Source of the DNA: Giardia intestinalis
Taxonomy: Eukaryota
Length of the DNA: 64,000 nucleotides
Strand: one strand, 5' to 3'
Assembly: GCA_000002435.2 (NCBI GenBank)
Contig: CM018793.1
Shown: positions 1 to 64,000 of the stretch, in pieces
Layout: every line of letters begins with the position of its first letter
Position numbering within the stretch: position 1 is the stretch's first letter
Made by a program: the position numbers and the translations under genes
The notes under the pieces: generated by a model
What the model was told of the DNA's origin: nothing
Databases searched by the model: none
The model's input: only the letters and a program-made list of their open reading frames with translations

Positions 1-3000
1 CGGACCCCATGCGCCGGTGCTCTCCCCCTGGATCGCTCTCGTCCTTCGGTTATGCCCGTGACCCTTAGCTGTCGTGGGGGAGTTACACTCAGAGACAAAT
101 CCTCGGAGGATCTCGAGAGAAGATTGCATCAGTCACTAAAGTTCGTAGAAGGTGTGGATCAACAGAGACAGGCTCATGGGGCACTCTGATCTGGTGGATG
201 CATGGCGTTACTACTGGCCCCCTGTACTAAGTACCATTAGGGTTCTTCATTGCATGACAGAGTGGCAAGTAGAACTCAGAGACGGGTCAGCCCTCCCGTG
301 TCTAGTCAAGGGGAAGCACTGCCCAGACCGTGCTGTCTCCTGAGCTGATGGAGAGGACTCCCATCACCCCTTGAATTACTCTGATGCTACCGCTCTATCG
401 TACCAGAAGCACCCAGGCCTGCGGTACCTTGGTCTGTTGATGTGAGTGACACAGAGCTCTCTGTGTTAGGCTGTCTTCATGAGAGACGAGATCCAGAGGG
501 ACTGTGCTGGTTTGATAGCCAGTGACCAGGCCCATACTCAGCGTGGCCTCGTGTGGGTACCAGGGTAGTTGGGTGCCCATCCACTGATAAGGGAGTCGAA
601 CAACATTTAGCTGCTACTTTCGGGCCAATCTGTGTCTGATCATGGTAGATATGCCGATCGGTGCAAGCGTCCTACCTCTTGATTCATGCATCATGTCACC
701 TGGTAGAGGGCGTGGTATGGTTCTATACACCTCTCTGTGATGCTACTGCGAGAAGTAGATCCTTATTGTGTGGCTACGGAAGCCGAATAGTCTCCGAAGA
801 CACCATATCCTTGTGATCTCCAGCATGGCCCCGCTAGAGCCCAGAGCTCAATGTTCACAGGCCAGTGTAGGAAGTGAAAGTCTAGCAACACACACCTTGA
901 GCGGGAGTGCCACAAACATGCATCGGATACGATCCTGCCAAGAATCCTGTAGGAGGCTGTCCTGGACCTCAGTGGTTGGAGAATCTTCAATAGAAAAATG
1001 GCTACTGTACTCACTCATTCATTGTTGTGAAGGCTTCCTATCGATGTTTATTGATGCGGGCTGGATGACCTCTGTCCACCTGTAGGACTCGACTGCTGTG
1101 CGTTGTAGACGATCGACGAGACTGATATCGCCCTCCATCCGTTGGGTTTATACGAGTGGACGAACTCTGTAGCTGACTGGTTACTATAAGAAAGCCTGCG
1201 CCTATGAGGTCACAGCTTGCATTCGATAGGTAAAAGGCTCTATTGGGCCACAATGTTCCTTGCAGGCTCTGCGGGGCGTGTGGCTACCCCCACGCAACAA
1301 CTGAGATATAGCTCTGCCTAGCTGAGGCTTGCAGGCACGAGCACGGTACAGCTCCTTTCAGTTTATGAAGTCAAACACACTCCAGACGACGGAGATAGAT
1401 AGAGACCCGGATGCATCCAATGCTAGCCTGAGCTGTTCCAATCTTTACTATCCGAGGAATTAACAGGACCACAGAATGGCAGAGGCCTACCTCATGCTCC
1501 TGCTTAGAAGTCTGCGCCTTAGCGAAAGTACGCGTCACGGTCACTGCTGACTACCTGCTGGTGAGTTGTTATCTGCTTTTGAGACCATTAGTTGAGTTGC
1601 TAGTTAAATTGAGAAGCAATGACAGTATTACTCAGACAATGAGCCGAGAAAGCTGATGCTGGTTGTGTACCTCCCACGCTGAGCATACCCACTGTGCAGG
1701 GCAAAGGATCTAATGCCCTAAGTGGTCAGATGAAGCTAAGGCGCTTGTCAGTAACGATATGCATACGGGCTTCAGCCAGAGACTTACGAAGAAACGCTGA
1801 GGAGCCCAAGACCTGCCAGATCTGTATAAGGGACATAACGGATGCCCAGATGATAAATCTATTGACCCTTTTCCTTGGTAGACAGGAGTCTGGCTTGTAG
1901 TGGCCGTCTGCGTGACGTATGCCTTTACAGAACTGATGGAAGTACCCATTGATCTGGAAAGGTCATTAATAAATGGTTGCACGAGATAGGCAAGCAGAGA
2001 ACAGGAGTGGACCACACTATCCTGGCTGATGAGCAATCCAGACTATATAATACGTATACAATCCTTGGCCGAAGTGGAGATGCACCGTAGACTTAGCCAC
2101 GTGAGCTGAGAGCGCTGCTAGCGATCATCTGCCATGAGAAGACGCAGGTGAGAAATCTGTGGACAGCAACCACGCCGACTGGTACCAGCCTGCACAGCAT
2201 GCCTCTACAATAGATCCTCGCCAATATGCGGAGAGAAGGTAAACTTCTTCAACTTCAGACGAGGCAGGCCGCTGATAAATATTACGCTGTTAGGAATATA
2301 TAAAATCAAAAAGCAGCTTTCAACTTATCTGTAGACCCCGCGATCTTTACCACTCGGAGACCAGAGAGGCGCTACAGGCGTCTCTGCTGCAATCCGGGCT
2401 AGTAGCTGGCCTCTCTGACGCCAGTCTTACTTCACTGATTCGCTGGTCACCCTATATTCTCCATGCGGACCGGCTCTCCAGAAACCGTTATGCACGGATA
2501 GTCTTTTGAGTACCCGAATAACATCCTCATCCGCTGAGGTGTGTCACCAAGGACTAGATACCATAAGGTCAACGCAACCAGAGACAGGCCCCCTCGCAGT
2601 CCTGTCCAACACTAGCAGCGAGGATCCAAACGAGTACATAGATAAGTGAGGAGTGTATCATAGCTCAAACCGGTCATCGCACTAAGATCATAACAATCGA
2701 TGTATAGAGTTCTGCTTTTGGCTTATGTGTGGATTTATGTCTCACCTTGAAAGGCAGCAGATCGTTCTATGGCACCTTTCCTAGTGTTCAGTTGTCATTA
2801 CAACTGGTGAAATTGCAACCATAGAGACTGTATGCCTTCCTAGAAGAGTGTCCAGTGCGACTAACTGATATTCTTTATTAACAACAGGCAGGGTAGATAC
2901 TATAGTATCTACACCACCTACTAGGGCGGCGCATGGCCATGCATGCATCAGTAGAGAAGCTGCTGTAATCTCTGCTCAGTCTGTTGGGTAGATGCAGCCC

Positions 3001-5780
3001 CTCATCGCAGCAAACATGGTGGTGGGCAGGTCGCCTGTGTAAGCTAGCTGATCCGTCCATTCTGGTCTAGCTGCGTGCATTTGGAGGCTGTAGTGCACAT
3101 TCATGAAGACAACGCACCGTCTATACATACCATGCCTCGTTCTGTGCTATTCACAGGTCTTAGCGTCTCAGAAGTCAAGGCTAGTGCAGAATGCCCCAAA
3201 CTACCCATCTAGAGGGCCAAAGCTGATACCGCGCATAATACATCATCTTAGGGAGACAATGGCTGCCGTCATTGTTCCGGATTTTTTAGTGTCAGACAAT
3301 CGACCCCACGATGAGTTTACTCTTCGCAGCTTCCGTCTGCATATCGAAGCTGGCTTCTGGCTGCTCAGGCAGCGGATGAGGAGGTTGTACAAAGCGTCAG
3401 TCGCTGGGCTGCCTTCTATCCGCACATGGCCCTGAATGTAGCTCCCACCTATCCGAGACATATGCACTTCTAGAAAGTGATCGGGTAGCATCTAGAGCTG
3501 TTCATGATGGGCATGGTCATTATTCACTTAGCTCTGCCCTTTTCCCAACCATCAGGGGATACCTCCCTAGCTACATGCCCCGAAGTACTACATAATAATA
3601 GCAAAATGGCACTATCACTCTTTAAGCTTCCCTGACCTGTCGGCAGTGTGCCTCCCAACATCCAGTGCGGCACCACCGGATGAATCTATGCGGCTGTGGA
3701 TACCTTACAGCATCGCATTCATCTAGCTCACTGTATACCCTATTCTATCTGGGAGCAACCCAGTCGTGCACAGGAGCCCTTACCTCCCACCCAGGGCCCA
3801 GTCCAATGCTCAGTTGGCTCGGATGCCCTACTGCACCCTGTAAAGCCTCGTTGAGACCATAGATGTGGTGTGCTGCTGGGCGCACCATCCCACGTCGCGC
3901 TGCTATAGAACACTGGTTATCAGGCTGTCCATAGCCCACTACAGGAACTGTAGGACATGACCACACGTAGAGTGCCTGAGTCACTGTGTACGCTGTCCAC
4001 CGACGTGCCCTGGTACCTGCGGATGGAAACGCGTCGCTACGGCCACACGGGTATTTACACGTCCTAAAAGCTCTCATGCCATGCAGTACAGGGTCTGCTA
4101 CTTGGCATGGACCCTTCGATACCGAGACTCTAGAAGAGCATCCCAGGCACCTCCAGTCCTGTTCAGAGAGGAGGCACGCTACGAGAAAACTAGCTATTTC
4201 TCACTATTGTCTGATCTGGCTGGAAGTTCGCATGAAGATTCTCACCACGTGACCAGCACAATCTCCTGTCGTCCAGCCACGGTAACACTTTGGGGTATTA
4301 GAGTGCAGCTCACGTGTTACCTTTATCCCCTCTAGAGAGTCCAGGTTGTGAATGTTCTTGTAGGAGAGAAGCCCGTGACCCGAGGGCAGTTGTTCTTCAT
4401 CAAGGCGTCTTCGACGCACTTGACAATCTGATCCCTGTTAGAGGCCTTCTGGTGGCTGTTGCTCATATATCAACGACCCACCAGTCTGACAAAGCACACC
4501 TCATTTGCTTCACGAGGTGCTCTCGCCTCTTTTGACTGGGGTTCTATAAGAAGGGTCTTTATCATCCCTGAGCATGGCTATGGGGTGGGTGCTGAAAAGG
4601 ATGTCCCTCTCCTCTTCATTCCCATCCCTTCACGCAGTTACGCTCTACACTCGATGTTTGTGTTGCAGTGCACCTGGACGGCTCTCTGACCTCGGTGGGT
4701 TCAGTGCAGAACGAGCATATGCTCGAGTGACTACCATCTGGTGCCACATCAGCACAGAGTGTTTCGTTTTAGCCAGATGTCTCCTACTCGCCATTCTGGT
4801 GCTGAAGCATTTGGGGCAACAGATGATGGGGACTCCCCCAATCCTGGTATCCTCCAGCGTGTGAAACGCCCCCAGGTTCTTAAATGAGGCCTGAATTAGC
4901 TCTATGTCCCGTGTCAAGCTCTCACATGTGCACCTAAGGCTCCTGTTCTTGCTATGGTGTCGGAGCATCTCCCTCGAGAGACCAGCAGCATCCACAGTGT
5001 ATAGGTACGAGTCGGAGTCCATGCGGTCCTCACAAAGCATCAGCAGACGCATGACTCCTATCGGGGCAGTCAGTGACTGGAAGCCCTGCCTCCTCTGGAG
5101 CACAGGATCCGGGGAGAACGGAGCTCCATCACCTGTTCTTGTCTTGTCGATAACGAAGGCCATCTGTTCCAGGTCTTGATTACATAGCTCGCAGTCTACG
5201 TGTCGATTGCTGATCCCTATCGAGGTCTCCCAAGAGCAAGAGCTAGGAGTTGCATCTAAACGCCTCCAGAGGACTTGGAAGGCCTTCTGATCTCTCTCAG
5301 CGTCCTGGGGATGTTGGCGTAGGCGTCATCTGGTGCAGCATGATGTAACACAGCCTGTAAGCTATGGAGGTGTGGAAAGGGAAATGAAATGCCTTATTTG
5401 GCGTATGAGACTCCAGTTGAATGAGCCTGAGGCGGGAGGCTTCCCAGGACGCGGCGTTCGGTGCCTTGCCCGCGGCAAAGCTCTTCAGTCAGGAGGTGCA
5501 GGCGTGTCTTCCATAACTCCTGGCGCCATGGACAATACAATAGAGGCAAGGCGGGCCTCAAAAGGCGAGATAATGCGTTCATGAGCCACTTCCCATTTGA
5601 CGACTAGCCCAGCTGGGGAGAGGGTTCAGTGATAGCGGCAACCGTCTTAGAAGTCCGCCACACGCTTGCTCTTTAGTAGGGAGATCGACTGGGGCGGCGA
5701 GCGCGAGGGCCCTCTTCGCCTGCAGTACCATCATCCCGCCAAGTGTCTGCCGGATCCCGCTTCGAGTCGTTTCTATCGGC

Positions 5781-7817
5781 ATGCGGATCCGGAGGCTGCT
5801 GCAGGTGAGAGGGTCGGGTATCAGGTCGCCGCGGAAAATGGAAAGTGAATGTAAAAAATTACACATGGAGCCTCAAAGATTGTCCTTAGAGACATGGATT
5901 TTTCAGTTAGAGCAAGGGTATGATGAAGATCTTGCTAGTGTAGCACCAGAATATGTCAAGGCCAAAGGAGCTTCCGGGGAATCTAGCTTTTTACTCGCCT
6001 CTAACATGCGCGCATTTCGAGCTTTGAAATGCCTTCTTACTGCTCCACAGACTGCTCTATCACAAGATGAGCTAGAAACTATTCTCCGTACTACTATTTT
6101 CGAGGTGAATAATCGACTTGCCTTCAATTGTCTTCGTATTGTACTTGAGATAATAACTAACCAGGCTGAAGAACATGGAATCACTCTTCACTCGCATACT
6201 AGCGTACTGCAGGCACTCAAGATGGCAGAGACGCATGGGAACTATCGGGCGATGTTCTACCTTGCTTCCATTTTGGATGATGCACCTGCACTACTTCGAT
6301 ATTCCTATCTGTTCACAAAAGACCCACTGAGCTTACCAGTTCTTAAAAACTATGACTCAAAAGCCCAGTCTGTAGAGAAGGCTGAGGATCATCTCAACAA
6401 TTCTAAGTATCTCGCTAACGTACTTGAAAAGCTAGAACAGCCCGAGGATACTTCTACTGCCTATCAGCTTTCTCTTATTAATAGTGTATTATCGTTTTTG
6501 CAATCTATAATTGCGTGTCAGCAACCTTCTACCATATTCCCCAGAGTTGAAGAAGCCATTCATCAGCTACTGCAACGTGATTTGCCCGACACCCTAGGAA
6601 GAACCATCTTCTCTATAGTCTTATATTGCATACAAAGCCTGCATAAACGAGATAATATAGATAATAGTCAAATCACCACTACTAGCAACATCATGGATCC
6701 CCATATTTCCGTTGATACATTGCTTCAGTCTGACTCATTAAAAGATCAGCCATTCTCATGCACTGAGTCCTTCATCAATAAGAGAAGAGATGACAAGGGC
6801 ATCTTGTCTTACATAAAGACCCTTAACACTAAAATCTATACACATGAAGCAGAAATTCTACAATTACGGAAACAACTGGAGACGGTTAGATATAGACACC
6901 GGGAAGAGGCCGAGATCAATGGAAAGTTAAATACAGCCCTTTCTGAACAGTTAAAAGAGGAGATAGACAGGGCCATGATGCTGGAAAAGCAATCGTTGGA
7001 GAAAGATAAGGTGATTTTATCTATGCGTGAACTCTTAAAAGGCTGGATGAGGAACTTAAATACAGTACAGAGTAATGCAGATAGTAAAGCTAGTTGTGAA
7101 CTACTTCAAGATGGCAAGAATCTGTTGGGATACAATAGTGATGAGTTATTCGGCACCGGTACTAGTTTGAAGGAAAGTGCTGTGTTAGCAGAGAAGTACA
7201 TTGACTCTATGACGAGTAATCTTGCAGGTATTAACGATTCGCTGAAGAAACTTGACAATGAGAAGCAGTCCCTCTCTATGATGCAGAAGCACGTTCTTGG
7301 TCTGGAATATGAACAGGAGCAAATACTGAACAATAGAGATGACCTTAATACAGAGCTACTTGAAGCGGAGCTACGACACTATAGAAGGCTCTATTTCAGT
7401 CTAAAGGCACACTATGAAGCGATGGTAAACCTTTTACCAGGGGACGCAGCTGAATTGGCGAGCGATGTCCTAAATAACTTAATATTAGAAGGTAATGAAA
7501 GACATCTGGAATATTCTAGAGGTAGCAAAGACACTAGTGTTGAGCCGAGCGATGAACTAGGAGCATCTGGTCAATTATTTATGGATTGCAACTCTGCATG
7601 GAACGAACAAAACTCCACGTGGCGTAGATACATGAGTGATGGCGAATACCAACGCTATGTTGAACGTGCCGTGACTCCAACGGGCCTGTCCACAATCTTC
7701 CGGCATCAGACTGCGCCCGGCCCAGATTCTAAATCTGCCCAAATCCGGCCTTGGAGTGCAGTACTGCGTGGAGAGAACAAGGAAAGGAATAAAAGCGCTT
7801 CCAAAAGCTTCCACTGA
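5781..7817 (+). CDS. Hypothetical coiled-coil protein (678 aa as given). The start is uncertain and in-frame ATGs at 5838 and 5865 are better-placed candidates
   Basis: It is a long uninterrupted ORF with heptad-rich, E/K/Q/L-rich central and C-terminal regions. The ATG at 5865 sits in the AT-rich context 'gtaaaaaattacacATG' typical of diplomonad initiators. I recognise no enzymatic motif. Confidence 0.6.
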   Translation: MRIRRLLQVRGSGIRSPRKMESECKKLHMEPQRLSLETWIFQLEQGYDEDLASVAPEYVKAKGASGESSFLLASNMRAFRALKCLLTAPQTALSQDELETILRTTIFEVNNRLAFNCLRIVLEIITNQAEEHGITLHSHTSVLQALKMAETHGNYRAMFYLASILDDAPALLRYSYLFTKDPLSLPVLKNYDSKAQSVEKAEDHLNNSKYLANVLEKLEQPEDTSTAYQLSLINSVLSFLQSIIACQQPSTIFPRVEEAIHQLLQRDLPDTLGRTIFSIVLYCIQSLHKRDNIDNSQITTTSNIMDPHISVDTLLQSDSLKDQPFSCTESFINKRRDDKGILSYIKTLNTKIYTHEAEILQLRKQLETVRYRHREEAEINGKLNTALSEQLKEEIDRAMMLEKQSLEKDKVILSMRELLKGWMRNLNTVQSNADSKASCELLQDGKNLLGYNSDELFGTGTSLKESAVLAEKYIDSMTSNLAGINDSLKKLDNEKQSLSMMQKHVLGLEYEQEQILNNRDDLNTELLEAELRHYRRLYFSLKAHYEAMVNLLPGDAAELASDVLNNLILEGNERHLEYSRGSKDTSVEPSDELGASGQLFMDCNSAWNEQNSTWRRYMSDGEYQRYVERAVTPTGLSTIFRHQTAPGPDSKSAQIRPWSAVLRGENKERNKSASKSFH

Positions 7818-7853
7818 TTGAGTGGTACGTCTTCGAGTAGATTTTTTAAAGCC

Positions 7854-8909
7854 ATGAACTGTGAGGGCTGTGGTACTGGGACACCGATGATTAGGCACTC
7901 CATGACCCTTAAGCGCCTCTGCAGGAAGTGCTTTCTCCGTGCAATCGAAGATGAAGTTCAGCGAACGGTGGAGATGCACAGCCTGGTCCGTCCGGGCGAG
8001 AGCATCGCTCTTGGAGTGAGCGGAGGAAAAGACTCGAGTGTTATGCTTCATATTCTACACACCCTGCGGCTTCGTTGTCAGGATGTCTACGATGGTGTTC
8101 GCTTTGTTATGGTTGCAGTCAACGAAGGAATCCAAGGCTATCGCGGCGAGTCGCTAGCGTGTCTTCAGCGCCTCCATAAAAAGTATCCGTATGAGCTGGA
8201 GATAGTGGGCTTTGAAGAGCGATACGGACGTACGCTAGACCAACTTGTCAACACTGTGAACGGAAATTCATGCACTGATACATTTGCCCCACTTAAGGCC
8301 GATCTGGAGGACGTTAACGACACGGGCCGGCCACAGCCAACGGCGAAGACAGCAACTGCCTGCTCGTTCTGTGGTATCCTCCGACGAAATTCTCTTTCTT
8401 ACGGGAGTCTCCAGACACAATGTACAAAGGTGGCTACCGGGCACAATGCTGACGACAATGCCGAGACCGTTCTACTGAACTTAATCAGAGGTGACGCTGC
8501 AAAGCTAGTAAGGTGCAGCGAGCCATTATCTGACTTGAATCAAGGGGTGGCACGCATAAAGCCCCTCTGCAATATAGCACAGCGAGACATTGTCATATAC
8601 GCCCACCTACAACGCCTGGACTACTTTAGTGTGGAGTGTCCTTATGCAACAACGGCACTACGCGGTAAGCCAAGAAGCTTCCTAACCAACCTTTGTACCA
8701 GACCAGCGTACAGCGACGCGGCTCTTCGTATAATTCGGTCAACTCGGAAGCTGCGCCTTAAGACCACACATGAGACCCAGAAGCTCACTAGTCTTCATCT
8801 GTGCCCCTCGTGTCAGAGTCCTGTCTCCACAACTCGCTGCCAGTGCTGTGACATACGCACGGCAAAGACTGGGGACGACCTTAAGCGAGCCGCCAAGTGC
8901 AGGCCATAA
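7854..8909 (+). CDS. CTU1: Cytoplasmic tRNA 2-thiolation protein 1 (Ctu1/Ncs6/ATPBD3 family PP-loop ATPase)
   Basis: It has an N-terminal CxxC...CxxC zinc finger and the PP-loop SGGKDS. Blocks [29 protein letters not shown] and [18 protein letters not shown] align with human CTU1 blocks [29 protein letters not shown] and LYAHFRRLDYFSEECVYA. A C-terminal CPSC...CQCC finger is present. The ORF track begins at a TTG at 7818, and the first ATG is at 7854. Confidence 0.85.
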   Translation: [351 protein letters not shown]

Positions 8910-9039
8910 TCTAATCAGGGCGTCTAATTTACATTCGATTCACAATTGTTAACAGCTTACTCAAATGTTTACTATGGTTAGTATGATTAATATACTTAGT
9001 CTACGATCTTATGAATCAAGTAAACGCCGTCTTGTAAAA

Positions 9040-9061
9040 CGTACACCTGCAATAAAATAAA
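9040..9061 (+). promoter_or_regulatory. AT-rich initiator region directly upstream of the ATG at 9062 (diplomonad-type core promoter)
   Basis: The sequence 'aataaaataaaATG' abuts the start codon. Giardia promoters are short A/T-rich elements within about 50 bp of the ATG. Similar A-rich contexts lie upstream of 14875, 37682, 49907 and 62681. Confidence 0.4.
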
Positions 9062-10645
9062 ATGATCAATTTAAAGGACAAAGCAGAGCAACTGATAAAC
9101 GACTGGCTGGACCTGGACTTCTGGCCGGCCACTAGGGCCAAAGCACTGGAGATGCTCGCTAATGAGTCGTATGCCCAAATACAAAAAGACTTCGATCCAC
9201 GAAACAGGCTTGAGATACAATCTCATGGCCTTCAGGGGGATTATGGGCCCGGCTTCAATAAGCTTAACGAGCTTGTGATTGCTCAGACGGCGCAGTCAAT
9301 CTATTACTATTGTCTAAGAGTTATTGGAGAAACAGAACTCAAAATACACGGTATTGGAATAGGTTATGATTGGTCTCCACATGCCAAGGACTTTGCCAAG
9401 GTAAGCGCTGCGGTGTTCTTACTGTACGGGGTGCGGGTCTATATGGTCAGCGAGCCGGTATCCGCGTCATATGCTGAACACCTGAACAAGCATTACATGT
9501 GTGGGTGCGGATTTATGGCCACGGAAACACACATCTCGCGCACAGAGTGCCGGTATATTATCTACGGAATTGGCTATGGCTCTGCTCTTTCTGCGCCGCA
9601 CAGCACAAATGTGAGCGAAATGATTTCAGCAAGCAATAGCCACATTTTTGTCCCTCATCCGGGGCTCAAGTCACTTGACAAAGTTCTGGAAAAGGGGATC
9701 GAAACACGCCTTCTTGTAATGGTTGACCAGGAGCATGAGGTGTCAAAGGTCTATCATAAAAAGCTCAGGCTTCTGAAATATTTCGATCGAGAATATCGCG
9801 AAAAGACTAAGCGGAGCTTCCGGATAGGGTGTTTCCTAATAGGATTGTACGATATCTGCAAGGTGACCAATATTCTTCAGAATCTATTTCAGTTTTCGAC
9901 GGATGCAATACAGTCTCGTTTCGTCTTTCTTGAGAGTGTTCAATCTAATGCTGTGCCCCCAGAACAGTGCATTGCTACCGCTTGCAAACAAGCTAATATA
10001 ATCAATTCCCGTGCAGAAGCCGACCGGGTACCTCCAATTAAGATTATCATATCTATAGATATTAACGCAGAGGCGATTTGTTTAGCAGAACTGATTGATT
10101 CCCCTTCATCCTCTGCACATTGCCAACCACAGTGGCACATCTATCGCAAGGAAGATATCAACACCTTTGCCATGAATTGGTGTGTAGAAAACCTCAATGG
10201 AAATCCCACGGTTCTGGCACGTCTGAAGAAGCACAGACTTACCTATGGATGCAGCACATATCCACCTAGTCACTCTATACAGACTGACAGTCCGAAACTC
10301 ATAGCAGCTCAATGCAGTGGTGCAGCTTGCAAGAGTGACTCTAGCAATAGCAGACACCCATGGGGCCTTTCCAGAGAAGAAGAGGAGGAGACTGAATGCG
10401 GCGCGGTGTGTGGGCGGTACCAAGGATTCCAGAACACAGCTGAGGAAATTATCACAGCAAGAGACGGAGCAATAACATTCGGCGTTCTCGCAGAGCTACT
10501 AATAGATCTGTATGAATTTTCTGGAACTGGAATTAACATTAGGAGGCCAGCTAACGAGCAACGCAGCTCCAATACGTTTGGTGGATATCTTAGCAGCTTT
10601 ACCCAGGGTATCACGCCACAAGCATGCCAAGTTGAAAGCGTTTAG
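9062..10645 (+). CDS. Phosphoglucomutase-2/phosphopentomutase (PGM2) family protein with substituted catalytic motifs, a probable pseudo-phosphomutase
   Basis: The N-terminus aligns block by block with PGM2. 'RLEIQSHGLQGDYGPGFNKLNELVIAQTAQS' matches '[31 protein letters not shown]', and 'GIGIGYD...VRVYMV' matches 'GIVISFDAR...IPVYLF'. The phosphoserine loop TASHNP is replaced by TETHIS, and the metal-binding DPDADR by DINAEA. Confidence 0.55.
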   Translation: MINLKDKAEQLINDWLDLDFWPATRAKALEMLANESYAQIQKDFDPRNRLEIQSHGLQGDYGPGFNKLNELVIAQTAQSIYYYCLRVIGETELKIHGIGIGYDWSPHAKDFAKVSAAVFLLYGVRVYMVSEPVSASYAEHLNKHYMCGCGFMATETHISRTECRYIIYGIGYGSALSAPHSTNVSEMISASNSHIFVPHPGLKSLDKVLEKGIETRLLVMVDQEHEVSKVYHKKLRLLKYFDREYREKTKRSFRIGCFLIGLYDICKVTNILQNLFQFSTDAIQSRFVFLESVQSNAVPPEQCIATACKQANIINSRAEADRVPPIKIIISIDINAEAICLAELIDSPSSSAHCQPQWHIYRKEDINTFAMNWCVENLNGNPTVLARLKKHRLTYGCSTYPPSHSIQTDSPKLIAAQCSGAACKSDSSNSRHPWGLSREEEEETECGAVCGRYQGFQNTAEEIITARDGAITFGVLAELLIDLYEFSGTGINIRRPANEQRSSNTFGGYLSSFTQGITPQACQVESV

Positions 10646-10900
10646 ATAAGGACCTAAATCTCCAATGATTCCTTTTGAAAAGGAAAACAACCCCTGTCAG
10701 TTAAGTTTGGCAGACTAATATGCTGTAATGAGAGGAAGTATGCTACTTACTGTGGTCCAGCATGACTCTCACAGGGTGATGCAGGGACAATTCTTTTGTG
10801 GCGTTCAGCCCGTTCTTGAAAACAGCTTACAGCCAATTTTCTTTAACAAGCAAAGTTTAGAATAATTTATTGAATAAAAGATATGTTGCAGAGTGCTTAC

Positions 10901-12922
10901 CTAATCATGAGGAACTTTAGAGAGTCGCTGTTGGCGGAGAAACTGGAGTTGGGCACGCTTGGCTTCACGGCTACTTTGGTGACCGTTGCTACAAGGTCCG
11001 ATTGCAGATGCCAGGAGAAGCTCTCGCTTGTGTCTCTCGAGAAGTGCTGAAGACTCGTCGTGATACATGGACATGGCAGCCTTGATGTCCTGCTCTGTAT
11101 CCGTAAAGATCTCTATTCCCAATTGCATCTCGGCAGTGAATTCGTTGGCTATGGTCAAGATCGCGTCCTTATCTTGAAGAAGTTGCTGCCTGAGAACAGT
11201 GAACTTCAATGCATGCTTCTTCTTAAACTCCACCAGCTCTGTCGCATGGCGAGCCTTGATTGCGGTTAGGTCCTTTCGAGGGGTCGCTGTTCTGTCCTGT
11301 GTGCACAAACTTGGAGGAAGAGCCGTTGCCAGCTCAGGAGGAAGAATGTCATGTACATGGAGCTTACTGTGTGTAGTCCCTGTATTGATAGTAAACGAAT
11401 GGTTGTCTTTCTCAAGCGGGTAGACATGGTCATTCTTGAGAGTTTTGACATCCGGATCTATGCTACTTATGCTTATGTCATTAAGGTTCGTGATCGTTTT
11501 CTTCTGCGTCAGATCTTCACTGTCGAGGGAGTTTGCATGAATCTGTGGGGTTTTAGAATGATGAAATCGTTCAGGAAGTTCCATGCGTGGAGTTCTTGGC
11601 GTCAGACAAGTAACTTTTGGGTTTTTGGGGCTTCGATCGACAAACAGCAAAAAGATCGAGGATCTTCTGTCAGTCTGTCGCGCACCGCGCTGCACATTAT
11701 CTTCATCTAAAAGTGCTAACTGAGACATCTGGCTCATGGCTTCCACAGAGCAAAAGCTAAGTCCGCCAGCAACCTCGTCTACGGATTGCTCAGTTGCAGT
11801 ACAAGAGCTGGCAGATGCAGCGCTTGCAGCGAGAAGACGTGTGCTAGAAATGAGGCATCCAACCTCGTCTCTGAATGCATAAACATCGTCCTGATTAGGA
11901 ATCGAAAACCGCAGTGTCACATTTTGGTCCAGATTACTTTGCTGGGCTTCACGAAGCTTAACATGAAAGGGGGAATTGATGGAGAGAGAGGACATGCTAA
12001 TTCCAATTATAAGTAGACACTTGCGGTAGCTGAGTTGCATCTTACTGAGAATATCATAAGGAAGACGTATTAGCCCTATGTTCGGAAGCATAGTACAGAG
12101 AGACATACGCCCACAAAATATTATGCCTTCGCCTAACGAAATTGACAGGTTCGTATTATCATAGCTTATTGTGCCACCAGAATAGAGAAGATAGCGCACC
12201 TTAAAGACATCCCCAGAGCCTATAGTCCCAAACTCATCATTCATAGCACAGATGAGAGTGTTTATGGTGCGTAGAAAGTTCATTTTTGTCAAGGAATTGA
12301 AGTGCATCTGTATAGCCGGCGAGAAGGCGATAGCACTAACGTCAGGTATGCGATTCCTTATTCGAAGAAGAATCTCAACCAAAAGAATTTGAGTAGAATA
12401 GTCTGCACATGCTCGTAGCTCTTGCCGAATCATGTCTGCCAACTCTCGTAGCACTTCCGTAGAGAACTGGACACCATGCTTTAATATCTGGGCGATGAGA
12501 AAAGCGTATCCTGCTTTAATGTAGTCCTTAGACGCCTGTGCCACAAATGACCCTAGCGCAGGAAGAAGTTGGGAGACTACCTTTTTAAGCTGTGGTGAAC
12601 AAGATACCATTGCTTCCATGACCTTAAAGATGGGAGGCACGCTATAGACAGCATTGGCCTCGCTTAGATTTAATGCAGAGCTGCAAAAGGAAATGAACTG
12701 ATCATTCTCAACGAACTCTCCTGCAAATGCTGGATTCAGCCCGAGAGTGGTTAGATACTCGGTCACCCCAGGATATGTTTCAGGGTCTGAAAGCATCTTC
12801 CTGGCTCTGCCATATGCCATCAGGCTTTTGGATGCCGAAAGAACATGTGGGGTGTCAACAAGAATCTTTTCAACCTCATTAAAATTACCAGCTTCAAGCT
12901 CCTTGATAAAGCGCAATGACAT
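10901..12922 (-). CDS. Hypothetical protein (673 aa)
   Basis: It is a long ORF with protein-like composition and no motif I can assign. Its C-terminal third is predicted helical and charged. Confidence 0.55.
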   Translation of the reverse strand: MSLRFIKELEAGNFNEVEKILVDTPHVLSASKSLMAYGRARKMLSDPETYPGVTEYLTTLGLNPAFAGEFVENDQFISFCSSALNLSEANAVYSVPPIFKVMEAMVSCSPQLKKVVSQLLPALGSFVAQASKDYIKAGYAFLIAQILKHGVQFSTEVLRELADMIRQELRACADYSTQILLVEILLRIRNRIPDVSAIAFSPAIQMHFNSLTKMNFLRTINTLICAMNDEFGTIGSGDVFKVRYLLYSGGTISYDNTNLSISLGEGIIFCGRMSLCTMLPNIGLIRLPYDILSKMQLSYRKCLLIIGISMSSLSINSPFHVKLREAQQSNLDQNVTLRFSIPNQDDVYAFRDEVGCLISSTRLLAASAASASSCTATEQSVDEVAGGLSFCSVEAMSQMSQLALLDEDNVQRGARQTDRRSSIFLLFVDRSPKNPKVTCLTPRTPRMELPERFHHSKTPQIHANSLDSEDLTQKKTITNLNDISISSIDPDVKTLKNDHVYPLEKDNHSFTINTGTTHSKLHVHDILPPELATALPPSLCTQDRTATPRKDLTAIKARHATELVEFKKKHALKFTVLRQQLLQDKDAILTIANEFTAEMQLGIEIFTDTEQDIKAAMSMYHDESSALLERHKRELLLASAIGPCSNGHQSSREAKRAQLQFLRQQRLSKVPHD

Positions 12923-13000
12923 TCCCTGCGGATATTTTATTATTAATGGAGCAGGGATTGACGCCGGGAGTCACCACAGGGAATCCAGAATTTAAAGTTC

Positions 13001-14497
13001 TCAAGGCGGTTCAGATGGAAAGTAGTCGGCAAGAAGCTGGTTTGCCATCTCTGAGAGCTCGATGTTTGGAGAACATGTCAAATCATGTATGATAGTTAAT
13101 GTATCTAGGCCTATGAAATGCTCAGTTATCAATCCATCGCTTTCTTCAATGAGACAGCGGATTAGGTGAAGGCCGGCTAAAAGTGTTCTATCCTGAGATG
13201 TGCGCAACGACATCCGCAACCCGTGGTCGAGAGCACGTATTTCGTCAACATCGTAATCTAGTGACACCAGCGGTGACTGTGAGAGTCTTCCCCATATAAG
13301 AATAGAACTGTGGACAATCTTTGTAGAGCTAGTGCACAACCCTTGCATGATCACTTTTCGCAAATTATGCCCCATAAGGACTGATAACATAAGATCTACC
13401 AATGACAAAGATTGAAGAATATTGTAGATTATCTCGCGAACCTTTAGGTTAGAAACAAGCACACTATTGAACAAAAACGGCACGAACCGTGAGTTAGCAT
13501 GATGAATGGCCAAGGCCGTCTGCTCATCGTATGTAAGGTTACGAAGGAAGTATAACCCCGGTCTACAGCTTGCTAAGGGAAGCTTGTACAAATAATTAAT
13601 GACATGATTAGCAACTCCTTGCTCAAGAAGGTGTGTGCGGATAGATGCAACGGTTGGTAGATTGTACGAGGATGTGATAAAGTGATAGATCCAGCAGCAA
13701 TCATCAAAAATAACGGACACAGTTGTCGAGTACATCACGTCAATAACGGCAGGGATGATTGGAAGAAGGAGCTGGTGGCACTCGTCCGTTTCAATATGCT
13801 GTGCTAAGTTACCCACAGCATAAATCACGTGGTGTTTAATCCGCATGGGGAAGGCGGGCTTGATCAAAATTCCGTGAAATGTAGCAATAAAGCCGGTTTC
13901 TATGGCAGTGAAAAACAACGCTTCGTCCTTAACATCAAAAAGGAACTGCAAACAGAGAAGAATTGCACCCAGCAAATCTTCATCTAATACTTCATCAGAA
14001 GCCACTTGATCCAGGAGTAGCTTCAGCACAGGGAGAATATTGCAATTAAAAAGAGTAGAAAGAGAGCTGCCATTAGCTGCCAAACAGTTGATACATTGGA
14101 GGCAGTGGAGTCTTATGGTTCGATCTGGAGAAGCTAGTTGGCGGATAACCCCATTGATTAGTGTGGGAAAGTGTAGAAGAAGAGACACGGCTGTTTCATT
14201 GCCGAGCTCTATAACAAGTTCAGCAAGAGAGTTGACAAGAGGCTCGTAGACATCAGTGCCGTGGCGAGAAGGATCGAAGACAGGAGAGGCCATTATTGGA
14301 TTGCACATAGACAATAGGGTAGCTTCATCGAGTTGCGTTAACTGAGTATTGGAAGAAGTAGACGCTCCCTTGGGATGCTTAGAAAAACCATCGCCAGTAG
14401 AGTCAGGGAGGCCTGAAAAAGGCTGTGCTTGAGTTTCCTTCCGCAGATCTCTACGGTGAAAAAGGTCTCGAGAATCTGCAAGGTATATCCGCCGCAT
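13001..14497 (-). CDS. Hypothetical protein with ARM/HEAT-like helical repeats (ORF extends to 14533, and an in-frame ATG at 14497 avoids overlap with the upstream ORF)
   Basis: It is a long ORF with repeated leucine-rich helical segments, for example LPVLKLLLDQVASDEVLDEDLLGAILLCLQFL. It has a low-complexity N-terminus. The start is ambiguous. Confidence 0.5.
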   Translation of the reverse strand: MRRIYLADSRDLFHRRDLRKETQAQPFSGLPDSTGDGFSKHPKGASTSSNTQLTQLDEATLLSMCNPIMASPVFDPSRHGTDVYEPLVNSLAELVIELGNETAVSLLLHFPTLINGVIRQLASPDRTIRLHCLQCINCLAANGSSLSTLFNCNILPVLKLLLDQVASDEVLDEDLLGAILLCLQFLFDVKDEALFFTAIETGFIATFHGILIKPAFPMRIKHHVIYAVGNLAQHIETDECHQLLLPIIPAVIDVMYSTTVSVIFDDCCWIYHFITSSYNLPTVASIRTHLLEQGVANHVINYLYKLPLASCRPGLYFLRNLTYDEQTALAIHHANSRFVPFLFNSVLVSNLKVREIIYNILQSLSLVDLMLSVLMGHNLRKVIMQGLCTSSTKIVHSSILIWGRLSQSPLVSLDYDVDEIRALDHGLRMSLRTSQDRTLLAGLHLIRCLIEESDGLITEHFIGLDTLTIIHDLTCSPNIELSEMANQLLADYFPSEPP

Positions 14498-14507
14498 AAA
14501 ACCAGTT

Positions 14508-14813
14508 CTACTTCCGTTTTTTAGTGTAATCAATTTTGCTATTATAACAATCCAAACAATGATAGCTATCTCCTGAAAGCAAGGAGCAAAGCATGCACAC
14601 TCTTCGAGAACAAACAGCGCAAATTTCTGAACAACTAGTGCAATGAATCATACTGCAAGACGGGCAAGCCTTTTTAGATTGAGCAGATTCACCACAGACT
14701 CGGCAGCGCCAAACAAATAGCGCCTCGTCAGTACGCATTAGTGAGTCGTCAAATTCACTGGAGTTACGGCACATTTCTGCGATAAGACCGTCTGCTCCAG
14801 ACCTGCGCCTCAT
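14508..14813 (-). CDS. Small CxxC-rich putative zinc-binding protein (101 aa)
   Basis: Six CxxC pairs (CRVC, CPSC, CTSC, CAVC, CMLC, CLDC) sit within 60 residues. The ORF shares a 61-bp AT-rich divergent region with the kinesin gene at 14875. It could also be an upstream ORF of the 13001 gene. Confidence 0.35.
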   Translation of the reverse strand: MRRRSGADGLIAEMCRNSSEFDDSLMRTDEALFVWRCRVCGESAQSKKACPSCSMIHCTSCSEICAVCSRRVCMLCSLLSGDSYHCLDCYNSKIDYTKKRK

Positions 14814-14874
14814 TTCAATCTCACTATTTCGTTTTTTGAAGAGGCAAAAACTACAGTGAAATTTTGAAGCTTCG

Positions 14875-16794
14875 ATGACTTCTCCATTAACAACTGAGGA
14901 GCTCCAGGCATCCCAGCTACAGGGCAGTCAGAGTGTGTCCAACCGTATCCGTGTTATAGCAAGAGTTCGACCCTTTCTCCCTGGAGAAGTAGTACCAAAC
15001 CCGGCATGCATCACGGCATCAAACAACGTAATTACGGCCCGTGATCCCACCAACTCAATGGTAGTCACATCTCATCCATTTGATATTGCGCTGGGGCCGT
15101 CTTCCACCCAAGATAACGCTTATGAAACCATATCTAATGACATCTATCGCGTGATGTGTGGCGTTCCTATGCTTCTTTTGGCATATGGAGTCACATCTGC
15201 AGGAAAGACATACACTCTTTTTGGAGAAGGAAAGGACACGGGCCTCTATGGGCGGGCAGTCAACGATTTGTATCGGCTCATTGACATCTCAGCCATTGCT
15301 AAGTCTGCACTGGTGAGCATTTCAGTGGTACAAATATATATGAATAACGTCATGGATCTGCTGAATAAAGGAGAGCCTCTCAAACTCCACGGCGCAGGGA
15401 CGGATCCTCTTCCCGGAAGAAAATGGATAGATGTCGATTCTGCAGCCAGCTGCTTGTCTCTGACTCGACGTGCCTTACAAAACAGGGAGATGTCATCTAC
15501 AGCACTGAACACAATGTCTTCGAGATCACACTGTATCGTTTTCCTTCGAATTTTAGATACTGCCACGGGCCAGGCATCAGGGCTGACAGTCGTCGACTTA
15601 GCTGGTAGTGAACCACACATGCCCGGGGCATCTAAACAGGTTCAGCAGGAATCCAGCTTCATCCGTACGTCGTTGCTAATGCTCGATCGGGCTATGAAGG
15701 ACCTGAAGAGCCTCAACTGCACACGGACGACCTCTGTGAGTTTCCGCTCTTCTCCTCTCACTATGGCTCTGCGTCCATATCTGCAGCCTGCAAGCGATTT
15801 CTCCCTTCCGTGCAACGCAGTTATCTTTCTCAATCTTCACGGAAAGGTAGATGGGTTTTTCAGTAACAAAGAGACACTCCAACTCGGTCTCGTCGCCAAG
15901 TCGGTTAAGAATTATTCTAAAACAGCTTCTCGCCTCGGCGTGCTTAGCACAACGGCGGCGTCCATGGCTGGGTCCATGGGCAAGTCCCTTTCGCGTTCTT
16001 CTCGCGCTCGCCCCACCGATATTGCTATAGAGGATGGGGGCAGTCTTCCTAGTCCAGAAATTACTGGCACTATTTATGCTACAGCAGATACAAACATTAC
16101 GCTATCTCAATGCAGTAGTGCACAGGACATTACTCGCTTCCCTAATTGTCCTACTTCTCTTGTGATTCAAGGAGACAGCATACTTATACCAATCACGTAC
16201 TGGAACAGCATTCTAACAGAGTTTGAAAACCTGGCGACTGCATTGGCCAATGCAAGCGGGGATATTCAGGAGGAGCTTCAAAATGCCCGCCAAGAGGCAG
16301 TCGCCGAAATGGCACAGCTCATGGAACTCAACATTGCGAAGGAACGTGAAACTCTGTTAACCGATATCGTTGAAAGGGACGCAACTATTAACAGCCTTCA
16401 GCAAGAACTTGTCATAGTGATGGCAAACAATGATACACTATCAAAGCAGCTATATGTCACTAAGACAAAGCTTAACAGTTTTCAGGCGACAGTTGATTCA
16501 CAGCAGAGCAGTCAACGCGGCACATCGAAATTTGGCGATCCTGTATTCAGCACATCTATCGATAATAATCTATTAGATCAACTAAGATCGTACAGGGAGG
16601 AGAACTATCAACTTAAGCAGCGCCTATCAGAACTAGAGAGCCAGTACAGACGCTCCGTCTCTCAGTTGGACTACATCAAAGCAGAGCTGCAGCGTGCATC
16701 CACCGATAGCACGAGGCTGTCCATACCCTCTAACTTAATGGGGCTTCCAGACACAATGACCAGTACTCCTCGAGATCTCTCTAAGAGCGAGTAA
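14875..16794 (+). CDS. Kinesin-like motor protein with an N-terminal motor and a C-terminal coiled-coil
   Basis: The kinesin motifs appear in order. These are IRVIARVRPF (beta1), the P-loop GVTSAGKTYTL, switch I NTMSSRSHCIVFL and switch II VVDLAGSEP. The C-terminal half is coiled-coil (QELVIVMANNDTLSKQLYVTKTKLN...). Confidence 0.8.
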   Translation: MTSPLTTEELQASQLQGSQSVSNRIRVIARVRPFLPGEVVPNPACITASNNVITARDPTNSMVVTSHPFDIALGPSSTQDNAYETISNDIYRVMCGVPMLLLAYGVTSAGKTYTLFGEGKDTGLYGRAVNDLYRLIDISAIAKSALVSISVVQIYMNNVMDLLNKGEPLKLHGAGTDPLPGRKWIDVDSAASCLSLTRRALQNREMSSTALNTMSSRSHCIVFLRILDTATGQASGLTVVDLAGSEPHMPGASKQVQQESSFIRTSLLMLDRAMKDLKSLNCTRTTSVSFRSSPLTMALRPYLQPASDFSLPCNAVIFLNLHGKVDGFFSNKETLQLGLVAKSVKNYSKTASRLGVLSTTAASMAGSMGKSLSRSSRARPTDIAIEDGGSLPSPEITGTIYATADTNITLSQCSSAQDITRFPNCPTSLVIQGDSILIPITYWNSILTEFENLATALANASGDIQEELQNARQEAVAEMAQLMELNIAKERETLLTDIVERDATINSLQQELVIVMANNDTLSKQLYVTKTKLNSFQATVDSQQSSQRGTSKFGDPVFSTSIDNNLLDQLRSYREENYQLKQRLSELESQYRRSVSQLDYIKAELQRASTDSTRLSIPSNLMGLPDTMTSTPRDLSKSE

Positions 16795-17169
16795 TCAAAT
16801 TTATGCAGGGCAATCTCTATTACAAAGGTATCTTTAGAGAGTACTACTTTTGTAAGAAGCATATAGAACACCTTTTATTTACTTATATTTACTTATTACG
16901 CACTAAGGATAGAATCTTGGCAATCCAGTCTTACCTTTTGCCCAAAGATAAAAGCATTTGTTAGGATAACTTTAACAATCAAGATATTATATAAAATGTT
17001 ATCATAGACCTATCAAGCGCATTATAGCTCTATTCTTCTTTGAATCTCATCTCTTGAAAAATAATTGGTTGTGAAGTTCCCTATAAAACTAACAGCAGAT
17101 ATTTTCTGCTTGTGTTGTATCCCCCAAAGGGTATGCTTGAACGCATGTAAATCTGAAACTCGTAGACAG

Positions 17170-20100
17170 CTACTTATGGTATATTTCGATCCGTGACTGT
17201 CTTGTAAGGCTTTTGGTTACTCCAGATGTTACTTTTGAGTTGAGAAGGTGCTGCTGGTAGATAGCCGCTTGTTGCAGCTGCTGTGACTTTCTTTTTTCCC
17301 GTTCAAGCTCAAACCGTAAGAATTGCTCAGTCGTGAGGTTTGACGGTTGTTCTGAGGTACTATTAATCGAGCTGATGTTGAGACATGGACTCTCATGCAA
17401 ATTGGACAGAGCAAGGTCGTCTCTGGCCTTCTTTTTCGACACGCTTGAATGGGCCGTTTGAGACGGGGGTACCCTCGTACTCAGCGTAGATGTTCTAGTT
17501 GCAAAGGTGGTGCTGCTGGGGCGCTGTGTACTTGTCCGTGCAAGGCTGCTTAGGCTGTTCAATTTAGATTGTACCAATATTGAGCCACTTCTTGTTCGCT
17601 GAGTCTGGGCAATAGAGTATGTATTTAGATTATCCATAACACACATAGCCGGTAGGTCGCCTGTCCGTCCACTAGGAGATCCGAGAGACGTGATAAACTT
17701 TTCAGGCTTGGGAGCCGTTTTTGGACGGATTTTCTTAACCGTTCCCGAAGAGGACAGTGCATATTCGTACGGTTTTGCTGTATAATTTGAATAAGGCCGT
17801 ACCATATTCAATCCTACTGAGCCTGGGGGCTTTGATGGAGTGACCATAGAAGGGGTGGTAACAATGGGGGTTCCTCCCCGAGGAGGAGACACGGGCCCTG
17901 CAGCCTCGCTTGCGATCCGCTCGCGCTCATGCTCTCGATCCTCGTACTCGCTACGCAAAAACGTTACATAGTCTAGTGGAACAGGAACAGGCATGAGCTC
18001 CAGAGGTAGGACTATTGCTGCATGCTGAGACGGTTGCCGTGGAGCCTGTTGAACATAGCCAGGAAGATGCGCAGCTGTTCCACCATAAGCATAGCCTCCA
18101 ACGGACTCACTTAAGCCCATTGCCTGTTCATCAGAGGTGAGCTCATGGGATGTTTCTAAAATGCTCTTAGTCTGCTGTCCATCCACGGTCTGGAGGACAC
18201 TACTGACCGCCCTTGTCTGCCCATCAGACTTATAAAGATATTGAACTCCGCTGTTCTTGTACTCACTATTCTCTACGTTCTCGGTAAGATCACTAATGGT
18301 TGTCGTGTATGCCGAACCACTGCGAGCTTTGGGTGCAGGTCCAGTCATCGGACGGCTGTGGGGCCTACTACATGGTTGTAAGCCGCCAATAATAATAGCT
18401 GCATGCTTACCCTCACAGCATTCATGTATTACATTCGAAGACTTTCCATACTCCCTTTGAAACCACATGCAGATCTGCAGGAGCTTGTCAAAGCGCTCCA
18501 TGAGCTTCTCCCGCTCTACAAAGCTACTCTCTTCGACCTCTTTCAATCTCATTTGAAGAATATTAAGCTCGTATTGAAAATGCTTGGTTAGTTCTTCACG
18601 TTGATTTATCATCATACAGTCCAGTTCTACAGCAAAGGTACTCTTTTCTGACTCAAGCGCACACCTAATTTTAGATTCCAGTTCGGCCTGGTCTCTGCTT
18701 TCTTCAGCGTACTCTTGTGCGATACGTGGCAAAGAATTTATGAGCTCTGTGTTCTTAGTATACAATTCCTTTGTGTCTGCAAGAAGACGCTTTATCTCTT
18801 GATCGTGTTGCTTCTGCATCTTTTCCACAGTGGCGTCAAATCTCTGGGTCGTTGCACTGAGCTCCCTCGTCAGGGACAAGATCTGCTGCTTCTGATCGCT
18901 TATTTGCTTGAGAAGGGCTTCTTTTGTCTGTCTACTCTGAGCCTGAACCTCCAGGAGATCGTTTGATCGTTGATCCAGCTTTGCTTGAACCTGATTAAGT
19001 GAGTTCTGTAGGGCTTTGTTAGCCTTTGCTGGATCAGTATGAGAGGCGGAGCGGCGCCTCTTGGGACTACTAATTATGTGATCCGATGTTTCTAATTGTC
19101 GTGCAGAGGCAACACGACTTCCAGTATTACCACTGGTAGGCCGTGCACCCATTATGATATTTCCGTCTTCATCAATGATTTCTCCATTGGGACCAATGGT
19201 GTATTCACCTGTCTCTTTGAGCACTTCAACCATCTCATTAATACGGCCCTGCAATGCCTTGCGTAATTCTTCCTCTTTTGATAACTGCGTGCGGACATCT
19301 ATCAGTTCAGACGTGAGCCGCCTTACCTTAGACTCCAGATCTGCTGAAGACAAATCAATTATTGAAACACGGGGCTGGTTAATGATATTTCTACATCTAT
19401 GTGCAAACTGTATTGTCGATAGAGTTTCATCATAATTGGATTTCAATGGGTACACTGTGCATATCATGGTAGTGTGGCAGGAGCCTCCTAAAGCGTGCTG
19501 GAGTATCCGGGTCAGTTTAGAATCTCTGTAGGGAATGTGTGGTAAGTTCTTTGCCAGTGCCTGGACAACGTTCCCAAGGGCAGAGAGGCTTCTATTGATG
19601 CTAGCAGCCTCTAACTTTCTTGTTCCATCAGACGCTGATTTGGACAACCTCTCAGAACCCGCGAGATCTGCAAAGGTCAAGACAGAAGACCGGGTTGTCC
19701 CATTTACCCGATCATTTTGAACAACTGCAACAGAGAAAATAGCATGGGATCGTGACGAGCGTTCATTTGCTGCCGTTGCAAACGTTACTCTTCGATTGAT
19801 ACCTTTTTTAAGCAGTGCAAGCATAGCATCTGCTGAAGAAACTGGATGAGCAGAAAGCCCCTCCGCATACACAGCGCCGGTTGTTGTCTCACGAAGCTGT
19901 AGGATCTTGGAATCCTGCTGCTTTGCAGGTGTTGCATTGCTAACGATAGAAGGCTCCGCACCAGCACTGGAGGCATCCGGCTCCACAAGTTGTCTGGTAC
20001 TGCCGAATGAGCCCATTGTGCTACTTTGTACAGGTGGTTTATCATCTAGTAAGTCATACGTGTTATCCAGATAGAGCTCGAGGAACGATACAACAAACTG

Positions 20101-20496
20101 AATCTCAGCGCTCCCTTCCCTTGCTTGGCGCTGCTGGAAAAGATACCTGATGGTCCTCGTTACCATACCTTCATTATTTTTTTCTCCAAAGGTGGTGAAC
20201 GATTTCCCTGATCCGGTAGCACCGTAGCAACAAATAGTTCCGTTATAGCCATCTAAAACTTTATCGGCGATGGGGAGCGCTATGTTTTCAAATATGAACA
20301 CCTGAGAAGTTGTGCCCGGCCACATGCCATCTAGCTGATACTCCTTTTCTGCAGCAGTTCCGTCCACCGCAAAATCTCTGGCTTCTGCTATGCTGAGGGT
20401 GGTTCCTCCAGCGGTAGTAGACACGCTCATCTTTATCTGCTCTGCATCATCAGGGACTGGTCTGCACCGCAGGTGAACCTCCACTTTGGTTGACAT
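17170..20496 (-). CDS. Kinesin-like motor protein (1108 aa) with a long coiled-coil and an S/T/P-rich tail
   Basis: The motor motifs are the N-terminal HLRCRPV, the P-loop YGATGSGKSFTTFG, switch I NERSSRSHAIFSV and switch II LTFADLAGSERL. The neck and coiled-coil follow, then a low-complexity Ser/Thr/Pro-rich C-terminus. Confidence 0.85.
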   Translation of the reverse strand: MSTKVEVHLRCRPVPDDAEQIKMSVSTTAGGTTLSIAEARDFAVDGTAAEKEYQLDGMWPGTTSQVFIFENIALPIADKVLDGYNGTICCYGATGSGKSFTTFGEKNNEGMVTRTIRYLFQQRQAREGSAEIQFVVSFLELYLDNTYDLLDDKPPVQSSTMGSFGSTRQLVEPDASSAGAEPSIVSNATPAKQQDSKILQLRETTTGAVYAEGLSAHPVSSADAMLALLKKGINRRVTFATAANERSSRSHAIFSVAVVQNDRVNGTTRSSVLTFADLAGSERLSKSASDGTRKLEAASINRSLSALGNVVQALAKNLPHIPYRDSKLTRILQHALGGSCHTTMICTVYPLKSNYDETLSTIQFAHRCRNIINQPRVSIIDLSSADLESKVRRLTSELIDVRTQLSKEEELRKALQGRINEMVEVLKETGEYTIGPNGEIIDEDGNIIMGARPTSGNTGSRVASARQLETSDHIISSPKRRRSASHTDPAKANKALQNSLNQVQAKLDQRSNDLLEVQAQSRQTKEALLKQISDQKQQILSLTRELSATTQRFDATVEKMQKQHDQEIKRLLADTKELYTKNTELINSLPRIAQEYAEESRDQAELESKIRCALESEKSTFAVELDCMMINQREELTKHFQYELNILQMRLKEVEESSFVEREKLMERFDKLLQICMWFQREYGKSSNVIHECCEGKHAAIIIGGLQPCSRPHSRPMTGPAPKARSGSAYTTTISDLTENVENSEYKNSGVQYLYKSDGQTRAVSSVLQTVDGQQTKSILETSHELTSDEQAMGLSESVGGYAYGGTAAHLPGYVQQAPRQPSQHAAIVLPLELMPVPVPLDYVTFLRSEYEDREHERERIASEAAGPVSPPRGGTPIVTTPSMVTPSKPPGSVGLNMVRPYSNYTAKPYEYALSSSGTVKKIRPKTAPKPEKFITSLGSPSGRTGDLPAMCVMDNLNTYSIAQTQRTRSGSILVQSKLNSLSSLARTSTQRPSSTTFATRTSTLSTRVPPSQTAHSSVSKKKARDDLALSNLHESPCLNISSINSTSEQPSNLTTEQFLRFELEREKRKSQQLQQAAIYQQHLLNSKVTSGVTKSLTRQSRIEIYHK

Positions 20497-20556
20497 TCAA
20501 CTGAAAAATTGCAAATCCTGGGAGTTTTTTTGATGCCAACCTCTGTAAGCCCTACC

Positions 20557-21867
20557 CTACTCTGGCGTGCATTCTTCAAGCAGCTCCATTGCACAGCTCA
20601 GGTTTTTGATATCTTCAGAGAGTAGCTTAATTTGTGATTCTAAATCATCAGATCCACCTTTCTCGCCAAGGACATGGTTTTTGTCAAGTGACGTATATGT
20701 TGTTAATAAGCTTTCTATTGTGCTCTCTGACACTGTATGAGCCTTGTCATTCCGCGTTTTCTCTGATTTATTGTTATTTGCTTGGTGACTATCCATCATC
20801 CGCAAATGTTCTTGAGGAGGGAGATTTGGTTCGGTAGATTTTATTACTGTAGCTGGATTGGAACCCTGGATCTGCGGATGTTGAGGTGGAAGGTTAATAT
20901 CCATTGAATGAGCATAATCCGTTAGATGGCTTGCTTCTCGAGAGGTACTACATGGACTATGGAGAGATTCTGGTTCAGTTACTGCTTGTTTTCTCAACGA
21001 GCATTGTGTTTCAGAGGTGAACGGAGGTATGGGAGGAGTCAACGCTGAATCCAAGCGTATAGCCTCACAAATGGAGATGGGTTGCGGAGATGATATTTTT
21101 TCATATCTATCCACTGTCATTCTTGCTTCCTGCAGGTAGTTTTCGAGGTCTTTTCCATCAATCCCAACCAATTCCAAAACTCTTCGCATTGTTCTCACCT
21201 CCTGCTTATATCGTAATATAACGTCCTCCATTCGTTTCTGAACAGCCATAAATTGGCTTTCGAATTCATCGTGAGACTTTATTGCCTTATTGGCCAATCT
21301 CCAGATTGCAGCCTTGCATAGGTCCAGGTCTGTAGAATCCGATGGTACCCTGCAAGCGGATGTATTAATAGTACCGGCATTGACAATCTTAAATGAGTCG
21401 GGTGACAAACACGACGAGATACTCTCGCTGTCTTCGTTGTTGTGGATTGCATTTATCTGTTGACCTGAGGCCGCGTGACTGGCAGAACAATCGTCCTTAG
21501 CTGGTTTCTTCCCATGTTTAAGAACCAATGCTAGCATGTCATCGTCTCCACAATCCACTGCAGCGTCAAGGGGACTGAGATGCCCGGGGATAGCTCCCAT
21601 GTCATATTCATGGGGAAGAAGGGCCTCCACTGCCTCTTGAAAGTGCTCGATGATTGCTATAATAAGCGCACTCTGACCACGTGAGTTTACGCATCTGCTC
21701 TCGTGATCCATAAGATTTTTTACCATCTCGATGTTCCTCTGTCGCACAGCACACATTAAAGCTGTCTCTCCACACTCGTTAATACTGCATGACAAGTTCT
21801 CTATATGTGTAGCCACATACTCTAAATTTCCGGCTCTAACAGCCTGAAACCATTCTGCGGACGTCAT
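20557..21867 (-). CDS. Ankyrin-repeat protein with a C-terminal coiled-coil (Giardia 'protein 21.1'-type)
   Basis: The N-terminal ankyrin repeats include GETALMCAVRQRNIEMVKNLM and RGQSALIIAIIEHFQEAVEALL. A helical, charged C-terminus follows. Confidence 0.75.
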   Translation of the reverse strand: MTSAEWFQAVRAGNLEYVATHIENLSCSINECGETALMCAVRQRNIEMVKNLMDHESRCVNSRGQSALIIAIIEHFQEAVEALLPHEYDMGAIPGHLSPLDAAVDCGDDDMLALVLKHGKKPAKDDCSASHAASGQQINAIHNNEDSESISSCLSPDSFKIVNAGTINTSACRVPSDSTDLDLCKAAIWRLANKAIKSHDEFESQFMAVQKRMEDVILRYKQEVRTMRRVLELVGIDGKDLENYLQEARMTVDRYEKISSPQPISICEAIRLDSALTPPIPPFTSETQCSLRKQAVTEPESLHSPCSTSREASHLTDYAHSMDINLPPQHPQIQGSNPATVIKSTEPNLPPQEHLRMMDSHQANNNKSEKTRNDKAHTVSESTIESLLTTYTSLDKNHVLGEKGGSDDLESQIKLLSEDIKNLSCAMELLEECTPE

Positions 21868-21950
21868 TTATTTTTGGTTCGGCTTTGTTCTAGATTTGGT
21901 TAATAAGATTTAGTTAGTAAGGGATTGCAAGAGACCTAAAGAAGCCGAAT

Positions 21951-22745
21951 TCACTGCTTAATGGGAAATTCCTTTGAGATCAGGTAGCTGATAGCGGCAT
22001 ATGCGGCCCAGACACCGAACATTGTGGTTATGATGGAAAACGATGGCAGGCTTAGTTTATACCCTTCACTATCCTTTGGGTGTTCGACGGGTGTCTCCGT
22101 CGTGTATACACACACAACACTACCAGACCTAATGTTCATATCAAACAACTTGTTCCGCACTTTCCTGGCAAGTGGACACACAGTCGTATTCCAAACTAAA
22201 TCGAGTCTTATTTGGCCGGGATCTCTTTTCCTTGCAGCGCCCATTGAGGACACGATGGGAACGTTGTTTGTGAGACAATAGGCTATGATCTCACACTTTT
22301 GTATGAACAAGTCTATGGCGTCTATAACAATGTCGGGCTTATGCTGGGCAGCATACACCTTCATCTCCTCTCCGCCAATCTTTTCACGGTAGACGGTGAC
22401 ATTGCAATATGGGTTGATGCGCTCTATCCGTTCCTTCATAATGTCCACCTTGTACTCACCAATGGTCTGTGTTGTAGCTACTATTTGGCGATTAATGTTA
22501 GATACCTCAACAACATCCTTATCGACAAGTATAATAGTCCCTACTCCACACCTGGCAAGCATTTCCGCTGCGAACCCTCCAACAGCACCTACACCCACAA
22601 CCATGACAACAGCCTTCTGGAGTGCGTTGAATGCATCTTTCCCTTTGCAGAGGATAAATCTCTGGAAAATATCCTCTGGAGCGTAAGCAGTTACTGGGGC
22701 GTCTCTTTTGACAGCGGGCTCCGGCGCATCGGTAGTTGGATTCAT
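21951..22745 (-). CDS. ThiF/MoeB-family E1-like enzyme, closest to the tRNA threonylcarbamoyladenosine dehydratase TcdA/CsdL (yeast Tcd1/2) type
   Basis: It carries the Rossmann motif VVMVVGVGAVGGFAAEMLARCGVGTIILVDKDVVEVSNINRQ. Blocks RINPYCNVTV, VIDAIDLFIQKCEIIAYCLTNNVPIVSSMGAARKRDPGQIRLDL and PLARKVRNKL align with E. coli TcdA blocks QINPECRVTV, VIDAIDSVRPKAALIAYCRRNKIPLVTTGGAGGQIDPTQIQVTDL and PLAAKLRERL. The 264-aa length matches TcdA. Confidence 0.65.
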   Translation of the reverse strand: MNPTTDAPEPAVKRDAPVTAYAPEDIFQRFILCKGKDAFNALQKAVVMVVGVGAVGGFAAEMLARCGVGTIILVDKDVVEVSNINRQIVATTQTIGEYKVDIMKERIERINPYCNVTVYREKIGGEEMKVYAAQHKPDIVIDAIDLFIQKCEIIAYCLTNNVPIVSSMGAARKRDPGQIRLDLVWNTTVCPLARKVRNKLFDMNIRSGSVVCVYTTETPVEHPKDSEGYKLSLPSFSIITTMFGVWAAYAAISYLISKEFPIKQ

Positions 22746-22775
22746 TTTTCTTTACGAGAAAAGATCCCGCATCAT

Positions 22776-23528
22776 TCACTTCACTTGCCTGGCATAAGTG
22801 TTGATCTCATCCGCGGCTAGCAGGCGGAACTGCCCCCCTGTCTCATCCCCAATGATTCCTATTTCTACTGTCTTGCCGTCGATGTCGCCATCCACGTACT
22901 CATGAAGACAGGTCAAGCCAATGAGAATGCCGTCGCTGATACTGACAGACTCGTTGTACCGCTTTTCCAAGAAATCTCGGGCCTGGCTCGACTGGTTTCC
23001 GTTAGCGCACGCCTTCCACGTATAGTAGCTTCCCGAGCTGTCTACTTGGTAAAGAATGTATGGATTAATACGGCTGCCATTTGCTTCCGTCTCGTGCTCA
23101 GTGGCCATAGATTTGCCTGCGAGCAAGACAGAACAGCCAAAGGGGCGCACACCGCCCCGCTGCGTGTACTCTTGCATTGTAGATGCTATGTCACGAGCTA
23201 ACATATTAACGGGCATGGACTCCTGAAACTCGTTCCAGTATTGCTCATAAGACTTTCTACCAAGATTAAGTAGATTGCGAAAATCGGCTGAGAAGCCACT
23301 GTATGTGATACCAAGGCTGGGAGACACATTATCTACCAAACTGATAGTAGGGTAATCAACCAGAGGGTTCTCTGCTGCCTTATGACACATCAACACAACC
23401 CCATTGGCGCACTTAATCCCTATTGAGAGCCTTCCTCCATCAACAGCCGCCAATGCATAGGTTATTTGACGTAAGTGGCCCGACGGAGAAAAGGTGGTCA
23501 GGGAAAAGCTGTAAGCAAGCTCGTTCAT
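22776..23528 (-). CDS. PSMA2: 20S proteasome subunit alpha type-2
   Basis: The N-terminus [27 protein letters not shown]...[10 protein letters not shown] is near-identical in pattern to PSMA2 [27 protein letters not shown]...GIKAANGVVL. Further alpha-subunit blocks include [14 protein letters not shown]. The 250-aa length fits. Confidence 0.9.
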   Translation of the reverse strand: [250 protein letters not shown]

Positions 23529-23736
23529 TTATTTTTGAAAAGGCAGAGCAAATTTATCTACTCCCAGAGAACATAGAGCGGCCTCTACACATCCGTTTCC
23601 GAGCTCATGACTGTAGCATGTGTTTCTAAACAGAAAAAAGCTAATACATGTGTTAGCAAAGAAGGTATCGTTCATTCACAGAAACTGGGCTCAACTGGAA
23701 ACCGCACTTGATCCTAATGCCAGAAAAAACATCCCC

Positions 23737-26700
23737 ATGCTCCACCTAGATATACGAGAGCTCATTGTTCCTCAGCGAATGCCTGGGACTCATGTAACGT
23801 TGACGTTAACGTTCAGGAATAGGCTTCGCAATACAGTAGACTGCGAATTCGTTCATCCAGGGTCACTGCGCCGCAGACAGACGAATGGATCTGTTTGTAT
23901 CATCTATCCGTCAGAGGTGATCACTCCAATACCCTGGATGTCGCACTTAAGTCATGAGCTCACTGTGACAGCAGAGATATTCAATGACGACGCCATGCTC
24001 TATGAAACGACTGTAAGAGTAGCACCTCTGAAGGTGAAGCACATCCTATCCGGAAAACGAATGTTTCTGGAGCTTCCAATGGACAAGGTATCCTGTGCTG
24101 CCGTCTGCATCTGTAAGGACATGACAGAAAGGTCATCCAAAGTATTTCTACAAAAGATGCCATTGAATCATATTATTCCGTTGTTTCCAGAGCCCATCAT
24201 TGACTGCTATCTGATTGTAGATGCGGGATACATCATTAGGCGCTCCATATATGATCGATACACTAGGACTACACCTGAGAAAATACCCATAAGTTTGGCC
24301 TCGAAACTGAGGAGAGTATCTATTGTTCTTCGAGGCCTTGTGGGAGACGTTGTTTGGGAGTCAATGGTGTACAACGGAGAAGTAGACCCCAAAACAGGTG
24401 AAATAATAATGTATGAGCTCATTAACGGATTGGATGCGGTTGCAATTAACGTTCTATCCGCCTTATATAAGTCTATTTTCACCAAGAGCAAAGGCAGAGC
24501 CAAAATTAAGATTGGTCAGTCAAGTGAAAGTAGAGGAGATCATTCATCCGCCAAGAAAACAAGGCGTCAACAAGAAAAAGATTATAAGCTTCTGCTTAAT
24601 GCTTGTGTGATGGAAGGCATTGTTGCTGCTCCTAGTTGTGGCGCAGGTCTTTCACGCACTCGTGGCCCATCACTGATTGAAGTACTCGCATCCATTAAAG
24701 GCCTGTCGCACAACAATCTTAATCCGATGGATCTACTGGCAAGCTATTCGACTTGCGATTGCAGCCAGTCCACTTTGACTTTTGATAGACTAAAGAGCTT
24801 GATGTCAGAGAACCCAAACATGTGGGTAATAGCCAAACGAATCCGCAATTGGATCTCTGTCGTTGACCATAAGCATATCTTAGCTGGTCTGGTCCGAAAT
24901 TACATCAGCCCCACGCACCTCACTGTTCCCGAGCGCATTGGCAAGAGTCAGCTCCACGATATCCTGCGCGATTGTGACGATGATAATGTGTGTTACGTTC
25001 TTAGCATTGTTTGCAGGGATGCCATGACTCTTCCAAGAGTTACAATAGGAGAAAATACCTATTTTGCTCCCACATCAAGCGAGCAAGTGTCCCCTTACAA
25101 ATGGCTGCAGACAGGTGATGACAGCATAAATGGTCTGCACAGATTTTGTCTCCACTATGATATTCCTCAAAAGTCTGTGTGCAACTTTCTGTGGGAGCGA
25201 CTATGCATTGCAGATCCTTCGAGTAATATGACGGACCCCACGGCTGAGATGGTGATGAATAAGTTATCTTTATTGTTAACTGCAGCACTCAACACAGGAA
25301 CCGTCGAAAAGTGGCGCAATGGGAGAGGTAAGACATATTCTCTTCGGTCTTTATTCATCGATCTAATCATTTATATTGTTACTACTGTAGAAATGCAGCC
25401 GTTACATGTGCTATACCAAGACGATGCAAATGGACCGGAGGTTGAAGTTAGCCAGTCGTACGAGTCAGAAGAAAGCATTCTGTGCGTGGATCCTCTGGAA
25501 GAAGTCCAGCAAATAGAGCATTTGGCCTCAGAAGAATACAGTTGCCCGAAAGCGTTGCTGTTTTCGAGGCATGTTCAGCAACATGTCAATGAGGTGATCA
25601 GCAGCCAATCTAGCTCCTTAAGCAAACCGTCTGCATCACAATCACTGTGTGTCCAGGGAGAGACACGCATGCTGCACTCACTAAGTTCAGAGGTGTCTCT
25701 CTCTATTGCCGACTTGGCCACAGAACCTAAAAATGAAGATCATCAGGCTGCTGACCCCGTCGATCAAATTCACCTGCCAGCAATTCCTCGACCCAATAAC
25801 GGAGTACGAAGGCAGATTCATACACCACAAGATAAAGCAAGATTGGCAAGTAGCACTTCACTAATCAGCCAGGCTGCATCCTCTGCCTTCAGCGATGTGT
25901 CCTGTCAAGAAGATGATGTTATCTTATCAACTATAGACTATACTGATCGCTCAAAGGGTTCAGTGGGAAGAACTGGGACAAAAACTGTGATTGGCCCTGT
26001 TCTAGGGTCATCCTACTCTTCACTCATCAATGTCTCTCGATTGAATACTCCAATTTGCGACCTTTCTTTCTCTTCTTCTCCTTCTAACGCACTACCACCG
26101 TTATATTCGAATATCTTTACGGATATGATTAAGCTCATAACGCAGGAAAAAGCTTGCACTACGGGACAAAGGATGCTTGATCAATGGACAGAGGACCTTA
26201 TAGAAGCGGTCGTTGCACCAACCACCCAATTTGCCAACCCCACGTGGGGACATAAACAGATGCATGCTATGCAGGACCTTTGTGTAGCCGCAGCACACCT
26301 TAAGCACATCATACTCACGCTCAGTTCATGCATTGAAAACGTGGACAAGGAGCAGGTGAGGTTCTTAATTATGAGTATCTTGTCTGATAGAGATCTAGAG
26401 CATCTATTGCTTTCTCTTAATGAACCCCTCCTCTCCTTCCATAGTAAGCTTACTAGCAGCACCAAGGAGACACAGACCATAAGCAGTTTCGCATCAAACC
26501 TTCCTCACAACTTGCCCCGCGAAAGCTCTCCCTTTGATTTTTCAGCTCTACAAGAAAAGATGTCTTTGAATGACAGGGTTATAGACTCTATACTGGAGAA
26601 AGCGACGGCCTATGCCTCCTCCCTATCTCCTAATAGACACACCATCAACACAGCATCAATTCCAAGCGTGCAACGTAGCACTGACACATTTATATCTGGC

Positions 26701-26901
26701 AATATCGGATTCGCAAGGTCCAGCAGCAAGGACACTAACTATCTTTTTGAGTCCAACTACGAGAGTAGGGCTGGAACGCCCGACATATGCCAGATGCTGG
26801 AGTCGATAGAAGGTGGTGACTGTGATCAACAACTAATTGAACCAGCCACTTGGGACTACGGAGTTTGCCCATATGAATGCCAACGTCTCATACTAACATA
26901 A
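23737..26901 (+). CDS. Large hypothetical protein of about 1054 aa from the first ATG (the ORF track opens at a GTG at 23620)
   Basis: It is a long uninterrupted ORF. The first in-frame ATG, at 23737, sits in an A-rich context. The C-terminal third is S/T-rich and low-complexity. I recognise no enzymatic motif. Confidence 0.6.
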   Translation: MLHLDIRELIVPQRMPGTHVTLTLTFRNRLRNTVDCEFVHPGSLRRRQTNGSVCIIYPSEVITPIPWMSHLSHELTVTAEIFNDDAMLYETTVRVAPLKVKHILSGKRMFLELPMDKVSCAAVCICKDMTERSSKVFLQKMPLNHIIPLFPEPIIDCYLIVDAGYIIRRSIYDRYTRTTPEKIPISLASKLRRVSIVLRGLVGDVVWESMVYNGEVDPKTGEIIMYELINGLDAVAINVLSALYKSIFTKSKGRAKIKIGQSSESRGDHSSAKKTRRQQEKDYKLLLNACVMEGIVAAPSCGAGLSRTRGPSLIEVLASIKGLSHNNLNPMDLLASYSTCDCSQSTLTFDRLKSLMSENPNMWVIAKRIRNWISVVDHKHILAGLVRNYISPTHLTVPERIGKSQLHDILRDCDDDNVCYVLSIVCRDAMTLPRVTIGENTYFAPTSSEQVSPYKWLQTGDDSINGLHRFCLHYDIPQKSVCNFLWERLCIADPSSNMTDPTAEMVMNKLSLLLTAALNTGTVEKWRNGRGKTYSLRSLFIDLIIYIVTTVEMQPLHVLYQDDANGPEVEVSQSYESEESILCVDPLEEVQQIEHLASEEYSCPKALLFSRHVQQHVNEVISSQSSSLSKPSASQSLCVQGETRMLHSLSSEVSLSIADLATEPKNEDHQAADPVDQIHLPAIPRPNNGVRRQIHTPQDKARLASSTSLISQAASSAFSDVSCQEDDVILSTIDYTDRSKGSVGRTGTKTVIGPVLGSSYSSLINVSRLNTPICDLSFSSSPSNALPPLYSNIFTDMIKLITQEKACTTGQRMLDQWTEDLIEAVVAPTTQFANPTWGHKQMHAMQDLCVAAAHLKHIILTLSSCIENVDKEQVRFLIMSILSDRDLEHLLLSLNEPLLSFHSKLTSSTKETQTISSFASNLPHNLPRESSPFDFSALQEKMSLNDRVIDSILEKATAYASSLSPNRHTINTASIPSVQRSTDTFISGNIGFARSSSKDTNYLFESNYESRAGTPDICQMLESIEGGDCDQQLIEPATWDYGVCPYECQRLILT

Positions 26902-26979
26902 CCAAGCAAACCCAAGTAAATTGGGCAAATCAGATTAATTTTATTTTTGTCTTTCGGTTTCAAACGAAGAGAACAGGGA

Positions 26980-27681
26980 ATGGAGCAAGTTGTTCTTTTT
27001 GATTCGCCGTCCATTAAGATACTGAATCCAGAGACACCCTTCCTAGAGCCTCTTTCATTAGAAATTAAGCTTCATCTTCTCGAGAAACTTTCAAGTCCTT
27101 TAGTTTGGTCCGTAGAATATGTTGACGGAGTTTCGCCGGAACAGTCGCTTATTCAGGTCCCAATAGGCCCACCTACTGCACAGAAATTGAAGTTTGTCCT
27201 CACTGTGCCACCTCCTACCCCCTCTGCCATCTCCGTCTCCGGCCTCCTCACCTCTGCAGTGTATCGTATTACCATACAATATAAAGAGGCCTATGTCTGG
27301 AGTACTGCCTTATATTTGTCGTGTACCGATACTTCTGGAAAACACAGACCACCAGTTGACGAGGAACTTTCAGGAGACTCTATCCATACAACCGAACCGG
27401 ATACGGATCATTCACAAGATGATGAGGTTGCGAGCCATCTGCTTGAAGATGAGTCTGAGGACAGCGAAGATCAGACTAATGGTAGCTCTGAAACTGTTGA
27501 CGACAGTTCCTCGCAAGGCTCTCGTCCTGATGCAGAGCCCGAAATGAAGAAGGTTCCTCCACAACCATTGCAAATGGGATCTGAAGATATGTTTTCCACA
27601 TTTGTCAAGACAGTTACCCTTCTATCGCGTGAAACGAAACAAGGCATTTACACTTTAGAGCCTAACGAGACCTTCTCTTAG
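26980..27681 (+). CDS. ASF1: ASF1-like histone chaperone with an acidic C-terminal tail
   Basis: The N-terminal roughly 130 aa follow the ASF1 core pattern. 'ILNPETPFLEPLSLEIKLHLLEKLSSPLVWSVEYVDG' matches '[37 protein letters not shown]', and 'VPIGPPTAQKLKFVLTVPPPTP' matches 'VLVGPVPAGRHMFVFQADAPNP'. The C-terminus is a D/E/S-rich tail, as in fungal Asf1. The ORF track starts at a TTG at 26947, and the first ATG is at 26980. Confidence 0.5.
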   Translation: MEQVVLFDSPSIKILNPETPFLEPLSLEIKLHLLEKLSSPLVWSVEYVDGVSPEQSLIQVPIGPPTAQKLKFVLTVPPPTPSAISVSGLLTSAVYRITIQYKEAYVWSTALYLSCTDTSGKHRPPVDEELSGDSIHTTEPDTDHSQDDEVASHLLEDESEDSEDQTNGSSETVDDSSSQGSRPDAEPEMKKVPPQPLQMGSEDMFSTFVKTVTLLSRETKQGIYTLEPNETFS

Positions 27682-27692
27682 CTTCTAAGTCT

Positions 27693-29333
27693 TTAATTAA
27701 CCATTTCAGTGCAAGTTTTGGCCAGTATTTCCTTTACGTCGCACCCTTTAGTACCAAAATCGCGTTCTAGACGATCCTTGAACCTGCTGCAAAAGCCCTT
27801 GTAATCTTTGTCGTCGTCTTTCTGGGTGTTAATGGCACATTCTTTATCGTAGTCCCTGGCCTTTTCATAGTCAGATAGCAAGTGGGAGGTCTGCTTGGCG
27901 AGGTCCCACGAAAAATCAGGGTTTGTTTTGTCAAATGTGGTTGGGACAGTCATGTGATATGCATCTGTAGCTTGCCACACTACAGAGTTGCATTTGAAGC
28001 CACTGCCGAATGCTATTTGCCACACCTTGTGGCCGGGCTTAACTCCACTTTGGCATTCGTGATAGGCAAGCTCATACCAAACAGAACTACTGGATGTGTT
28101 ACCATACCGGTAAAGAGTGGCTCTTGAGGCAGCCATCTGTTGCTCACTGAGGTGCAGCAGTCGTTCCATTTCATCCAGTACTGCACGACCACCTGTGTGA
28201 AAGCACAGGTGGTTAAATATTTTACCCACATTAGGCATAAAGGGAGCAGCATCTTTTCTGCTTGTCTTCCGAACGTTACTGAGCATTTGATGCCACAAGA
28301 ACCGGCATATTTCCGTTACTGGCATGAATTTCTTAAAGACTATCTTCATATTGTCATGCAGCGCCTTTCCTGCACACCGCGGAACGCTTTTATTGATGAT
28401 GACCCCAATATTGCCCTTTTGGTCAGCCGTTTGGTATACACATCTGTAACTGTCGTCGCTCCCCCCGTGGTGAGTCCTCACGAGTCCCAGAAGCTTGTAC
28501 TTTGCATATATGGTTTTTGGGTCCCTTGCGTCGCTTCTAGATCCCTTTATCCTATATGATGGATTGTTGGAGAATAAAACAGCAGAGCAGCCCATCCGAA
28601 ATAGCACGTTCTGCATCAGCATGCTGCGCTCTTCTCCGCGATAAAAATTCTGTGTCATGTTCTCTGTTGATACTAGCAGTATAAGTCCTGGAGAATCATG
28701 CATTATGGCTCTGATAAGATCGACTCCAATAATAGAAGCAGAGCACCCCATGCCACCCAAAGAAAAGCTTCTTACATTCTTGTTCAGCCCGTACTTGTTG
28801 ACGATCATAGCGGAGAAGCTGGGTGTAGGACAAAAGAGGCTACAGTTAGTTACTACCCCCGAAATGGCCTTAGGGTCTATCCCTGTTTTCTCCAGGAGGG
28901 CGTCAATTGCGCCGAATATGACCAGCTCGGCCTCTTCTCTTGCAGTCTTAATAGTACAGTTGAAATCTCTCAGGGATCTTGGAATATGTGTAGACGGGCC
29001 TAAGCCTGTCCCCTCACATATCCGACGCATGAACTTCATGGACTCAGCTGGGTAATGAAAGCTTTCAAGCGCCAAGTTCAGTAGCTGCTCATTTGTCGTC
29101 TTGTAGATCTCCTCGTCGGGCTGAAATACTGCGAAATCTAGCAGATAAAGTGCCCTGGCATCCGCTGCGGCTGCGCGCATGTAAGCCACTGTTATCAGCA
29201 GCACTGTAGTTACACATAGGCAGCACAACACCAGGGGGCTGCTTTGGAGCTCAGGGATGACCCTGTAGTTTATACCATCAGCAGCCCAGTCCCATGCATA
29301 CTCAGCTGCATGAAGCCATGACCAGCCAGCCAT
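27693..29333 (-). CDS. FAE1-type 3-ketoacyl-CoA synthase (very-long-chain fatty acid elongase condensing enzyme, type III PKS superfamily)
   Basis: The alignment with plant KCS/FAE1 runs the full length. It includes the N-terminal TM, 'ALYLLDFAVFQP', 'FMRRICEGTGLGPSTHIP', the active-site region 'SFSLGGMGCSASIIGVDLIRAIM', 'LVSTENMTQNFYRGEERSMLMQNVLFRMGCSAVLFSN', 'HTGGRAVLDEMERLLHLSEQQMAASRATLYRYGNTSSSSVWYELAY' and 'WQIAFGSGFKCNSVVW'. There is a C-terminal extension of about 60 aa. Confidence 0.85.
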   Translation of the reverse strand: MAGWSWLHAAEYAWDWAADGINYRVIPELQSSPLVLCCLCVTTVLLITVAYMRAAAADARALYLLDFAVFQPDEEIYKTTNEQLLNLALESFHYPAESMKFMRRICEGTGLGPSTHIPRSLRDFNCTIKTAREEAELVIFGAIDALLEKTGIDPKAISGVVTNCSLFCPTPSFSAMIVNKYGLNKNVRSFSLGGMGCSASIIGVDLIRAIMHDSPGLILLVSTENMTQNFYRGEERSMLMQNVLFRMGCSAVLFSNNPSYRIKGSRSDARDPKTIYAKYKLLGLVRTHHGGSDDSYRCVYQTADQKGNIGVIINKSVPRCAGKALHDNMKIVFKKFMPVTEICRFLWHQMLSNVRKTSRKDAAPFMPNVGKIFNHLCFHTGGRAVLDEMERLLHLSEQQMAASRATLYRYGNTSSSSVWYELAYHECQSGVKPGHKVWQIAFGSGFKCNSVVWQATDAYHMTVPTTFDKTNPDFSWDLAKQTSHLLSDYEKARDYDKECAINTQKDDDKDYKGFCSRFKDRLERDFGTKGCDVKEILAKTCTEMVN

Positions 29334-29441
29334 TTTTAACGGTCATGTGTACCATCCTCTGTAGACCAAGTATACTGTACGGTAGCATGTAAACCATCAC
29401 AACCAAATCCAAGCAAATTTAAAGAAAAGAAAAGACACATT

Positions 29442-30830
29442 TTGCACAGAATGAATATACTGAAGGATCCGACTCTCTTGGAGGCCACATGGGCTAACAT
29501 TTCTGCTAACAACGGAGAGTCTAAGCAGCAAACGACCTTGTTTTCGCCCGTTTCAACGGAGTCAGAACATGAACCTTTGGCTGAAGTGCGCGCGTCTCAA
29601 GCAGAATTCTTTCGTTTTGTTGTCTTAAAGGTTAAGGAGTCTTCACAGGTACTTGGGTTCTCGCGTATTCCCGTTGTGGTTGAGGTTTCCCAGGTCATTC
29701 CTGACCCGCGGTTGCTTCCCTATGGATCGGCGGACATGGCGCGCTTTCTCAACCACTTGGGGTCAGATATCATTAAGACAGGAGTTGCAGATCATCTTTC
29801 TTTCCCGAGTCTCTTCAGTGGCCTTGTATTCCTCGTGAATAGTCAGTTTTGCGACATGCCCAGGCTTCAATCGCGGTTTGCAGAGTTGAGCCCCACTCTA
29901 CGGCAAGTTGGGCTGGATGATCGTGTACTGGGGTCCTTTGCTGCGTTGTCTCACGGGTTTTTGGGGCGAAATCTCAACAGAGTCGTAGAGATAGCCAAAC
30001 GAGGACTGCACGACGCAGACAGACCCCTTGCCTGGTCCATTCTGCTTGGGACAGTAAATGCCGCAGGGGACACAATTGAGCCTCTTCAAGGAGTCCCACT
30101 CACGCTTCCTCCTGCTGCAGACGTCGGAGAGGGGATGATCCTCTATACTGACCTCTTACTCCAAGCGGATGTGTTGACCACATGTACAGATGAGCACCAC
30201 TTTCTTTTCAACGACAGCGTGCTCCGCCTCCTCAGCTGTTTCATTAACACTCCCCTTCAGTGGCACGGTGCCCGCAAGTATCTCGGACCAACCTTAAAGT
30301 CCACGAGTGGTGACATCATTCCAGCCAGTGGCATCTTCCCCTTTCGAGGAATGTCCAGCTACGTTGCACCGCTCCTCTTCCTGTACAAGGAGGAGTCCGT
30401 CCTCCCGCACCTTCAGATACTATACACACGATACTATTGTCGGCTACACACCATAGAGGGACTTGCACCCCTTATGGGGTTGGCTGAACTCCTTATCGCC
30501 GAAGGCTGCCCCGACCTAGTAGTAAAATTCAGGATGCTTCAAGCGCAGAGTCCAGACATCAGCCTCTGCAGCATCATTGTGCCGTGGCTCATGACTGGAT
30601 TTGCAGGATATCTTATGCCACGAGAATACTTTCAATTGTGGGATCGAATATTGGGATACAACGCTTTGGAGCTTCTTTCGGTTTTCGCAGCAGCCATACT
30701 CATCCTCAAATCTCCCACTTTGGTTGGCCTTTCAGACCCACATGACGTAAAGTACTATTTAAGCGATCTGAGTGGCATCCAGACAGTCTCTCTCCTACAA
30801 TTGGCGCTATTCTCCGTTGACAAAAAATAG
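29442..30830 (+). CDS. TBC (Rab-GAP)-like domain protein, possibly non-catalytic
   Basis: The C-terminal half matches the TBC helical pattern (...IIVPWLMTGFAGYLMPREYFQLWDRILGYNALELLSVFAAAILILKSP). The canonical IxxDxxR arginine finger and YxQ glutamine finger are not evident. An RGM sits where QGM would be expected. Confidence 0.4.
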   Translation: MHRMNILKDPTLLEATWANISANNGESKQQTTLFSPVSTESEHEPLAEVRASQAEFFRFVVLKVKESSQVLGFSRIPVVVEVSQVIPDPRLLPYGSADMARFLNHLGSDIIKTGVADHLSFPSLFSGLVFLVNSQFCDMPRLQSRFAELSPTLRQVGLDDRVLGSFAALSHGFLGRNLNRVVEIAKRGLHDADRPLAWSILLGTVNAAGDTIEPLQGVPLTLPPAADVGEGMILYTDLLLQADVLTTCTDEHHFLFNDSVLRLLSCFINTPLQWHGARKYLGPTLKSTSGDIIPASGIFPFRGMSSYVAPLLFLYKEESVLPHLQILYTRYYCRLHTIEGLAPLMGLAELLIAEGCPDLVVKFRMLQAQSPDISLCSIIVPWLMTGFAGYLMPREYFQLWDRILGYNALELLSVFAAAILILKSPTLVGLSDPHDVKYYLSDLSGIQTVSLLQLALFSVDKK

Positions 30831-30831
30831 C

Positions 30832-31665
30832 ATGTCCATCGTCGACTGCGCATCGCACCTGCGAGACATCTTCAACAACACTGTGCCAGCATTTGAAACA
30901 GATCCTGATACTATCAAGTACCTAGCGCCACTACTTAAAGAGTATAAAAGCATCGTGCAAGCAATTGATGAGATGAAACAGATCCTGACTTGCAGAATTT
31001 GCGCAGCTGAAGCCGAACAGCAAATTCTGAAGGCAGAACTAGAGCAAATAGACCCATCCTATCATGAAAGATTTTCTCCCAAGGTTCTTCAGGCTGCGCG
31101 ATCTCTATCAACAATTGTCTCAAAGCTTGCCACCACAGCGTCTTCAAATAGCATATCACCTAGTAGGCCTTATGGGAGTGAGATTGTAAGCCAGCTTACT
31201 GTCCTAGAACTAGAGCTGTTGTTCTTCGAAGCCCAGCTGACAGAAATAGATGGGAAGCAGGAGCAAATGAGGAAAGTCTTGCAGAGTTTACACCAACAGC
31301 GCAAGAAGCTTAATGAGTTTAATAACGGAACACACTTGGAAAACATACTTCTTCATGAGCAGAAACAGATTGGCACGTTGGCAGAGATAGAGCAAACAAC
31401 TGCCAATCTGGAACAGTCCATGGCTGTATTGGAGGCCAGGCTGCAGTCCTTTGGAGCTAATATGGATCATTTTAACATAGAGGCTCTTGCAAAGGGCACA
31501 CAGGAGCTCGCCGCGACACAACAAAGGATTACGGAGATGCTTGCAACCCCCGAATATGATGCGATTGCAGGCATCCCACAAGTGAGTCCTAAGGAGCTGG
31601 ACGCGGAGATAGAGCGCATAAGGGGAGAGCTTAACGAACTTATTGAGCAACTTGAAGAGGTGTAG
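30832..31665 (+). CDS. Hypothetical coiled-coil protein (277 aa from the ATG at 30832)
   Basis: The ORF is continuous with the upstream gene's frame neighbourhood. The first ATG comes immediately after the upstream TAG stop at 30828-30830. The protein is heptad-rich (LELELLFFEAQLTEIDGKQEQMRKVLQSLHQQRKKLNEF...). Confidence 0.5.
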   Translation: MSIVDCASHLRDIFNNTVPAFETDPDTIKYLAPLLKEYKSIVQAIDEMKQILTCRICAAEAEQQILKAELEQIDPSYHERFSPKVLQAARSLSTIVSKLATTASSNSISPSRPYGSEIVSQLTVLELELLFFEAQLTEIDGKQEQMRKVLQSLHQQRKKLNEFNNGTHLENILLHEQKQIGTLAEIEQTTANLEQSMAVLEARLQSFGANMDHFNIEALAKGTQELAATQQRITEMLATPEYDAIAGIPQVSPKELDAEIERIRGELNELIEQLEEV

Positions 31666-31733
31666 GAGTATAGGGGTTGAGGTGGAGTTTAGTAGGCTAG
31701 AAGAAGCTTCCAAAACGATCTCGTTCCATTGCT

Positions 31734-32489
31734 TCACGAAAACCTGGTGTTGCAGAAATTATTACGATGCTTCCTGGCGGCAGATCGACTGAGGACTCGG
31801 CGCCCAGCAAGCCAGATATGGCGTGTGTTAAGCTTGTATAGTTTCTTGCACTGCTCTATTGTGTGCAGCACGGGTTGGACTCTGCCACCGGATGACAGCA
31901 GAATTGGTTTGTTTCTTATGCATCTGTTCAAGTGAAAGGCGTGGTATACATTCCCAGAAACGTCGTCCTCCAATACCAGCTCCACGGTTAGCCCACTGTC
32001 ATATAATTCACGGAGTAACGAATGGGAGTAGCGTATCTTCGCTCCTGCTGCTATCTGCACTACATCTATGGGAAGCCTCACTGCCTGTCTTATTTGATCA
32101 TCGGTGTGCACCCTTACACCTATGATATCGTATGCTTGGATCTCTGGCGAGCTGTGCCTCCCCTGCAGCTGAGTGCAATTTGCGTCTAATGTAACGCGAG
32201 ACAGAATGGTCAATTGTCGTCCAGAAAGCTGATGAGATACATGCAATGGCGTCTTTCCGTCTGCGCACTGGTACTCAGATAGCATTTCTGCGGGGCCATT
32301 GAAGGTAGCTGTGCTAGCATAGTAGTCTATTTTTGGACACATTTTTAGGTCTGCAAGGGCTTTCACATAATGTTCTACAGCACAGTAGGTGTATCCCATT
32401 GTGTGCAATCGTTCTAGCGAGCTGGAGACGTCTTCAGAGCACCTTATGCATAAGTCCATGGTTTCGGTTAAAAGGCCAATAAAAATCAT
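31734..32489 (-). CDS. RPP30: RNase P/MRP protein subunit p30 (Rpp30/Rpp1)
   Basis: Several blocks align with human RPP30. 'DLCIRCSEDVSSSLERLHTMGYTYCAVEH' matches 'DLDLRAG...LVETAAHLGYSVVAINH'. 'YDIIGVRVHTDDQIRQAVRLPIDVVQI' matches 'YDVVAVFPKTEKLFHIACTHLDVDLVCI'. 'GLTVELVLEDDV' matches 'GLAFELVYSPAI', and 'ILLSSGGRVQP' matches 'VIISSAAERPLE'. The 251-aa length fits. Confidence 0.55.
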   Translation of the reverse strand: MIFIGLLTETMDLCIRCSEDVSSSLERLHTMGYTYCAVEHYVKALADLKMCPKIDYYASTATFNGPAEMLSEYQCADGKTPLHVSHQLSGRQLTILSRVTLDANCTQLQGRHSSPEIQAYDIIGVRVHTDDQIRQAVRLPIDVVQIAAGAKIRYSHSLLRELYDSGLTVELVLEDDVSGNVYHAFHLNRCIRNKPILLSSGGRVQPVLHTIEQCKKLYKLNTRHIWLAGRRVLSRSAARKHRNNFCNTRFS

Positions 32490-32519
32490 AAAATTGCCTG
32501 TCTTGTTGGAGCAGAGGCA

Positions 32520-32933
32520 ATGACACGCTCCATTTGCTTTCTCGGTGCAAGCCCCGCCGTTGTCAAGCGACTAGAAGATACTCTCAAAGAACATTCTATT
32601 TCGGGACAAGTTGCGCTCCTAACAGATACACCGCGGCTTCTACAAGGTAAGGTCTTCTTGTGTGTTACACTTGCGGATGTATTTGCGTTGCGGCAGACTT
32701 GCGAATGTATATCGGACCCAATGGTGTTGACAGCTCTCTGTCTCTCTGACTTCGATACCCTTGCACAGGAGTTTCCGTCTAGAGAGACGTTTGAGCTCCT
32801 GTCGCTGCACATAGATTCAGATGGGGAGTTAGACATAAGTGGATTTATCAAAGAAGCAAACAGTCGTTTGGGCCATCGGATTCTCTGTGACACCATTGCA
32901 ACCCAAGGGCTCCTCAGGCGGGCAGTTCGCTGA
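32520..32933 (+). CDS. Hypothetical small protein (137 aa). The coding strand is ambiguous because of an overlapping minus-strand ORF at 32486..32896
   Basis: The ORF starts with an ATG and is divergent from Rpp30, 30 bp from its start. Its composition is balanced and globular-looking. The competing minus-strand ORF is S/R-rich and less protein-like. Confidence 0.3.
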   Translation: MTRSICFLGASPAVVKRLEDTLKEHSISGQVALLTDTPRLLQGKVFLCVTLADVFALRQTCECISDPMVLTALCLSDFDTLAQEFPSRETFELLSLHIDSDGELDISGFIKEANSRLGHRILCDTIATQGLLRRAVR

Positions 32934-32988
32934 ACCTAAAGAAATTGGGAGGGCTGGGGAAAAGCAAGTAAATAAAGCAGGTAAATCC

Positions 32989-33747
32989 ATGAATGAAACG
33001 GCGTGGTTTAGAGCTGCAACGAAGGGGAACCTTTACATCCTCAAGGAGAGCGTTGTGCAATGGAGGGGGCTTCAAGACACGGATGGGAACAGCGCTATCC
33101 ACTATGCAGCAAAGGCCAACCGGCTTGATGCAGTGAAGTACCTGGCCCCCATGGAGCTTATGATCCGTAACAGACAAGGCCAGACCCCGCTTGATGTAGC
33201 ACGCGAAGCCGGCAGCAAGGAGGTCGCGGCGTTTTTGCGTGATGCAATGAGTGAAACATCCCCTATCAGAATGCAATTTGATTCTCCAATCTGGTTCACG
33301 GCAGCAGCAAACGGAGAGCTCTCCGTTCTCCAAGAAAATCTACGCCGCTTCAAGGGGTATAAAGCACCTGATGGGGAATGGAGGGGGCACACAGCTCTCA
33401 TGATCACGGCAGTGACTGGTAACTTGGCCGCTGCACAGCTCCTGACTACTGTAGAGGCTGGGATAAGTGGACCAGATGGGAAAACGGCTCTAATGCTTGC
33501 CTGTGAGGCCAATTATCCAGAAATAGCTGCTCTTCTGATTCCCCTAGAGGCAGGCCTGGTGGACCACTACGGCTGGTTCGCGCTTCTCTATGCAATAGAC
33601 GGCGCCTGCATAAAGGCTATTCCACCTCTGTATCCCATTGAAGGCAAGATGCGCAACGAGTTTGGTTTATCGGTCTTAGACATAGCCAGGCAGTACAAGC
33701 AAAATGAGGCAACAAAGATTCTAGAAGAGCTGGCCAAAACAAACTGA
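32989..33747 (+). CDS. Ankyrin-repeat protein (about 253 aa from the ATG at 32989, and the open frame extends upstream to 32839)
   Basis: Consecutive ankyrin repeats are present: DGNSAIHYAAKANRLDAVKYL, QGQTPLDVAREAGSKEVAAFL, RGHTALMITAVTGNLAAAQLL and DGKTALMLACEANYPEIAALL. The start is uncertain. Confidence 0.7.
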   Translation: MNETAWFRAATKGNLYILKESVVQWRGLQDTDGNSAIHYAAKANRLDAVKYLAPMELMIRNRQGQTPLDVAREAGSKEVAAFLRDAMSETSPIRMQFDSPIWFTAAANGELSVLQENLRRFKGYKAPDGEWRGHTALMITAVTGNLAAAQLLTTVEAGISGPDGKTALMLACEANYPEIAALLIPLEAGLVDHYGWFALLYAIDGACIKAIPPLYPIEGKMRNEFGLSVLDIARQYKQNEATKILEELAKTN

Positions 33748-33771
33748 CCAATCACTGGTGCAAATTTACCT

Positions 33772-36700
33772 TTACACGTTCATAATGGAGCCAGTTCCTT
33801 TCTGATATTCGAACGTCCTAATGGTGCTCAGCAGCTTGTATTCGTCCAGATCTATTAAGTCTATCAACCCAAGCATGCCAGGGATATAAGGAGTATCGTC
33901 ATTCAGGGGCATATTTATGAACTCTAGCACAGCTCTGCTGAAGCAGAGGATGGGAGACGCGTTTGCACTATTGTCCAAGTCTTCCAAAAAGCGTTTAGTA
34001 TGGTCGTTCAGTTGAATTTCACGCCCGAATATATCAGACAACTGTTTAACAAGATCTAGGCCGATTAGGTACTTATGTTTACCAGCGGGCGATTTTCTTT
34101 CACCGGTTTCATTGAAGACACACAGTGCTGCTATGTACTTTTCTAATACTAAGGAAATGGCTATGAAAATAGAGCAGAAGGTATCTTGTTTTTCAGTAGT
34201 ATCTAGGTATAGCCTATAAAAGTGCTGGTCAAAGCGGCAAAGCTCGAAAACAAACGCACCAGAATCCTTCTTAGATTGATAAAATATGCAATCTACATAA
34301 TCATTAATTATAACATAAAGTAGAAAAGTAGTAAGTGGTCCATTGTGGAGGTATGCTCCATTGGCTATTTTCGTCTGGCACCCTATACTCGGCATACCGG
34401 CCACAAGACTACCTGACGGAATGGATAGATAATAAATCAGCGACCCCGTTTGGTCAAATGTCAAACTTTGGAAATCAGTGGTATGCTTGCTGGCAACTAG
34501 ATCTAAGGACACTGAAGAATCATATGGACAGTAGTTATAAATAGACTCCCATGGTCGCCGAATGATGTTATTGATGTTCCCAAGATTGACAGCGATTGCC
34601 CTGGCGGATACTTTACATGAATTGGCTGATATTGTGCTATACCCAGCCAAGTTAACAGTGACTTTGTCAGTAACCCCATACTTCTCGGTAAACTCGTTAA
34701 AGAAGAAATGTTGTGGTACATAATTTTTAGAAAAGTATTTCAAATAGATTGATTTCTTCAGTAACTTCTCAAGAACAGAATTAAGCTTCTTGAGCATAGG
34801 TGGAAAGATGGCTTTGTGACGCATATCAAAGTATGCTGCAATTTCAGATCCAGGTTTGTCCATGGCTGTCAGGATGTCTGCAAGCGCACAGAGTTTAAAG
34901 TATGCTTTATCATAGCGCTCCACTTCCCGGAGTATCACAGAAAGCGTTGACGCTATGCACCCTTTATCTTCTGCGCATTTTTTCCAACAGCTTTTAGAGT
35001 TGCTGTTGCTGTTGCTGTTGCTGTTCTGGCAATTCTGGCTTTCCTCAGTTTCATTATAACAATAACCATAGGATTGTAATGCACTGACAAGCTCGGTATT
35101 ACTCAAGGGGTAGATGGTCTCTATGAGAAGCTGCTCGTGGCTTGAAGGCTCAGACAGGAGACCAACTTTGGCCAATTTGGAGCGGCAAGAGATAATTTCT
35201 AGCTCAAGCTGTCTCAGGGAGTATGGCGAGAGACAACGCACTAAGCACCACCTGGCCTCCTCGGGTGTTGGATGCTCTGTAGGGACGGGGAAGCGCTCTC
35301 TCCAAAGTGCCAGTATTATTGCAGAAGCAGCCCCATCTGAACACCCATCAAGGGTATACATAGATGGATTGGTGCGGAAAAGGGTGATAGCGGTAAGGTC
35401 ATTAAAGTTCTCCTGATCATAGTCTTCTAACGGAATATCCTTTGGCATCAGATGAGAATAGAAAGATACCTTATCATGAAACTCTACAAAAAAGCTCGGA
35501 CAAATGATGGCTGTGAGAAGCAGAAGTGCCCTGCTTGTTACTGAATCCTTAAGTTTGCTTTTAGAAAGTCTCATCTCTAAATCAGAAATAAATATAGAAT
35601 GATTAATGGCATTGAATGAGAAAACAGCCATACCAGTATACGGAAGTCCCAGCATGAAGTGCCAATAATAACCGAGTGCTTTGTCTAGAGAGTACTTCAT
35701 AATTAGCGGAAGGATTGCTCGCTCGCTAACACCATAATGTTTAGAATTTTTAATCATAGCGACTGTGTCAGGAGGAAGCACATTGGTGCCTTGAGCTTCA
35801 TCGGTTTTCAGCTCATCCTGTGCATTTTCGGTAGGCTCGTCGATGGGCATATTACTTGACTGCTCTTCTGGTTCAATGGAGGACTGCTCTCTATCTTCGG
35901 AGTGATCCTCGGGCTTTTCATCTGCATTTGAATTATCAGCGGAGCAGCGATAGTACTGCGCGAAATACTCATGTGTCAGTTGTATGGGATGATCCTTCCT
36001 ATTACTGATTGTTGTGTCGTACTGAATGACCAAGGAAGAAGCAAGAAGAGAGCGCAGGATGTAGAATATATCCATAACTGTGAAGCGATTGGACGTCAGC
36101 AGAAGCTCGTTGATCAAGGATGAAAGGATAGACCCGGATGACTCCTCTTCGTCCTCCAAGTCGGTAGCGCCAAGAAACGAGAGCAAAACTAGGTATGGCA
36201 AACTGTCCAGCTCGGTCTCCCTAGCATAGCAAGGACTAAGGTATTGAAATGCGTCCATGGGGATCACTGAGTGGTACTCTCCAGGACGCACTCGCCCTAC
36301 CCTGCCCTTCCGTTGAATCATGGACTCGATAGACGTCAAAGTGGTTACAAGTTTCTTCCTGCCAGAATGCAGTGTAAATTGCCTGGTAAGACCTGTGTCT
36401 ATTACATAGTATAGAGTGGGAAGCGTAAGGGAGGTCTCACAAAGATTTGTTGCCAACAAAATGTTGGGCACGGCCTGACTCTTATTCATGGCTGCCAAGG
36501 AGTCTAACTTGTACTCCTCGCTGCACACCGAATGGACAACTAAAATATTATATGCATGCTTATTAATGTTCCGGTTTCTTGCCCAAGCCGTCGCTATATT
36601 ATCAAAGATAGTTATAAAGTCTGTGATGGCGACAATTCCAGGCAGAAATACAATAATATCTCCTCCTCCCCAATTAATGAGTATGTTAAGAAGGATAGAA

Positions 36701-37521
36701 GCTGCTGCTTTAAGGTATGGTCTGTGGTTGAAAATAGCCGAAGATTGTGCATCACGTATAATAGCAGTTATCTTGAGGTTATTGTGGTGTCCAGCTTTCC
36801 TCTTACCTTTGTCACCCATGTCGGCATAAAACTCTTTGACGGGGAAGTTGCCTTGTTGCGCATCAAATCTAGTGCCCGCAATCGCAAAGTGATAGAAGTT
36901 GGGGAAGATTGTCCGCAGAACAAGAGGGTCCTTTGTTGCCGACATAAGCACAAGTTTAAAATTGTATCGCTGTTGGGCGATTTTGCAGATAGCCTTAAGC
37001 TGCTCTATTTGCGGTGACTCCTCGTGAATCTCGTCCAGTATAATGAAATCAAATTCATCTGGACGAGAAACAATACGATTAAAAGCTGCGCCAGCCGTTG
37101 CAATCAGAAGCTGTGTTCTATTGTCAGAGATGTTGCAGCGCCCCATAAAGAAACCGACATCCTCACCGATGGTTGTACCAAGTAAGGACGCTATGTAGTG
37201 AGCTAGGCGTTCAGTAGGAAGTCTGCGAGGCTGGACCAGCAGTATGCGTGAGTCCGGAAAAGCGTATCGGATTGCTATCGGCACCTGAGTGGACTTCCCG
37301 CATCCAGTGGGCCCTGTGACAAGCACAGTGGAAGAAGATCTCAATACGCTAAGAAACTCAGGTATCCACGAAGTATCCAGTTTGAAGGAGGAGCTAAGAG
37401 AAACGTCTGCTAGGCGGGTCGATGCCGTTGTGTTTGGGACTGCCGCACTTCGCTGCTTATTCCGTGCTTGACCCCGTGGCTGAATATGTATCTCTATCTG
37501 CTTTTTCGATTTGGGAGCCAT
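33772..37521 (-). CDS. DEAH/DExH-box RNA helicase (1249 aa) with a long C-terminal extension
   Basis: Motif I is GPTGCGKSTQ, motif II is ILDEIHE, motif III is SAT and motif VI is QRKGRVGRV. A helicase-associated region follows. The gene contains an in-frame NSNSNSNSNSKS repeat. Confidence 0.85.
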   Translation of the reverse strand: MAPKSKKQIEIHIQPRGQARNKQRSAAVPNTTASTRLADVSLSSSFKLDTSWIPEFLSVLRSSSTVLVTGPTGCGKSTQVPIAIRYAFPDSRILLVQPRRLPTERLAHYIASLLGTTIGEDVGFFMGRCNISDNRTQLLIATAGAAFNRIVSRPDEFDFIILDEIHEESPQIEQLKAICKIAQQRYNFKLVLMSATKDPLVLRTIFPNFYHFAIAGTRFDAQQGNFPVKEFYADMGDKGKRKAGHHNNLKITAIIRDAQSSAIFNHRPYLKAAASILLNILINWGGGDIIVFLPGIVAITDFITIFDNIATAWARNRNINKHAYNILVVHSVCSEEYKLDSLAAMNKSQAVPNILLATNLCETSLTLPTLYYVIDTGLTRQFTLHSGRKKLVTTLTSIESMIQRKGRVGRVRPGEYHSVIPMDAFQYLSPCYARETELDSLPYLVLLSFLGATDLEDEEESSGSILSSLINELLLTSNRFTVMDIFYILRSLLASSLVIQYDTTISNRKDHPIQLTHEYFAQYYRCSADNSNADEKPEDHSEDREQSSIEPEEQSSNMPIDEPTENAQDELKTDEAQGTNVLPPDTVAMIKNSKHYGVSERAILPLIMKYSLDKALGYYWHFMLGLPYTGMAVFSFNAINHSIFISDLEMRLSKSKLKDSVTSRALLLLTAIICPSFFVEFHDKVSFYSHLMPKDIPLEDYDQENFNDLTAITLFRTNPSMYTLDGCSDGAASAIILALWRERFPVPTEHPTPEEARWCLVRCLSPYSLRQLELEIISCRSKLAKVGLLSEPSSHEQLLIETIYPLSNTELVSALQSYGYCYNETEESQNCQNSNSNSNSNSKSCWKKCAEDKGCIASTLSVILREVERYDKAYFKLCALADILTAMDKPGSEIAAYFDMRHKAIFPPMLKKLNSVLEKLLKKSIYLKYFSKNYVPQHFFFNEFTEKYGVTDKVTVNLAGYSTISANSCKVSARAIAVNLGNINNIIRRPWESIYNYCPYDSSVSLDLVASKHTTDFQSLTFDQTGSLIYYLSIPSGSLVAGMPSIGCQTKIANGAYLHNGPLTTFLLYVIINDYVDCIFYQSKKDSGAFVFELCRFDQHFYRLYLDTTEKQDTFCSIFIAISLVLEKYIAALCVFNETGERKSPAGKHKYLIGLDLVKQLSDIFGREIQLNDHTKRFLEDLDNSANASPILCFSRAVLEFINMPLNDDTPYIPGMLGLIDLIDLDEYKLLSTIRTFEYQKGTGSIMNV
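34996..35027 (-). repeat. (GCTGTT)n hexanucleotide microsatellite inside the helicase CDS, encoding (Asn-Ser)n
   Basis: The plus strand reads 'gttgctgttgctgttgctgttgctgtt', about 4.5 units. On the minus strand it is read as AACAGC repeats, giving NSNSNSNSNS. Confidence 0.8.
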
Positions 37522-37681
37522 CGGCGTTTTAAATCAGCCGATCTTTTTTAGGATTGACTTTTTTTGGATTATCACAAGCAAGCCTAATACGACAATTTAA
37601 AATAAAACTTAAAAAAGTGAGACTAAGAGACATACATCTTAAAAACCTTCCTAGTTACTTAAAGCAAAACGATAAGAGACA

Positions 37682-39016
37682 ATGGCACTGTCTTCACGCC
37701 CAAATACCGCCCGCCGAAGCTCCGCAAGGTCTGGTGCTTTGGGGCCAGACACGTCAACGCAAAATCTTGAGGAGGGGCACATCAATCCGGGGCCCAACGA
37801 AGTTCTCGGTGGCCGCTATGCCATATTTGCTAGGCTCGGCCACGGAACGTTTGGGCGTGTCTATGCGTGCTATGATAAGTCTCGCGACGATACAGAGGTC
37901 GCCGTTAAGGTCATTCGCGCCATAGACAGATACACGGCGGCGGGAAAAGCCGAGGAGGCAGTGCTGAATAAAATTAAGCAGGCAGCGAAAAAAGCCCAGC
38001 ATACAGGCTACTCGTCTAGCCTAATGAATAGCTATTATGCAAAGCTTTGTTGGAATAATTGCAATCTAGCATACTTGGAAAGGAGCTTCCAGCATAACAA
38101 TCACATTTGCCTTGTCTTTCCGAAATATGGCATCAGCCTCCTTGATCTACTTAAAGCAAATAATTTTCGAGGATTCAATATTGACTGGACGCGGGAACTC
38201 AGCCGTAGCTTCATGGTTGGTGTGGGGTTTCTTCATGACCTCGGATATATACACACAGACATTAAGCTGGAGAATATCCTTTCGCGAGAGAAGCCCCGCG
38301 CCACCCGTGTGCGTGATCGGATATTTGTGCATCCCTCTGGTGCAGAGCTTGTGTTGATTGACCTGGGGTCGAGTGTTAGATTAAGTGACCACAGACGTCC
38401 ATCCCTTGTCTGCACCCGACAGTATAGACCCCCGGAGGCATATCTTGGCTTACCCTTCGATCAGACTTTGGACATCTGGTCTTGCGGATGCGTGATCTTC
38501 GAGATCCTGACTGGACGCACTCTTTTTCGTACTCACAATTCTGTCGTTCATCTATGTATGATGGAGAGGCTCCTGGGTCCTATGCCCGATACGGTTATTG
38601 AGCAGATGGACATTTATAACTCTAAATACCAGGAGTTCTTCTGTAGAACAAAGAAGTCGTGGTCTCTTCCTACCGACCTCGATCCTCAGGAGCGAAGGCA
38701 CTACGAGGAGCTCCTTCCTCTTGAGCGTGAGATTGACAAATATGGATACGGGTATCATACGTCTCTTATTCACTTGTTGAGAGTGATGCTCAGTTGGGAC
38801 GCGCGCAAGAGGTTCTCCGTACCGGAGTGCATGGCACACCCCTTCTTCGAGGAAGAGCCCCGTGAATCTAAACAGACACAGACGTCGGGGAGGAATCTTG
38901 CTAACGATCAGAACATGGGGACTTTGATGCGTGACCTTTTGTCGGCAATCGATAGAACCCATCCCCGCTACAATGATCTAAAGAATGCAGTCGATATTGC
39001 TTTCGGGATAAATTAA
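37682..39016 (+). CDS. LAMMER/CLK-family dual-specificity protein kinase (CMGC group)
   Basis: It has the Gly loop LGHGTFGRV, the VAVK lysine, the catalytic loop HTDIKLENIL, and DLGS. The signature is 'DIWSCGCVIFEILTGRTLFRTHNSVVHLCMMERLLGPMP', matching human CLK1 '[39 protein letters not shown]'. Confidence 0.85.
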   Translation: MALSSRPNTARRSSARSGALGPDTSTQNLEEGHINPGPNEVLGGRYAIFARLGHGTFGRVYACYDKSRDDTEVAVKVIRAIDRYTAAGKAEEAVLNKIKQAAKKAQHTGYSSSLMNSYYAKLCWNNCNLAYLERSFQHNNHICLVFPKYGISLLDLLKANNFRGFNIDWTRELSRSFMVGVGFLHDLGYIHTDIKLENILSREKPRATRVRDRIFVHPSGAELVLIDLGSSVRLSDHRRPSLVCTRQYRPPEAYLGLPFDQTLDIWSCGCVIFEILTGRTLFRTHNSVVHLCMMERLLGPMPDTVIEQMDIYNSKYQEFFCRTKKSWSLPTDLDPQERRHYEELLPLEREIDKYGYGYHTSLIHLLRVMLSWDARKRFSVPECMAHPFFEEEPRESKQTQTSGRNLANDQNMGTLMRDLLSAIDRTHPRYNDLKNAVDIAFGIN

Positions 39017-39085
39017 GAAGTTTGCTTGTCACGCTTGTCGGAGGCGTTCAGAAGTGGTACTGGCATTAGTGGTGGTGCCATTCCG

Positions 39086-41944
39086 CTAATACTCTGCTGG
39101 ACACCATTCTTCACCGCGAAGATTTGCGATTTCTTTGTCGCGCGCGTGGAGCATCTCCTTCAAGCTACCTATTTCATTCTTCAGAACATTGATTACAGTC
39201 GCGTTTGCACTCGCCACGGCACTACGACCTCTAGGAGACAAGCTTGCTTGCGTGCGCTCGTCATTCTTCTCTGCTTCCTTCAGCTGCTGTGAGGCAAGCT
39301 TGGTTAACAGGGGGACGATCTGCTCCGATGTAACCGCCTCATCCTTTGGTGGTGTGTTCTCACAACTTCGGGCGCGACGAGGGCTTAAAGCGCCACTGGT
39401 TGGAGTCATAACACCGCTACGTATATCTGCAAGAGATCGACCCGAAAGCACCTTCTTGAGGGTCTCACCACTGGACTCCAAAGCAGTAATGACTGAGTTG
39501 TTTTCCTTCCCTTTTTCATCCATAGCAATCCGAAGTGACTTGAAGGACTGCTCCTGATTTTGAAGGGCAGCTATGAGGCACTGGATACGCCTGTCCCGTT
39601 CAGCTATATCTTTAGCCATCCCATCCACTGTCAGTGCCGTCTGCACACTCTCAGTCTTATTGTCCATAACTGTTCGAGAAGGTGCAGCTTTCGTTGCATG
39701 AACAAGAGCCGTTGCAGTACTACTTGAAGCCATAGAATGACAATCCATCACATAAGACATAGCTAGTTCTTCTGCAAGGATCTTCATTTGGTCGAGGTCC
39801 AACTCAAGTTTTCGAATTCGCCGCACAGCCTGAAGGGAGCCTTCTCTGCCACGCATACCAACAGGATTGTTAGATAAAGCCTCAATAATCTTATCTTTTT
39901 CTGAAAGCTGCTTATGGAGCGCTATAATTTCCTTTGCATTAAGGCCAGGGTCAATTGTAGAAGTTGGGCCAGAAAAGTCGATAGTAAATTCTTCCAAAAC
40001 ACACTTTAGGTCAGACAACTGTTTTTCTGCGACCAGGAGCTTGTCCTTGAGCCGCTGCTTATCCACGCGGAGAGCGTGAATTTCTGCTTTAGCATTAGAC
40101 CGATTCTTTTCCTCAATCTGATCCAAAAGAGACAGCGACGATGTTAGCTCGGCGAACTGGGCATCCTTCATCTGTGCTTGGGCTTGTAGGCGCGAGTTCT
40201 CCGATTCAAGTAGAGAGACCTTCTCCTTGAGGACCATTACCTCCGATGTCGAAGGCTCAGACCTTGCCATTTTTGAAGAGGCACTCTGTAGACTGGTAAT
40301 CATATCGTCTTTCCGCCGGACATCATCCGCTAACTGTGCAATCTTCCTCTGCAGATCTTCCACTAGTTCATCCCTCTCTTCATTGAGGCTCTTGACCTTT
40401 GCCTGGATATCATCAATCAGCTGTTTCTGTGCTTTGAGCTCAGTGTCTTGCTTGTCAACGATTTGCTGAAGAACCTCGGCACGTTGTGCGTGACGACTTT
40501 CCCCAGTCATTGATTTATGGGATTTTATTGCCATGTGCGCATTGACTTTATTGGCCGCAGCTAGTTGAGCTCGCAAGCTCTGGACTTCCTCCTTAAGTGA
40601 TTTGATCTCCTCCTTGAGTGCATCACAGTTAGCTGCGTTATCTTGATTCTGTGGCAGCGAAGAAAGTGCTGATGCTGGCACTCCCAATTGAGTTGGCCCT
40701 TGGTCAGATGACTTAAGGCTTAGAAGGTCTGTACGCAATTGCATGATTTCATCTTCAAGTCTCTCAACATACGACTCATCTGCAGTTCCTCGTAAATAGT
40801 TAGATGACTTCTGTTTGCTTGGTGAATTCAATTCAGATTGCAGCTTTCCAATGAGCTCATTTTTTTCTTCAATCTCCTCCTTGAGTAGTGCTATCTCTGT
40901 CGTAGCGACTTTATAGGAGAAGTCATCACCACCCTTTTGTCGAGCTTCAAGCTTCTTAACTTTTTCCCTGAGCGATTCTATTTCCTGGGCCATCTTTTGA
41001 GGAGATGAAGCACGAGCAGGAACGTCTGCAGGCTTTGTCTCCAAATGTAGCTTTAACTTCGTAATCTCAAGGTCCTTCATTCGAAGTGCATCGTCTGTAT
41101 CTCTTATCTTCCTTCTGAGCTCAGAAATTGTCTCCTCCAGCTCGGCACAACGCTTCTGCATAGCGCCATCCTCAGTGATGCCGCTCTTCAAGCGTGTCGA
41201 GGCACGGAAGAGGGCGCGGGATCGCCTTGCAGGGGCGATTCGAGCAGTTACAGAGTCGTCTTGGCTATTGAGAGGGTCAGAACACCCAGATAGCTCGTTG
41301 TGAAGCTGAAGCTCATCGTCATCTAACTCGCTAGCGGCATCTACGTGTGGGGCAGCACAAGCAGAGATTTGTGAATGCGTGCTGAGGCTTTGATACTCCT
41401 TGAGGTACTTGAGGATATCCGTGTTGGACTTTGCGCTAGCAACAGTGATCATAAAGGTAAGGTCATCCTGAGAGACAACGAAGTGCTGGAGCAGCGCTTT
41501 GAGACAGTCAAGGTTATTTGTTGCACAAGCGTGATCAGCGGCAGACAGATTTTGTCGATCATTAACCAGGCGGAAGTGCTTAATTATTGCATTGATGACT
41601 GAAACATGTCCATTCTGTGCGGCAACCATCAGAGCATCCTGACCATTCGGGAGTTTGCAGCCCTTCTCCAAGCCGACCAGAAGTTTACAAACGGCGGCGT
41701 GTCCGTTTCTGGCTGCAAGTATTAGTGCAGTTTCCCCAGCATTGTTGGTTAATTTCTGTTCGTAGCCCATGAGGATACGGATGATGTCGGTATTTCCTTG
41801 ACTGGCAGCAATCATAAGACCCGTGTAACCAGCGTCGTCCCGTGTGCCGTTATACTTGTGGGCGTATTGGCTTATCAAAGAACTGCTTTGAGCACGGACA
41901 GCGGCGATCCAATTCTGCGCCGTGGAAATGCCTATGCCACTCAT
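39086..41944 (-). CDS. Ankyrin-repeat plus long coiled-coil protein (952 aa, 'protein 21.1'-type)
   Basis: The N-terminal ankyrin repeats include GYTGLMIAASQGNTDIIRIL, AGETALILAARNGHAAVCKLL and NGQDALMVAAQNGHVSVINAI. An uninterrupted heptad coiled-coil of about 600 aa follows. Confidence 0.8.
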   Translation of the reverse strand: MSGIGISTAQNWIAAVRAQSSSLISQYAHKYNGTRDDAGYTGLMIAASQGNTDIIRILMGYEQKLTNNAGETALILAARNGHAAVCKLLVGLEKGCKLPNGQDALMVAAQNGHVSVINAIIKHFRLVNDRQNLSAADHACATNNLDCLKALLQHFVVSQDDLTFMITVASAKSNTDILKYLKEYQSLSTHSQISACAAPHVDAASELDDDELQLHNELSGCSDPLNSQDDSVTARIAPARRSRALFRASTRLKSGITEDGAMQKRCAELEETISELRRKIRDTDDALRMKDLEITKLKLHLETKPADVPARASSPQKMAQEIESLREKVKKLEARQKGGDDFSYKVATTEIALLKEEIEEKNELIGKLQSELNSPSKQKSSNYLRGTADESYVERLEDEIMQLRTDLLSLKSSDQGPTQLGVPASALSSLPQNQDNAANCDALKEEIKSLKEEVQSLRAQLAAANKVNAHMAIKSHKSMTGESRHAQRAEVLQQIVDKQDTELKAQKQLIDDIQAKVKSLNEERDELVEDLQRKIAQLADDVRRKDDMITSLQSASSKMARSEPSTSEVMVLKEKVSLLESENSRLQAQAQMKDAQFAELTSSLSLLDQIEEKNRSNAKAEIHALRVDKQRLKDKLLVAEKQLSDLKCVLEEFTIDFSGPTSTIDPGLNAKEIIALHKQLSEKDKIIEALSNNPVGMRGREGSLQAVRRIRKLELDLDQMKILAEELAMSYVMDCHSMASSSTATALVHATKAAPSRTVMDNKTESVQTALTVDGMAKDIAERDRRIQCLIAALQNQEQSFKSLRIAMDEKGKENNSVITALESSGETLKKVLSGRSLADIRSGVMTPTSGALSPRRARSCENTPPKDEAVTSEQIVPLLTKLASQQLKEAEKNDERTQASLSPRGRSAVASANATVINVLKNEIGSLKEMLHARDKEIANLRGEEWCPAEY

Positions 41945-41988
41945 CTTCCGACGAAAATGAAATTTTAGTCCACAAAAGATTTAGCTAT

Positions 41989-44900
41989 TTAATTTGCACC
42001 TCCGGAATCGGCCTCACCGTTGTCGATAAGTCTTACGTGAAGATCAAACTCATAAATTCTCGAAAAATCCAAACCAATCTCTACCCATATTTCATCAAAG
42101 ATTGTCACCCGGCGAACGGCTCGAACGGCTTGATCTGCAGCGAATACTACATCAATCCACATGTTATTTGGATCAACAGCAACAATTTCGTTTTGCTGCA
42201 GCCGTATCTCAGCGTCAACCCCATAATCTCTAAGAATGACCGATATCCTCCGGTCTCCTATCCGAAGTACACCCGCTCTTCCACGTAGCCATGAATATTG
42301 TGCACCTTTCGACTTGCTACCGTCTGTCCAGGGCATCTTAATAGCGCCACTCCACATCTGAATGACGTACAAGACACTGAAAATCTTATCTGCTTCGCTG
42401 GATGCCCTGTCAGCGCTCTCTTTCCTTGAATTGAGATTGGCACATATCTGGCTCATTACTTCTGTGTTGGAATGGGTTGCAGGGAGGTTAGCTCTTCCGT
42501 CTGCGGCCGCTAAGAGACGGTGGACAAGTATATCTGAGTACCGACGGATAGGTGATGTAAAGTGTGTGTAGATTGGTAAGGCTAAACCATAGTGATAGAA
42601 CTCATCTACGGTATACTCTGAGGAGACAAAATATTTGGCCAGCATCATGCATCGTGTGAGCATCTGCCTAACGATGGATATCTGCTTCATGTCGAGAGCA
42701 CCTTCCTTGATCGCGGTGTGTATGGACGCACTAAGTGTCTTATTTGTCGCTGTATCTAAATCAAAGTGAAAGATGTCCTTAATTTGCTTCTTAAGGACAC
42801 TGAACTGCTCCTCAGTGGGCTTAGGGTGTCTTCTCAGAATTGAAATGCTTGGATACTTCTCAAGTGTGTACTCAGCAGCCAGGCGATTGGCCAGAAGCAT
42901 GAACTCCTCTATCATAGACATTGTTGGGAGGGAAGCGTGCTCGTGGAGGCTTGTTGGTAGTTTTGTAATGGGGTCCAATGTAAACTCCACTGCAGGCGTT
43001 TCTAAAATTAATGCTCCGTTTCGAAGACGTTCCATTTTGAGTAGTTTGCTCAAGAACAATAGAAGCTTAAGGTTTTGTTGAATTTTCGCCACCTTTATCT
43101 GATTTTCAAGAATCTCATCGTTGATATGGTTTCTCAAAGCCTTAGACATATTCCTATAACCTGAGCCCTCATATGCTTCAAAAACACTTGCCGAATCCAT
43201 CTCACAAAGCCACTGGGCTTCGTGATACGCCAGCGAGGCACGTGACCGCACTATCGCTTGGGTAAACGAGTACTGCTTGACCACTAGACGAAGCTTTCGC
43301 TCTTCTGGCGAGAGTCCTGCTACCTTACTCATCTCCATGTCGAGCTCAAGATCTTCGACTCCTGCCTCCTCTCTGTATAATTCCAGCTCTATCAGCACAG
43401 ACATGCTTAACCTATCTACCCCAGACCTAAGTGAGCAGATATCCTCAGTCAGAATAGCTGGGAGCATATCAATCCGTCTGTCTGGAAAATATACACTGGT
43501 GCCTCGCTTACGTGCTTCAAGGTCGATTGCGCTCTCTGGGCGGACATAGAAGCTAACATCTGCTATATGTACACCAATTTCAAACGTCGTGGGTCCCAAG
43601 GTCTTAACGTGTAGGGCGTCATCTATGTCTTTACAAGACGGAGGATCAACAGAGATAGTATACTCATTAGTCAAGTTCAGACGGGCAGTGGGATATTTAC
43701 CACAGCTCTGAATATTTTGAGAAAGCGTTGTTTCAGGGGCGCTGGCCAACGACTCTTGCTGGGTTGGAGGTGTCACTGCAGACGCATAAACTCCGCTTGG
43801 AATGGAGTAAGATCCGGACGAGAACCCAAACGGTTTCAGCTCTAGCATAATGTCCTCATTTTCTTGCAGGTTAGCGTGGGGTATATCATACTCGAAAAGT
43901 ACTACATCAGCCTCGACATCTCTGTCACCGACGTCACCAAGAATAGAGCTCACGCGAGCAGTCGGCGACCTTTCTTCAGAGCCCCACGATTCGATAATAA
44001 ACAGGACTCTTTTCCCAATATAGTGGTCGATAGACGAAAGAGATCTAATGAAAAAGTCAGGGAGATTGCGTCGAAAAGGCCTGAGCATTGCCGTTTTCTC
44101 TGTGTGCGAGGAAAGCTCAGATTCCTGGTGATTAGGTGTTTCTTTTAAGTGCTTTAGTATAAAGGGAATCTTGACTGTCCCACAATATTCATGCCTGGGC
44201 CTGTTCATAATGGCTACGACAATGCCATATATCTTCCCTCCAGGAACAGTAGTGGATAGCTTGTCAATGTAGTCGCAAGCATCATAGCAGATGTGCTGAG
44301 GATCTACATGTGTTGAATCCTCTATGTCTTCCCAGGCCTCTTGCTCTATCAATGCAAGTGCAACCTGGTCCCCCGCAAGGCTTCTATTCAAATAAAAGGG
44401 ATTGCACAGTGTTACCTTCATATGTTTGTAGGAAGTTAAGACTTCCCCGCGCTTTCCACGACCCCAGACGGTCATCTTGCCTGAAAGAAGCTGTCTTTTT
44501 GTTATCATAAACTCTGCTTTCTCGGTAGATATGTGGGGCAAGTAACTGAACGAAGACTTGAGAGTTAGCTGCAAAGTGGAGTCACTGTACAACTCACGGA
44601 AGTCTTCATAAGAAAGATGGGGAGACCCCAAACTGGGCTCGATAAGAGAAATCGAAGGAGAAACGAACTGACAGTAGAATGCGTTGCTGAAGAAGAGCGA
44701 GATGTCAATGGCGACAGGATTCCATGGCTTACTATTCTTAGACAGCATATTATCAAGATTCCCTTTCAAGGCCGATGACTCTGATAGAACCGGAAACTCT
44801 AATTCCTGCTCGGAGCTCTTATTGCATAATACAACAACTGGGCAGGCGGTGGTAGCCTCAGGAGTTGCGTGCGAACTGTGGAGTAAGAAGTAGCGTTGAC

Positions 44901-45321
44901 TAGTCACTAGCGCGTCACAAAGCTGTTCCACCGTACGGCACACAGCGTGGCCATTGGATGTATCCTTGCACGATTTATCGGGAAAGCGAATGCACCCATC
45001 AAATTGAATGTAGCGCTGGAGAGCACGATAGCTGGTGGGATGCTGCTCTCTGATATAATCTATTACGGAATCCAGCACAACGACGGTAAACATCTTCCTT
45101 ATTGTGGTATGCTCAAAGAGAGTGGTGTGTAACAGTAACACAGCGGGAGTGGGGAGGAGAATGGCGCATCTTGGACGCCGGTCAGAAACATCTTTATTGC
45201 AAAGTGTGCAGCCCATAAGCCCACATGTTATATCATCTCGTATGACAACAGACTGCACTGATGGCTTACTTTTTAGGAACTGCGGGGTAGCAGAGACGTT
45301 GGGAACCCGCCGGATGGGCAT
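41989..45321 (-). CDS. RNB-domain 3'-5' exoribonuclease, Dis3/Rrp44-like (RNase II/R family)
   Basis: It has the RNB catalytic motif 'PPSCKDIDDALHVKTLGPTTFEIGVHIADVSFYV'. The size (1110 aa) and the N-terminal Cys-containing region followed by CSD/RNB/S1-like architecture are consistent with Dis3. There is an AT-rich context upstream of the ATG at 45321. Confidence 0.75.
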   Translation of the reverse strand: MPIRRVPNVSATPQFLKSKPSVQSVVIRDDITCGLMGCTLCNKDVSDRRPRCAILLPTPAVLLLHTTLFEHTTIRKMFTVVVLDSVIDYIREQHPTSYRALQRYIQFDGCIRFPDKSCKDTSNGHAVCRTVEQLCDALVTSQRYFLLHSSHATPEATTACPVVVLCNKSSEQELEFPVLSESSALKGNLDNMLSKNSKPWNPVAIDISLFFSNAFYCQFVSPSISLIEPSLGSPHLSYEDFRELYSDSTLQLTLKSSFSYLPHISTEKAEFMITKRQLLSGKMTVWGRGKRGEVLTSYKHMKVTLCNPFYLNRSLAGDQVALALIEQEAWEDIEDSTHVDPQHICYDACDYIDKLSTTVPGGKIYGIVVAIMNRPRHEYCGTVKIPFILKHLKETPNHQESELSSHTEKTAMLRPFRRNLPDFFIRSLSSIDHYIGKRVLFIIESWGSEERSPTARVSSILGDVGDRDVEADVVLFEYDIPHANLQENEDIMLELKPFGFSSGSYSIPSGVYASAVTPPTQQESLASAPETTLSQNIQSCGKYPTARLNLTNEYTISVDPPSCKDIDDALHVKTLGPTTFEIGVHIADVSFYVRPESAIDLEARKRGTSVYFPDRRIDMLPAILTEDICSLRSGVDRLSMSVLIELELYREEAGVEDLELDMEMSKVAGLSPEERKLRLVVKQYSFTQAIVRSRASLAYHEAQWLCEMDSASVFEAYEGSGYRNMSKALRNHINDEILENQIKVAKIQQNLKLLLFLSKLLKMERLRNGALILETPAVEFTLDPITKLPTSLHEHASLPTMSMIEEFMLLANRLAAEYTLEKYPSISILRRHPKPTEEQFSVLKKQIKDIFHFDLDTATNKTLSASIHTAIKEGALDMKQISIVRQMLTRCMMLAKYFVSSEYTVDEFYHYGLALPIYTHFTSPIRRYSDILVHRLLAAADGRANLPATHSNTEVMSQICANLNSRKESADRASSEADKIFSVLYVIQMWSGAIKMPWTDGSKSKGAQYSWLRGRAGVLRIGDRRISVILRDYGVDAEIRLQQNEIVAVDPNNMWIDVVFAADQAVRAVRRVTIFDEIWVEIGLDFSRIYEFDLHVRLIDNGEADSGGAN

Positions 45322-45384
45322 AGGAATTTGTTACAATTAAATACCCCAGGTATTTGTTGCAGTGGTTCCAGAAGTTATTCGTCG

Positions 45385-45741
45385 CTATTGTTTACTTTCT
45401 GGCTTATAAATCTCTTCAAAGAGACTCACTAGCGTCTGCGTTATGAGTTTGTTTGTGGACCTCTCTGCCCAAACAAGTTCCTCTATCTTAGAATTGAGAA
45501 TAATCTGGATATTGTACTTGGCAGAAAGCATTTCTATTAGTCTCTCGCATGTACATGGACCATCGTCCAGCAAGGTTACGCCCACCGCTGTTCCGGGTAC
45601 ATCCAAACACGGAACCAAAATAGAGAGGGATCCAAGCGCAAGGGGGTCACTGCTTATAGATAAGACACAAGATTTGGAGTGAGCTATCACAACCACTTTT
45701 ATGATTCCAACATCTGTCTCCAATACTTTCTCTATCAGCAT
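45385..45741 (-). CDS. Small hypothetical protein (118 aa), possibly with a Roadblock/LC7/MglB-like fold
   Basis: An N-terminal hydrophobic beta-like segment 'VGIIKVVVIAHSKSCVLSISS' resembles the roadblock 'VQGIIVVNTEGIPIKST' segment. The match is weak, so the family assignment is tentative. Confidence 0.3.
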   Translation of the reverse strand: MLIEKVLETDVGIIKVVVIAHSKSCVLSISSDPLALGSLSILVPCLDVPGTAVGVTLLDDGPCTCERLIEMLSAKYNIQIILNSKIEELVWAERSTNKLITQTLVSLFEEIYKPESKQ

Positions 45742-47968
45742 TTTAAGATGATTATAGAATGATCCGGGAACCCCTCCTGCAACGAAAGCTTAGCCATCCT
45801 ATTTATCCAGGGGGCATTAGAAATCAAGAGATACATTTAACTGATCATTGCGTGTATTGAACAACTCATACTAATTTCTTTGTCCCCAGTAGCTGACCCT
45901 AATCATCCCAGTAGAGCCCCACATCAGGTATGGATCTTGCGTAGTGCTGAGCCATATCCCCTATGTCAATAGATGCTGCTTCGGTGGCTCCAATTTGAAG
46001 GAGGGAGGCCCTTGTCACTGTATAGATTTGTGTCAAGTGAAAATTATCGTGGGCTTCTTGGAAGACCCGACGGCTCGCTATATTCTGCCATCTCTATGCT
46101 TGCCATGGCTACTGGAAATACCGATGCATGTGTGCAACTCATAAGAGTGAGCTCTGCTTGATTATTTGCTCAAACTGTCCAACCCATGATAATAGGACTG
46201 CTACCAGAGGAGACCATGAACGAAACCCTAGTACTCACGAGGGCACTCTCAGATGAAGTGGTTTGTATGCGCTCTTTAGCCCTCGGAAGCTCAGTGCACA
46301 TGGTTACTCATCCTTTGACACCAGACTCGCCCACAAGACGCACTGGCCACACTATAACACCCTTGGTGGTGAGCCCAGATAAGGGTGCGTGCGCTGATAG
46401 TATTGTATGTCAAAAGACCTTCCTAGTAGCAATGTGCTGGTCACGGTCAAGAAGACATTACCATTTTGATGCATCGAGGGTTGATCGATTCGTTAAGACA
46501 CTGTCGGTATTCTACTCGTATAATCGGGACCCATCTCATCTACAAAGGTTCTACTTGTGTGCACGCTCACCCGGAAACCAGAATCGAGACCTGGCAGGCG
46601 TCACTCGCCCTGCAGCGATTTGGTACGACAGCAAGGGTGGACCTCGGATTGACGGGGGATGCTTCCCGGCGAGTCCCAGGTGCACTGCAGGTGGCGATCT
46701 CAACGTGGATGAGTGCCCAGTCGGTGAAGTCATGGCTCACAGGGAGGCGCCTGGACTACCCACAAGGATTGGGGAGATCCAAGACTGCAGTGTCCGTTGG
46801 TAAGACACACAGTAGGAACGCCTTGTGAGATAGACCAGAAGTCCTCCGCCCAGTCGTGGCTAGTACCTGCAGCTAGTAGCCCCGTGGGCTCGTCCCGGAC
46901 GCTCTTGGTCAAACGGATAGCCGATGCGGTCGTGTCAGAGGTCAGTCTCCGCCTCCACATGGCAGAACAGTGGGAACAGTCGTCTATAGGCAGGGACCTT
47001 CTCTTGAACATAATGCAGCTAACACTGTGCCACAGTACCCATGACTGACTTGGTGGGCTACACTATGGCAATACTTCGCAGAGCCCCAGTTCGCAAGTCA
47101 TAAGGCGATTGCCAATTCAGACCGAGACATCCTTTGTGTACGCTGGGCCTATCTGCAGTATAACGAGCAGCGTATCTGTTTGACCAAGAGGCTGCCGGCG
47201 TGGATATGCACTGCCGTATGCCCAGGCCTATAGTTGAATGACAGACCGTTCAGGTGGGGGATCAGCGATTGCCTTGACGTGCAAGAAGAGCCTCCATGCG
47301 ACATCGTTCCACAACGGTATGCGTAGGATCTGCGGCGAATGGCACCACCACCAAAGCGGACGAGGCGCTGTGCTATCGAGAAAGGAGGCTCATATCTTCT
47401 TATGACCAAAGAGCCTAGCAACAACATTTACACAGCAATGCATACTATCGCAATGGACTTTCCTTGTGGGCAGTGTTAAAATGTTCATGTGCCATGTCGT
47501 GAGGCCATGGCGTATTTTGCATCTCCTGCGCCAACGTCATCGCTGCCTATTAGTGCAGAACCTGGCTATCTTGGAAGGCCTCCTCAAGTTCGTCTATGCC
47601 TTTCTCGAAGAAGGTCCTTGGTAGTGGAGCTCGCTTTATGAGTGCTGTCTACCTCCTAGCAGAGCAAATTGACGGATGATGCACATGCGGGCTATACACT
47701 TTTCCGAAGCTTGTAGGACACGGTGTTATGGCGGCTTTAACGGTACACAAGCCACGCCCGCCTGCAACAGATGGCCTCGATAGGATGCTCTTGAGTAGGG
47801 CACCAGTCAACTAGTCTAGTCCATGGGCACCGCTGAAAAGCACCAGTGTCTTCTTGTTCTACACTGCGGTGTGCTCACAGCGATACGCTGAAGGATGCGT
47901 GCGGCCCGGTGGAGGCGGCCTCTACTGCTATCTGATTGCCCGTTAGTGTGAGCGTGATTCGACGGGCA

Positions 47969-49246
47969 ATGTTGTACTTGGCAGGTTTAGCATTCGCTTA
48001 CTTGGCGCTTGCCGATCCAAAATCGTGCACCAACTCTCAAAATTGTGCATCTGGAGATAACTGTCTAGATGTCAATATGAATGGTTCTCCTACAGAGGTT
48101 TGCACAAAATGCGAGCCAAACAACGTCCCGATCGACGGGGCGTGCAAGCCGGCCGCAGACAACACGAACAGCTGCGTAACCTCGGATAGCGGGGCCGGCG
48201 GGGTTTGCGCGTCGTGCCAGGGGAGCACCTACCTCTACAAGGGCGGGTGCTACGCCGCGTGCCCTCAGGGAACACCAAACTCTGAGACTAACACATGCGA
48301 TGGAGTCCCCGCCCCTGATTGCAATCTCGCCAACTGCGAGGTGTGCTCGGAGGACAAGCAGAAGTGCACAAAGTGCCAAAGTAACTACTTCCTCACTCCA
48401 GAGAAGAACGCTTGCTTGGCGTCTTGTCCGGCCGGGTCGTACGCGGTTGGGCAAACGTGCGCGCCCTGCGACCCCTCCTGTGCGGAGTGCAGCGGGGCCG
48501 GCGCTTCCAAGTGCACGGCCTGTCCCGCCGGGAAGATGCTGAGGTACGCCGACGAGAGCAAGCTTAATGAGGGCGGCCAGTGCGTGGAGCAATGCGTGGA
48601 GGGCCCGGAGTGCGAGACGTGCGGCCTAACAATTGGAGGTACCAAGTACTGCTCGAAGTGCAAGGGGAACAACGTGCCGCTCAATGGCGTCTGCACAAGC
48701 AATGCGGCCAGGACTCGGTTCTGCACCACTGTCGCTAACGGTGCTTGCACGGTCTGCGCCGCCGGATACTTCATCCAGGAGGGCGGATGCTACAAGACTG
48801 ACAGGCTCCCCGGGAAAAGCATCTGCACAACGCCCACTGGGGATGGAAAATGCCAAACGTGTGCGAATGGCTTGACAGCTGTCTCGAACATGTGTCCATT
48901 ATGCGACTCCACTTGTGCGACATGCACCGTGGCCAATCAACCCGATAAGTGCAGCACGTGTCCACCTGGCCGTTACTTGGACGCCAGTAAAGCATGCAAA
49001 CTGTGTACAGAGACAAGCGGTAGCATCCAGGGCGTCGCTAACTGCGCGAGCTGCGCTCCTCCAACTGGTAATAGTGGTTCTGTCATCTGCTACGTCAAGA
49101 CGGATGGCACTGACAACGGCGGAAGCACGAATAAGAGCGGCCTCAGCACAGGCGCTATAGCGGGCATCTCCGTCACGGCGGTTGTCGTCGTGGCTGGCCT
49201 TGTGAGCTTCCTCTGCTGGTGGTTCCTCTGTAGGGGCAAGGCGTGA
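47969..49246 (+). CDS. VSP: Variant-specific surface protein (VSP)
   Basis: The signal peptide is MLYLAGLAFAYLALA. There are about 28 CxxC motifs and the GGCY motif. There is a single C-terminal TM (AIAGISVTAVVVVAGLVSFLCWWFL) followed by the invariant cytoplasmic tail CRGKA and a stop. The ORF track starts at a TTG at 47936, and the first ATG is at 47969. Confidence 0.95.
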   Translation: MLYLAGLAFAYLALADPKSCTNSQNCASGDNCLDVNMNGSPTEVCTKCEPNNVPIDGACKPAADNTNSCVTSDSGAGGVCASCQGSTYLYKGGCYAACPQGTPNSETNTCDGVPAPDCNLANCEVCSEDKQKCTKCQSNYFLTPEKNACLASCPAGSYAVGQTCAPCDPSCAECSGAGASKCTACPAGKMLRYADESKLNEGGQCVEQCVEGPECETCGLTIGGTKYCSKCKGNNVPLNGVCTSNAARTRFCTTVANGACTVCAAGYFIQEGGCYKTDRLPGKSICTTPTGDGKCQTCANGLTAVSNMCPLCDSTCATCTVANQPDKCSTCPPGRYLDASKACKLCTETSGSIQGVANCASCAPPTGNSGSVICYVKTDGTDNGGSTNKSGLSTGAIAGISVTAVVVVAGLVSFLCWWFLCRGKA

Positions 49247-49260
49247 CTTAGGTAGTAAAC
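49247..49260 (+). promoter_or_regulatory. VSP extended polyadenylation signal (ACTTAGGT + AGTAAAC)
   Basis: The TGA stop is followed 1 nt later by 'cttaggtagtaaac'. This gives ACTYAGRT AGTRAAY, the conserved 3' element of Giardia VSP genes, and includes the general AGTRAAY poly(A) signal. Confidence 0.8.
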
Positions 49261-49906
49261 GTGCCCACATACCACAGTATACATCATAAATGGTGTCCAG
49301 GGCTGCCTCTGGTACACTGACGTGCCTCCTGGCGAGAGTAGCGGGGTCCCGCTCCCGAGCTACGGGCTGTGCTGGAACTGGGGGCACTATTTGTAGTGGT
49401 TGGAAAGTAAGCCCTGCAGGGCCGACTTTAGTCGTGAAAGCATCGTATACATCAGCAGTGGCTGAACACTCAGATTTTTTGGTATTACGGCAAAGTCATC
49501 AATGCCTGAAAAATCTACGAGGTTACTTCTATCGACATCTATGCTTCTCTATCGTTCCTCCTAGAAAAGAGCACTCTTGAGAATCAGCAAAACCATATTC
49601 TAAACTAATGAGATTGTTTCTTATTCAGCTTAGTTGATGAGCCAGCTTTATAAACCTGAAAGTATAATGTAGTTTGTGAGTAAATACCAATGTTGGGCGT
49701 TTGCATTGTGGATTCTACAAGTTTAGCATTAAGATCACTGCCTTATATATTCTTGCTGTTAAAGATTCTCAATTAAAGCTTTAACATTCTGTCATTGCCG
49801 CCGTCAGTATTCGCGTCTATCTCCATAACGATATCGACGAAGACCTGGCCCACAACATACCATTTGGCAGCTATTGATCATGATCTAAAAATTCAAATCT
49901 CTCTTC

Positions 49907-52276
49907 ATGTCTCTCTCTGATTGGTTCCAAGGGATTATTATGAACGATTTCGATACGGTAAACAAGCTACTGGCTCAGTACAAATGTTCTGTAGACGCGC
50001 AAGGAGATACGGGACTCATGGTAGCTACGCAAGCAGGCCTTTTGGGAATGGTGCGCTTGCTAGCACCCTTTGAGAGCGGATCTCGCTCATCTTCCGGCTG
50101 TACAGCTCTTATGATAGCATGCATGTCGAATATGCCTGAAATAGTCGAGGTACTCCTTCCCCTAGAAAAGGACTTTAGGCTCTCTGATGGTCGGGACGCA
50201 CTAATGCTGGCCGCTAGTAGCAATTCTGGCGATGTACTAGACATACTCATGCCGAACTTCAGTTTATGCCGCGACAATAATAGCCTATCTGCCCTAGACT
50301 ATGCGGGATATGAGGGTCATCTTTTCATAGTCATGAAGCTCGTGCACTACTTTCGCCCATCCTCCGCTGATCTATCAATTGCACGGGACCTAGCATCTGA
50401 AGCAGGTAGAAGCTCTGTGGTTGCTTATCTAGACTCTCTAGACGCCAATAGCAGTTCCAACCCTATCCAGGATGCATCCAGTGGAGGATTTACTAACGAG
50501 TCAGACATATTAGTCGACAAGAAAGATGGTATGGTCGTTACCACTTCGACCAACGGAGAAGACCGCATTTCTCTTCCACATCCAGATGATCCTTTTACTT
50601 CGGATATGACTACCATCAACCCAACTGCAGAGAAGCACATTGCACTTTTGGAATCAGAAAACAAAGCGCTTCGTTTAAAACTGGAGGCCATAACAGCGAG
50701 CACGGACGAAGAGCGATTGCTGGCTTTTAACAAAATGGAAAACGAGATAGCTTTTTATATGGGCGAGGTTGAAATGCTACAGAATAGCCTCAAGGAGAAA
50801 GATTTAGCCGATTCTGCGAGTATTGAATCTGAAAGCATAGAGTCTTTACAACAGCTCCTTATTGGCGCTAAAGAGGAGCTAGATAAAGCAAGGGAAGATC
50901 TCAATACCAGCTTGGAATCACAGAGTGAGTTGACTGGTCTTTTATTGATTAAAGAGGAAGAAGGAAAGAAGCTAGCGACAGAGATAGATTCTCTAAAGCG
51001 TGAATTGAAGGCCTCGAGGGAAGAGCTTGAAAAGACGGAACTAGAGTTACAAAATACTAAGCAACGATTAAGGGTGTGCGAAGGTGAGGCCGCGATAGGA
51101 AAGCAGTTTGATAACACAATGGTCTTGACAAAATCACTCTATGGCCACGACTTGCGTGAGCAGTTGGCGGTACCTTTACGCAATGTAATACCCACAGACA
51201 TAGATCTCCGATTTATCAAAGGCACCGCGGCGCAATTCAAGGCAAATCCATCAGAGTTAAGGCATCTTATATCTAACTTCAACATTCTCAAGAAGGCCTA
51301 CGTTTCTTTGTTGAGAGACTATGATAAGGTAGAACCGTCTCCCCAACGGTCCGCAACAGGGCTTTGTAAAGGGCATGGATCCTTACGCAATAAAAGTGCT
51401 AGGGCAAGGGACTCTATGGATACACTCATCTCGTCCATAAATACTTCCATAAGGCGGTCAAGTTCCAGAACGGCTCCGTTATCGCGGTCATCGTCGTCAC
51501 AAGTTATACAGATGGCATCTACTCAAGGCGCTGATATTGAACGGGCTCAGTCTAGCTTGGCTGATAACCGCCAAAGGAGCATTGTTTCAGGAACACAAAT
51601 AGGAAGATCAGTTACTGCTAGAAATCGAGCCACAGAGGTTTCGTTAGTGACAGAGGAGATGATGGCTGAATTGTCTAATCAGGAGAACACGCCACTCATG
51701 AGGGCGTTTGTAGAGGGAAATCTGGATGGCGTATTAAATATGCTATCACACGTCGGTAAGCAGCGCAGCGATGGAACAACCGCCCTAATGCTCGCGGCCC
51801 TATTTAATCGCATTAGCGCAATCAAGTATGTTGTCAAAAAGGAGGCACGAATGAAGCGTGTTGATGGAGCCACTGCTCTACATATTGCCCTTCAAAAGGG
51901 GTATTATACCATTGCGGATCTTTTAACAAAATATGAAGGAATTGACGTCAGCGAATATAGTACAGAGGGCAACCGAAAAACTGAGCTCATGTGTGCCGCA
52001 GAAGAAAATGACCTGGTGAAGTTGTGGTGTCTGCGCCCGTTACAAGAACGCTTACAAGATCAGAATGGGAAGACAGCCTTAATGTATGCTCTTGAAAAGG
52101 GGCACCTACACTGTGTGTACCTTTTATTATCCAGTGAAGCAAAGATTCGAGATAGTCAAGGAAACAATATAGTGTCTTATTGCTCCAAGATGAGTCATAC
52201 TTTGCCCGAATCTCTTCGCCAAGAACTTACGTTTATGGCAACGCGCTACTGCAATGAGCAGTATTACATGGAGTAG
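49907..52276 (+). CDS. Ankyrin-repeat / coiled-coil / ankyrin-repeat protein (789 aa, 'protein 21.1'-type)
   Basis: There are ankyrin repeats at the N-terminus (QGDTGLMVATQAGLLGMVRLL, SGCTALMIACMSNMPEIVEVLL) and at the C-terminus (DGTTALMLAALFNRISAIKYV, NGKTALMYALEKGHLHCVYLLL). A central coiled-coil of about 200 aa separates them. Confidence 0.8.
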   Translation: MSLSDWFQGIIMNDFDTVNKLLAQYKCSVDAQGDTGLMVATQAGLLGMVRLLAPFESGSRSSSGCTALMIACMSNMPEIVEVLLPLEKDFRLSDGRDALMLAASSNSGDVLDILMPNFSLCRDNNSLSALDYAGYEGHLFIVMKLVHYFRPSSADLSIARDLASEAGRSSVVAYLDSLDANSSSNPIQDASSGGFTNESDILVDKKDGMVVTTSTNGEDRISLPHPDDPFTSDMTTINPTAEKHIALLESENKALRLKLEAITASTDEERLLAFNKMENEIAFYMGEVEMLQNSLKEKDLADSASIESESIESLQQLLIGAKEELDKAREDLNTSLESQSELTGLLLIKEEEGKKLATEIDSLKRELKASREELEKTELELQNTKQRLRVCEGEAAIGKQFDNTMVLTKSLYGHDLREQLAVPLRNVIPTDIDLRFIKGTAAQFKANPSELRHLISNFNILKKAYVSLLRDYDKVEPSPQRSATGLCKGHGSLRNKSARARDSMDTLISSINTSIRRSSSRTAPLSRSSSSQVIQMASTQGADIERAQSSLADNRQRSIVSGTQIGRSVTARNRATEVSLVTEEMMAELSNQENTPLMRAFVEGNLDGVLNMLSHVGKQRSDGTTALMLAALFNRISAIKYVVKKEARMKRVDGATALHIALQKGYYTIADLLTKYEGIDVSEYSTEGNRKTELMCAAEENDLVKLWCLRPLQERLQDQNGKTALMYALEKGHLHCVYLLLSSEAKIRDSQGNNIVSYCSKMSHTLPESLRQELTFMATRYCNEQYYME

Positions 52277-53624
52277 CTTTGCTCATCGCGGCCTTGAGAT
52301 CAAGGACGGCTGACCGTGTGGTAAGTCCTGCATACCGTTTGTACTCATCACTGTTTATGCCGAGAGCCTCTAACCCCGCTATGTGCTGTCTTTCTAAGAA
52401 GTGCTTATCAAATACCTTTTGCCCGTAGTAAAATAACTCTCCACATACTTCGCACAAAAATCGACGATGTAACCCGTGGGCATCGTACTGCCACTTGGGT
52501 ATTTCCTCACCAGTGTTAGGATCATATATCTGTTTCTTAACGGTTATTCTTCCTGCCACGTCACTTACATTGTTTTGCTTAACAACACCCGCCGGTAAAA
52601 GGGATAGAATGGGTACGTATGCATCTCTGCTAACCTGGAGACTAAGCGAAACTGTCAGCTTATAAGATAAGTCAATTAGCTTCTCAGTAAAGTTATTGAT
52701 CCTGTCTTCCTCGTAACACTCTATAAAGGGTTGCGACACGCTTTGTGTGGAGGTATCCCCTAGGGTATTGTAGTTGACCGTCAAAGACATTTCTCTCTTC
52801 AGGAAGTTCAGTAAAAGTAAAGTCTTATGTAAAATAGCAAATGCCTCATAGTGCTCATGATTGGTCTTCTGTGTGCTGTGTCGAACTGCTGCCCTGTGCC
52901 TTCGTCCCATCATGTGTGCCTGCATATCTGCTTCTGTGTGCACTTCGACGTGACACGTACTACAGTAAACCTGCTGCTCTATAAGTGTCTCAACGTACTG
53001 CGCATATTGTTGGTCTAACTTCTGATGCTCATCCAGAGTCAAAACAGTGCCTGTGACGGACTTCCTCATATAGAATAGCTGTGGATACTTTATTTTGTAG
53101 AAATGAAGAAGATGATTGTGCAATAAAGTGATTAGTCGCTTGTTCGTAGTACTCAGTATAATATCATGGATATCAGAAACGAAGTCGGTGTAGCGCAGTG
53201 GATCTTTGGAAGACGTGCTGGCGTTTTTTAACGCAGAGTATTGTTGATAAGCTTTGGATAAATCGATGACTCTATAAAACATTGTTTGAGACGCCCCAAG
53301 CAGGATAACCCGGAGCAGAGCCTTGATCTCTCGTTTCAGAAAAGAGGTAACACTGCTAGTTAGAGGTCCAGGTTCCCCGCTCTGGCTGCCATGGCTCTTC
53401 CAGAACAACCGGCAGTTCTCAGCAAGTGTGTTAGTTCCCTGCTGCGTTATTAATCTGTGCATTGTTTGATACTGCACGTAAGCTATGTGTGCTAGATAGG
53501 CTAGAAGATTTTCCTTTATAAGCTGTTCTTCATACGACTCCGAAGAATCCATCGACACTAGCCCAAAGGCCCGCATTGACGTGCAGTAGACTAGCATTGC
53601 AAAGTGGAACTCTTCTGCCGACAT
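52233..53624 (-). CDS. SF3A3: Splicing factor 3a subunit 3 (SF3a60/Prp9)
   Basis: The matrin/U1-type zinc finger 'YCSTCHVEVHTEADMQAHMMGRRH' is present. The C-terminal C2H2 finger 'FLCEVCGELFYYGQKVFDKHFLERQHIAGLEALGINSDEYKRYAGL' aligns with human SF3A3 '[41 protein letters not shown]'. The 3' end overlaps the convergent ankyrin gene by 44 bp. Confidence 0.65.
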   Translation of the reverse strand: MSAEEFHFAMLVYCTSMRAFGLVSMDSSESYEEQLIKENLLAYLAHIAYVQYQTMHRLITQQGTNTLAENCRLFWKSHGSQSGEPGPLTSSVTSFLKREIKALLRVILLGASQTMFYRVIDLSKAYQQYSALKNASTSSKDPLRYTDFVSDIHDIILSTTNKRLITLLHNHLLHFYKIKYPQLFYMRKSVTGTVLTLDEHQKLDQQYAQYVETLIEQQVYCSTCHVEVHTEADMQAHMMGRRHRAAVRHSTQKTNHEHYEAFAILHKTLLLLNFLKREMSLTVNYNTLGDTSTQSVSQPFIECYEEDRINNFTEKLIDLSYKLTVSLSLQVSRDAYVPILSLLPAGVVKQNNVSDVAGRITVKKQIYDPNTGEEIPKWQYDAHGLHRRFLCEVCGELFYYGQKVFDKHFLERQHIAGLEALGINSDEYKRYAGLTTRSAVLDLKAAMSKATPCNTAHCSSALP

Positions 53625-54827
53625 CTACCTCCTGCTTGGTTTTTGTTTTCATTTATGATAATCGCATATTTACAAATGTCACATATGAATTTGAGTAGTG
53701 CAACTTATAACATATAAGGGGAAAGAGACTTACTGTGGTAATTTTCTCGTCTATGGTAAATTTCAAGAGTTTTGAGATTGTATTTAATAAAGAATAGACA
53801 ACAAGGATGTAGTCAAATGGTGGCCACAGGGAAACTTAGATGCTATGTTGCTGGGCCCACCTGCAGACGTGGTCCAGAGGCCTTATGAGTGATCCTCGCT
53901 CAATTCCTGGCCATGTCTGAAGATGAAGGCTGGTTGTAGATACCATACTAGGGGTTCTTCTCTAGTAGTGCATCCAAAGCCAGGTGCTTTCCCTAGTCAT
54001 TCTGTGCAGCGTCCGCGTCGCTCAGTCTAGGATTCAGCTTACTCATTGGCATATGTAGCTTGTAAGTTGTATCTCTCCTTGGTCTATCCCCCCGATGAGG
54101 GAGGGCCCCAGCAGTCGATGACCCTGGACCGACGCCTCGGTGGACCGACGCATCACCCCAAGTGTGCTGTGCAGATGGACCAGCCCACACATCACTGAGC
54201 CAGACGCACTGCACAGGGTGAGCGTCGACACGGTCTCGTGCTGGATGACGGACCACCTGCAAGAGCGCACTGCGATCCATGAGCAGAGGGCCGGGCCTCT
54301 TCTCCGACACAACGCATGGGAGTACTCCATCGGCATCTACGCACGCGTACCACAACCTCAAGATAGAGGGACACGGGGAGCGCACCCTCCGATCATACTC
54401 GGGACTGATGACTCGCTTCATGAGGAGACGAAGAGGCACCCCGAGGAACGGGGTAGACACCCGGGGTCATAGCGTATCCCATCTTCGTCATGGAGTACCA
54501 GGGTCCCGGGCCACGTGGAGGCCAGATCGCCGCAACAGACGCAAGGCCCTGAATAGCAGGTGCCCACCAGTGCCAGACGATAGTTGACCCCGATGGGCCA
54601 GAGGAAGGGAGGAACCCTAGAGGTAACGTGAGGAGCAGCGGCTTCCGGGGGACGGGGCACAGAGTCTTCTCCTGTCGGGATCGAGGGCACCTGACTCTCG
54701 GATTTCTGATCCCAGCCGTGTATGGGCGAAAGGCTTGCCTAAGGTAGCAGTGGCTTGCACGGGAGATCACTCAGGTAGTAGGTGACAACCCCACCCTGGT
54801 GAAACGAAGAGTAAATTAGGTGTACAT

Positions 54828-57800
54828 TTACTTTCTAAAGTCCCAGCAGTCCCCGTTGTTTGAAAGCTGGCCGCTCTTGGTGAAGATACTGGTGGTGCTA
54901 TCCACGGGGTCGTAGACACGGCTCACAGACATCTCCGTCGCCGTGCAATCTGATATCATGGGGAAGAGCTCGCTATCGGTCAATGACACCACACTCATGC
55001 TAACCTCGATCATCGTCTCCTTGTAGTCCTTCGAGCGCATGAACTCCATACTATAGAGGTACCTGAACGTGACGTTCTGGCATATTCCACCGAAGAAGAG
55101 CCCGGCCCAGATGAGGTACTGGCAGAAGAAGATGGCTCCGAACGTCTCCAAGAGCCCCGTCCCCAGCGTCAGGCTCCTAATGCTCTCGGGGACCACCTCT
55201 AATACGTAGGGAGTCACCAAGCCCTTGGGCCCTATCAGGATGTCCAGGAGCCTATTGAGCTGGACGTCGAGCGGCTCTATCACGTGCTTGTTGACGGTAC
55301 TTCCAAGCTCCATCAAAACCGTGTCGTACATATGCTGAGAAAACCGCGGGTACAATCCTCCGGACAGGTTCTTCGAGACCATGTTTGCTTCGATGATATC
55401 TAAGAGAATGGACAAAGGGGAGACTACAGCGTTGAGCAGCTCTGTGTATGCATCTATGAAGCTGACCTCATCGGTTGAAAAGCTACTCCAGTTATTGAAC
55501 ACATCCACAAACCGCTCGTAGACCCTTGTTGTGTCTAGCACCACATCTAGTGCCCCGCTGGAGCCATCGTTCGGATTGCTCGCAGCATTCCAGCCAATCG
55601 TCTGGAAGCCCTTTTCCTGAAGCGCATACACGAGGTCTCGCACGGCTGCGTATGTGTTGGAGACGCAAATGGAGGTCTGTTCTACGGTGTCACCTGGGCG
55701 GATCTTCGTGCACAGGTTTCCAACGAGGTCTGGGTATGGAGACCCGTGGACGATGGAGGACAGGCTAGTGGAGATGCTTGGACACGAAGTCTTGAGGTTG
55801 GTTAGTTCGGCTCTTATCTTCTGCATTGTGCTCTTAATACTGCCCTGTGAACACAGATTCTTATCGACGGGGTTATCGGCAAGGAAGGTCACCGAGGGGC
55901 ACTTTGTCATAGCGACCAAAGTATCCAGAAAGTGAATCATGGAAAGGCACTCTGCGACTATCCCCTTCTGGCCCCTAACGGCTTTGGCACTGGCTTCGAG
56001 GGACAGAGCGCTATAGTTCGCGCTGGAGGAAATGCCTCTGATATAGGCCTCAACCTGCGCTGTGACATTCATGGCAGCCAGAGCAGATGCATCAACATCT
56101 CCGTACAAAGCTGTGCGCTTTTCTGTACTGGAATATGTGTCGTTATATAGCTTGTGCCCTGCAGAGAAGTCCCCGAACAGGACGGCGTTCGAGAGCTCGC
56201 CACTGAGGAACGCGTTCCTAATCCCGCTAAGAAACGGATCAATGTCCGGAACAATGAAGGTCTCGAGGTACTGTGAGAGGCTGGAGCGGGGGTTGATAGC
56301 TTTGGGTAGCACCGCGGGCAGCAGCCCTTGGAGCCCGCCCAAAAGATCCGGCAAGCCGAGGATATCGAGGATCCCTCCACCCTTCTTGTTGTAATAGAGG
56401 AGGTCTTTGATGGACATGCGAGTTGTATCCACCCTCGTGGAAAGGCTCAGAGAGGCCATGCTGTCATCAGGTTCGGCAGGAATCCCAAACATGCTCGGCA
56501 GGTTTCCGACGGCAACGGTAGCTGTCACGTTGGCGAGGCTCTTACGGAGAGCATCGTATGTGGTGTAATCCAACACGGCGGACGACGGGGCTGTGTAGGC
56601 TAGGTCGGGGTGCCCCGTGTGCCGGAGCACAAAGGACCCCAGGTCCAGCTGGACCGGCGCAGGGTCTCCTATGACTCCGTTGTCTTTGAGGAGTTGGAGG
56701 ACGGTGTCGTAGTTGTTGCGCAGAAGCTTGTCTGGGTTGGTGAGGAGCCCCGAATAGTACTCCAGAGCGAACTTCTGCAGAACCACCGCGACGATCCCGA
56801 ACAGCATCAGGAAAAGCGACACCCAGCAAACAACGCACCCGTTGCAGCACAAAGAGCAGCCAGCGCACCTCGTCTTGAAGCGCGCAGCGCCCACGATCCC
56901 GCAAATGAACGTCCCGATTGGGACGAGGAGAAGAGCCAGGGCGAGCAAGAAAGGGGCCATCGATATCAGAACGTAATTGCGGCCAACAGGCGGAATCGTT
57001 GCCGGATCAAACCCAGAGAGCTTGCAATTCTTCAACGAGTCCAACGCACCGCCTTCTACAGGCAGGTCTGTTATGTAACCGGGGCAGGCCCCGTTGTTTA
57101 TGAAGGCGTCGAACAGAGCACGCGCAGTCATCTGCTCCTTGTGGTCGTGGAGTTGCAGCACGTAGTTGATGTACTTGGAGAAGCTGGAGACCTGTGTCAG
57201 GGCATCGGTTGCGAGCTTAGGCAGGTTCAGCTGGTCGCTGATAGATCTGGCGAGCTCCTCGTCTGTTGGTCCTCCCTCGGCCCGCGTGGCAGACGCACAC
57301 CACGATAGCTTGCACTTAAGTGCCGGCTTGCCACACGCCCTCCGGACTATGTCCCCCACGGTCGACGTCTTCGTGCTGAGTACTTCAAGCAAGTCAACGA
57401 GTAGTTGTGTGTCATCCTTGCCCTGCTGTTTGCCAGACGCCTTCGGCCTTAACGAGTCTATAACGAACTTTATCACTGTTTCGGGGTTGTTGTTGACCGG
57501 GACATTCAGATCTGCTCTGTCAATAGGTGAATCGGAGGCAGCAGCAACACTGGACTTTGTTGTGCAATAATTATTTCCTGAGTTATCCTTAAAGGCCTGC
57601 TTGCACACCTTTTCAATGATAGTTTGCCACTTGTCTTGAACTGGTGGTTGCTGCTTATCTAGCGACTTCGCTATCCCGTTGGTGATAGAATTGGCTGCAA
57701 AGACAGCCCCGCCAATAAGAGACTTCTTGTTGATGTTCTTGTAGCTGGCCTCGGAGATTGCCGTGTCATCGGGTGGAGACGGAGGTTGCGTTGATCGTAT

Positions 57801-58604
57801 AGAGAAGTTGCCATAAGTTTTCTTGGTTTCTAAATTGTTCTTTACTGATTCTTGTGTCTTTGTGTTCAACAATAAATCTAAGTTTTTCTGTATGTTATCT
57901 GAGAAATCTGTGATAGCACTCAACGAGGGTAGGGACGCAGGCGGCAGAAGGATGGTGCTGACCCCCTCTGCCAGCGAGGAATTCTGCGACAGGACATCAG
58001 AGACCACTCTCAGCGTGCAGCTCTTGGAAATCGCGCTTATGTACTCGCTGGCCTCGTCTGCTGTTTTATTCAAGATATTGGAGATTGGGGAAATGGAACT
58101 ATTATCTGAGCTCGAGATGAGCGCGTTTATAAGACTGTCTGAGGCGCTAATGGTGTCCGAAGCTAGATCGTAGACGCGATCGGTCGTTCGAGCCACGACC
58201 CGAAACATGTTGTCCACGCCAATGAAGGGCTGGGAGACGGCGACGAACATCCCGATGCATCCGCAGAGGCCGATGACGTTGGCAGCGAAGCCCGTGTAGA
58301 AGCAGCAGCAGCGGTACTTGCTGGATGTCTGCTCCATCTCCAGCTTCCGGTGGCAGCATCTGCGACAGCACTGGCTACACCGGCAGGGGGCTATGCAGAC
58401 GAGCGCAATGTTGAAGCAGAGCCCGAGGACAAAGGGAAGAACAAGCAGGACGCCCATGGCAACCAGGAGCGGAAGATACGGCTTGAGGGCAGCCATGACA
58501 TCCACTCCCCCACCCTGGTGCATGAACAGGTTGGCCGTATCTATGATTGTTTCCGGCGGCACCCTCGGGAAGAACGCCGTACTAAAGGCCGTGACCCCCA
58601 TCAA
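54828..58604 (-). CDS. Large polytopic membrane glycoprotein-like protein (1258 aa) with a prominin-like pentaspan topology
   Basis: Five hydrophobic segments are predicted at about aa 45-75, 95-120, 545-572, 590-612 and 1180-1200. Cys clusters immediately follow TM1 (CRCSQCCRRCCHRK) and TM3 (RCAGCSLCCNGC). Two large loops of about 420 and 560 aa carry many N-x-S/T sites. This arrangement is the prominin (CD133) architecture. Confidence 0.5.
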   Translation of the reverse strand: MMGVTAFSTAFFPRVPPETIIDTANLFMHQGGGVDVMAALKPYLPLLVAMGVLLVLPFVLGLCFNIALVCIAPCRCSQCCRRCCHRKLEMEQTSSKYRCCCFYTGFAANVIGLCGCIGMFVAVSQPFIGVDNMFRVVARTTDRVYDLASDTISASDSLINALISSSDNSSISPISNILNKTADEASEYISAISKSCTLRVVSDVLSQNSSLAEGVSTILLPPASLPSLSAITDFSDNIQKNLDLLLNTKTQESVKNNLETKKTYGNFSIRSTQPPSPPDDTAISEASYKNINKKSLIGGAVFAANSITNGIAKSLDKQQPPVQDKWQTIIEKVCKQAFKDNSGNNYCTTKSSVAAASDSPIDRADLNVPVNNNPETVIKFVIDSLRPKASGKQQGKDDTQLLVDLLEVLSTKTSTVGDIVRRACGKPALKCKLSWCASATRAEGGPTDEELARSISDQLNLPKLATDALTQVSSFSKYINYVLQLHDHKEQMTARALFDAFINNGACPGYITDLPVEGGALDSLKNCKLSGFDPATIPPVGRNYVLISMAPFLLALALLLVPIGTFICGIVGAARFKTRCAGCSLCCNGCVVCWVSLFLMLFGIVAVVLQKFALEYYSGLLTNPDKLLRNNYDTVLQLLKDNGVIGDPAPVQLDLGSFVLRHTGHPDLAYTAPSSAVLDYTTYDALRKSLANVTATVAVGNLPSMFGIPAEPDDSMASLSLSTRVDTTRMSIKDLLYYNKKGGGILDILGLPDLLGGLQGLLPAVLPKAINPRSSLSQYLETFIVPDIDPFLSGIRNAFLSGELSNAVLFGDFSAGHKLYNDTYSSTEKRTALYGDVDASALAAMNVTAQVEAYIRGISSSANYSALSLEASAKAVRGQKGIVAECLSMIHFLDTLVAMTKCPSVTFLADNPVDKNLCSQGSIKSTMQKIRAELTNLKTSCPSISTSLSSIVHGSPYPDLVGNLCTKIRPGDTVEQTSICVSNTYAAVRDLVYALQEKGFQTIGWNAASNPNDGSSGALDVVLDTTRVYERFVDVFNNWSSFSTDEVSFIDAYTELLNAVVSPLSILLDIIEANMVSKNLSGGLYPRFSQHMYDTVLMELGSTVNKHVIEPLDVQLNRLLDILIGPKGLVTPYVLEVVPESIRSLTLGTGLLETFGAIFFCQYLIWAGLFFGGICQNVTFRYLYSMEFMRSKDYKETMIEVSMSVVSLTDSELFPMISDCTATEMSVSRVYDPVDSTTSIFTKSGQLSNNGDCWDFRK

Positions 58605-58871
58605 TTATTATTTGTACTAATTGTCATGCATCATAAGTACATTTTTCAGAACAGCGCGCCATTCTCCTCCTGGCACACTGGGTACCCTCTGCCACCTTTT
58701 GCCTCCTCAACAGGGATTGCCTGTCTCAATAATTTGTAGACACTTGTCCGACAATTCGCCGTCTTTCCTCTTCTCTTACCGGGGCCAGGGGTCGACGAGG
58801 TTCCTAAAGTTGTATACCAAATCTCGAATTCGTAGATTTCAGATTTAGATTTAAAGCTGCCGAAAATAAAT

Positions 58872-59489
58872 TCACTCGTCGGAGGCTGTCTCGCACTGCT
58901 TCTTGTAGTCCAGGGTCCACTTGATGTAGATGATCATGGACACCAGGCCAGAGACGGCGTCCCCGACCGCGGGCGAGATGAAGATGCCGTGCACGGGGTC
59001 GATCTGGCTCTTGGTCGCCTTGATGATGAGCGGCAGGACGAAGATGCACACGATGGTGACGGCTGCTCGCGTAAGCTGCAGTATCGTGCTGAGGACGGTC
59101 TTCCGCTTCATCTGCGACACAGAGACGGTGATGCTCACGAACAGCTGGAGAGGAAGCCCGGCCAGCCCGAGCCGCACGGCCAAGGCGGAAATGGCCCGCT
59201 CCGTCTCTCCGTCGCCCACAAAGAGATACATAAGAGGGTAGGCCAGGCCCTCGCAGAGCCCCCAGACGGCCAGGGTCATGACCACGCCGATCAGGCTAGT
59301 GTAAACGAGGACAAGGTAGAGCTTCTTGGCCCCCAGGTTATAACCGAGGATGAATGGCAACCGGTAAGATCTAGTCATCAATGCTAGTACAGGTCTGCTG
59401 CTATGCAATTGGTTGCTATACAGAGCATCTGTTTCGTAATATATCACAAAGCTAAAGCCTAACTCGCAATGCATGGTGTAGGTAATCAT
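58872..59489 (-). CDS. Hypothetical polytopic membrane protein (205 aa, about 5 TM), possibly a truncated transporter
   Basis: Successive hydrophobic helices are present (LYLVLVYTSLIGVVMTLAVWGL, GLAGLPLQLFVSITVSV, AVTIVCIFVLPLIIKA, GLVSMIIYIKW). Only 198 bp separate its start from the 3' end of the next gene, so a full-length transporter is not accommodated. Confidence 0.35.
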   Translation of the reverse strand: MITYTMHCELGFSFVIYYETDALYSNQLHSSRPVLALMTRSYRLPFILGYNLGAKKLYLVLVYTSLIGVVMTLAVWGLCEGLAYPLMYLFVGDGETERAISALAVRLGLAGLPLQLFVSITVSVSQMKRKTVLSTILQLTRAAVTIVCIFVLPLIIKATKSQIDPVHGIFISPAVGDAVSGLVSMIIYIKWTLDYKKQCETASDE

Positions 59490-59687
59490 AACATCAGATC
59501 GTGTACCTCTATACTATTCAGCTACAGTCTCTCCGCAGGACTCCGTTGTTAAGCACTCCTTATGCTGGTGCTAAGACATATTAATACAGTGTGGCCGACA
59601 GATTGTTAACTGCAGCACAGCTTGTAGCTATCAGAAATAGTCAGCAACGGGTCGCGTATCACTGATAGAAGGAGTGAATAGATCGAT

Positions 59688-62492
59688 TTACTTCTTGACG
59701 TCGATGAAGGGGCTCTCATCAGCGATTCCGACAAACTTCTGACTAAAGTCATCGCACTTCGAGATTCGCTCTGTTTCTGCAGGCTTGTCGTCAATACTTA
59801 GGCGTGCGCCAATACGCTTAGTGCTTGCCTTCAAAGCCTTGATATCCAGGCTTCCATCCTCCAAGAGACCTACCTCACTCAGTTTCTCTTTCAAGGATGA
59901 TAGCTCTGCAGTTGTTGTGCGTAGAGACTTTCTAAGAGTTAGGGTCTCGTCGTCTTCTCGATAAAGAATAGGTGACAGAGTTCTGCTATTTCGAGCAGAG
60001 TTAGTTTGAATCTGTGAGGCTGTAATAACGTGTGTAACTGCTCGCTCTTGAGATATTGTTGCATTGCGCATGCTCTCGACCTCTGCTTCCTTATCCCTTA
60101 AGACAGCTTGCAAACCAACAAAGGCTTCTTCTTGTGCTCTGAGTGACTCCAGTAAAGACTGGATTGTTGCATCACGCTCACTCAATTGGTTTGTGAGAGC
60201 ATCCAGTCTTTCAAGCGTTGTATTTGGAGATACGACGGATTCAGATAGGGTCATGCTCATTTTCAGCGTTTCGATTTCTTCGTCTTTTGAGTGTAGCTCA
60301 TCAAGAAGAATGCGGTTAGAGTTTGTGAGCTCCTTCAGTCTGTCACGATCTGTTCCTGCCTTTGCTGTTACAAGTGCATTGGACAGCCGTGCATTTTCCC
60401 GTGCGAGGGCATCGTTTGCTCTTGACAGCTCTTCTAGCTTTTGTTTATGTTCCTCAGAGGTACAACCATGGATTGTTATGGGCCGTGTTTGAAGCTGTAT
60501 TGTGTTAAAAAGTTCTCGCTGAAGATTCGATATTTGATCTTCCTTCTCCTTCAACTGTTTTGTTAACTGTTCAGAATCATTTTGATTCAACTCTTGCTTT
60601 AGCGTGGCAACGTCCTTCTCCAATTGGTTATTCTCCACAATCAAGCATCTTATATCGTGCATTCGTGCCATTATGATTCTTTTAAGGGCGTCTGGGTCAT
60701 CCCCTTCTGGAACTGTAACAGGCGCAAGGGTGTTTAAACTCAATCGTGCAATTTCAGCTTCCTTTTGCTTTAGAAGCTCTTTGTAATACTCAACCCCTTT
60801 GAAATTGTCTATCACGGGGGTAGGTGGAATAGTTTCTTTTTGGTTTTGTGCCTCCCGGGAAGCTATGGCTCCGATAGTCATGTCAGGAATGAGAAGAGAG
60901 CAGCTCTCAGAATCAGGCTGCTGTTGATTTCTTGTCACAACGGGATCAGTAGTAGATGTCTCCACAGACTTGTCCGAGGTTTCAACGAGTTTCTGCGGAT
61001 ATAATTGCTCTGAAGAATGTGGCCCAAATCTGTTAACTGGTTCCACAGCGCAAGGGTACAGTTCTTGAGAGCCATCTAATGGAGTTCTGATCCTTGCAAC
61101 ACTTAGCTCTAACACTTCAGGAGCTTCCTTTCTACCTTCAGACAAATATGCTTTGTTCATATTACCACACAGTCGCTCAAGCAAACTACGCAGAACCTTT
61201 AGGTGCGGGTTCTCTATGAGAACAACGTCCACGTCCGACGAAACATTATCTCCGATGTCTTTCTGAAGCTGTGTTGTGCTTCTGTCAGACTCGCCACTAA
61301 GGCTCAACTCTGCCATCCTATCGACGAATTCATGAACTAGCTGGGCAATTACTTTGTCTCTTTCAGAGATTGCTATTTTGAGGTAATCGGATCCGCCATC
61401 GAGCTTAGTCGCTTTAATATAGTCTCGCAGTTTGCTCTCAAGTGCATCTGCTCTTGTTCGTTCGCTTGCAAGTTGCTGGTCATACCACCTCTTCAGGGTA
61501 TCCATATCATCCGTGTCGCTCTCCGCAGGCATGCGAAGAGAGCCTGCCCGTCTATTGAGGATCTCTGAGTCCACGCTGAACGGGTTCCCATGAGGCGAGT
61601 TTGTGGCAGATATGACACTAATTATATCAGCTGAAGCGTTAAGCTGTTCCTGTAGTGTTTTTACTTGCTCTTTCAAGCGGTCATTCTCTTTCCGAAGAAG
61701 ATTGTTCGAGTTTCGCAGCGTAGTAATCGCCAGATTGTCAGCATCATCTGCCTGGTCCAGGGTCGCGGCGCCTGCCTTGTCCGTTGCTACTGAACTGCGA
61801 GGTGAAGTGTTTTGTGAGAAACTGACGGCTCTCTCATCCGACCTTGTCGTTTGAGATACCGTGGATGCCTGCATAAAGCTATTTCCTAGAGAAGGGTTCC
61901 TGATAAGATGATCATAGCGGTGGCTATCGCGCGAATTAGAACTGAGAAGTGATGCAGATTTCTCCCGTAGTAAGTCGTGGATGTGTGTGTATTCCTTTTC
62001 TACAGCAAGAAAGAGAGCGGTCTCAAGGTCCTTAAGAGTGGTTACACGCATTTGAAGGATGAATTTCACGGCCTGTTCCCGGTTCTCTAGAACAGCGTGA
62101 TCAAGAGCGGAAAAACCTGACTGATCGGTTCGTAATGCAAAGTACGGGTGAATCACCTTCATAACCTCAATGTTCCCGCGAGACGAGGCCAACATGAAGG
62201 CGTCACGCCCGTCCGGCATAGATATATTAGCCTCGAGTGGTGCTAAGAGCTCTGCCGTCTCTGCGCAGTTCATAAGCGCGGCCTGCATAAGTGCTGTTAG
62301 TCCAGCCTTGTTGACCATGCATACCTCCCTCGGGATAAGCACCTTAGCAACATCTAGGGCGTTGTTCTCTGCAGCCAGAATGAGCGCCGTATCTCCCTCA
62401 TCGGAAACGGACCTAGCGTAGACATCCACTGTCTCCATTATCAGTGCACAATTGTTGGCCCGCGCTGCATCGAACCACGTGTGGGGTGCCAT
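59688..62492 (-). CDS. Ankyrin-repeat plus long coiled-coil protein (934 aa, 'protein 21.1'-type)
   Basis: The N-terminal ankyrin repeats include EGDTALILAAENNALDVAKVLI, AGLTALMQAALMNCAETAELL and DGRDAFMLASSRGNIEVMKVI. A coiled-coil of about 650 aa follows. Confidence 0.8.
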   Translation of the reverse strand: MAPHTWFDAARANNCALIMETVDVYARSVSDEGDTALILAAENNALDVAKVLIPREVCMVNKAGLTALMQAALMNCAETAELLAPLEANISMPDGRDAFMLASSRGNIEVMKVIHPYFALRTDQSGFSALDHAVLENREQAVKFILQMRVTTLKDLETALFLAVEKEYTHIHDLLREKSASLLSSNSRDSHRYDHLIRNPSLGNSFMQASTVSQTTRSDERAVSFSQNTSPRSSVATDKAGAATLDQADDADNLAITTLRNSNNLLRKENDRLKEQVKTLQEQLNASADIISVISATNSPHGNPFSVDSEILNRRAGSLRMPAESDTDDMDTLKRWYDQQLASERTRADALESKLRDYIKATKLDGGSDYLKIAISERDKVIAQLVHEFVDRMAELSLSGESDRSTTQLQKDIGDNVSSDVDVVLIENPHLKVLRSLLERLCGNMNKAYLSEGRKEAPEVLELSVARIRTPLDGSQELYPCAVEPVNRFGPHSSEQLYPQKLVETSDKSVETSTTDPVVTRNQQQPDSESCSLLIPDMTIGAIASREAQNQKETIPPTPVIDNFKGVEYYKELLKQKEAEIARLSLNTLAPVTVPEGDDPDALKRIIMARMHDIRCLIVENNQLEKDVATLKQELNQNDSEQLTKQLKEKEDQISNLQRELFNTIQLQTRPITIHGCTSEEHKQKLEELSRANDALARENARLSNALVTAKAGTDRDRLKELTNSNRILLDELHSKDEEIETLKMSMTLSESVVSPNTTLERLDALTNQLSERDATIQSLLESLRAQEEAFVGLQAVLRDKEAEVESMRNATISQERAVTHVITASQIQTNSARNSRTLSPILYREDDETLTLRKSLRTTTAELSSLKEKLSEVGLLEDGSLDIKALKASTKRIGARLSIDDKPAETERISKCDDFSQKFVGIADESPFIDVKK

Positions 62493-62680
62493 TGTTGATA
62501 ACTTAAATGCTTTGGCGCAAATTATTATGCCATATGGTATAAATAATTGAATTGCAAAATGCTATAACACTTACATGGACCATCCGAAGAAGACCGTGGG
62601 CAGCCCTCAATGGAATGGTCATCTTGTCCCCATTCTACATGAAGTTTGTAAAACCAAAAAATTAAATCTGTAGAACCAAA

Positions 62681-63598
62681 ATGCTATTTGCTGTCCTCGT
62701 TGTTGCAGTTCTATCAACTCCGTTCTATAGCCCCCATCTCCTGAAATATTTGAACAAGAAGGAAAACAAGCTCTGGGAGGCGGGAATACCGGCTAAATTC
62801 GCTAATCGAACGCATGATGAAGTTACAAAGATGTTCTTCCCCCATGCGTTCCTTAGACCAAATATTCCCCGCTATTATGGCGTGAATATTACTGAGGATG
62901 ATCTCTATCCTCCGGCCGGCTCCCCTGACCGTCTTGACTATCGCCAGACCCATCCGGAGTGCTTTTTTGAACCGGAAGACCAGAAAGAATGCTCCTGTTG
63001 CTATGCATTTGCAACCCTGGGCGCACTATCTACACGTCGCTGCATCGCAAAGCTTGATCCCCAAGCTGTCTCTCTTTCCGTTCAGCACATGGTCTCGTGT
63101 GACAGCGGCGAGGCCGGTTGTCAGGGAGGCGAGTTCGAATCATCCTGGGCTTTTCTCGAAACAGAGGGAGCAGTAAAAAGTGACTGTCTTCCCTACACCA
63201 GTGGCGAAACTGGTAAATCAGGTGAGTGCCCCACGACGTGCCAGGATGGAACCCCTGTCGAGAGCGCCTTCCATTACAAAGCTGCCTCGGCCAGCCGTCT
63301 TAGCAACTACAATGAGATCATGGTGTCCCTTCTTGCCGATGGGCCAGTGCAAACGGGCTTCTACGTCCACGAGGACTTTCTATATTATGTCGGTGGGATC
63401 TATCACAAGGTTTATGGCACGAGCCTTGGTGGGCATGCAGTTCTTATTGTTGGCTATGGAAGCATGAACAATCACGACTATTGGATTGTTCGTAATTCTT
63501 GGGGGTCGGATTGGGGTGAAAATGGCTACTTCAGGATACTCCGCGGAACAAACGAGTGTGGCATTGAGAAGAATGCGTGGCAGGTAGCAGTGAAGTAA
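62681..63598 (+). CDS. Cathepsin B-like cysteine peptidase (papain family C1)
   Basis: It has the signal peptide [17 protein letters not shown]. The active-site Cys lies in '[22 protein letters not shown]' (CGSCWAF in cathepsin B). The His lies in '[11 protein letters not shown]' and the Asn in '[20 protein letters not shown]'. The Cys-rich occluding-loop region '[17 protein letters not shown]' is present. Confidence 0.85.
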
Positions 63599-63628
63599 AC
63601 GTCCAAAGGCTTTTTGGGAAAAAGTCAT

Positions 63629-64000
63629 GCCCGGGTGTATCTTTGCTGCACGGCCGCGGATAGTTGGATACAAGCGTTCGCCGTTTGGACGTGTTGGTGG
63701 TTCTATTAGCAAGGTGCACCCTAGCATACTGGCAGCAGCCGTTGTAGACGCAACTCTAGCGAGTAGCGAGCTCAATCCTGCAGATGTATCTGCGATGGTT
63801 GTTGGCCACAGCTTGCCATCCTTTTGCGGTCAACACGCAGCTCAGCAAATTGTCTCCAAAAGTACATTGCTGGCCACGCCTGTGCCTGCTATTTCAATCA
63901 ACGTCGTTTGCAACTCTGGTATAGAGGCAGTTATTGAGGCTTGCAGACGCATCAGTGTAGGCGAGGGATTAGCGTATCTCGCCGTTGGGATGGAGAGTAT
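63629..64000 (+). CDS. Acetyl-CoA acetyltransferase (thiolase), 5' partial, running off the window end
   Basis: My own translation from the ATG at 63629 gives MPGCIFAARPRIVGYKRSPFGRVGGSISKVHPSILAAAVVDATLASSELNPADVSAMVVGHSLPSFCGQHAAQQIVSKSTLLATPVPAISINVVCNSGIEAVIEACRRISVGEGLAYLAVGMES. This matches the thiolase N-terminus, including the catalytic-Cys region 'NxVCxSG', here VCNSG, and the 'AGGMESMS' block, here AVGMES. The ORF is absent from the ORF track because there is no stop inside the window. Confidence 0.6.

What the first reader, a model, noticed from the sequence alone, without database searches (positions are those of the whole stretch)
9062..10645. PGM2-family phosphomutase homologue with every catalytic signature replaced (candidate pseudoenzyme)
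The N-terminal 200 residues align block by block with phosphoglucomutase-2/phosphopentomutase. The phosphate-binding FGTAGLRG loop reads IQSHGLQG. The phosphoserine loop TASHNP reads TETHIS, so the catalytic Ser is replaced by Thr. The Mg-binding DPDADR reads DINAEA. The ORF is nonetheless intact at 527 aa and sits behind a canonical AT-rich initiator. This suggests a non-catalytic, regulatory or structural repurposing of a sugar-phosphate mutase fold.
Basis: seen in the sequence. Interest (0 to 1): 0.6.

Follow-up and report, generated by a model that had tools for sequence, protein, structure and literature searches.

The report
Giardia phosphoglucomutase copy without catalytic parts
Giardia carries a second, fast-evolving copy of its phosphoglucomutase gene that has lost every part needed for the normal reaction yet is still kept by selection, so it is probably a repurposed "dead enzyme" that databases mislabel as phosphomannomutase-2.

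Summary
ORF 9062-10645 (+) encodes 527 aa and is Giardia intestinalis WB protein XP_001708115.1 / A8BC13, annotated "Phosphomannomutase-2". It is a true PGM2-type homologue. Pfam domain I scores above threshold. It is 35% identical (E 6e-104) over residues 1-494 to the intact 655-aa paralogue GL50803_17254 in the same genome.

Alignment with 117 intact enzymes fixes the register:
- FGTAGLRG is IQSHGLQG.
- TASHNP is TETHIS.
- DPDADR is DINAEA.
- The sugar loop YEESIGY is RYQGFQN.
- Domain IV, which carries the RPSGTEPK phosphate loop, is absent, with no remnant downstream.
- Only 29 of 118 near-invariant enzyme columns survive.

The gene is not decaying:
- Synteny is conserved in five G. duodenalis lineages.
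- No allele carries a premature stop.
- dN/dS is about 0.10, similar to the neighbouring genes.
- The replacement residues are themselves invariant within the family.

A tree places the family inside Giardia, next to the intact G. intestinalis enzyme. This points to a recent duplication followed by rapid divergence.

Best reading: a lineage-specific pseudoenzyme. Its role is unknown.

Main caveat: Mitra et al. 2010, which I could not read, reported PGM and PMM activity for a "deeply divergent" Giardia PGM. By elimination, that protein may be this ORF.

The parts
9042..9061 (+). A+T-rich stretch directly upstream of the start codon (TACACCTGCAATAAAATAAA). It resembles a Giardia-type initiator region.
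   Evidence: Read directly from the sequence: 75% A+T. Promoter function was not tested.
9062..10645 (+). Complete coding sequence, 527 aa plus stop. It is G. intestinalis WB XP_001708115.1 / UniProt A8BC13, annotated 'Phosphomannomutase-2'.
   Evidence: ORF listing. Exact-sequence look-up. dN/dS 0.099 for assemblage A vs E. No premature stop in about 20 alleles.
9062..9205 (+). N-terminal helical extension typical of PGM2-type enzymes (aa 1-48, WL.LD..P.TR motif retained).
   Evidence: Alignments A2 and A3. W15 is retained. pLDDT is above 90.
9206..9661 (+). Domain I (aa 49-200). This is the most constrained part of the protein.
   Evidence: Pfam PGM_PMM_I covers aa 55-157. omega is 0.05, and 59% of columns are invariant across five lineages.
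9215..9238 (+). IQSHGLQG in place of the FGTAGLRG loop. The conserved Arg is Gln58 in all six family sequences compared.
9521..9559 (+). TETHIS..ECRYI in place of the phosphoserine loop TASHNP..DNGYK. The catalytic Ser is Thr156 in all six family sequences compared.
   Evidence: Ser is present in 100% of the 117 intact enzymes aligned.
9662..10096 (+). Domain II (aa 201-345). The fold is retained, but the MWGVG and PNPEE motifs are replaced by IGLYD and ATACK.
   Evidence: pLDDT is mostly 80-95. omega is 0.12.
10058..10075 (+). DINAEA in place of the metal-binding loop DPDADR. The three Asp ligands are now Asp/Asn/Glu, and the Arg is Ala.
10097..10531 (+). Remnant of domain III (aa 346-490). 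The first strand and two helices and the last helix (aa 469-487) are retained.
   Evidence: BLASTP to P0026 and to P0304 runs to aa 485-494. Secondary structure and confidence come from the AF2 model.
10250..10456 (+). Degenerate core of domain III (aa 397-465). It is rich in Ser, Glu, Ala, Cys, Thr and Gly, varies by indels between lineages, and is predicted with low confidence. It holds the positions of STVSSK, LTGFKW and the sugar-binding loop (RYQGFQN at 10415-10435 instead of YEESIGY).
   Evidence: pLDDT is below 50. The aa 346-440 region has 15% invariant columns and omega about 0.2. Within-assemblage polymorphism clusters here. Motif alignment.
10532..10645 (+). Short, poorly conserved C-terminal tail (aa 491-527) and stop codon. 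It stands where domain IV (about 150 aa, with the RPSGTEPK phosphate-binding loop) would be.
   Evidence: All five orthologues end here. tblastn with the C-terminal 170 aa of the intact paralogue finds nothing in the window. 8% of columns are invariant. pLDDT is below 50.

Best explanation
The ORF is a paralogue of the PGM2-type phosphoglucomutase, so far found only in the Giardia duodenalis species complex. It arose by duplication of the gene for the intact enzyme (GL50803_17254) and then diverged very fast.

It lost all four elements that define catalysis in alpha-D-phosphohexomutases:
- the phosphoserine;
- the three-aspartate metal site with its arginine;
- the sugar-binding loop;
- the whole of domain IV, with its phosphate-binding loop.

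What remains is the domain I-II scaffold and the edges of domain III. It therefore most likely cannot carry out the canonical phosphosugar mutase cycle. It is probably kept for a non-catalytic role carried by the strongly constrained domains I-II. That role would be binding of a partner protein or a ligand, by analogy with the inactive vertebrate paralogue PGM5/aciculin.

Shown here: the homology, the motif losses, the domain loss, the origin by duplication, and purifying selection.

Inferred: absence of mutase activity, and the binding or scaffolding role.
For: Homology and descent:
- Pfam domain I scores above the gathering threshold.
- The protein is 35% identical to the intact WB paralogue P0304 over 498 aa, E 6e-104.
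- In an NJ tree of 431 columns, the family groups with the G. intestinalis enzyme in 93.5% of bootstraps, and with G. muris added in 100%.

Loss of function elements:
- Alignment with 117 intact enzymes shows R58Q, S156T, D335N, D337E, R338A and EE453-454YQ.
- It also shows loss of MWGVG, PNPEE, STVSSK and LTGFKW.
- Only 29 of 118 near-invariant columns are kept.
- Domain IV is absent in all five lineages and leaves no remnant in the window.
- PMC5570346 states that TASH, the three Asp residues, the sugar loop and the PO4 site define the superfamily, and that they are kept even in inactive PGM5.

Retention:
- Synteny is conserved in five lineages.
- dN/dS is 0.099 for A vs E, against 0.076-0.157 for four neighbouring genes.
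- Domain I has omega 0.05.
- The replacement residues are invariant within the family.
- About 20 alleles carry no premature stop.

Redundancy: the intact paralogue is abundant in proteomes.

Faster evolution: A vs B identity is 69%, against 89% for the intact paralogue.
Against: - No biochemical, expression or localisation data for this gene could be obtained.
- Thr can in principle accept a phosphoryl group, and Asp/Asn/Glu could still bind a metal. His157 and Asp333 are retained.
- Mitra et al. 2010 (title and citing papers only) report that a 'deeply divergent' Giardia PGM has PGM and PMM activity. Giardia appears to have only two genes labelled as PGM or PMM, so that protein may be this ORF. 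That identification is my inference and is not verified.
- The AF2 model was built from an alignment dominated by real enzymes. Its resemblance to the fold is therefore not independent evidence.
- The proposed binding role has no direct support.
Confidence: 0.65

Rival explanations
1. It is an active, highly divergent phosphoglucomutase/phosphomannomutase, the 'Gl-PGM2' of Mitra et al. 2010. It would use Thr156 as phosphoryl carrier and an Asp/Asn/Glu metal site, bind substrate without the canonical sugar loop or domain IV, and supply mannose-1-phosphate in a parasite that has no HAD-type PMM.
For: - The title and citing descriptions of Mitra et al. say that a divergent Giardia PGM converts mannose phosphates.
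- Only two Giardia genes carry the 'Phosphomannomutase-2' or 'phosphoglucomutase' names, and one of them is the canonical 17254.
- The best Giardia match to EC 5.4.2.2 enzymes is 17254 at 310 bits, so no PGM1-type gene exists.
- The very long branch would look 'deeply divergent' in a tree.
- Thr156, His157 and Asp333 are invariant or nearly so.
- Purifying selection is strong over the former active-site loops.
Against: - All four family-defining elements are lost, including the entire phosphate-binding domain.
- None of the 117 intact relatives has Thr at the phosphoserine position.
- The region that should hold the sugar loop is the least conserved and is predicted with low confidence.
- The identity of Gl-PGM2 with this ORF is unverified.
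- From general knowledge: recombinant preparations from E. coli can carry host Pgm or ManB, and the other superfamily member (phosphoacetylglucosamine mutase) is known in other organisms to handle glucose and mannose phosphates.
Confidence: 0.13
2. It is a neo-functionalised enzyme with a different chemistry. It would use the remodelled but invariant cleft residues (His55, Gln58, Glu155, Thr156, His157, Asp333, Asn335, Glu337), for example as a phosphatase, a phosphotransferase or a hydrolase acting on a non-sugar substrate.
For: - The replacement residues are invariant across lineages that are only 53-70% identical overall.
- Domain I, including these loops, has the lowest omega, 0.05.
- A polar His/Glu/Thr/Asp/Asn cluster is compatible with catalysis or metal binding (inference).
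Against: - No match to any other enzyme family in Pfam, NCBIfam or PDB sequence searches.
- Invariance is equally expected for a binding surface or for structural packing.
- There is no precedent in this superfamily that I know of.
Confidence: 0.12
3. It is a decaying gene copy with no function, an intact ORF by chance or a recent pseudogene.
For: - It evolves about three times faster than the intact paralogue.
- The C-terminal third is poorly conserved and varies by indels.
- It was not detected in the secretome proteomics tables that I could search.
Against: - dN/dS is about 0.10, like the neighbouring genes.
- The ORF is intact, at the same syntenic position and about the same length, in five lineages whose synonymous sites are saturated.
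- None of about 20 alleles has a premature stop.
- 59% of domain I columns are invariant.
Confidence: 0.03

Closest known systems
GL50803_17254 (XP_001708370.1 / E2RU18), the intact Giardia PGM2-type phosphoglucomutase, and PGM2-type enzymes in general (phosphopentomutase/PGM2, PGM2L1)
   Same: - Common descent: 35% identity over residues 1-494, and sister position in the tree.
- Same N-terminal helical extension and the same domain I-II fold.
- Shared Giardia-specific stretches (YYYCLR, NWC.EN, ELLIDLYE).
   Different: - It lacks the phosphoserine, two of the three metal-ligand Asp residues and the following Arg, the sugar-binding loop, LTGFKW, and the whole of domain IV.
- It is 128 aa shorter.
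- It evolves about three times faster.
PGM5 / aciculin, the enzymatically inactive vertebrate paralogue of PGM1
   Same: Both are lineage-restricted duplicates of a phosphoglucomutase. PGM5 lacks mutase activity and is retained for a structural, protein-binding role (PMC5570346, PMC7761743).
   Different: - PGM5 derives from PGM1, not PGM2.
- PGM5 keeps all four domains, TASH, the three Asp residues, and the sugar and phosphate loops, and it still binds glucose phosphates.
- The Giardia protein has lost all of these.
- The origins are independent.
Second half of the Trichuris trichiura 'phosphoglucomutase 2' tandem fusion (P0027, CDW56233.1)
   Same: It is a PGM2-type copy with eroded motifs (FGISGIKA, TGSHDS, DPEADH, RQGGTEKR) next to an intact copy.
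   Different: It keeps the Ser, all four domains and most of the motif residues. It is fused to the intact copy rather than encoded separately. I did not analyse it further.

Membership tests
alpha-D-phosphohexomutase superfamily (by descent and fold) | Significant sequence match to the PGM_PMM domain I profile | tested here: met
   PF02878: 27.8 bits against a gathering score of 22.5, E 2.2e-6, aa 55-157. The orthologues P0004 and P0005 also match.
alpha-D-phosphohexomutase superfamily (by descent and fold) | Domains II and III present | tested here: inconclusive
   There are no Pfam hits for PF02879 or PF02880. Pairwise homology to the intact paralogue does run through residue 494 (E 6e-104). 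AF2 models domain II with confidence. The core of domain III (aa 397-465) is degenerate and has pLDDT below 50.
alpha-D-phosphohexomutase superfamily (by descent and fold) | Domain IV with the phosphate-binding loop (RxSGTEPK in PGM2 types) | tested here: not met
   The protein ends about 40 aa after the last helix of domain III in all five lineages. No remnant exists in the window.
alpha-D-phosphohexomutase enzymes (catalytic competence) | Catalytic phosphoserine in TASH(N)P | tested here: not met
   The loop reads TETHIS. Ser is Thr156 in all six family sequences compared, while Ser is present in 100% of 117 intact relatives. [quoted passage not shown]
alpha-D-phosphohexomutase enzymes (catalytic competence) | Three aspartate metal ligands followed by Arg (DPDADR in PGM2 types) | tested here: not met
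   The loop reads DINAEA: Asp333 is kept, and the other positions are Asn335, Glu337 and Ala338.
alpha-D-phosphohexomutase enzymes (catalytic competence) | Sugar-binding loop with the conserved Glu (F/Y-E-E-x-I-G) | tested here: not met
   RYQGFQN stands opposite YEESIGY. E453 is Tyr and E454 is Gln, both invariant in the family.
alpha-D-phosphohexomutase enzymes (catalytic competence) | Mutase activity on sugar phosphates | not testable with these tools
   This needs an enzyme assay. The only possibly relevant publication (Mitra et al. 2010) is not held.
PGM2 sub-family (phosphopentomutase / PGM2 / PGM2L1 type) | Closest relatives and tree position lie within PGM2-type proteins | tested here: met
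   The best hits of the profile search are about 600-aa PGM2-type proteins. The family is nested within the fornicate/Giardia PGM2 clade with 100% bootstrap.
Pseudoenzymes of the PGM family (PGM5-like) | Lack of catalytic activity together with evolutionary retention | tested here: inconclusive
   Retention is shown (dN/dS about 0.10, synteny). Lack of activity is inferred from the motif and domain loss only.

The most novel reading that the evidence does not exclude
This ORF is the 'deeply divergent' Gl-PGM2 and truly catalyses PGM and PMM reactions. It would then be a three-domain phosphohexomutase that works with a threonine phosphoryl carrier, an Asp/Asn/Glu metal site, no canonical sugar loop and no phosphate-binding domain. 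That would be a new catalytic solution in a superfamily whose four active-site elements are regarded as universal. It would also be the sole source of mannose-1-phosphate in Giardia, and so a parasite-specific drug target.
Probability: 0.1. Interest if true: 0.85.

Novelty: new variant of a known kind. Interest (0 to 1): 0.45.

Why it matters
Giardia has no conventional (HAD-type) phosphomannomutase, yet it needs mannose-1-phosphate for GPI anchors. The database label "Phosphomannomutase-2" on this gene, and possibly a published activity, suggest that this protein fills the gap.

The sequence evidence says it cannot work by the known mechanism. There are two possibilities:
- The annotation, and perhaps the assignment of PMM activity, is wrong. 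The real source of PMM activity would then have to be sought in GL50803_17254 or in the phosphoacetylglucosamine mutase.
- The protein is a mechanistically unprecedented mutase.

It is also a clean, recent and datable example of how an enzyme duplicate becomes a pseudoenzyme: loss of a whole domain, followed by fixation of new invariant residues in the former active site. It occurs in a parasite already known for large families of catalytically dead kinases (general knowledge, not checked here).

Tried and rejected
- Structure prediction from the six-sequence family alignment gave pLDDT 32 and was discarded. A 123-sequence alignment was needed.
- Sequence searches of the PDB, with the protein and with the family profile, found no phosphohexomutase at E<=1. 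NCBIfam found nothing. Both reflect the divergence and are not evidence against homology.
- The idea that domain IV is hidden by a frameshift or a missed exon was rejected. There is no tblastn signal anywhere in the window, only 255 nt separate the stop from the next gene, and all five orthologues stop at the same place.
- The decaying-pseudogene idea was rejected by the dN/dS analysis.
- I tried to date the duplication by synteny in G. muris. The tRNA-thiolation neighbour sits in a rearranged locus there, with no relative of this gene or of its flanking genes, so synteny is uninformative.
- I looked for transcript-sized contigs as a proxy for expression. There were none; all contigs are genomic.
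- The 497-aa cluster member is only an alternative start call at Met31.
- Mitra et al. 2010 could not be opened by PMC id, PubMed id or DOI. Citing papers give no accession numbers.
- Searches for A8BC13 and XP_001708115 in the literature found nothing.
- The AFDB fold library was not available.
- I considered whether the many invariant cysteines (CGC, CGAxC) mark a new metal site. Several of them (Cys84, Cys147, Cys149, Cys374 and probably Cys450) are inherited from the intact Giardia enzyme, while others (Cys257, Cys308, Cys354) are new. I did not pursue this.
Full report
**1. What is at the coordinates**

The window is Giardia intestinalis (duodenalis) WB C6. ORF 9062..10645 on the + strand starts with ATG and encodes 527 aa. 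It is identical to XP_001708115.1 / KAE8305195.1 / UniProt A8BC13, annotated "Phosphomannomutase-2".

**2. Is it a phosphohexomutase homologue?**

Yes.

- Pfam finds only domain I (PF02878), but above the curated threshold: 27.8 against 22.5 bits, E 2.2e-6.
- NCBIfam finds nothing. PDB sequence searches find no phosphohexomutase. This shows how divergent the protein is.
- An exhaustive profile search with the six-member family alignment finds 792 proteins at E<=1e-3. Almost all are PGM2-type proteins of about 600 aa that match only residues 1-190 of the query.
- One hit, P0026 (640 aa), matches residues 4-476 at E 1.6e-70. P0026 has all four Pfam domains and every canonical motif.
- Its relatives include the G. 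muris "Phosphoglucomutase" (P0191) and a cluster that contains the G. intestinalis WB protein XP_001708370.1 / E2RU18 (P0304, 655 aa).
- Proteomics tables identify P0304 as GL50803_17254 on chromosome 4. It is an abundant protein that is also labelled "Phosphomannomutase-2".
- Our protein is 35% identical to this intact paralogue over 498 residues, E 6e-104. The alignment ends at residue 494 of the paralogue, which is the last helix of domain III.

**3. The register of the motifs, and what else is lost**

I aligned our protein with the intact Giardia and fornicate enzymes (A2, 17 sequences) and with 117 intact PGM2-type enzymes (A3).

| Element in intact enzymes | Our family |
|---|---|
| FGTAGLRG | IQSHGLQG (Arg is Gln58) |
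| TASHNP..DNGYK | TETHIS..ECRYI (catalytic Ser is Thr156) |
| MWGVG | IGLYD |
| PNPEE | ATACK |
| DPDADR | DINAEA (Asp/Asn/Glu, Arg is Ala) |
| STVSSK, LTGFKW | degenerate |
| Sugar-binding loop YEESIGY | RYQGFQN |
| Domain IV (about 150 aa, with RPSGTEPK) | absent |

- Of the 118 columns that are at least 93% conserved in the intact enzymes, only 29 are kept in all six family sequences.
- No remnant of domain IV exists in any frame of the window. Only 255 nt separate the stop codon from the next gene.
- All five orthologues stop at the same place.
- PMC5570346 names the phosphoserine (TASH), the three-Asp metal loop, the sugar loop and the domain-4 phosphate site as the four elements that define the superfamily. 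It notes that they are conserved in all five human paralogues, including the inactive PGM5.

**4. Structure**

A model from the shallow family alignment was useless (pLDDT 32). With the 123-sequence alignment, the model reaches pLDDT 77 and pTM 0.80.

- Residues 1-396 and the helix 469-487 are confident.
- Residues 397-465 have pLDDT below 50. This region is rich in Ser, Glu, Ala, Cys, Thr and Gly, varies by indels, and would hold the domain III sheet and the sugar loop.
- The tail, residues 494-527, also has pLDDT below 50.
- Foldseek against the PDB returns alpha-D-phosphohexomutases as the 45 best matches.

The alignment that drove the model consists mostly of real enzymes. This confirms consistency with the fold and is not independent proof of it.

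**5. Is it a live gene?**

Yes.

- Orthologues exist in assemblage E (P15, 88% identity), in assemblage B (GS, 69%) and in two further unnamed lineages (58% and 53%). I suspect the unnamed lineages are the dog assemblages C and D, but this is unverified.
- All lie in the same gene order: a roughly 650-aa gene, the PP-loop tRNA-thiolation gene, this gene, then genes of about 680 aa and 498 aa on the other strand. A kinesin gene follows wherever the contig extends that far; the locus for the 58% lineage is only 4 kb and shows just the upstream genes.
- Nei-Gojobori dN/dS is 0.099 for the least saturated pair (A vs E). The four neighbouring genes give 0.076-0.157.
- Domain I has omega 0.05. Residues 346-440 have omega about 0.2.
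- The residues that replaced the catalytic ones are themselves invariant within the family.
- About 20 isolate alleles have no premature stop and no change at these positions. Polymorphism clusters in residues 395-426.
- The gene does evolve about three times faster than its intact paralogue. A vs B identity is 69% against 89%.

**6. Origin**

I built a neighbour-joining tree on 431 well-aligned columns with 200 bootstraps.

- The family is monophyletic (1.0).
- It is sister to the intact G. intestinalis enzyme (0.935).
- G. muris lies outside that pair (1.0).
- The whole group lies inside the clade of Giardia-like and fornicate PGM2 enzymes.

The exhaustive search found no G. muris member of the family. 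The G. muris locus around the tRNA-thiolation gene is rearranged and contains nothing related. The simplest history is a duplication in the G. duodenalis lineage after the split from G. muris, followed by rapid divergence. An unannotated G. muris copy, or a long-branch effect on the 0.935 node, cannot be excluded.

**7. How it most likely works**

The canonical cycle needs four things:

- a phosphoserine;
- a Mg2+ ion held by three aspartates;
- a sugar loop that lets the bisphosphate intermediate flip;
- a mobile domain IV that clamps the substrate phosphate.

All four are gone, and a fully competent paralogue is highly expressed in the same cell. I therefore read this protein as a pseudoenzyme, with confidence 0.65. 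In this reading the conserved domain I-II scaffold is kept for binding, and the former domain III core has become a variable, probably flexible segment.

The closest known kind is PGM5/aciculin. It is an inactive PGM1 paralogue with a structural, protein-binding role. It keeps all four elements and still binds substrate. The Giardia protein is an independent and much more radical case derived from PGM2.

What it binds is unknown. This step is inference only.

**8. The main caveat**

Mitra et al. 2010 (Glycobiology 20:1233) is not held in the library. Its title, and the way others cite it, say that Giardia has a canonical PGM and a "deeply divergent" PGM that also converts mannose phosphates.

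- GL50803_17254 is named as having PGM activity.
- Its 310-bit best match to EC 5.4.2.2 enzymes argues that Giardia has no PGM1-type gene.
- By elimination, I estimate about 70% that the divergent protein in that paper is this ORF.

If so, there are two possibilities. The protein may be an unprecedented mutase (I give about 0.1-0.13). Otherwise the reported activity came from something else. Host enzyme carry-over is one possibility. Another is that the cellular PMM activity belongs to 17254 or to the phosphoacetylglucosamine mutase, which handles glucose and mannose phosphates in trypanosomes.

Either outcome matters for how Giardia makes mannose-1-phosphate.

**9. Verdict**

- It is a new variant of a known kind (an inactive phosphoglucomutase paralogue) in an annotated gene whose database name is probably wrong.
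- Interest is moderate (0.45), and high only if the catalytic reading proved true.

Noticed in passing
P0027 (CDW56233.1, Trichuris trichiura 'phosphoglucomutase 2', 1214 aa); not in the window: This protein is a head-to-tail fusion of two PGM2 copies. The first copy has canonical motifs. The second has eroded ones (FGISGIKA, TGSHDS, DPEADH, WEEALGY, RQGGTEKR). It may be a second, independent case of a degenerating PGM2 duplicate, or it may be an annotation fusion.
   Followed up: no
P0026, P0189, P0190 (Logan/JGI contigs; not in the window): These are three unnamed intact PGM2-type proteins, 53-61% identical to the G. muris and G. intestinalis enzymes. In the tree they branch just outside those two. 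They probably come from unsequenced Giardia-like diplomonads present in public sequencing runs.
   Followed up: partly
window 7818-8909 (+): The upstream neighbour is a PP-loop ATPase, a cytoplasmic tRNA 2-thiolation protein (Ctu1-like). The mechanical ORF starts at a TTG at 7818. Orthologues suggest that the real start is a downstream ATG, giving MNCEGCG.... The preceding 678-aa ORF ends at 7817, so the two genes abut with no spacer if the TTG were used.
   Followed up: partly
L007 (G. muris CM016928.1, 392647-413639) compared with window 5781-16794: Gene order around the tRNA-thiolation gene is completely different in G. muris: a DEAD helicase upstream, and NifU followed by genes without Pfam matches downstream. 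None of the four G. duodenalis neighbours (the 678-aa, PGM-like, 673-aa and 510-aa ORFs) has a detectable relative in that 21-kb locus. The flanking genes of 678, 673 and 510 aa have no Pfam match.
   Followed up: partly
window 10373-10396 and alignment columns about 425-445 of A1: An acidic run REEEEETE and the preceding SSNSRHPWGL segment are present only in assemblages A and E. They are replaced by a deletion of about 10 residues in the other three lineages. This sits inside the region that AF2 predicts with low confidence.
   Followed up: no
window 10106-10423 (-) and 10309-10614 (-): Two antisense ORFs of 105 and 101 aa lie inside the gene. I took them to be mechanical by-products of the sense coding sequence and did not examine them.
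   Followed up: no

What the first reader, a model, noticed from the sequence alone, without database searches (positions are those of the whole stretch)
27693..29333. FAE1-type 3-ketoacyl-CoA synthase in a diplomonad genome
FAE1/KCS condensing enzymes (type III PKS superfamily) are characteristic of plants and a limited set of protists. Giardia is regarded as largely dependent on host lipids, with minimal de novo fatty-acid machinery. This full-length, motif-complete KCS therefore suggests either retained very-long-chain elongation capacity or a laterally acquired gene. It includes the GMGCSA active-site Cys region, the HTGG(R) block and the GNTSSSS block, plus a unique roughly 60-aa C-terminal extension.
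Basis: partly seen in the sequence, partly recalled or inferred. Interest (0 to 1): 0.6.

Follow-up and report, generated by a model that had tools for sequence, protein, structure and literature searches.

The report
Giardia's known fatty-acid elongase gene

Summary
Window 27693..29333 (-) is an intact 546-aa ORF with a strong FAE1_CUT1_RppA match (E 8.8e-89). The AlphaFold model superposes on solved plant KCS6/CER6 structures.

It is not new. The protein is identical to XP_001708101.1/A8BBZ1, "3-ketoacyl-CoA synthase" of Giardia intestinalis WB. Giardia papers call it fatty acid elongase 1 (gFAELO, gene 92729), and they already state that Giardia keeps fatty-acid elongation while lacking de novo synthesis.

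Homologues occur in G. muris, Spironucleus, Hexamita (at least 9 copies), Kipferlia and Carpediemonas. The gene tree follows the species tree (diplomonads 96-98% bootstrap, Fornicata 72-83%). Gene neighbourhood is conserved with G. muris. GC3 and codon usage are typical of the window, and dN/dS is about 0.03-0.04. The deep origin is unresolved (backbone bootstrap 0-12%).

The C-terminal extension is real but not unique. It is shared by all sampled diplomonads, predicted to be helical, under purifying selection and matches no Pfam family. That is the only modestly new detail.

The parts
27693..29333 (-). Complete intronless coding sequence (546 aa plus TAA stop) of Giardia intestinalis 3-ketoacyl-CoA synthase, also called fatty acid elongase 1
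   Evidence: ORF list. Exact match to XP_001708101.1/A8BBZ1. Pfam match. Solved plant KCS structures at E about 1e-104.
29172..29240 (-). Single strongly hydrophobic N-terminal segment (aa 32-54, SPLVLCCLCVTTVLLITVAYMRA), the presumed ER membrane anchor; an amphipathic helix (aa 6-31) precedes it
   Evidence: Kyte-Doolittle mean above 1.5 over 19-aa windows starting at aa 28-39, peak 2.53 for aa 34-52. The AlphaFold model has helices 6-31 and 33-59. Membrane insertion is inferred.
28290..29159 (-). FAE1_CUT1_RppA condensing-enzyme domain (aa 59-348)
   Evidence: Pfam PF08392, E 8.8e-89.
28743..28745 (-). Codon for Cys197, the catalytic nucleophile in the GMGCSA motif
   Evidence: Invariant in 60 KCS sequences. 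It aligns to the Cys-to-Ala position of the inactive maize CER6 C222A mutant: 9uu4 reads GMGASA and wild-type 9uu3 reads GMGCSA.
28503..28565 (-). Surface-loop insertion (aa 257-277, NPSYRIKGSRSDARDPKTIYA); present in the four G. intestinalis-group sequences, shorter in G. muris, gapped in other KCS
   Evidence: Alignment A1. This is the lowest-confidence internal block of the model, mean pLDDT 70 for aa 261-270.
27972..28211 (-). ACP_syn_III_C-type C-terminal half of the thiolase fold (aa 375-454); it carries His379 (28197-28199, HTGGR) and Asn412 (28098-28100, GNTSSSS)
   Evidence: Pfam PF08541 and PF02797. His379 and Asn412 are invariant in 60 sequences. Coordinates checked.
27696..27929 (-). 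Diplomonad-specific C-terminal extension (aa 469-546): charged and predicted to be helical
   Evidence: Tail lengths are 86-139 aa in diplomonads, 63-64 aa in Carpediemonas and a median of 38 aa elsewhere. Model helices 476-481, 488-492, 495-517, 519-526 and 533-545, block pLDDT 74-97. No Pfam match. The tail HMM hits only diplomonad KCS among 382 sequences. pN 0.13-0.17 against pS 0.55-0.92.
29334..29340 (-). A-rich tract directly upstream of the start codon (GTTAAAA followed by ATG), resembling the short AT-rich initiator context of Giardia genes
   Evidence: Sequence read directly. The promoter role is inferred from my general knowledge of Giardia transcription and was not tested.

Best explanation
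This is the single-copy, ER-membrane-anchored, FAE1-type 3-ketoacyl-CoA synthase of Giardia intestinalis, known as gFAELO or 'fatty acid elongase 1'. It is the condensing, chain-length-determining enzyme of the microsomal fatty-acid elongation cycle. Inferred mechanism, by homology: a scavenged fatty acid is activated to acyl-CoA and transferred to Cys197; malonyl-CoA is decarboxylated with the help of His379 and Asn412; Claisen condensation then yields a 3-ketoacyl-CoA two carbons longer. Separate ketoacyl-CoA reductase, dehydratase and enoyl-CoA reductase enzymes complete the cycle. The gene has been inherited vertically at least since the common ancestor of Fornicata. Diplomonads later added a helical C-terminal module of unknown role, possibly regulation or partner binding. 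Shown here: sequence, domains, catalytic triad, fold, orthologue distribution, synteny and selection. Inferred: enzyme activity, membrane location, substrate range and the role of the tail.
For: Family identity: Pfam FAE1_CUT1_RppA at E 8.8e-89, plus ACP_syn_III_C. Solved plant KCS structures match at E 1e-99 to 3e-104, against about 1e-10 for chalcone synthases. The AlphaFold model (mean pLDDT 89.7) matches maize CER6 and CsKCS6 with target-normalised TM-scores of 0.85-0.91.

Catalytic residues: the triad is invariant in 60 sequences, and Cys197 aligns to the residue mutated in the inactive CER6 C222A structure.

Membrane anchor: one hydrophobic N-terminal segment.

Selection: core dN/dS is about 0.03-0.04 between Giardia lineages.

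Existing annotation and expression: exact match to XP_001708101.1, annotated 3-ketoacyl-CoA synthase. Transcript up-regulation of 'fatty acid elongase 1 (gFAELO) (92729)' is reported in metronidazole-resistant lines (PMC5913674).

Pathway context: Giardia is described as lacking de novo fatty-acid synthesis but retaining elongation (PMC4510421). Retortamonads and Giardia are both described as having the elongation suite, with a transcarboxylase as the proposed malonyl-CoA source (PMC7985675).

Vertical descent: the Fornicata clade mirrors the species tree, with diplomonads at 96-98% and Fornicata at 72-83% bootstrap. The ASF1 neighbour is conserved in other Giardia lineages, and the proteasome-alpha gene, the large ORF and the ORF at 32839-33747 lie close to the KCS gene in G. 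muris too. GC3 z = 0.26 and codon usage is 6th closest of 26 ORFs to the window pool.
Against: No biochemical assay of this protein was found in the searchable literature, so substrate range and product chain lengths are unknown. Only one clearly hydrophobic N-terminal segment is present; plant KCS are generally described as having two (my general knowledge). I did not verify the other three enzymes of the cycle in the Giardia genome and rely on papers for that. The tree is distance-based (NJ). Fornicate sequences sit on long branches, and backbone support is 0-12%, so nothing can be said about the origin before Fornicata. Single-copy status is inferred only from the absence of a second Giardia-labelled paralogue among the hits.
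Confidence: 0.9

Rival explanations
1. The gene entered the stem of Fornicata (or of Metamonada) by ancient lateral transfer from a green or red alga or another KCS-bearing eukaryote, and has been vertical since. This is the scenario Mi-ichi and colleagues propose for Amoebozoa. It concerns only the origin before Fornicata and is compatible with the function and the within-Fornicata history given in the best explanation.
For: KCS is most diverse in plants and algae, and the Entamoeba paper proposes exactly such an ancient transfer for Amoebozoa (PMC11340893). The fornicate clade has no supported sister; the nearest group, two amoebozoans plus an anaerobic ciliate, has only 12% bootstrap. I found no report of a KCS in Trichomonas.
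Against: The fornicate clade is not nested within any plant or algal clade. KCS is present in several eukaryotic supergroups: Archaeplastida, Amoebozoa, a ciliate and Fornicata. That fits ancient presence with losses equally well. No compositional trace remains.
Confidence: 0.3
2. The gene was acquired recently by lateral transfer, specifically in Giardia or in diplomonads, from a plant, alga or bacterium.
For: The top-scoring named hits outside diplomonads are plants at 43-49% identity. Two nominally bacterial loci matched.
Against: Orthologues occur throughout Fornicata in species-tree order. Microsynteny with G. muris is conserved. GC3 and codon usage are typical of the window. Plant hits dominate only because there are so many plant sequences. 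The 'Flavobacteriaceae' contig carries the eukaryote-specific Brix and RED-like genes next to its KCS, so it is mis-binned eukaryotic DNA. The Mesorhizobium hit is a 395-bp contig at 0.88x coverage.
Confidence: 0.03
3. It is a membrane-tethered type III polyketide synthase that makes alkylpyrones, alkylresorcinols or similar lipids, rather than an elongase condensing enzyme.
For: The Pfam family FAE1_CUT1_RppA covers both KCS and some type III PKS, and the Cys-His-Asn triad and fold are shared. Chal_sti_synt_C scores 38 bits, above its cut-off of 27.
Against: Identity to plant KCS is 38-49% across the whole core, against 15-19% to CHS-type enzymes. The E-value gap is about 1e-104 against 1e-10. 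Chal_sti_synt_N falls below its cut-off, 18.5 against 27 bits. The protein has the N-terminal anchor typical of KCS. The close homologues in Entamoeba have been shown genetically to elongate fatty acids (PMC11340893).
Confidence: 0.04
4. It is a decaying or catalytically dead relic with no current role, given that Giardia scavenges host lipids.
For: The protein was not detected in one proteomic dataset (PMC5913674). Giardia depends on exogenous fatty acids (PMC4510421).
Against: The ORF is intact in all Giardia lineages sampled. The triad is invariant. Purifying selection is strong, with core dN/dS about 0.03-0.04 and pN 0.06-0.08 against pS 0.66-0.82. The transcript is detected and regulated.
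Confidence: 0.03

Closest known systems
Plant FAE1/KCS 3-ketoacyl-CoA synthases (EC 2.3.1.199), e.g. maize CER6 (PDB 9uu3/9uu4) and CsKCS6 (9kqg/9lgy)
   Same: Same two Pfam domains and the same Cys-His-Asn triad. 38-49% identity over the core. Same fold, with target-normalised TM-scores of 0.85-0.91. N-terminal membrane anchor followed by a cytosolic thiolase-fold domain.
   Different: One clear hydrophobic segment rather than the two generally described for plant KCS (my general knowledge). A Giardia-lineage loop insertion at aa 257-277. A helical C-terminal extension of about 60-78 aa that the plant enzymes lack. No CER2/GL2-type partner is known in Giardia. Single copy, whereas plants have large families.
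Entamoeba histolytica fatty acid elongases EhFAE1-4 and EhFAE3B (KCS type; Mi-ichi et al. 2024, PMC11340893)
   Same: A KCS-type condensing enzyme in a non-photosynthetic, microaerophilic gut parasite that cannot make fatty acids de novo. The Entamoeba enzymes were shown genetically to elongate acyl chains, and K3-group herbicides inhibit them.
   Different: They fall in a different part of the KCS tree and do not group with Fornicata. Entamoeba has five paralogues and Giardia apparently one. They lack the diplomonad C-terminal module. The Giardia enzyme has not been characterised.
KCS of other Fornicata: G. muris TNJ29168.1, Spironucleus salmonicida, Hexamita inflata (at least 9 copies), Kipferlia bialata GIQ87794.1 and Carpediemonas membranifera (2 copies)
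   Same: Orthologues or co-orthologues forming one clade (72-83% bootstrap). The diplomonad members share the C-terminal module.
   Different: Copy number differs: one in Giardia and at least nine in free-living Hexamita. Carpediemonas has only a 63-64 aa tail that the module HMM does not match. The Kipferlia sequence is partial.
ELO (GNS1/SUR4) elongases of animals, fungi, kinetoplastids and apicomplexans
   Same: They catalyse the same step, condensing acyl-CoA with malonyl-CoA in the ER elongation cycle. Some Giardia papers loosely call the Giardia gene 'ELO' (PMC4510421).
   Different: An unrelated protein family. No ELO-family Pfam match was found here. The Giardia 'elongase' is a thiolase-fold KCS, not a multi-pass ELO protein.

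Membership tests
FAE1-type 3-ketoacyl-CoA synthase (KCS) | FAE1_CUT1_RppA (PF08392) N-terminal condensing domain | tested here: met
   aa 59-348, E 8.8e-89, 298 bits against a cut-off of 27.
FAE1-type 3-ketoacyl-CoA synthase (KCS) | C-terminal ACP_syn_III_C / Chal_sti_synt_C half of the thiolase fold | tested here: met
   PF08541 at 37.7 bits (cut-off 26.6) and PF02797 at 38 bits (cut-off 27), aa 375-454.
FAE1-type 3-ketoacyl-CoA synthase (KCS) | Catalytic Cys-His-Asn triad | tested here: met
   Cys197, His379 and Asn412 are invariant in 60 KCS sequences. Cys197 aligns to the mutated residue of the inactive maize CER6 C222A structure.
FAE1-type 3-ketoacyl-CoA synthase (KCS) | Overall fold equal to experimentally solved KCS structures | tested here: met
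   Model mean pLDDT 89.7. Foldseek top six hits are CER6/KCS6 chains, E 5e-44 to 4e-40, target-normalised TM 0.85-0.91. CHS-type enzymes follow at E about 1e-22.
FAE1-type 3-ketoacyl-CoA synthase (KCS) | N-terminal transmembrane anchor (ER membrane protein) | tested here: inconclusive
   One strongly hydrophobic segment at aa 32-54, plus an amphipathic helix at aa 6-31. Plant KCS are usually described with two transmembrane helices (my general knowledge). Topology and localisation cannot be tested here.
FAE1-type 3-ketoacyl-CoA synthase (KCS) | Groups with KCS rather than with soluble type III PKS in sequence comparison | tested here: met
   E about 1e-104 to KCS against 1e-10 to CHS/STS. All 120 best database hits are KCS-type proteins.
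FAE1-type 3-ketoacyl-CoA synthase (KCS) | Condenses malonyl-CoA with long-chain acyl-CoA; partner reductases and dehydratase present in the genome | not testable with these tools
   Activity needs biochemistry. The presence of the rest of the cycle in Giardia is taken from PMC7985675 and was not checked here.
ELO (GNS1/SUR4) elongase family | ELO-family Pfam domain in a multi-pass membrane protein | tested here: not met
   No ELO-family match in the Pfam scan at E up to 0.01. Only one hydrophobic segment.
Soluble chalcone/stilbene-synthase-type type III PKS | Chal_sti_synt_N domain above threshold; soluble protein without a membrane anchor | tested here: not met
   PF00195 scores 18.5 bits against a cut-off of 27. 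An N-terminal hydrophobic anchor is present. Identity to CHS-type structures is 15-19%.

The most novel reading that the evidence does not exclude
The C-terminal helical module of about 80 aa is a diplomonad innovation. It may control the enzyme, for example by docking the other elongase-cycle enzymes or by taking the role that CER2/GL2-type partners play for plant KCS6. Because this KCS seems to be Giardia's only elongation condensing enzyme and has no human counterpart, it might be a target for K3-class herbicides (flufenacet, cafenstrole), as shown for Entamoeba. My evidence shows only that the module exists, is restricted to diplomonads within the sequences sampled, is confidently predicted as helical and is under purifying selection. 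Its function and the drug sensitivity are untested.
Probability: 0.2. Interest if true: 0.45.

Novelty: already known. Interest (0 to 1): 0.15.

Why it matters
It matters little as a discovery. The gene is in RefSeq and UniProt with the correct name, has a name in the Giardia lipid literature (gFAELO), and Giardia's retained elongation capacity is a standard statement.

Three smaller points have some value:
- The Giardia 'elongase' is KCS-type, not ELO-type, although some papers label it ELO.
- Its history is vertical within Fornicata, which removes it from the list of candidate recent transfers.
- A diplomonad-specific C-terminal module exists that I did not find described. Together with the Entamoeba precedent for herbicide inhibition of KCS, this makes the enzyme a reasonable but unproven drug-target candidate.

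Tried and rejected
1. Recent lateral transfer. I tested it by GC3 and codon usage, by orthologue distribution and NJ trees under four distance corrections, and by synteny. It is rejected.

2. Bacterial donor. The genome-contig scan gave two loci. L001, labelled a Flavobacteriaceae MAG, has Brix and RED-like eukaryotic neighbours, so it is mis-binned eukaryotic DNA. L002 is a 395-bp contig at 0.88x coverage, probably plant contamination. The scan relied on two peptide patterns, so distant bacterial relatives could have been missed.

3. Known domain in the C-terminal tail. There is no Pfam hit even at E up to 10.

4. Global profile search with the tail alone. It returned only one Hexamita-like KCS fragment (P0382) and missed the known positives, so it says nothing about absence elsewhere. 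A local hmmsearch over the 382 fetched proteins hit only diplomonad KCS.

5. dN/dS. Synonymous sites are saturated in most Giardia pairs (pS 0.55-0.92), so ratios could be computed for only some pairs. The raw pN and pS values are given instead.

6. Yichoy et al. 2011 (PMC3132189), which I recall as the source of the name gFAELO, is not held in the library.

7. Searches for a Trichomonas KCS or a Giardia ELO/GNS1 gene in the literature found nothing relevant.

8. The supplementary tables of the retortamonad paper are not held.
Full report
OBSERVATION. Window 27693..29333 on the minus strand is an uninterrupted ORF of 546 codons, with an ATG start and a TAA stop. Pfam finds FAE1_CUT1_RppA at aa 59-348 (E 8.8e-89, 298 bits), ACP_syn_III_C at aa 375-454 and Chal_sti_synt_C. 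Chal_sti_synt_N falls below its cut-off.

IDENTITY OF THE SOURCE AND OF THE GENE. An exact-sequence look-up shows that the protein is identical to XP_001708101.1 / KAE8305206.1 / UniProt A8BBZ1, named '3-ketoacyl-CoA synthase' of Giardia intestinalis WB clone C6. The orthologues in strain P15 and in ATCC 50581 are named 'Fatty acid elongase 1'. A proteomics paper refers to 'fatty acid elongase 1 (gFAELO) (92729)' and reports that its transcript is up-regulated in metronidazole-resistant lines (PMC5913674). I infer from the matching product names that 92729 is this gene. [quoted passage not shown] Fussy et al. list ketoacyl-CoA synthase within a fatty-acid elongation suite of retortamonads 'similar to Giardia', and they suggest the Giardia-type transcarboxylase as the source of malonyl-CoA (PMC7985675). 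Both the gene and its biological reading are therefore already known.

IS IT A FUNCTIONAL KCS? The best solved-structure relatives are plant 3-ketoacyl-CoA synthases (9lgy, 9kqg, 9uu3, 9uu4) at E 3e-104 to 1e-99. Chalcone and stilbene synthases follow at about 1e-10. In an alignment of 60 KCS sequences, Cys197, His379 and Asn412 are invariant. Cys197 aligns to the residue that is Ala in the deposited 'inactive C222A' maize CER6 structure: 9uu4 reads GMGASA and the wild-type 9uu3 reads GMGCSA. An AlphaFold2 model built on that alignment has mean pLDDT 89.7 and pTM 0.86. Foldseek places it on CER6/KCS6 chains with target-normalised TM-scores of 0.85-0.91, and type III PKS structures follow about 20 orders of magnitude behind in E-value. 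One strongly hydrophobic segment at aa 32-54 follows an amphipathic helix, consistent with a membrane anchor. Between Giardia lineages the catalytic core has pN 0.06-0.08 against pS 0.66-0.82, giving dN/dS of about 0.03-0.04 where it can be calculated. All sequence-level criteria for an active KCS are met. The activity itself remains an inference from homology, strengthened by the genetic demonstration that the Entamoeba homologues elongate fatty acids (PMC11340893).

LATERAL OR VERTICAL?

Distribution. Named homologues occur in G. intestinalis assemblage B (85% identity), G. muris (53%), Spironucleus salmonicida (42%), Hexamita inflata (at least nine paralogues, 37-41%), Kipferlia bialata and Carpediemonas membranifera (two copies). 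There are also several unnamed environmental relatives.

Tree. I built a neighbour-joining tree of 126 near-full-length sequences over 365 core columns, drawn from an unbiased search of 1.84 billion cluster representatives plus named sequences. It recovers Giardia (100% bootstrap), Giardia plus two environmental sequences (90%), diplomonads (96%) and Fornicata (78%), in the order expected from the species tree. Under three other distance corrections, support is 96-98% for diplomonads and 72-83% for Fornicata.

Synteny. The convergent ASF1-like neighbour is conserved in assemblage B and in another Giardia lineage. In G. muris, the proteasome-alpha gene, the adjacent large ORF and the homologue of window ORF 32839-33747 lie within a few kb on either side of the KCS gene, as they do here.

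Composition. GC3 is 0.518 against a window mean of 0.500 (sd 0.069, z = 0.26). Codon usage is the sixth closest of 26 ORFs to the pooled remainder.

Bacteria. A scan of 185,579 bacterial and archaeal species genomes gave two loci. One, labelled a Flavobacteriaceae MAG, carries Brix and RED-like genes beside its KCS and is clearly eukaryotic DNA. The other is a 395-bp contig at 0.88x coverage.

Taken together, a Giardia- or diplomonad-specific acquisition is rejected. Beyond Fornicata the backbone has 0-12% support. The nominal sister group is two amoebozoans plus an anaerobic ciliate, at 12%. Ancient presence with losses and an ancient transfer into the fornicate or metamonad stem therefore cannot be told apart with these data. 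The claim that KCS is confined to plants and a few protists is too narrow: Sappinia, Stygamoeba, Entamoeba and the ciliate Muranothrix carry it, and Dictyostelium and Mastigamoeba are reported to (PMC11340893).

THE C-TERMINAL EXTENSION. After the last core motif (GSGFK), diplomonad KCS proteins have 86-139 residues, Carpediemonas has 63-64, and the comparison set of 262 other sequences has a median of 38. That comparison set inadvertently included about 25 unlabelled Giardia cluster members, which raises its upper percentiles but hardly moves the median. The diplomonad tails align with a shared pattern, F-D..(N/D)P(D/E)(F/Y)..., D-Y-(D/E), an acidic stretch, then (Y/W/F)..F..(R/K)(F/Y)..R. 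Only one column is invariant. A profile of the tail hits only diplomonad KCS among the 382 proteins fetched, and it does not hit Carpediemonas or Kipferlia. The tail has no Pfam match. The model predicts five helices with block pLDDT of 74-97. Between Giardia lineages the tail has pN 0.13-0.17 against pS 0.55-0.92, giving dN/dS of about 0.10-0.15 where calculable. That is clear purifying selection, though 3-4 times weaker than on the core. I did not find the module described in the papers I could search. Its function is unknown; partner docking or regulation is speculation. A global database search with the tail profile failed to return even the known positives and is uninformative.

MECHANISM (shown versus inferred). 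Shown here: the domain architecture, triad, fold, membrane-anchor-like segment, purifying selection and orthology. Inferred from the established KCS mechanism (my general knowledge): the acyl-CoA primer acylates Cys197; His379 and Asn412 promote malonyl-CoA decarboxylation and stabilise the enolate; condensation releases a 3-ketoacyl-CoA, which a reductase, a dehydratase and an enoyl reductase then process at the ER. Taken from papers and not verified here: that those three enzymes and a malonyl-CoA source exist in Giardia.

CONTEXT. The neighbouring genes are ordinary core eukaryotic genes: an ASF1 histone chaperone, a RabGAP-TBC protein, a proteasome alpha subunit, a ThiF/E1-like enzyme, RNase P p30 and an ankyrin protein. 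A variant-specific surface protein gene lies about 19 kb away. The start codon sits in an A-rich context (GTTAAAA followed by ATG), and the stop codon is 11 bp from the stop of the convergent ASF1-like ORF. Both are in keeping with the compact Giardia genome (my general knowledge).

VERDICT. The gene is already annotated and discussed in the literature, so the novelty class is 'already known' and the interest is low. The one small addition is the diplomonad-specific, selectively constrained C-terminal helical module. There is also a practical clarification: Giardia's 'elongase' is a KCS, not an ELO protein. Given the Entamoeba precedent, that makes K3-herbicide sensitivity worth testing.

Noticed in passing
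L001 (contig CAWIGH010000001.1, labelled 'uncultured Flavobacteriaceae bacterium' MAG), 1-7197: This 1.09-Mb 'bacterial' contig carries a KCS gene (2854-4335) flanked by a Brix-domain gene, a RED-like splicing-factor gene, an E1 dehydrogenase and a thioredoxin. At least this end of the contig is eukaryotic DNA mis-binned or mis-assembled into a bacterial MAG.
   Followed up: partly
L002 (NZ_RZRU01000069.1, Mesorhizobium sp. assembly), 1-395: A 395-bp contig at 0.88x coverage encodes a KCS fragment 55% identical to the query. It is probably host-plant contamination of a rhizobial assembly rather than a bacterial KCS.
   Followed up: no
L004 (JGI metagenome 3300010163) 1194-3200 and L005 (Logan SRR14944320) 6922-9015: Two environmental KCS genes (P0009, 668 aa; P0008, 697 aa) are sister to the genus Giardia (80-96% bootstrap). 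They carry the diplomonad C-terminal module, an extra tail (132-139 aa after GSGFK) and an insertion of about 50 aa near aa 213-215. Both have a TatD_DNase gene downstream. They probably come from an unsequenced Giardia-related diplomonad.
   Followed up: partly
L007 (ERR3333378) and L008 (SRR17450158): Two unnamed Giardia lineages (P0003 and P0004) are 80-81% identical to the WB protein and 88% identical to each other over the core. They are about as divergent as assemblage B, so they may be other G. duodenalis assemblages or species present only in raw-read assemblies.
   Followed up: no
window 47936-49246 (+) and 54828-58604 (-): These two ORFs are compositional outliers in the window (GC3 0.688 and 0.687, against a mean of 0.50). 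The first is a Giardia variant-specific surface protein (Pfam VSP, E 7e-104). The second (1258 aa) has no Pfam match above cut-off.
   Followed up: partly
window 27681-27693: The KCS gene and the convergent ASF1-like ORF (26947-27681) end only 11 bp apart, so their 3' UTRs must overlap. The same arrangement, with gaps of 9 bp and 7 bp, is seen in assemblage B and in another Giardia lineage.
   Followed up: partly
Hexamita inflata proteins P0014, P0023, P0059, P0149-P0154: Free-living Hexamita has at least nine KCS paralogues in two subclades, Carpediemonas has two, and Giardia and Spironucleus appear to have one each. This suggests copy-number reduction in the parasitic lineages.
   Followed up: no
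window 28503-28565 (aa 257-277): A surface-loop insertion (NPSYRIKGSRSDARDPKTIYA) is present in the four G. intestinalis-group sequences, shorter in G. muris and gapped in other KCS. It is the lowest-confidence internal block of the model (pLDDT about 70).
   Followed up: no

What the first reader, a model, noticed from the sequence alone, without database searches (positions are those of the whole stretch)
45742..47968. 2.2-kb ORF-free, partly GC-rich divergent spacer immediately upstream of the VSP gene
Other intergenic spacers in the window are tens to hundreds of bp. This 2.2-kb interval lies between the start of a minus-strand gene (45741) and the VSP ATG (47969). It has no ORF over 205 aa, and its longest ORFs are compositionally non-protein-like (R/S/C/P-rich). 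The stretch 46500-47300 is about 58% GC, like VSP coding DNA. It may be a decayed VSP or Cys-rich gene remnant, or a regulatory or antisense-transcribed region relevant to VSP silencing.
Basis: seen in the sequence. Interest (0 to 1): 0.5.

Follow-up and report, generated by a model that had tools for sequence, protein, structure and literature searches.

The report
Long non-coding spacer upstream of VSP
The 2.2-kb gap upstream of this Giardia surface-antigen (VSP) gene is real but ordinary: it is neutrally evolving non-coding DNA of the long, GC-rich kind already known to flank VSP genes, and its VSP-side third moves between chromosomal sites together with the gene.

Summary
The window is Giardia intestinalis WB (assemblage A1). 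The 2,227-bp interval 45742-47968 exists as described. Its only sizeable ORF (46186-46803, annotated hypothetical GL50803_003847) is not a gene: it carries a stop in A2 isolates and stops plus frameshifts in assemblage E, its substitutions fall evenly on the three codon positions, and it has no homologues. I found no trace of a VSP or Cys-rich gene, retroelement, Pfam domain, Rfam family, tRNA or stable RNA fold.

Comparison with A2 (DH) and E (P15) splits the spacer into layers:
- 45742-45900: mildly conserved 5' flank of the 118-aa gene.
- 45901-46576: shared by A and E, diverging at about the neutral rate.
- 46577-47014: assemblage-A-only, GC-rich filler.
- 47015-47968: a 5' flank that travels with the VSP. 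It is homologous to the upstream DNA of related VSPs at other loci.

A sharp A1/A2 exchange junction lies at about 47507, and the other junction lies at the VSP poly(A) signal (about 49250).

Published genome-wide surveys already report long (mean 2.1 kb), GC-rich, gene-poor VSP flanks containing dubious hypothetical ORFs. A decayed VSP is not supported. A regulatory role is untested, and the near-neutral divergence argues against a sequence-specific one.

The parts
45385..45741 (-). Real 118-aa gene (GL50803_0019364) that bounds the spacer on the left
   Evidence: Exact match to KAE8305216.1. Orthologues at 68-75% aa identity occur in other assemblages. WB-P15 substitutions by codon position are 5/3/16.
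45742..45900 (.). Promoter-proximal 5' flank of the 118-aa gene, the only mildly conserved part of the spacer
   Evidence: A-E divergence is 14.5% (23/159), against 27.7% at four-fold sites of neighbouring genes.
45901..46576 (.). Ancestral non-coding segment shared by assemblages A and E, evolving at about the neutral rate
   Evidence: WB-P15 divergence is 23.8% plus indels, against 27.7% neutral. WB-DH divergence is 3.4%, against 2.45% neutral. Homology to P15 contig ACVC01000236 stops at 46576.
46186..46803 (+). Spurious ORF annotated as hypothetical protein GL50803_003847 (205 aa)
   Evidence: In-frame stop in A2 isolates and multiple stops and frameshifts in P15. Substitutions by codon position are 32/27/24 (WB-P15) and 7/10/13 (WB-DH). 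Codon score is about 0.03. Exhaustive HMMER search against 1.84 billion representatives found only its own cluster plus repeat-inflated noise.
46577..47014 (.). Assemblage-A-specific GC-rich (58.7%) filler of unknown origin
   Evidence: 96-100% identical between WB and DH. No counterpart in either P15 locus, L001 or L013.
47015..47968 (+). VSP-linked 5' flank that accompanies this VSP lineage at different chromosomal sites
   Evidence: WB 47015-49260 aligns with P15 L013 5114-7419 (VSP next to an RT gene) at 72.8%. WB 47360-49261 aligns with DH L012 5392-7518 (VSP between Maf1 and an ABC transporter) at about 90%. Flank divergence is 6.1% and 30.5%, against 11.2% and 33.8% at four-fold sites of the attached VSP coding sequences.
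47360..47506 (.). Homology tract shared by WB, the positional DH locus and the DH paralogous locus; the left junction of the A1/A2 cassette exchange lies at its right end (about 47507)
   Evidence: WB-DH positional identity is 95-98% up to about 47506, then falls to 55-70% within a few bases. WB-L012 identity is 93% in this tract. Logan A2 contigs L004 and L005 terminate at WB-equivalent 47418.
47969..49246 (+). VSP gene (XP_001708090.1, 425 aa, CRGKA tail, initiator context CAATGTT)
   Evidence: The positional VSP of DH (P0064) is only 38% identical. The closest relative (P0027, 88%) sits at another DH locus.
49246..49262 (+). Extended VSP polyadenylation signal, which is the right junction of the exchanged cassette
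   Evidence: ACTTAGGTAGTAAACGT has 1 mismatch to the published consensus and is the only match in the window. Homology to L012 and L013 ends at 49260-49261. WB-DH positional identity returns to 95-100% from about 49253.

Best explanation
The interval is a composite, non-coding, essentially unconstrained intergenic region at a VSP recombination and synteny-break site of Giardia intestinalis WB. It has four layers. (1) About 160 bp is the 5' flank of the neighbouring 118-aa gene. (2) About 680 bp is old intergenic DNA shared with assemblage E and drifting at about the neutral rate. (3) About 440 bp is assemblage-A-only, GC-rich filler. (4) About 950 bp is a 5' flank that belongs to the VSP 'cassette' and is duplicated or relocated together with the gene. 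Shown: between sub-assemblages A1 and A2 the cassette has been exchanged. The junctions lie at about 47507, inside a homology tract (47360-47506) that is also present at a paralogous VSP locus, and at the conserved VSP 3' end and poly(A) signal (about 49250). Inferred: the exchange occurred by ectopic homologous recombination or gene conversion that used those two conserved edges. The long spacer persists because nothing selects against it, and recombination in GC-rich VSP neighbourhoods keeps adding and removing DNA. The annotated 205-aa ORF is a chance ORF in GC-rich DNA.
For: Identity of the window and genes. Non-coding nature. Neutral rates: four-fold-site divergence is 2.45% (A1-A2) and 27.7% (A-E), against spacer divergence of 3.55% (45742-47480, A1-A2) and 23.8% (45901-46576, A-E). 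The transition/transversion ratio is the same in the spacer and at four-fold sites, about 6-9:1. Breakpoints: a sharp drop from about 97% to about 65% identity at about 47507, with identity returning at about 49253. Cassette at other loci: L012 (DH, Maf1/ABC locus) is 91-100% identical to WB from 47507 through the VSP, and L013 (P15, next to an RT gene) is homologous from 47015. An independent ENA assembly (L003) shows the same A2 arrangement as DH. In another assemblage a VSP tail lies 430 nt upstream of the 118-aa orthologue in the opposite orientation, and assemblies of further assemblages break 115-617 nt upstream of that gene. This marks the site as a recurrent VSP hot spot. Literature: VSP intergenic regions have median 1280 and mean 2131 nt against 79 and 392.5 genome-wide; the 2-kb upstream GC averages 53.9%; neighbouring hypothetical genes are probably not genes; flanks are partially duplicated (bioRxiv 10.1101/2022.03.07.483299). 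An extended upstream non-coding region is described as typical, and flanks of duplicated pairs are identical up to an abrupt divergence point 139-729 bp from the coding region (PMC2996952). VSP regions are GC-rich and sit at synteny breaks (PMC3091692).
Against: No expression, small-RNA or chromatin data could be consulted, so a sequence-independent role (spacing, chromatin domain) is not excluded. The 47360-47968 flank diverges somewhat more slowly than the four-fold sites of the attached VSP (6.1% against 11.2%), which could reflect weak constraint or merely the mosaic, fast-evolving coding sequence. The origin of 46577-47014 is unexplained. Whole Giardia genomes could not be searched at the DNA level, so other copies of spacer segments may exist.
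Confidence: 0.8

Rival explanations
1. The spacer, or its GC-rich core 46500-47300, is the eroded remnant of a VSP or other Cys-rich gene.
For: GC of 56-60% resembles VSP coding DNA. The site hosts VSPs in both orientations in different assemblages. The literature reports many VSP pseudogenes and some intergenic regions with Cys-rich similarity.
Against: No similarity by blastn or tblastx, by Pfam in six frames, or by unfiltered phmmer with a working positive control. CXXC motifs are at chance. No relic poly(A) signal or CRGKA tail. No residual coding signal in any frame. High GC is a general property of VSP neighbourhoods, non-coding parts included.
Confidence: 0.07
2. The VSP-proximal flank (47015-47968), or the whole spacer, is a cis-acting control region for VSP expression or silencing. 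It could act as an epigenetic domain, a source of antisense or small RNA, or an insulator against the neighbouring promoter.
For: The flank stays attached to the VSP through relocation in A2 and E. It diverges slightly more slowly than VSP four-fold sites. The literature suggests that upstream intergenic areas may control vsp expression and links switching to histone acetylation and RNAi (PMC2996952). A 100-nt native VSP upstream region gives restricted expression in transfection.
Against: Divergence is close to neutral with frequent indels, and no block is conserved above background across WB, DH and P15. A related P15 VSP (L014) lacks the flank entirely. There is no excess RNA structure: mean z is +0.4 to +0.6 and the minimum is -1.1. 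There is no Rfam hit. Co-transfer is expected for any DNA lying inside a recombination tract.
Confidence: 0.15
3. GL50803_003847 (46186-46803) is a genuine lineage-specific protein-coding gene, so the true spacer is shorter.
For: It is annotated in the reference genome, and a 195-aa version recurs in 145 assembled contigs of assemblage A1-type samples.
Against: There is a premature stop in A2 and stops plus frameshifts in E. Substitutions show no third-position excess. Codon score is near zero. No homologue exists among 1.84 billion representatives. No paper in the searched library mentions it. The literature notes that such VSP-adjacent hypothetical genes lack transcription and translation.
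Confidence: 0.02
4. The interval encodes a structured non-coding RNA or contains a mobile-element relic.
For: Other ORF-poor stretches of the same window do contain retroelement relics. A 17/18 inverted repeat lies at 46902-46919 and 47173-47190.
Against: No Rfam match at E<=1 and no tRNA. Folding z-scores are not below background. No RT or endonuclease similarity within the spacer by Pfam or tblastn, although the same query hits elsewhere in the window. No terminal or tandem repeats.
Confidence: 0.03

Closest known systems
Gene-poor, GC-rich extended intergenic regions flanking Giardia VSP genes (Adam et al. 2010, PMC2996952; Jerlstrom-Hultqvist et al. 2010, PMC3091692; Rodriguez-Walker et al., bioRxiv 10.1101/2022.03.07.483299)
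   Same: The length (2,227 bp) is close to the published mean for VSP intergenic regions (2,131 nt). GC of 52-56% compares with the published 53.9% for the 2 kb upstream of VSPs. It contains a dubious hypothetical ORF. It lies at a break of synteny between assemblages. The VSP has the initiator context, the CRGKA tail and the extended poly(A) signal.
   Different: Nothing essential differs. This report adds locus-specific detail: four evolutionary layers, near-neutral rates, and exact exchange junctions.
Co-duplicated flanks of VSP gene pairs with an abrupt divergence point 139-729 bp from the coding region (Adam et al. 2010, Table 5)
   Same: About 460-610 bp of 5' flank shares the history of the VSP. 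The change in identity is abrupt (about 47507 for A1 against A2; 47360 against the DH paralogous locus). The 3' edge lies just after the stop codon.
   Different: Here the related copies are at non-allelic loci in different isolates (A1 against A2 against E), not inverted identical pairs within one genome. In the A-E comparison the shared flank extends to about 950 bp.
70-bp-repeat and 3'-end homology-mediated VSG cassette conversion in Trypanosoma brucei (own knowledge)
   Same: An antigen gene is exchanged as a cassette, bounded by an upstream non-coding homology block and a conserved 3' end.
   Different: There are no tandem 70-bp-type repeats in this spacer. Giardia VSP switching does not require DNA rearrangement (PMC2996952). 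The exchange seen here is an evolutionary event between isolates, not a switching mechanism.

Membership tests
VSP-flanking extended intergenic region of Giardia | Directly adjoins a bona fide VSP gene (PF03302, CRGKA tail, PyAATGTT initiator context, extended poly(A) signal) | tested here: met
   The VSP is an exact match to XP_001708090.1 with PF03302. CAATGTT lies at 47967-47973. The protein ends in CRGKA. The poly(A) signal is at 49246-49262.
VSP-flanking extended intergenic region of Giardia | Length far above the genome-typical intergenic distance and within the VSP range (published median 1280, mean 2131 nt, against 79 and 392.5) | tested here: met
   The interval is 2,227 bp. Other gaps between ORFs in the window are mostly 11-375 bp.
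VSP-flanking extended intergenic region of Giardia | GC content raised above the genome and coding average (published 53.9% for the 2 kb upstream of VSPs, against 45.2%) | tested here: met
   51.7% overall, 55.9% for 46500-47300 and 58.7% for 46577-47014, against 47.9% for the whole window.
VSP-flanking extended intergenic region of Giardia | No functional gene inside; any annotated hypothetical ORF lacks the signatures of coding sequence | tested here: met
   Expression could not be tested.
VSP-flanking extended intergenic region of Giardia | Located at a break of synteny or a site of rearrangement between isolates | tested here: met
   A-E homology ends at 46576. The A1 and A2 VSPs at this site are 38% identical. 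The closest relatives sit at other loci.
VSP or Cys-rich pseudogene (pVSP/pCRMP) | BLASTx- or HMM-detectable similarity to VSP, HCMP or CRMP proteins | tested here: not met
   tblastx, Pfam in six frames and phmmer --max (best E 0.07, with a working positive control). A profile of the whole family was not available.
VSP or Cys-rich pseudogene (pVSP/pCRMP) | Several CXXC (or CXC, CXXXC) motifs in one translated frame, together with at least 4% Cys | tested here: not met
   Only CXXC was counted: 0-2 per 742-aa frame, against a shuffle mean of 0.7 (95th percentile of the best frame is 3), and 16 in the 425-aa VSP. Cys is nominally 3.0-4.6% per frame (22-34 codons; shuffle mean 23, 95th percentile of the best frame 34), so the motif criterion fails while the Cys criterion is uninformative.
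VSP or Cys-rich pseudogene (pVSP/pCRMP) | Relic of the conserved 3' end (transmembrane segment, CRGKA tail, ACTTAGGTAGTRAAYGC signal) | tested here: not met
   With up to 3 mismatches, the only match in the window is the real signal at 49246. No blastn hit to 49100-49262.
Protein-coding gene (GL50803_003847) | Reading frame preserved in close relatives, with an excess of third-position substitutions | tested here: not met
   Stop in A2; stops and frameshifts in E; substitutions by codon position 32/27/24, against 1/5/25 and 5/3/16 in the neighbouring genes.
Non-LTR retrotransposon relic (GilM/GilT/GilD type) | Similarity to reverse transcriptase or endonuclease ORFs | tested here: not met
   No RVT or other Pfam hit. 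tblastn with the P15 RT-containing and neighbouring ORFs hits 4303-5079 and 54137-54454 but nothing in 45742-47968.
Structured non-coding RNA | Match to a curated RNA family, or folding energy below shuffled controls | tested here: not met
   No Rfam hit at E<=1, no tRNA, and 200-nt window z-scores between -1.1 and +2.0.

The most novel reading that the evidence does not exclude
The roughly 0.6-0.95-kb 5' flank (47015-47968) is not just passenger DNA. It would be a functional cassette edge: a non-coding homology block, paired with the conserved VSP 3' end and poly(A) signal, that lets whole VSP genes be swapped between dispersed chromosomal sites. It might also carry the epigenetic on/off state with the gene. 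That would make VSP repertoire evolution in Giardia mechanistically analogous to the flank-guided VSG conversion of trypanosomes.
Probability: 0.15. Interest if true: 0.5.

Novelty: already known. Interest (0 to 1): 0.15.

Why it matters
The result mainly matters as a negative. The striking gap in an otherwise compact genome is a textbook-type VSP neighbourhood, not a hidden gene, a hidden RNA or a decayed VSP. It also supports removing GL50803_003847 from the gene set. The one useful by-product is a base-pair-resolution example of a VSP cassette exchange between sub-assemblages A1 and A2. The left junction lies in a shared upstream tract at about 47507 and the right junction at the poly(A) signal. 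This example could serve as a test case for how VSP repertoires diversify by ectopic recombination.

Tried and rejected
1. A single chimeric query, made of the six reading frames joined with X for stops, was sent to the search for homologous proteins. It returned nothing, not even the exact 205-aa ORF cluster known to be in the collection, so the control failed and the result is uninformative.

2. A RIP-like or deaminase hypermutation idea arose for 47507-47860, where WB and DH differ by 104 transitions and 18 transversions with a GC-to-AT skew. I rejected it because four-fold sites of ordinary genes show the same or a stronger transition bias (265:35 and 36:2). The tract is simply older, that is paralogous.

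WB's own Maf1/ABC locus could therefore not be examined.

4. The P15 VSP L014 shares only coding and 3' sequence with the WB cassette, not the upstream flank, so the flank is not family-wide.

5. The weak hits of the 205-aa ORF to P0023-P0026 are tandem-repeat proteins with repeat-inflated scores.

6. Direct, inverted and tandem repeat searches in the spacer gave only short matches. Most are of chance-level length, and the exception is the 17/18 inverted repeat listed among the items noticed in passing.

7. Searches for the gene identifiers in the paper library found nothing.
Full report
IDENTITY OF THE WINDOW. Exact-sequence look-ups place the window in Giardia intestinalis WB clone C6 (assemblage A1), on a 4.02-Mb chromosome record. 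The 118-aa minus-strand ORF at 45385-45741 is GL50803_0019364. The 425-aa ORF from the ATG at 47969 is a VSP (XP_001708090.1). The ORF at 49907-52276 is 'Ankyrin repeat protein 1'. The 205-aa ORF at 46186-46803, inside the spacer, is deposited as hypothetical protein GL50803_003847.

THE OBSERVATION. The interval 45742-47968 is 2,227 bp. The longest ORF in any frame is the 205-aa one (213 aa stop to stop). GC is 51.7% overall and 55.9% for 46500-47300, with 300-nt windows peaking at 60%. For comparison, the whole window is 47.9% and the VSP is 58.5%. It is the largest gap between ORFs of at least 150 aa; the others are mostly 11-375 bp. Window 1-5780 is a longer ORF-poor stretch, and 53625-54827 is another. 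The interval is also not empty in the reference annotation.

IS ANYTHING ENCODED?
- A codon-usage log-odds profile trained on 20 genes of the window gives +0.1 to +0.23 for real genes in the correct frame. It gives at most 0.04 for every frame across the spacer.
- Six-frame translations match no Pfam family at E<=10.
- There is no Rfam match at E<=1, no tRNA and no tandem repeat.
- Folding z-scores of 200-nt windows on both strands range from -1.1 to +2.0, no lower than in the flanking genes.
- The annotated ORF fails every coding test. In two A2 sequences it carries an in-frame stop. In P15 it carries several stops and frameshifts. Substitutions fall 32/27/24 on the three codon positions (WB against P15), against 1/5/25 and 5/3/16 in the two neighbouring genes.
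- An exhaustive HMMER search of 1.84 billion representative proteins returns only the ORF's own cluster, plus four tandem-repeat proteins whose scores are inflated by repetition.

IS IT A DECAYED VSP? The evidence says no.
- blastn (word size 7) and tblastx of the spacer against the rest of the window, the adjacent VSP included, give only chance-level hits.
- phmmer without filters, using the WB and DH VSPs as queries against the six frames of the WB and P15 spacers, gives nothing better than E=0.07. The same run finds a 36-46-aa VSP tail in a control locus (L011) at E=1e-9 to 1e-11.
- CXXC motifs number 0-2 per frame, which is chance level, against 16 in the VSP.
- The 17-nt extended VSP poly(A) signal described by Jerlstrom-Hultqvist et al. 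(PMC3091692) occurs once in the window, at the real VSP 3' end (49246-49262), and nowhere in the spacer even with 3 mismatches allowed.

COMPARATIVE ANATOMY. I retrieved orthologous loci through the 118-aa protein. They are DH (A2, L002, complete locus), an independent ENA assembly (L003), two Logan A2-type contigs (L004, L005), P15 (assemblage E, L001, whose contig ends 1,931 nt upstream of the gene), and short contigs of other assemblages (L006-L011).

The neutral yardsticks come from four-fold degenerate sites of the neighbouring genes: 2.45% divergence for A1-A2 and 27.7% for A-E. The transition/transversion ratios at those sites are 36:2 and 265:35. Against these yardsticks the spacer behaves as follows.
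- 45742-45900 diverges 14.5% between A and E, about half the neutral rate. This fits the promoter and 5' end of the 118-aa gene.
- 45901-46576 diverges 23.8% (A-E) and 3.4% (A1-A2), which is neutral.
- Homology to P15 stops at 46576. P15 continues with 1.1 kb of unrelated 61%-GC DNA that also lacks VSP similarity.
- 46577-47480 diverges 4.0% between A1 and A2.
- At about 47507 the WB-DH identity collapses within a few bases from about 97% to about 65%. It stays low through most of the VSP; the DH positional VSP, P0064, is 38% identical in protein.
- Identity returns to 95-100% at about 49253, immediately after the stop codon and poly(A) signal.

THE VSP CASSETTE AND ITS FLANK. A protein search with the VSP found its closest relatives, and their loci were fetched.
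- The best relative (P0027, 88%) lies in DH at a different locus, between Maf1 and an ABC transporter (L012). WB 47360-49261 aligns with it at about 90%, and at 91-100% in 60-nt windows from 47507 onward.
- A P15 relative (P0030, 72%) lies next to a reverse-transcriptase ORF (L013). It is collinear with WB from 47015 to 49260 at 72.8%.
- A further P15 relative (L014) shares only coding and 3' sequence.

The right-hand 610-950 bp of the spacer is therefore a 5' flank that accompanies this VSP lineage wherever it sits. The tract 47360-47506 is present, at 85-98% identity, in WB, in the positional DH locus and in the paralogous DH locus. The A1/A2 junction lies at its right edge. This is the geometry expected for ectopic homologous recombination or gene conversion using the upstream flank and the conserved VSP 3' end as the two homology arms; that mechanism is an inference.

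Two A2 short-read contigs end at WB-equivalent 47418, inside this tract, which is present twice in A2 genomes. That is consistent with a repeat-induced assembly break.

The positional DH flank and N-terminal coding region resemble the P15 copy more (77-90%) than WB does (56-76%). This suggests, tentatively, that A2 kept the older cassette and A1 acquired the L012-type one.

The flank itself is not noticeably constrained. It diverges 6.1% (WB against L012) and 30.5% (WB against L013), against 11.2% and 33.8% at four-fold sites of the attached coding sequences. No 60-nt block stands out across the four sequences.

THE SITE IS A RECURRENT VSP HOT SPOT. In another assemblage (L011) a VSP tail lies 430 nt upstream of the 118-aa orthologue. 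It ends '...FLCR*' without CRGKA and has the opposite orientation to the WB VSP. In assemblies of further assemblages the contigs break 115-617 nt upstream of the gene.

COMPARISON WITH THE LITERATURE.
- Adam et al. 2010 (PMC2996952) describe 'an extended noncoding region upstream' as a typical feature of vsp genes. They also report that the flanks of duplicated pairs are identical up to an abrupt divergence point 139-729 bp from the coding region.
- Jerlstrom-Hultqvist et al. 2010 (PMC3091692) report that VSP regions have higher GC and coincide with synteny breaks.
- Rodriguez-Walker et al. (bioRxiv 10.1101/2022.03.07.483299) give VSP intergenic lengths of median 1,280 and mean 2,131 nt, against 79 and 392.5 genome-wide. 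They give 53.9% GC for the 2 kb upstream of VSPs. They note that neighbouring hypothetical genes without transcription or translation are probably not genes, and that intergenic sequence is partially duplicated along with VSPs.
- Ankarklev et al. 2015 (PMC4570179) report that AI and AII VSP repertoires have largely diverged independently and that about 80% of heterozygous positions are transitions.

The present interval fits all of these descriptions.

VERDICT. It is non-coding and evolves at close to the neutral rate, apart from about 160 bp next to the 118-aa gene that diverge at about half that rate. It is neither a decayed VSP nor a hidden gene or RNA. The only part with a specific relationship to the VSP is the proximal 0.6-0.95 kb, which is co-inherited with the gene and contains one junction of an A1/A2 cassette exchange. 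Whether that flank has a cis-acting role in VSP control cannot be decided from sequence. The near-neutral divergence makes a sequence-specific role unlikely.

Noticed in passing
window 1-5780: This is an ORF-poor stretch longer than the reported one (largest ORF 172 aa, GC 51.8%). tblastn with a P15 reverse-transcriptase-containing ORF hits 5079-4303 on the minus strand in four frame-shifted pieces (40-58% identity), so it holds a dead non-LTR retroelement relic. Window 36-370 is 68% identical to DNA about 300 nt downstream of the DH VSP in L012, which hints at another VSP neighbourhood at or beyond the window start.
   Followed up: partly
window 53625-54827: This is a second ORF-poor spacer (1.2 kb, GC 53.6%). 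Segment 54137-54454 (+) matches (32% aa) the 290-aa P15 ORF that lies beside the RT ORF in L013. Segments 53849-54006 and 54343-54611 match DNA flanking the P15 VSP in L013 (70% and 68%, the latter inverted). It looks like retroelement- or VSP-neighbourhood debris shared between loci.
   Followed up: partly
L011 1-553: In an isolate whose 118-aa orthologue is 72% identical to WB's, a VSP C-terminal tail lies 430 nt upstream of that gene, on the same strand as the gene. It has the transmembrane segment and then '...FLCR*', lacking CRGKA. It is probably a truncated VSP pseudogene at the same hot spot.
   Followed up: partly
L002 6734-7822 (DH positional VSP): The A2 VSP at this locus contains a tandem duplication of about 84 aa (about 252 nt). 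WB 48211-48340 matches it at three registers. The DH paralogue L012 is 75 aa longer than the WB VSP through a 267-nt indel.
   Followed up: no
window 46902-46919 and 47173-47190: An 18-nt inverted repeat with 17/18 complementary bases and 253 nt between the arms, in the GC-rich core. By my rough estimate only about 0.01 such pairs are expected by chance in 5 kb. There is no folding-energy signal, and only the right arm lies in the part shared with P15.
   Followed up: partly
window 48899-49387 (-): A 162-aa ORF antisense to the VSP 3' end scores as high as real genes on the codon-usage profile (0.16-0.18). It is probably an artefact of GC-rich VSP antisense frames. It was not examined further.
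   Followed up: no
L004 and L005 (ends), L006-L010 (ends): Short-read assemblies of many isolates break inside or just upstream of this spacer. A2-type contigs end at WB-equivalent 47418, and contigs of other assemblages end 115-617 nt upstream of the 118-aa gene. This is consistent with repeated VSP-associated sequence at the site.
   Followed up: partly
window 47936-47968: The mechanical ORF list starts the VSP at a TTG (47936, 436 aa). The annotated and biologically sensible start is the ATG at 47969, in the initiator context CAATGTT (425 aa).
   Followed up: yes

What the first reader, a model, noticed from the sequence alone, without database searches (positions are those of the whole stretch)
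47969..49260. Solitary VSP antigenic-variation gene embedded among housekeeping genes, with an intact CRGKA tail and extended poly(A) signal
This ORF fixes the taxonomic context as Giardia. It has a signal peptide, dense CxxC/GGCY motifs, one TM and the invariant CRGKA cytoplasmic tail. The VSP-specific 3' element ACTTAGGTAGTAAAC lies immediately after the stop. VSPs are the substrates of Giardia antigenic switching. This one is isolated rather than in a VSP array and is preceded by a 2.2-kb ORF-free region, which is unusual for this genome. It may be a full-length expressible copy.
Basis: partly seen in the sequence, partly recalled or inferred. Interest (0 to 1): 0.5.

Follow-up and report, generated by a model that had tools for sequence, protein, structure and literature searches.

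The report
Known Giardia surface-antigen gene VSP GL50803_16472
This is an intact, already catalogued variant-specific surface protein gene (GL50803_16472, "VSP-52") of Giardia intestinalis WB chromosome 5; both its isolation and its long gene-free upstream region are normal for this family, so the finding is correct but ordinary.

Summary
Window 47969-49246 (+) is an uninterrupted 425-codon ORF. It has a hydrophobic N-terminus, 52 Cys, 16 CXXC, 2 GGCY, one C-terminal TM helix and a CRGKA tail. ACTTAGGTAGTAAAC starts on the last base of the TGA stop, and the VSP initiator CAATGTT spans the ATG. Pfam VSP scores E=6e-104.

The protein is 100% identical to XP_001708090.1 / KAE8305218.1, which is GL50803_0016472 on chromosome 5 of G. 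intestinalis WB. It is listed as VSP-52 in Adam 2010 and classified as a complete VSP in a 2022 preprint. It is therefore already known.

- Many VSPs stand alone.
- Published VSP intergenic distances have a median of 1280 nt and a mean of 2131 nt, against 79 and 392 nt genome-wide, and they are GC-rich.

The 2.2-kb upstream stretch is not literally ORF-free. It holds a 205-aa orphan ORF, which carries a stop in A2 isolates and is decayed in P15.

One added result. Assemblage A2 (DH) has a VSP in the same slot, but it is only 38% identical. The WB gene is a mosaic: most of it is about 97% identical to the DH VSP at a different locus (next to Maf1), with a 150-bp slot-type patch. This fits segmental gene conversion. 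Expression status could not be determined.

The parts
47969..49246 (+). Complete CDS of VSP GL50803_0016472 (425 aa plus TGA)
   Evidence: No internal stop. Pfam VSP E=6e-104. 100% identical to XP_001708090.1 / KAE8305218.1. The nucleotide and protein sequences are given for GL50803_0016472 in published supplementary tables.
47967..47973 (+). VSP initiator / Kozak-like element CAATGTT spanning the start codon
   Evidence: Seen directly in the sequence. Adam 2010 defines PyAatgTT, and its supplement lists CAATGTT for gene 16472.
47969..48013 (+). Signal peptide coding region (MLYLAGLAFAYLALA)
   Evidence: The N-terminus is hydrophobic. The same 15 residues are listed as the predicted signal peptide of the paralogue GL50803_00137721. 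The gene passed the published signal-peptide requirement for VSP classification. No signal-peptide predictor was run here.
49154..49228 (+). Transmembrane helix (aa 396-420, AIAGISVTAVVVVAGLVSFLCWWFL)
   Evidence: Kyte-Doolittle 19-aa windows score 1.8-2.5 only in this segment.
49229..49243 (+). CRGKA cytoplasmic tail
   Evidence: According to Adam 2010, the Cys is palmitoylated and the Arg is citrullinated in VSPs.
49246..49260 (+). VSP extended polyadenylation signal ACTTAGGTAGTAAAC, starting on the last base of TGA
   Evidence: Published consensus is ACTTAGGTAGT[AG]AA[CT]GC, 0-15 bp after the stop. The motif instance for this gene is listed in a published table.
47360..47968 (+). Roughly 600-bp non-coding upstream element that travels with this VSP subfamily
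   Evidence: It is 94% identical to the DNA upstream of the DH Maf1-locus VSP and 68% identical to the upstream of a P15 paralogue. Short-read contigs of several isolates end at 47418-47440, and at the equivalent place in the Maf1 locus.
45742..47359 (.). Locus-specific gene-free upstream DNA, orthologous in A2 and partly in E
   Evidence: WB versus DH identity is 76-99% per 100 bp. WB versus P15 is alignable only to about 46576, at about 77%. No Rfam match, tandem repeat or tRNA-like feature was found.
46186..46803 (+). Orphan 205-aa ORF inside the upstream region, probably not a functional gene
   Evidence: It has an in-frame stop in three A2-type assemblies and several stops and indels in P15. 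Substitutions are spread evenly over codon positions. It has no Pfam hit. Against 1.84 billion representatives it finds only itself plus spurious repeat proteins. It is longer than shuffled sequence gives (2 of 1000 shuffles).
48100..48249 (+). Patch of 'slot-type' sequence inside the CDS
   Evidence: It is 92-98% identical to the DH VSP at the same chromosomal slot, and only 62-88% identical to the DH Maf1-locus VSP that matches the rest of the gene.

Best explanation
The feature is GL50803_0016472 (VSP-52 of Adam 2010). [quoted passage not shown]

Shown here: the gene encodes a type I membrane protein. It has a cleavable signal peptide, a Cys-rich (CXXC) ectodomain, one TM helix and a five-residue CRGKA cytoplasmic tail. 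It also carries the family's two cis signatures, the CAATGTT initiator over the ATG and the extended polyadenylation signal on the stop codon.

Inferred from the family's known biology and not tested here: it is one of the roughly 130-230 alternative coat genes, of which a trophozoite displays one at a time. It would be silent in most cells and available for switching. Its tail Cys would be palmitoylated and its tail Arg citrullinated.

Its GC-rich, gene-free upstream region and its solitary position are typical of the family.

Comparison with assemblage A2 indicates that its present sequence arose by segmental gene conversion or recombination among a small chromosome-5 subfamily (16472, 137721, 50116). 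The exchange points lie in a shared roughly 600-bp upstream element and in the conserved 3' TM/CRGKA/poly(A) block.
For: - Anatomy.
- Family assignment: Pfam PF03302 E=6e-104; 596 homologues, essentially all named Giardia VSPs.
- Identity: 100% to XP_001708090.1 / KAE8305218.1 / A8BBX7 on the 4.02-Mb contig.
- Published row for VSP-52: gene 16472, chromosome 5, CAATGTT, 425 aa, 52 Cys, 12.2%, 16 CXXC, with no array or pair flag. This matches the numbers computed here exactly.
- Published tables give this sequence under GL50803_0016472, classified as VSP, together with its poly(A) motif.
- Family norms for long GC-rich intergenic regions. This gene has a 2,227-bp gap, with 52.7% GC over the 2000 bp upstream against 47.9% for the window.
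- Mosaic: WB and DH are orthologous up to about 47499 and again from about 49250. WB 47500-48099 and 48250-49099 are mostly 88-100% identical to the DH Maf1-locus VSP. WB 48100-48249 is 92-98% identical to the DH same-slot VSP.
Against: - Nothing contradicts the identification.
- Expression, surface display and switching of this particular gene were not found in any text or supplement searched, so 'expressible' remains an inference from intact signals.
- The direction and number of conversion events cannot be resolved without an outgroup and without the WB DNA of the Maf1 and 50116 loci, which could not be retrieved.
Confidence: 0.97

Rival explanations
1. It is an intact-looking but permanently silent or decaying copy, in effect a pseudogene or a recombination reservoir, rather than an expressible coat gene.
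For: Adam 2010 proposes that many vsp genes, the downstream members of arrays, are non-expressed cassettes. No expression record for 16472 was found. The same slot in assemblage B holds a degenerate VSP with a GTG start that ends ...FLCR* with no poly(A) motif.
Against: All features used to separate VSP genes from pVSP pseudogenes are present: first-ATG start with Inr, signal peptide, TM, CRGKA and ePAS. The 2022 classification places it among complete VSPs. The Inr is characteristic of genes that are not downstream array members.
Confidence: 0.08
2. It is a non-variant Cys-rich membrane protein (HCMP/CRMP) that only resembles a VSP.
For: HCMPs share CXXC motifs, a signal peptide and a TM. One hit in the homologue list is named 'High cysteine membrane protein'.
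Against: It has zero CXC motifs, whereas HCMPs have frequent CXC. The tail is exactly CRGKA and the ePAS is present, and both are diagnostic of VSPs.
Confidence: 0.01
3. The mosaic relationship with A2 is an assembly artefact in WB or DH (collapse or chimera of near-identical VSP repeats), not biology.
For: VSP loci are notoriously misassembled. All short-read contigs break at 47418-47440. The WB chromosome itself could not be fetched for cross-checking.
Against: The same 425-aa protein appears in both the 2007 (XP_001708090.1) and the 2020 long-read (KAE8305218.1) WB annotations. The DH slot allele is reproduced base-for-base in pattern by an independent ENA assembly, L007. The DH Maf1-locus allele sits inside a 435-kb contig.
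Confidence: 0.04

Closest known systems
GL50803_0016472 / XP_001708090.1 / KAE8305218.1 (VSP-52 of Adam et al. 2010), G. intestinalis WB C6 chromosome 5
   Same: It is identical: 100% over 425 aa, with the same Cys and CXXC counts, Inr type, chromosome and poly(A) motif.
   Different: Nothing differs. The window is this locus.
GL50803_00137721 (VSP-24; XP_001709440.2 / KAE8304991.1), WB chromosome 5. It is inferred to lie next to Maf1 from consecutive GenBank protein accessions (KAE8304991 and KAE8304992).
   Same: It has the same signal peptide and first 28 residues, the same Inr and a collinear C-terminal 380 aa at 76% identity.
   Different: It is 583 aa long, with three tandem repeats in the N-terminal third. 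It sits at a different locus.
DH (assemblage A2) VSP ESU39795.1 at the MutS-Tfb4-Mob1-Maf1 | VSP | ABC locus
   Same: It is about 97% identical at the DNA level over most of the CDS. The 600-bp upstream element is 94% identical and the ePAS is identical.
   Different: It lies at another chromosomal position. It carries a tandem duplication where WB has the slot-type patch, and it has a different juxtamembrane segment.
DH (A2) VSP of 362 aa (P0039) in the orthologous Dis3/118-aa | VSP | Ank789 slot
   Same: It has the same position and orientation. The flanks are orthologous at 95-99%. It shares a 150-bp patch at 92-98% identity and the same downstream DNA.
   Different: It is only 38% identical overall. 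It has a TAATGTT Inr, a TAA stop and an ePAS with one mismatch. Its 3' half resembles WB GL50803_0050116.
Prototype VSPs such as TSA417 (GL50803_113797) and VSP1267 (GL50803_112208)
   Same: The architecture, tail, Inr and ePAS are the same.
   Different: Those are longer (596-713 aa). VSP1267 sits in an identical inverted pair. Both have experimental evidence of surface expression, which 16472 lacks.

Membership tests
Giardia variant-specific surface protein (VSP) | Sequence match to the family profile (Pfam PF03302) | tested here: met
   E=6.4e-104, 348 bits against a 31.4-bit cutoff.
Giardia variant-specific surface protein (VSP) | C-terminal CRGKA tail immediately followed by a stop, preceded by a single TM helix | tested here: met
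   aa 396-420 are hydrophobic, aa 421-425 are CRGKA, then TGA. This is the only such ORF in the window.
Giardia variant-specific surface protein (VSP) | About 11-13% Cys, mostly as CXXC, with few or no CXC | tested here: met
   12.2% Cys, 16 CXXC, 0 CXC.
Giardia variant-specific surface protein (VSP) | N-terminal signal peptide of 14-17 aa | tested here: inconclusive
   The 15-aa N-terminus MLYLAGLAFAYLALA is hydrophobic. The identical peptide is the published predicted signal peptide of the paralogue 137721, and the gene passed the published signal-peptide filter. No signal-peptide predictor was available here.
Giardia variant-specific surface protein (VSP) | Extended polyadenylation signal ACTTAGGTAGT[AG]AA[CT] 0-15 bp from the stop | tested here: met
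   It lies at 49246-49260, overlapping the stop, and is unique in the window. The definition comes from PMC3091692.
Giardia variant-specific surface protein (VSP) | PyAatgTT initiator at the start codon (present in 41% of genes, so not obligatory) | tested here: met
   CAATGTT at 47967-47973. Criterion.
Giardia variant-specific surface protein (VSP) | GGCY motif (present in 83% of VSPs) | tested here: met
   Two copies, at aa 92 and 272.
Giardia variant-specific surface protein (VSP) | Mutually exclusive surface expression and switching | not testable with these tools
   No transcript, small-RNA or proteomic record for 16472 was found in the papers and supplements searched.
High-cysteine / Cys-rich membrane proteins (HCMP/CRMP) | Frequent CXC motifs and a cytoplasmic tail other than CRGKA | tested here: not met
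   0 CXC and an exact CRGKA tail. Criteria.

The most novel reading that the evidence does not exclude
The Dis3 | Ank789 interval is a positionally conserved 'VSP slot'. It is occupied in A1 and A2 and by a degenerate copy in B, and a contig break marks it in E. The occupant is rewritten by cassette-like gene conversion from paralogues elsewhere on chromosome 5. A shared roughly 600-bp upstream element and the invariant 3' TM-CRGKA-poly(A) block would serve as the two homology arms. If this is general, these conserved VSP ends would act both as expression or membrane-anchoring signals and as the recombination substrate that diversifies the repertoire between sub-assemblages.
Probability: 0.45. 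Interest if true: 0.3.

Novelty: already known. Interest (0 to 1): 0.1.

Why it matters
As a discovery it does not matter. The gene, its motifs, its solitary position and the long GC-rich upstream region are all in the published Giardia WB annotation and VSP surveys.

Its practical value is that it fixes the window as G. intestinalis WB chromosome 5.

The one modestly useful by-product is a clean, base-resolved example of VSP diversification between sub-assemblages A1 and A2. The chromosomal slot and the flanks (95-99% identical) are the same, but the coding cassette has been swapped in segments with breakpoints in conserved family elements. This illustrates the recombination proposed in the literature, and it could be tested genome-wide with long-read assemblies.

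Tried and rejected
1. Function in the 2.2-kb upstream region.
- Rfam at E<=1 gave no match.
- There are no tandem repeats and no meaningful direct or inverted repeats.
- tblastn with 123 VSPs and neighbouring P15 proteins gave only weak hits, best E about 1e-3 for a VSP and 6e-5 for a 33-aa stretch of a P15 orphan ORF. These were not accepted as a relic.

2. The 205-aa ORF as a real gene: rejected.
- It carries a stop in A2 and is decayed in P15.
- It shows no codon-position bias.
- The four weak hits in the 1.84-billion representative search are repetitive bacterial or other proteins and are spurious.

3. Expression or silencing status of 16472. Full-text search for its identifiers found nothing. 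Searches of the main text of one paper and of the supplements of three papers also found nothing. The single '16472' hit was a numeric coincidence.

4. Fetching the WB chromosome around this gene, around 137721 and around Dis3. The exact-protein look-ups returned no record or only short-read contigs.

5. Synteny of the closest sequence relatives in DH and P15 (L001, L002, L003). None is at the Dis3 slot, so 'closest sequence equals positional orthologue' was rejected.

6. Structure prediction and fold search were not run. They would add nothing to an unambiguous family assignment.

Full report
**Observation**

Window 47969-49246 on the + strand is a 1,278-nt ORF with no internal stop. Its ATG is the first after an in-frame upstream stop and lies inside CAATGTT (47967-47973).

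The 425-aa product has these features:
- a hydrophobic 15-residue N-terminus (MLYLAGLAFAYLALA);
- 52 Cys (12.2%), 16 CXXC, 0 CXC and two GGCY;
- one hydrophobic segment at aa 396-420;
- the tail CRGKA followed by TGA.

ACTTAGGTAGTAAAC begins on the A of TGA (49246-49260). It is the only match to ACTYAGRTAGTRAAY in 64 kb on either strand. Shuffles give 0.12 matches even with one mismatch allowed. No other CRGKA-terminated or strongly Cys-rich ORF exists in the window.

**Identity**

Pfam VSP (PF03302) matches at E=6.4e-104. A search of 5.8 billion proteins returns 596 hits, essentially all Giardia VSPs. The top hit is 100% identical over all 425 residues. That hit is XP_001708090.1 / KAE8305218.1 / UniProt A8BBX7, annotated as VSP in G. 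intestinalis ATCC 50803 (WB C6) on a 4.02-Mb contig.

The supplementary table of Adam et al. 2010 (PMC2996952) has one row that fits every number computed here: VSP-52, gene GL50803_16472, clade II, chromosome 5, complete, Inr CAATGTT, 425 aa, 52 Cys, 12.2%, 16 CXXC. It carries no linear-array or pair flag.

The supplements of a 2022 preprint (10.1101/2022.03.07.483299) give this exact nucleotide and protein sequence under GL50803_0016472 / XP_001708090.1 / NC_051860.1. They classify it as VSP and list its poly(A) motif GACTTAGGTAGTAAACGTGC. The gene is therefore already known and catalogued. The upstream neighbour is the annotated 'Mitotic control protein dis3', XP_001708091.1.

**Are the 'unusual' aspects unusual?**

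Solitary position:
- Adam 2010 states that many vsp genes exist independently with no other vsp nearby.
- 148 complete genes are not downstream array members, and 72% of these carry the Inr.

Long upstream gap:
- The preprint reports VSP intergenic distances of median 1280 and mean 2131 nt, against 79 and 392 nt genome-wide.
- It reports 53.9% GC in the 2 kb upstream of VSPs.
- Here the gap to the conserved 118-aa ORF is 2,227 bp. The 2 kb upstream is 52.7% GC, against 47.9% for the window (profile).

Both features are family norms.

Neighbours: Dis3/RNB, a kinase, a DEAD-box helicase, SF3a60 and several ankyrin-repeat proteins. The P15 genome paper names the Protein 21.1 family, along with VSPs, among those associated with synteny breaks.

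**What is in the upstream 2.2 kb**

It is not literally ORF-free. It holds eight ORFs of at least 60 aa, the longest 205 aa at 46186-46803.

Evidence on the 205-aa ORF:
- It is longer than mononucleotide shuffles give (2 of 1000).
- It has no Pfam hit.
- It carries an in-frame stop in DH and in two other A2-type assemblies, and several stops and indels in P15.
- Its substitutions fall evenly on the three codon positions, 7/10/13 and 54/49/52.
- Against 1.84 billion cluster representatives it finds only itself, plus four repetitive and clearly spurious proteins.

I read it as non-coding, or at most a decaying orphan.

No Rfam family (E<=1), tandem repeat or meaningful inverted repeat is present. 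tblastn with 123 VSPs gives only weak piled-up hits at 46627-46794.

The region has two parts:
- 45742 to about 47359 is locus-specific DNA. It is orthologous in A2 at 76-99% per 100 bp, more diverged than the flanking genes at 97.5-100% per 200 bp (mostly 99-100%). In P15 it is alignable only to about 46576, at about 77%.
- 47360-47968 is an element shared with VSP paralogues at other loci. It is 94% identical to the upstream of the DH Maf1-locus VSP and 68% identical to a P15 paralogue.

Short-read assemblies of WB-type and A2-type isolates all terminate at 47418-47440. Contigs from the Maf1 locus terminate 504-629 bp before that VSP's ATG. This is what a repeat boundary produces.

**Comparison across assemblages**

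The closest sequence relatives in DH and P15 lie in other genomic contexts. I therefore followed the neighbour Dis3 instead.

DH (A2): the order 1258-aa gene, Ank789, VSP, 118-aa ORF, Dis3 is conserved, and the VSP has the same orientation. That VSP (362 aa) is only 38% identical to the WB protein.

A three-way DNA alignment in 50-bp windows shows:
- WB equals the DH slot at 96-100% up to 47499.
- WB 47500-48099 follows the DH Maf1-locus gene at 80-100%.
- WB 48100-48249 follows the DH slot gene at 92-98%.
- WB 48250-49099 again follows the Maf1-locus gene, mostly at 94-100%.
- From about 49250 WB equals the DH slot again at 90-100%.

The 3' junction lies within or just after the poly(A) element. 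The sequence downstream of ...GTAGTAAACG is slot-type in WB.

In WB the VSP next to Maf1 is inferred to be GL50803_137721, from consecutive accessions KAE8304991 and KAE8304992. It shares the signal peptide and a collinear C-terminal 380 aa at 76% identity. The 3' half of the DH slot gene resembles a third WB chromosome-5 gene, GL50803_0050116.

The simplest reading is segmental gene conversion or recombination within this three-member subfamily since A1 and A2 diverged. The direction is unresolved.

This is in line with published statements:
- vsp genes recombine;
- AI and AII repertoires evolved largely independently;
- VSPs are rarely syntenic, although a few are positionally conserved.

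It is an illustration rather than a new principle.

GS (B): the DNA next to the 117-aa ORF and Dis3 holds a degenerate VSP. It has a GTG start, ends ...FLCR* and has no poly(A) motif. It is in the opposite orientation, and the Ank803-SF3a60 block is inverted relative to WB, with another VSP at its far end.

P15 (E): the contig ends 1.1 kb beyond the last alignable base.

**Mechanism**

Shown: an intact type I membrane protein gene with all VSP cis and protein hallmarks.

Inferred from the family's biology as summarised in PMC2996952 and the 2022 preprint:
- the protein is targeted to the trophozoite surface as one of many mutually exclusive coats;
- the tail Cys is palmitoylated and the tail Arg is citrullinated;
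- the CAATGTT and extended poly(A) elements contribute to family-specific expression control.

Whether this gene is ever the expressed one is unknown. No record was found.

**Verdict**

The finding is correct, and its interpretation is essentially right. It describes a known annotated gene whose 'unusual' context is typical of the family. Novelty is 'already known' and interest is low. The A1/A2 mosaic at a conserved slot is the only element that might merit a small follow-up.

Noticed in passing
window 47500-49262 versus L006 (DH contig AHGT01000060.1) and L001/L011 (DH contig AHGT01000001.1): The orthologous slot in assemblage A2 holds a VSP only 38% identical to the WB gene. The WB gene is a mosaic of the A2 Maf1-locus VSP (about 97% identical) with a 150-bp slot-type patch. 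The junctions lie in the shared upstream element and in the poly(A) motif.
   Followed up: yes
L008 (GS, AHHH01000005.1) 1-9941 versus window 45742-53656: In assemblage B the VSP beside the 117-aa ORF and Dis3 is degenerate: it has a GTG start, ends FLCR* and has no ePAS. It is oppositely oriented. The Ank803-SF3a60 block is inverted relative to WB, with a second VSP at its other end. This suggests an inversion between inverted VSP copies.
   Followed up: partly
window 46186-46803 (+): An orphan 205-aa ORF is longer than chance in shuffles (2 of 1000). It is interrupted in A2 isolates, decayed in P15 and has no homologues. The representative library holds a 195-aa entry 100% identical to its residues 11-205.
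   Followed up: yes
window 47418-47440; L013-L018 ends: Short-read assemblies of many isolates all break about 530 bp upstream of the VSP ATG. They break at the equivalent point of the Maf1-locus VSP too. This marks the edge of a roughly 600-bp repeated VSP upstream element.
   Followed up: partly
window 46627-46794 (+): Weak tblastn hits from many VSPs pile up on a GGCF...C..C-containing stretch at the local GC peak. This may be a very old Cys-rich relic or it may be chance.
   Followed up: partly
window 14511-14927 (-): A small Cys-rich ORF (about 100 aa from its first Met, 7 CXXC) looks like a zinc-finger protein. It lies between two divergently oriented larger ORFs.
   Followed up: no
window 36-370: This stretch is about 68% similar to DNA lying 300-640 bp downstream of the DH Maf1-locus VSP (L001 11803-12140). 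It hints at another VSP-flank-like sequence at the left edge of the window.
   Followed up: no
L002 (P15 contig ACVC01000700.1) 2170-7582: The closest P15 relative (72% identical) shares about 950 bp of upstream similarity with the WB gene. It lies next to a reverse-transcriptase gene, consistent with published links between VSP flanks and retrotransposon relics.
   Followed up: no
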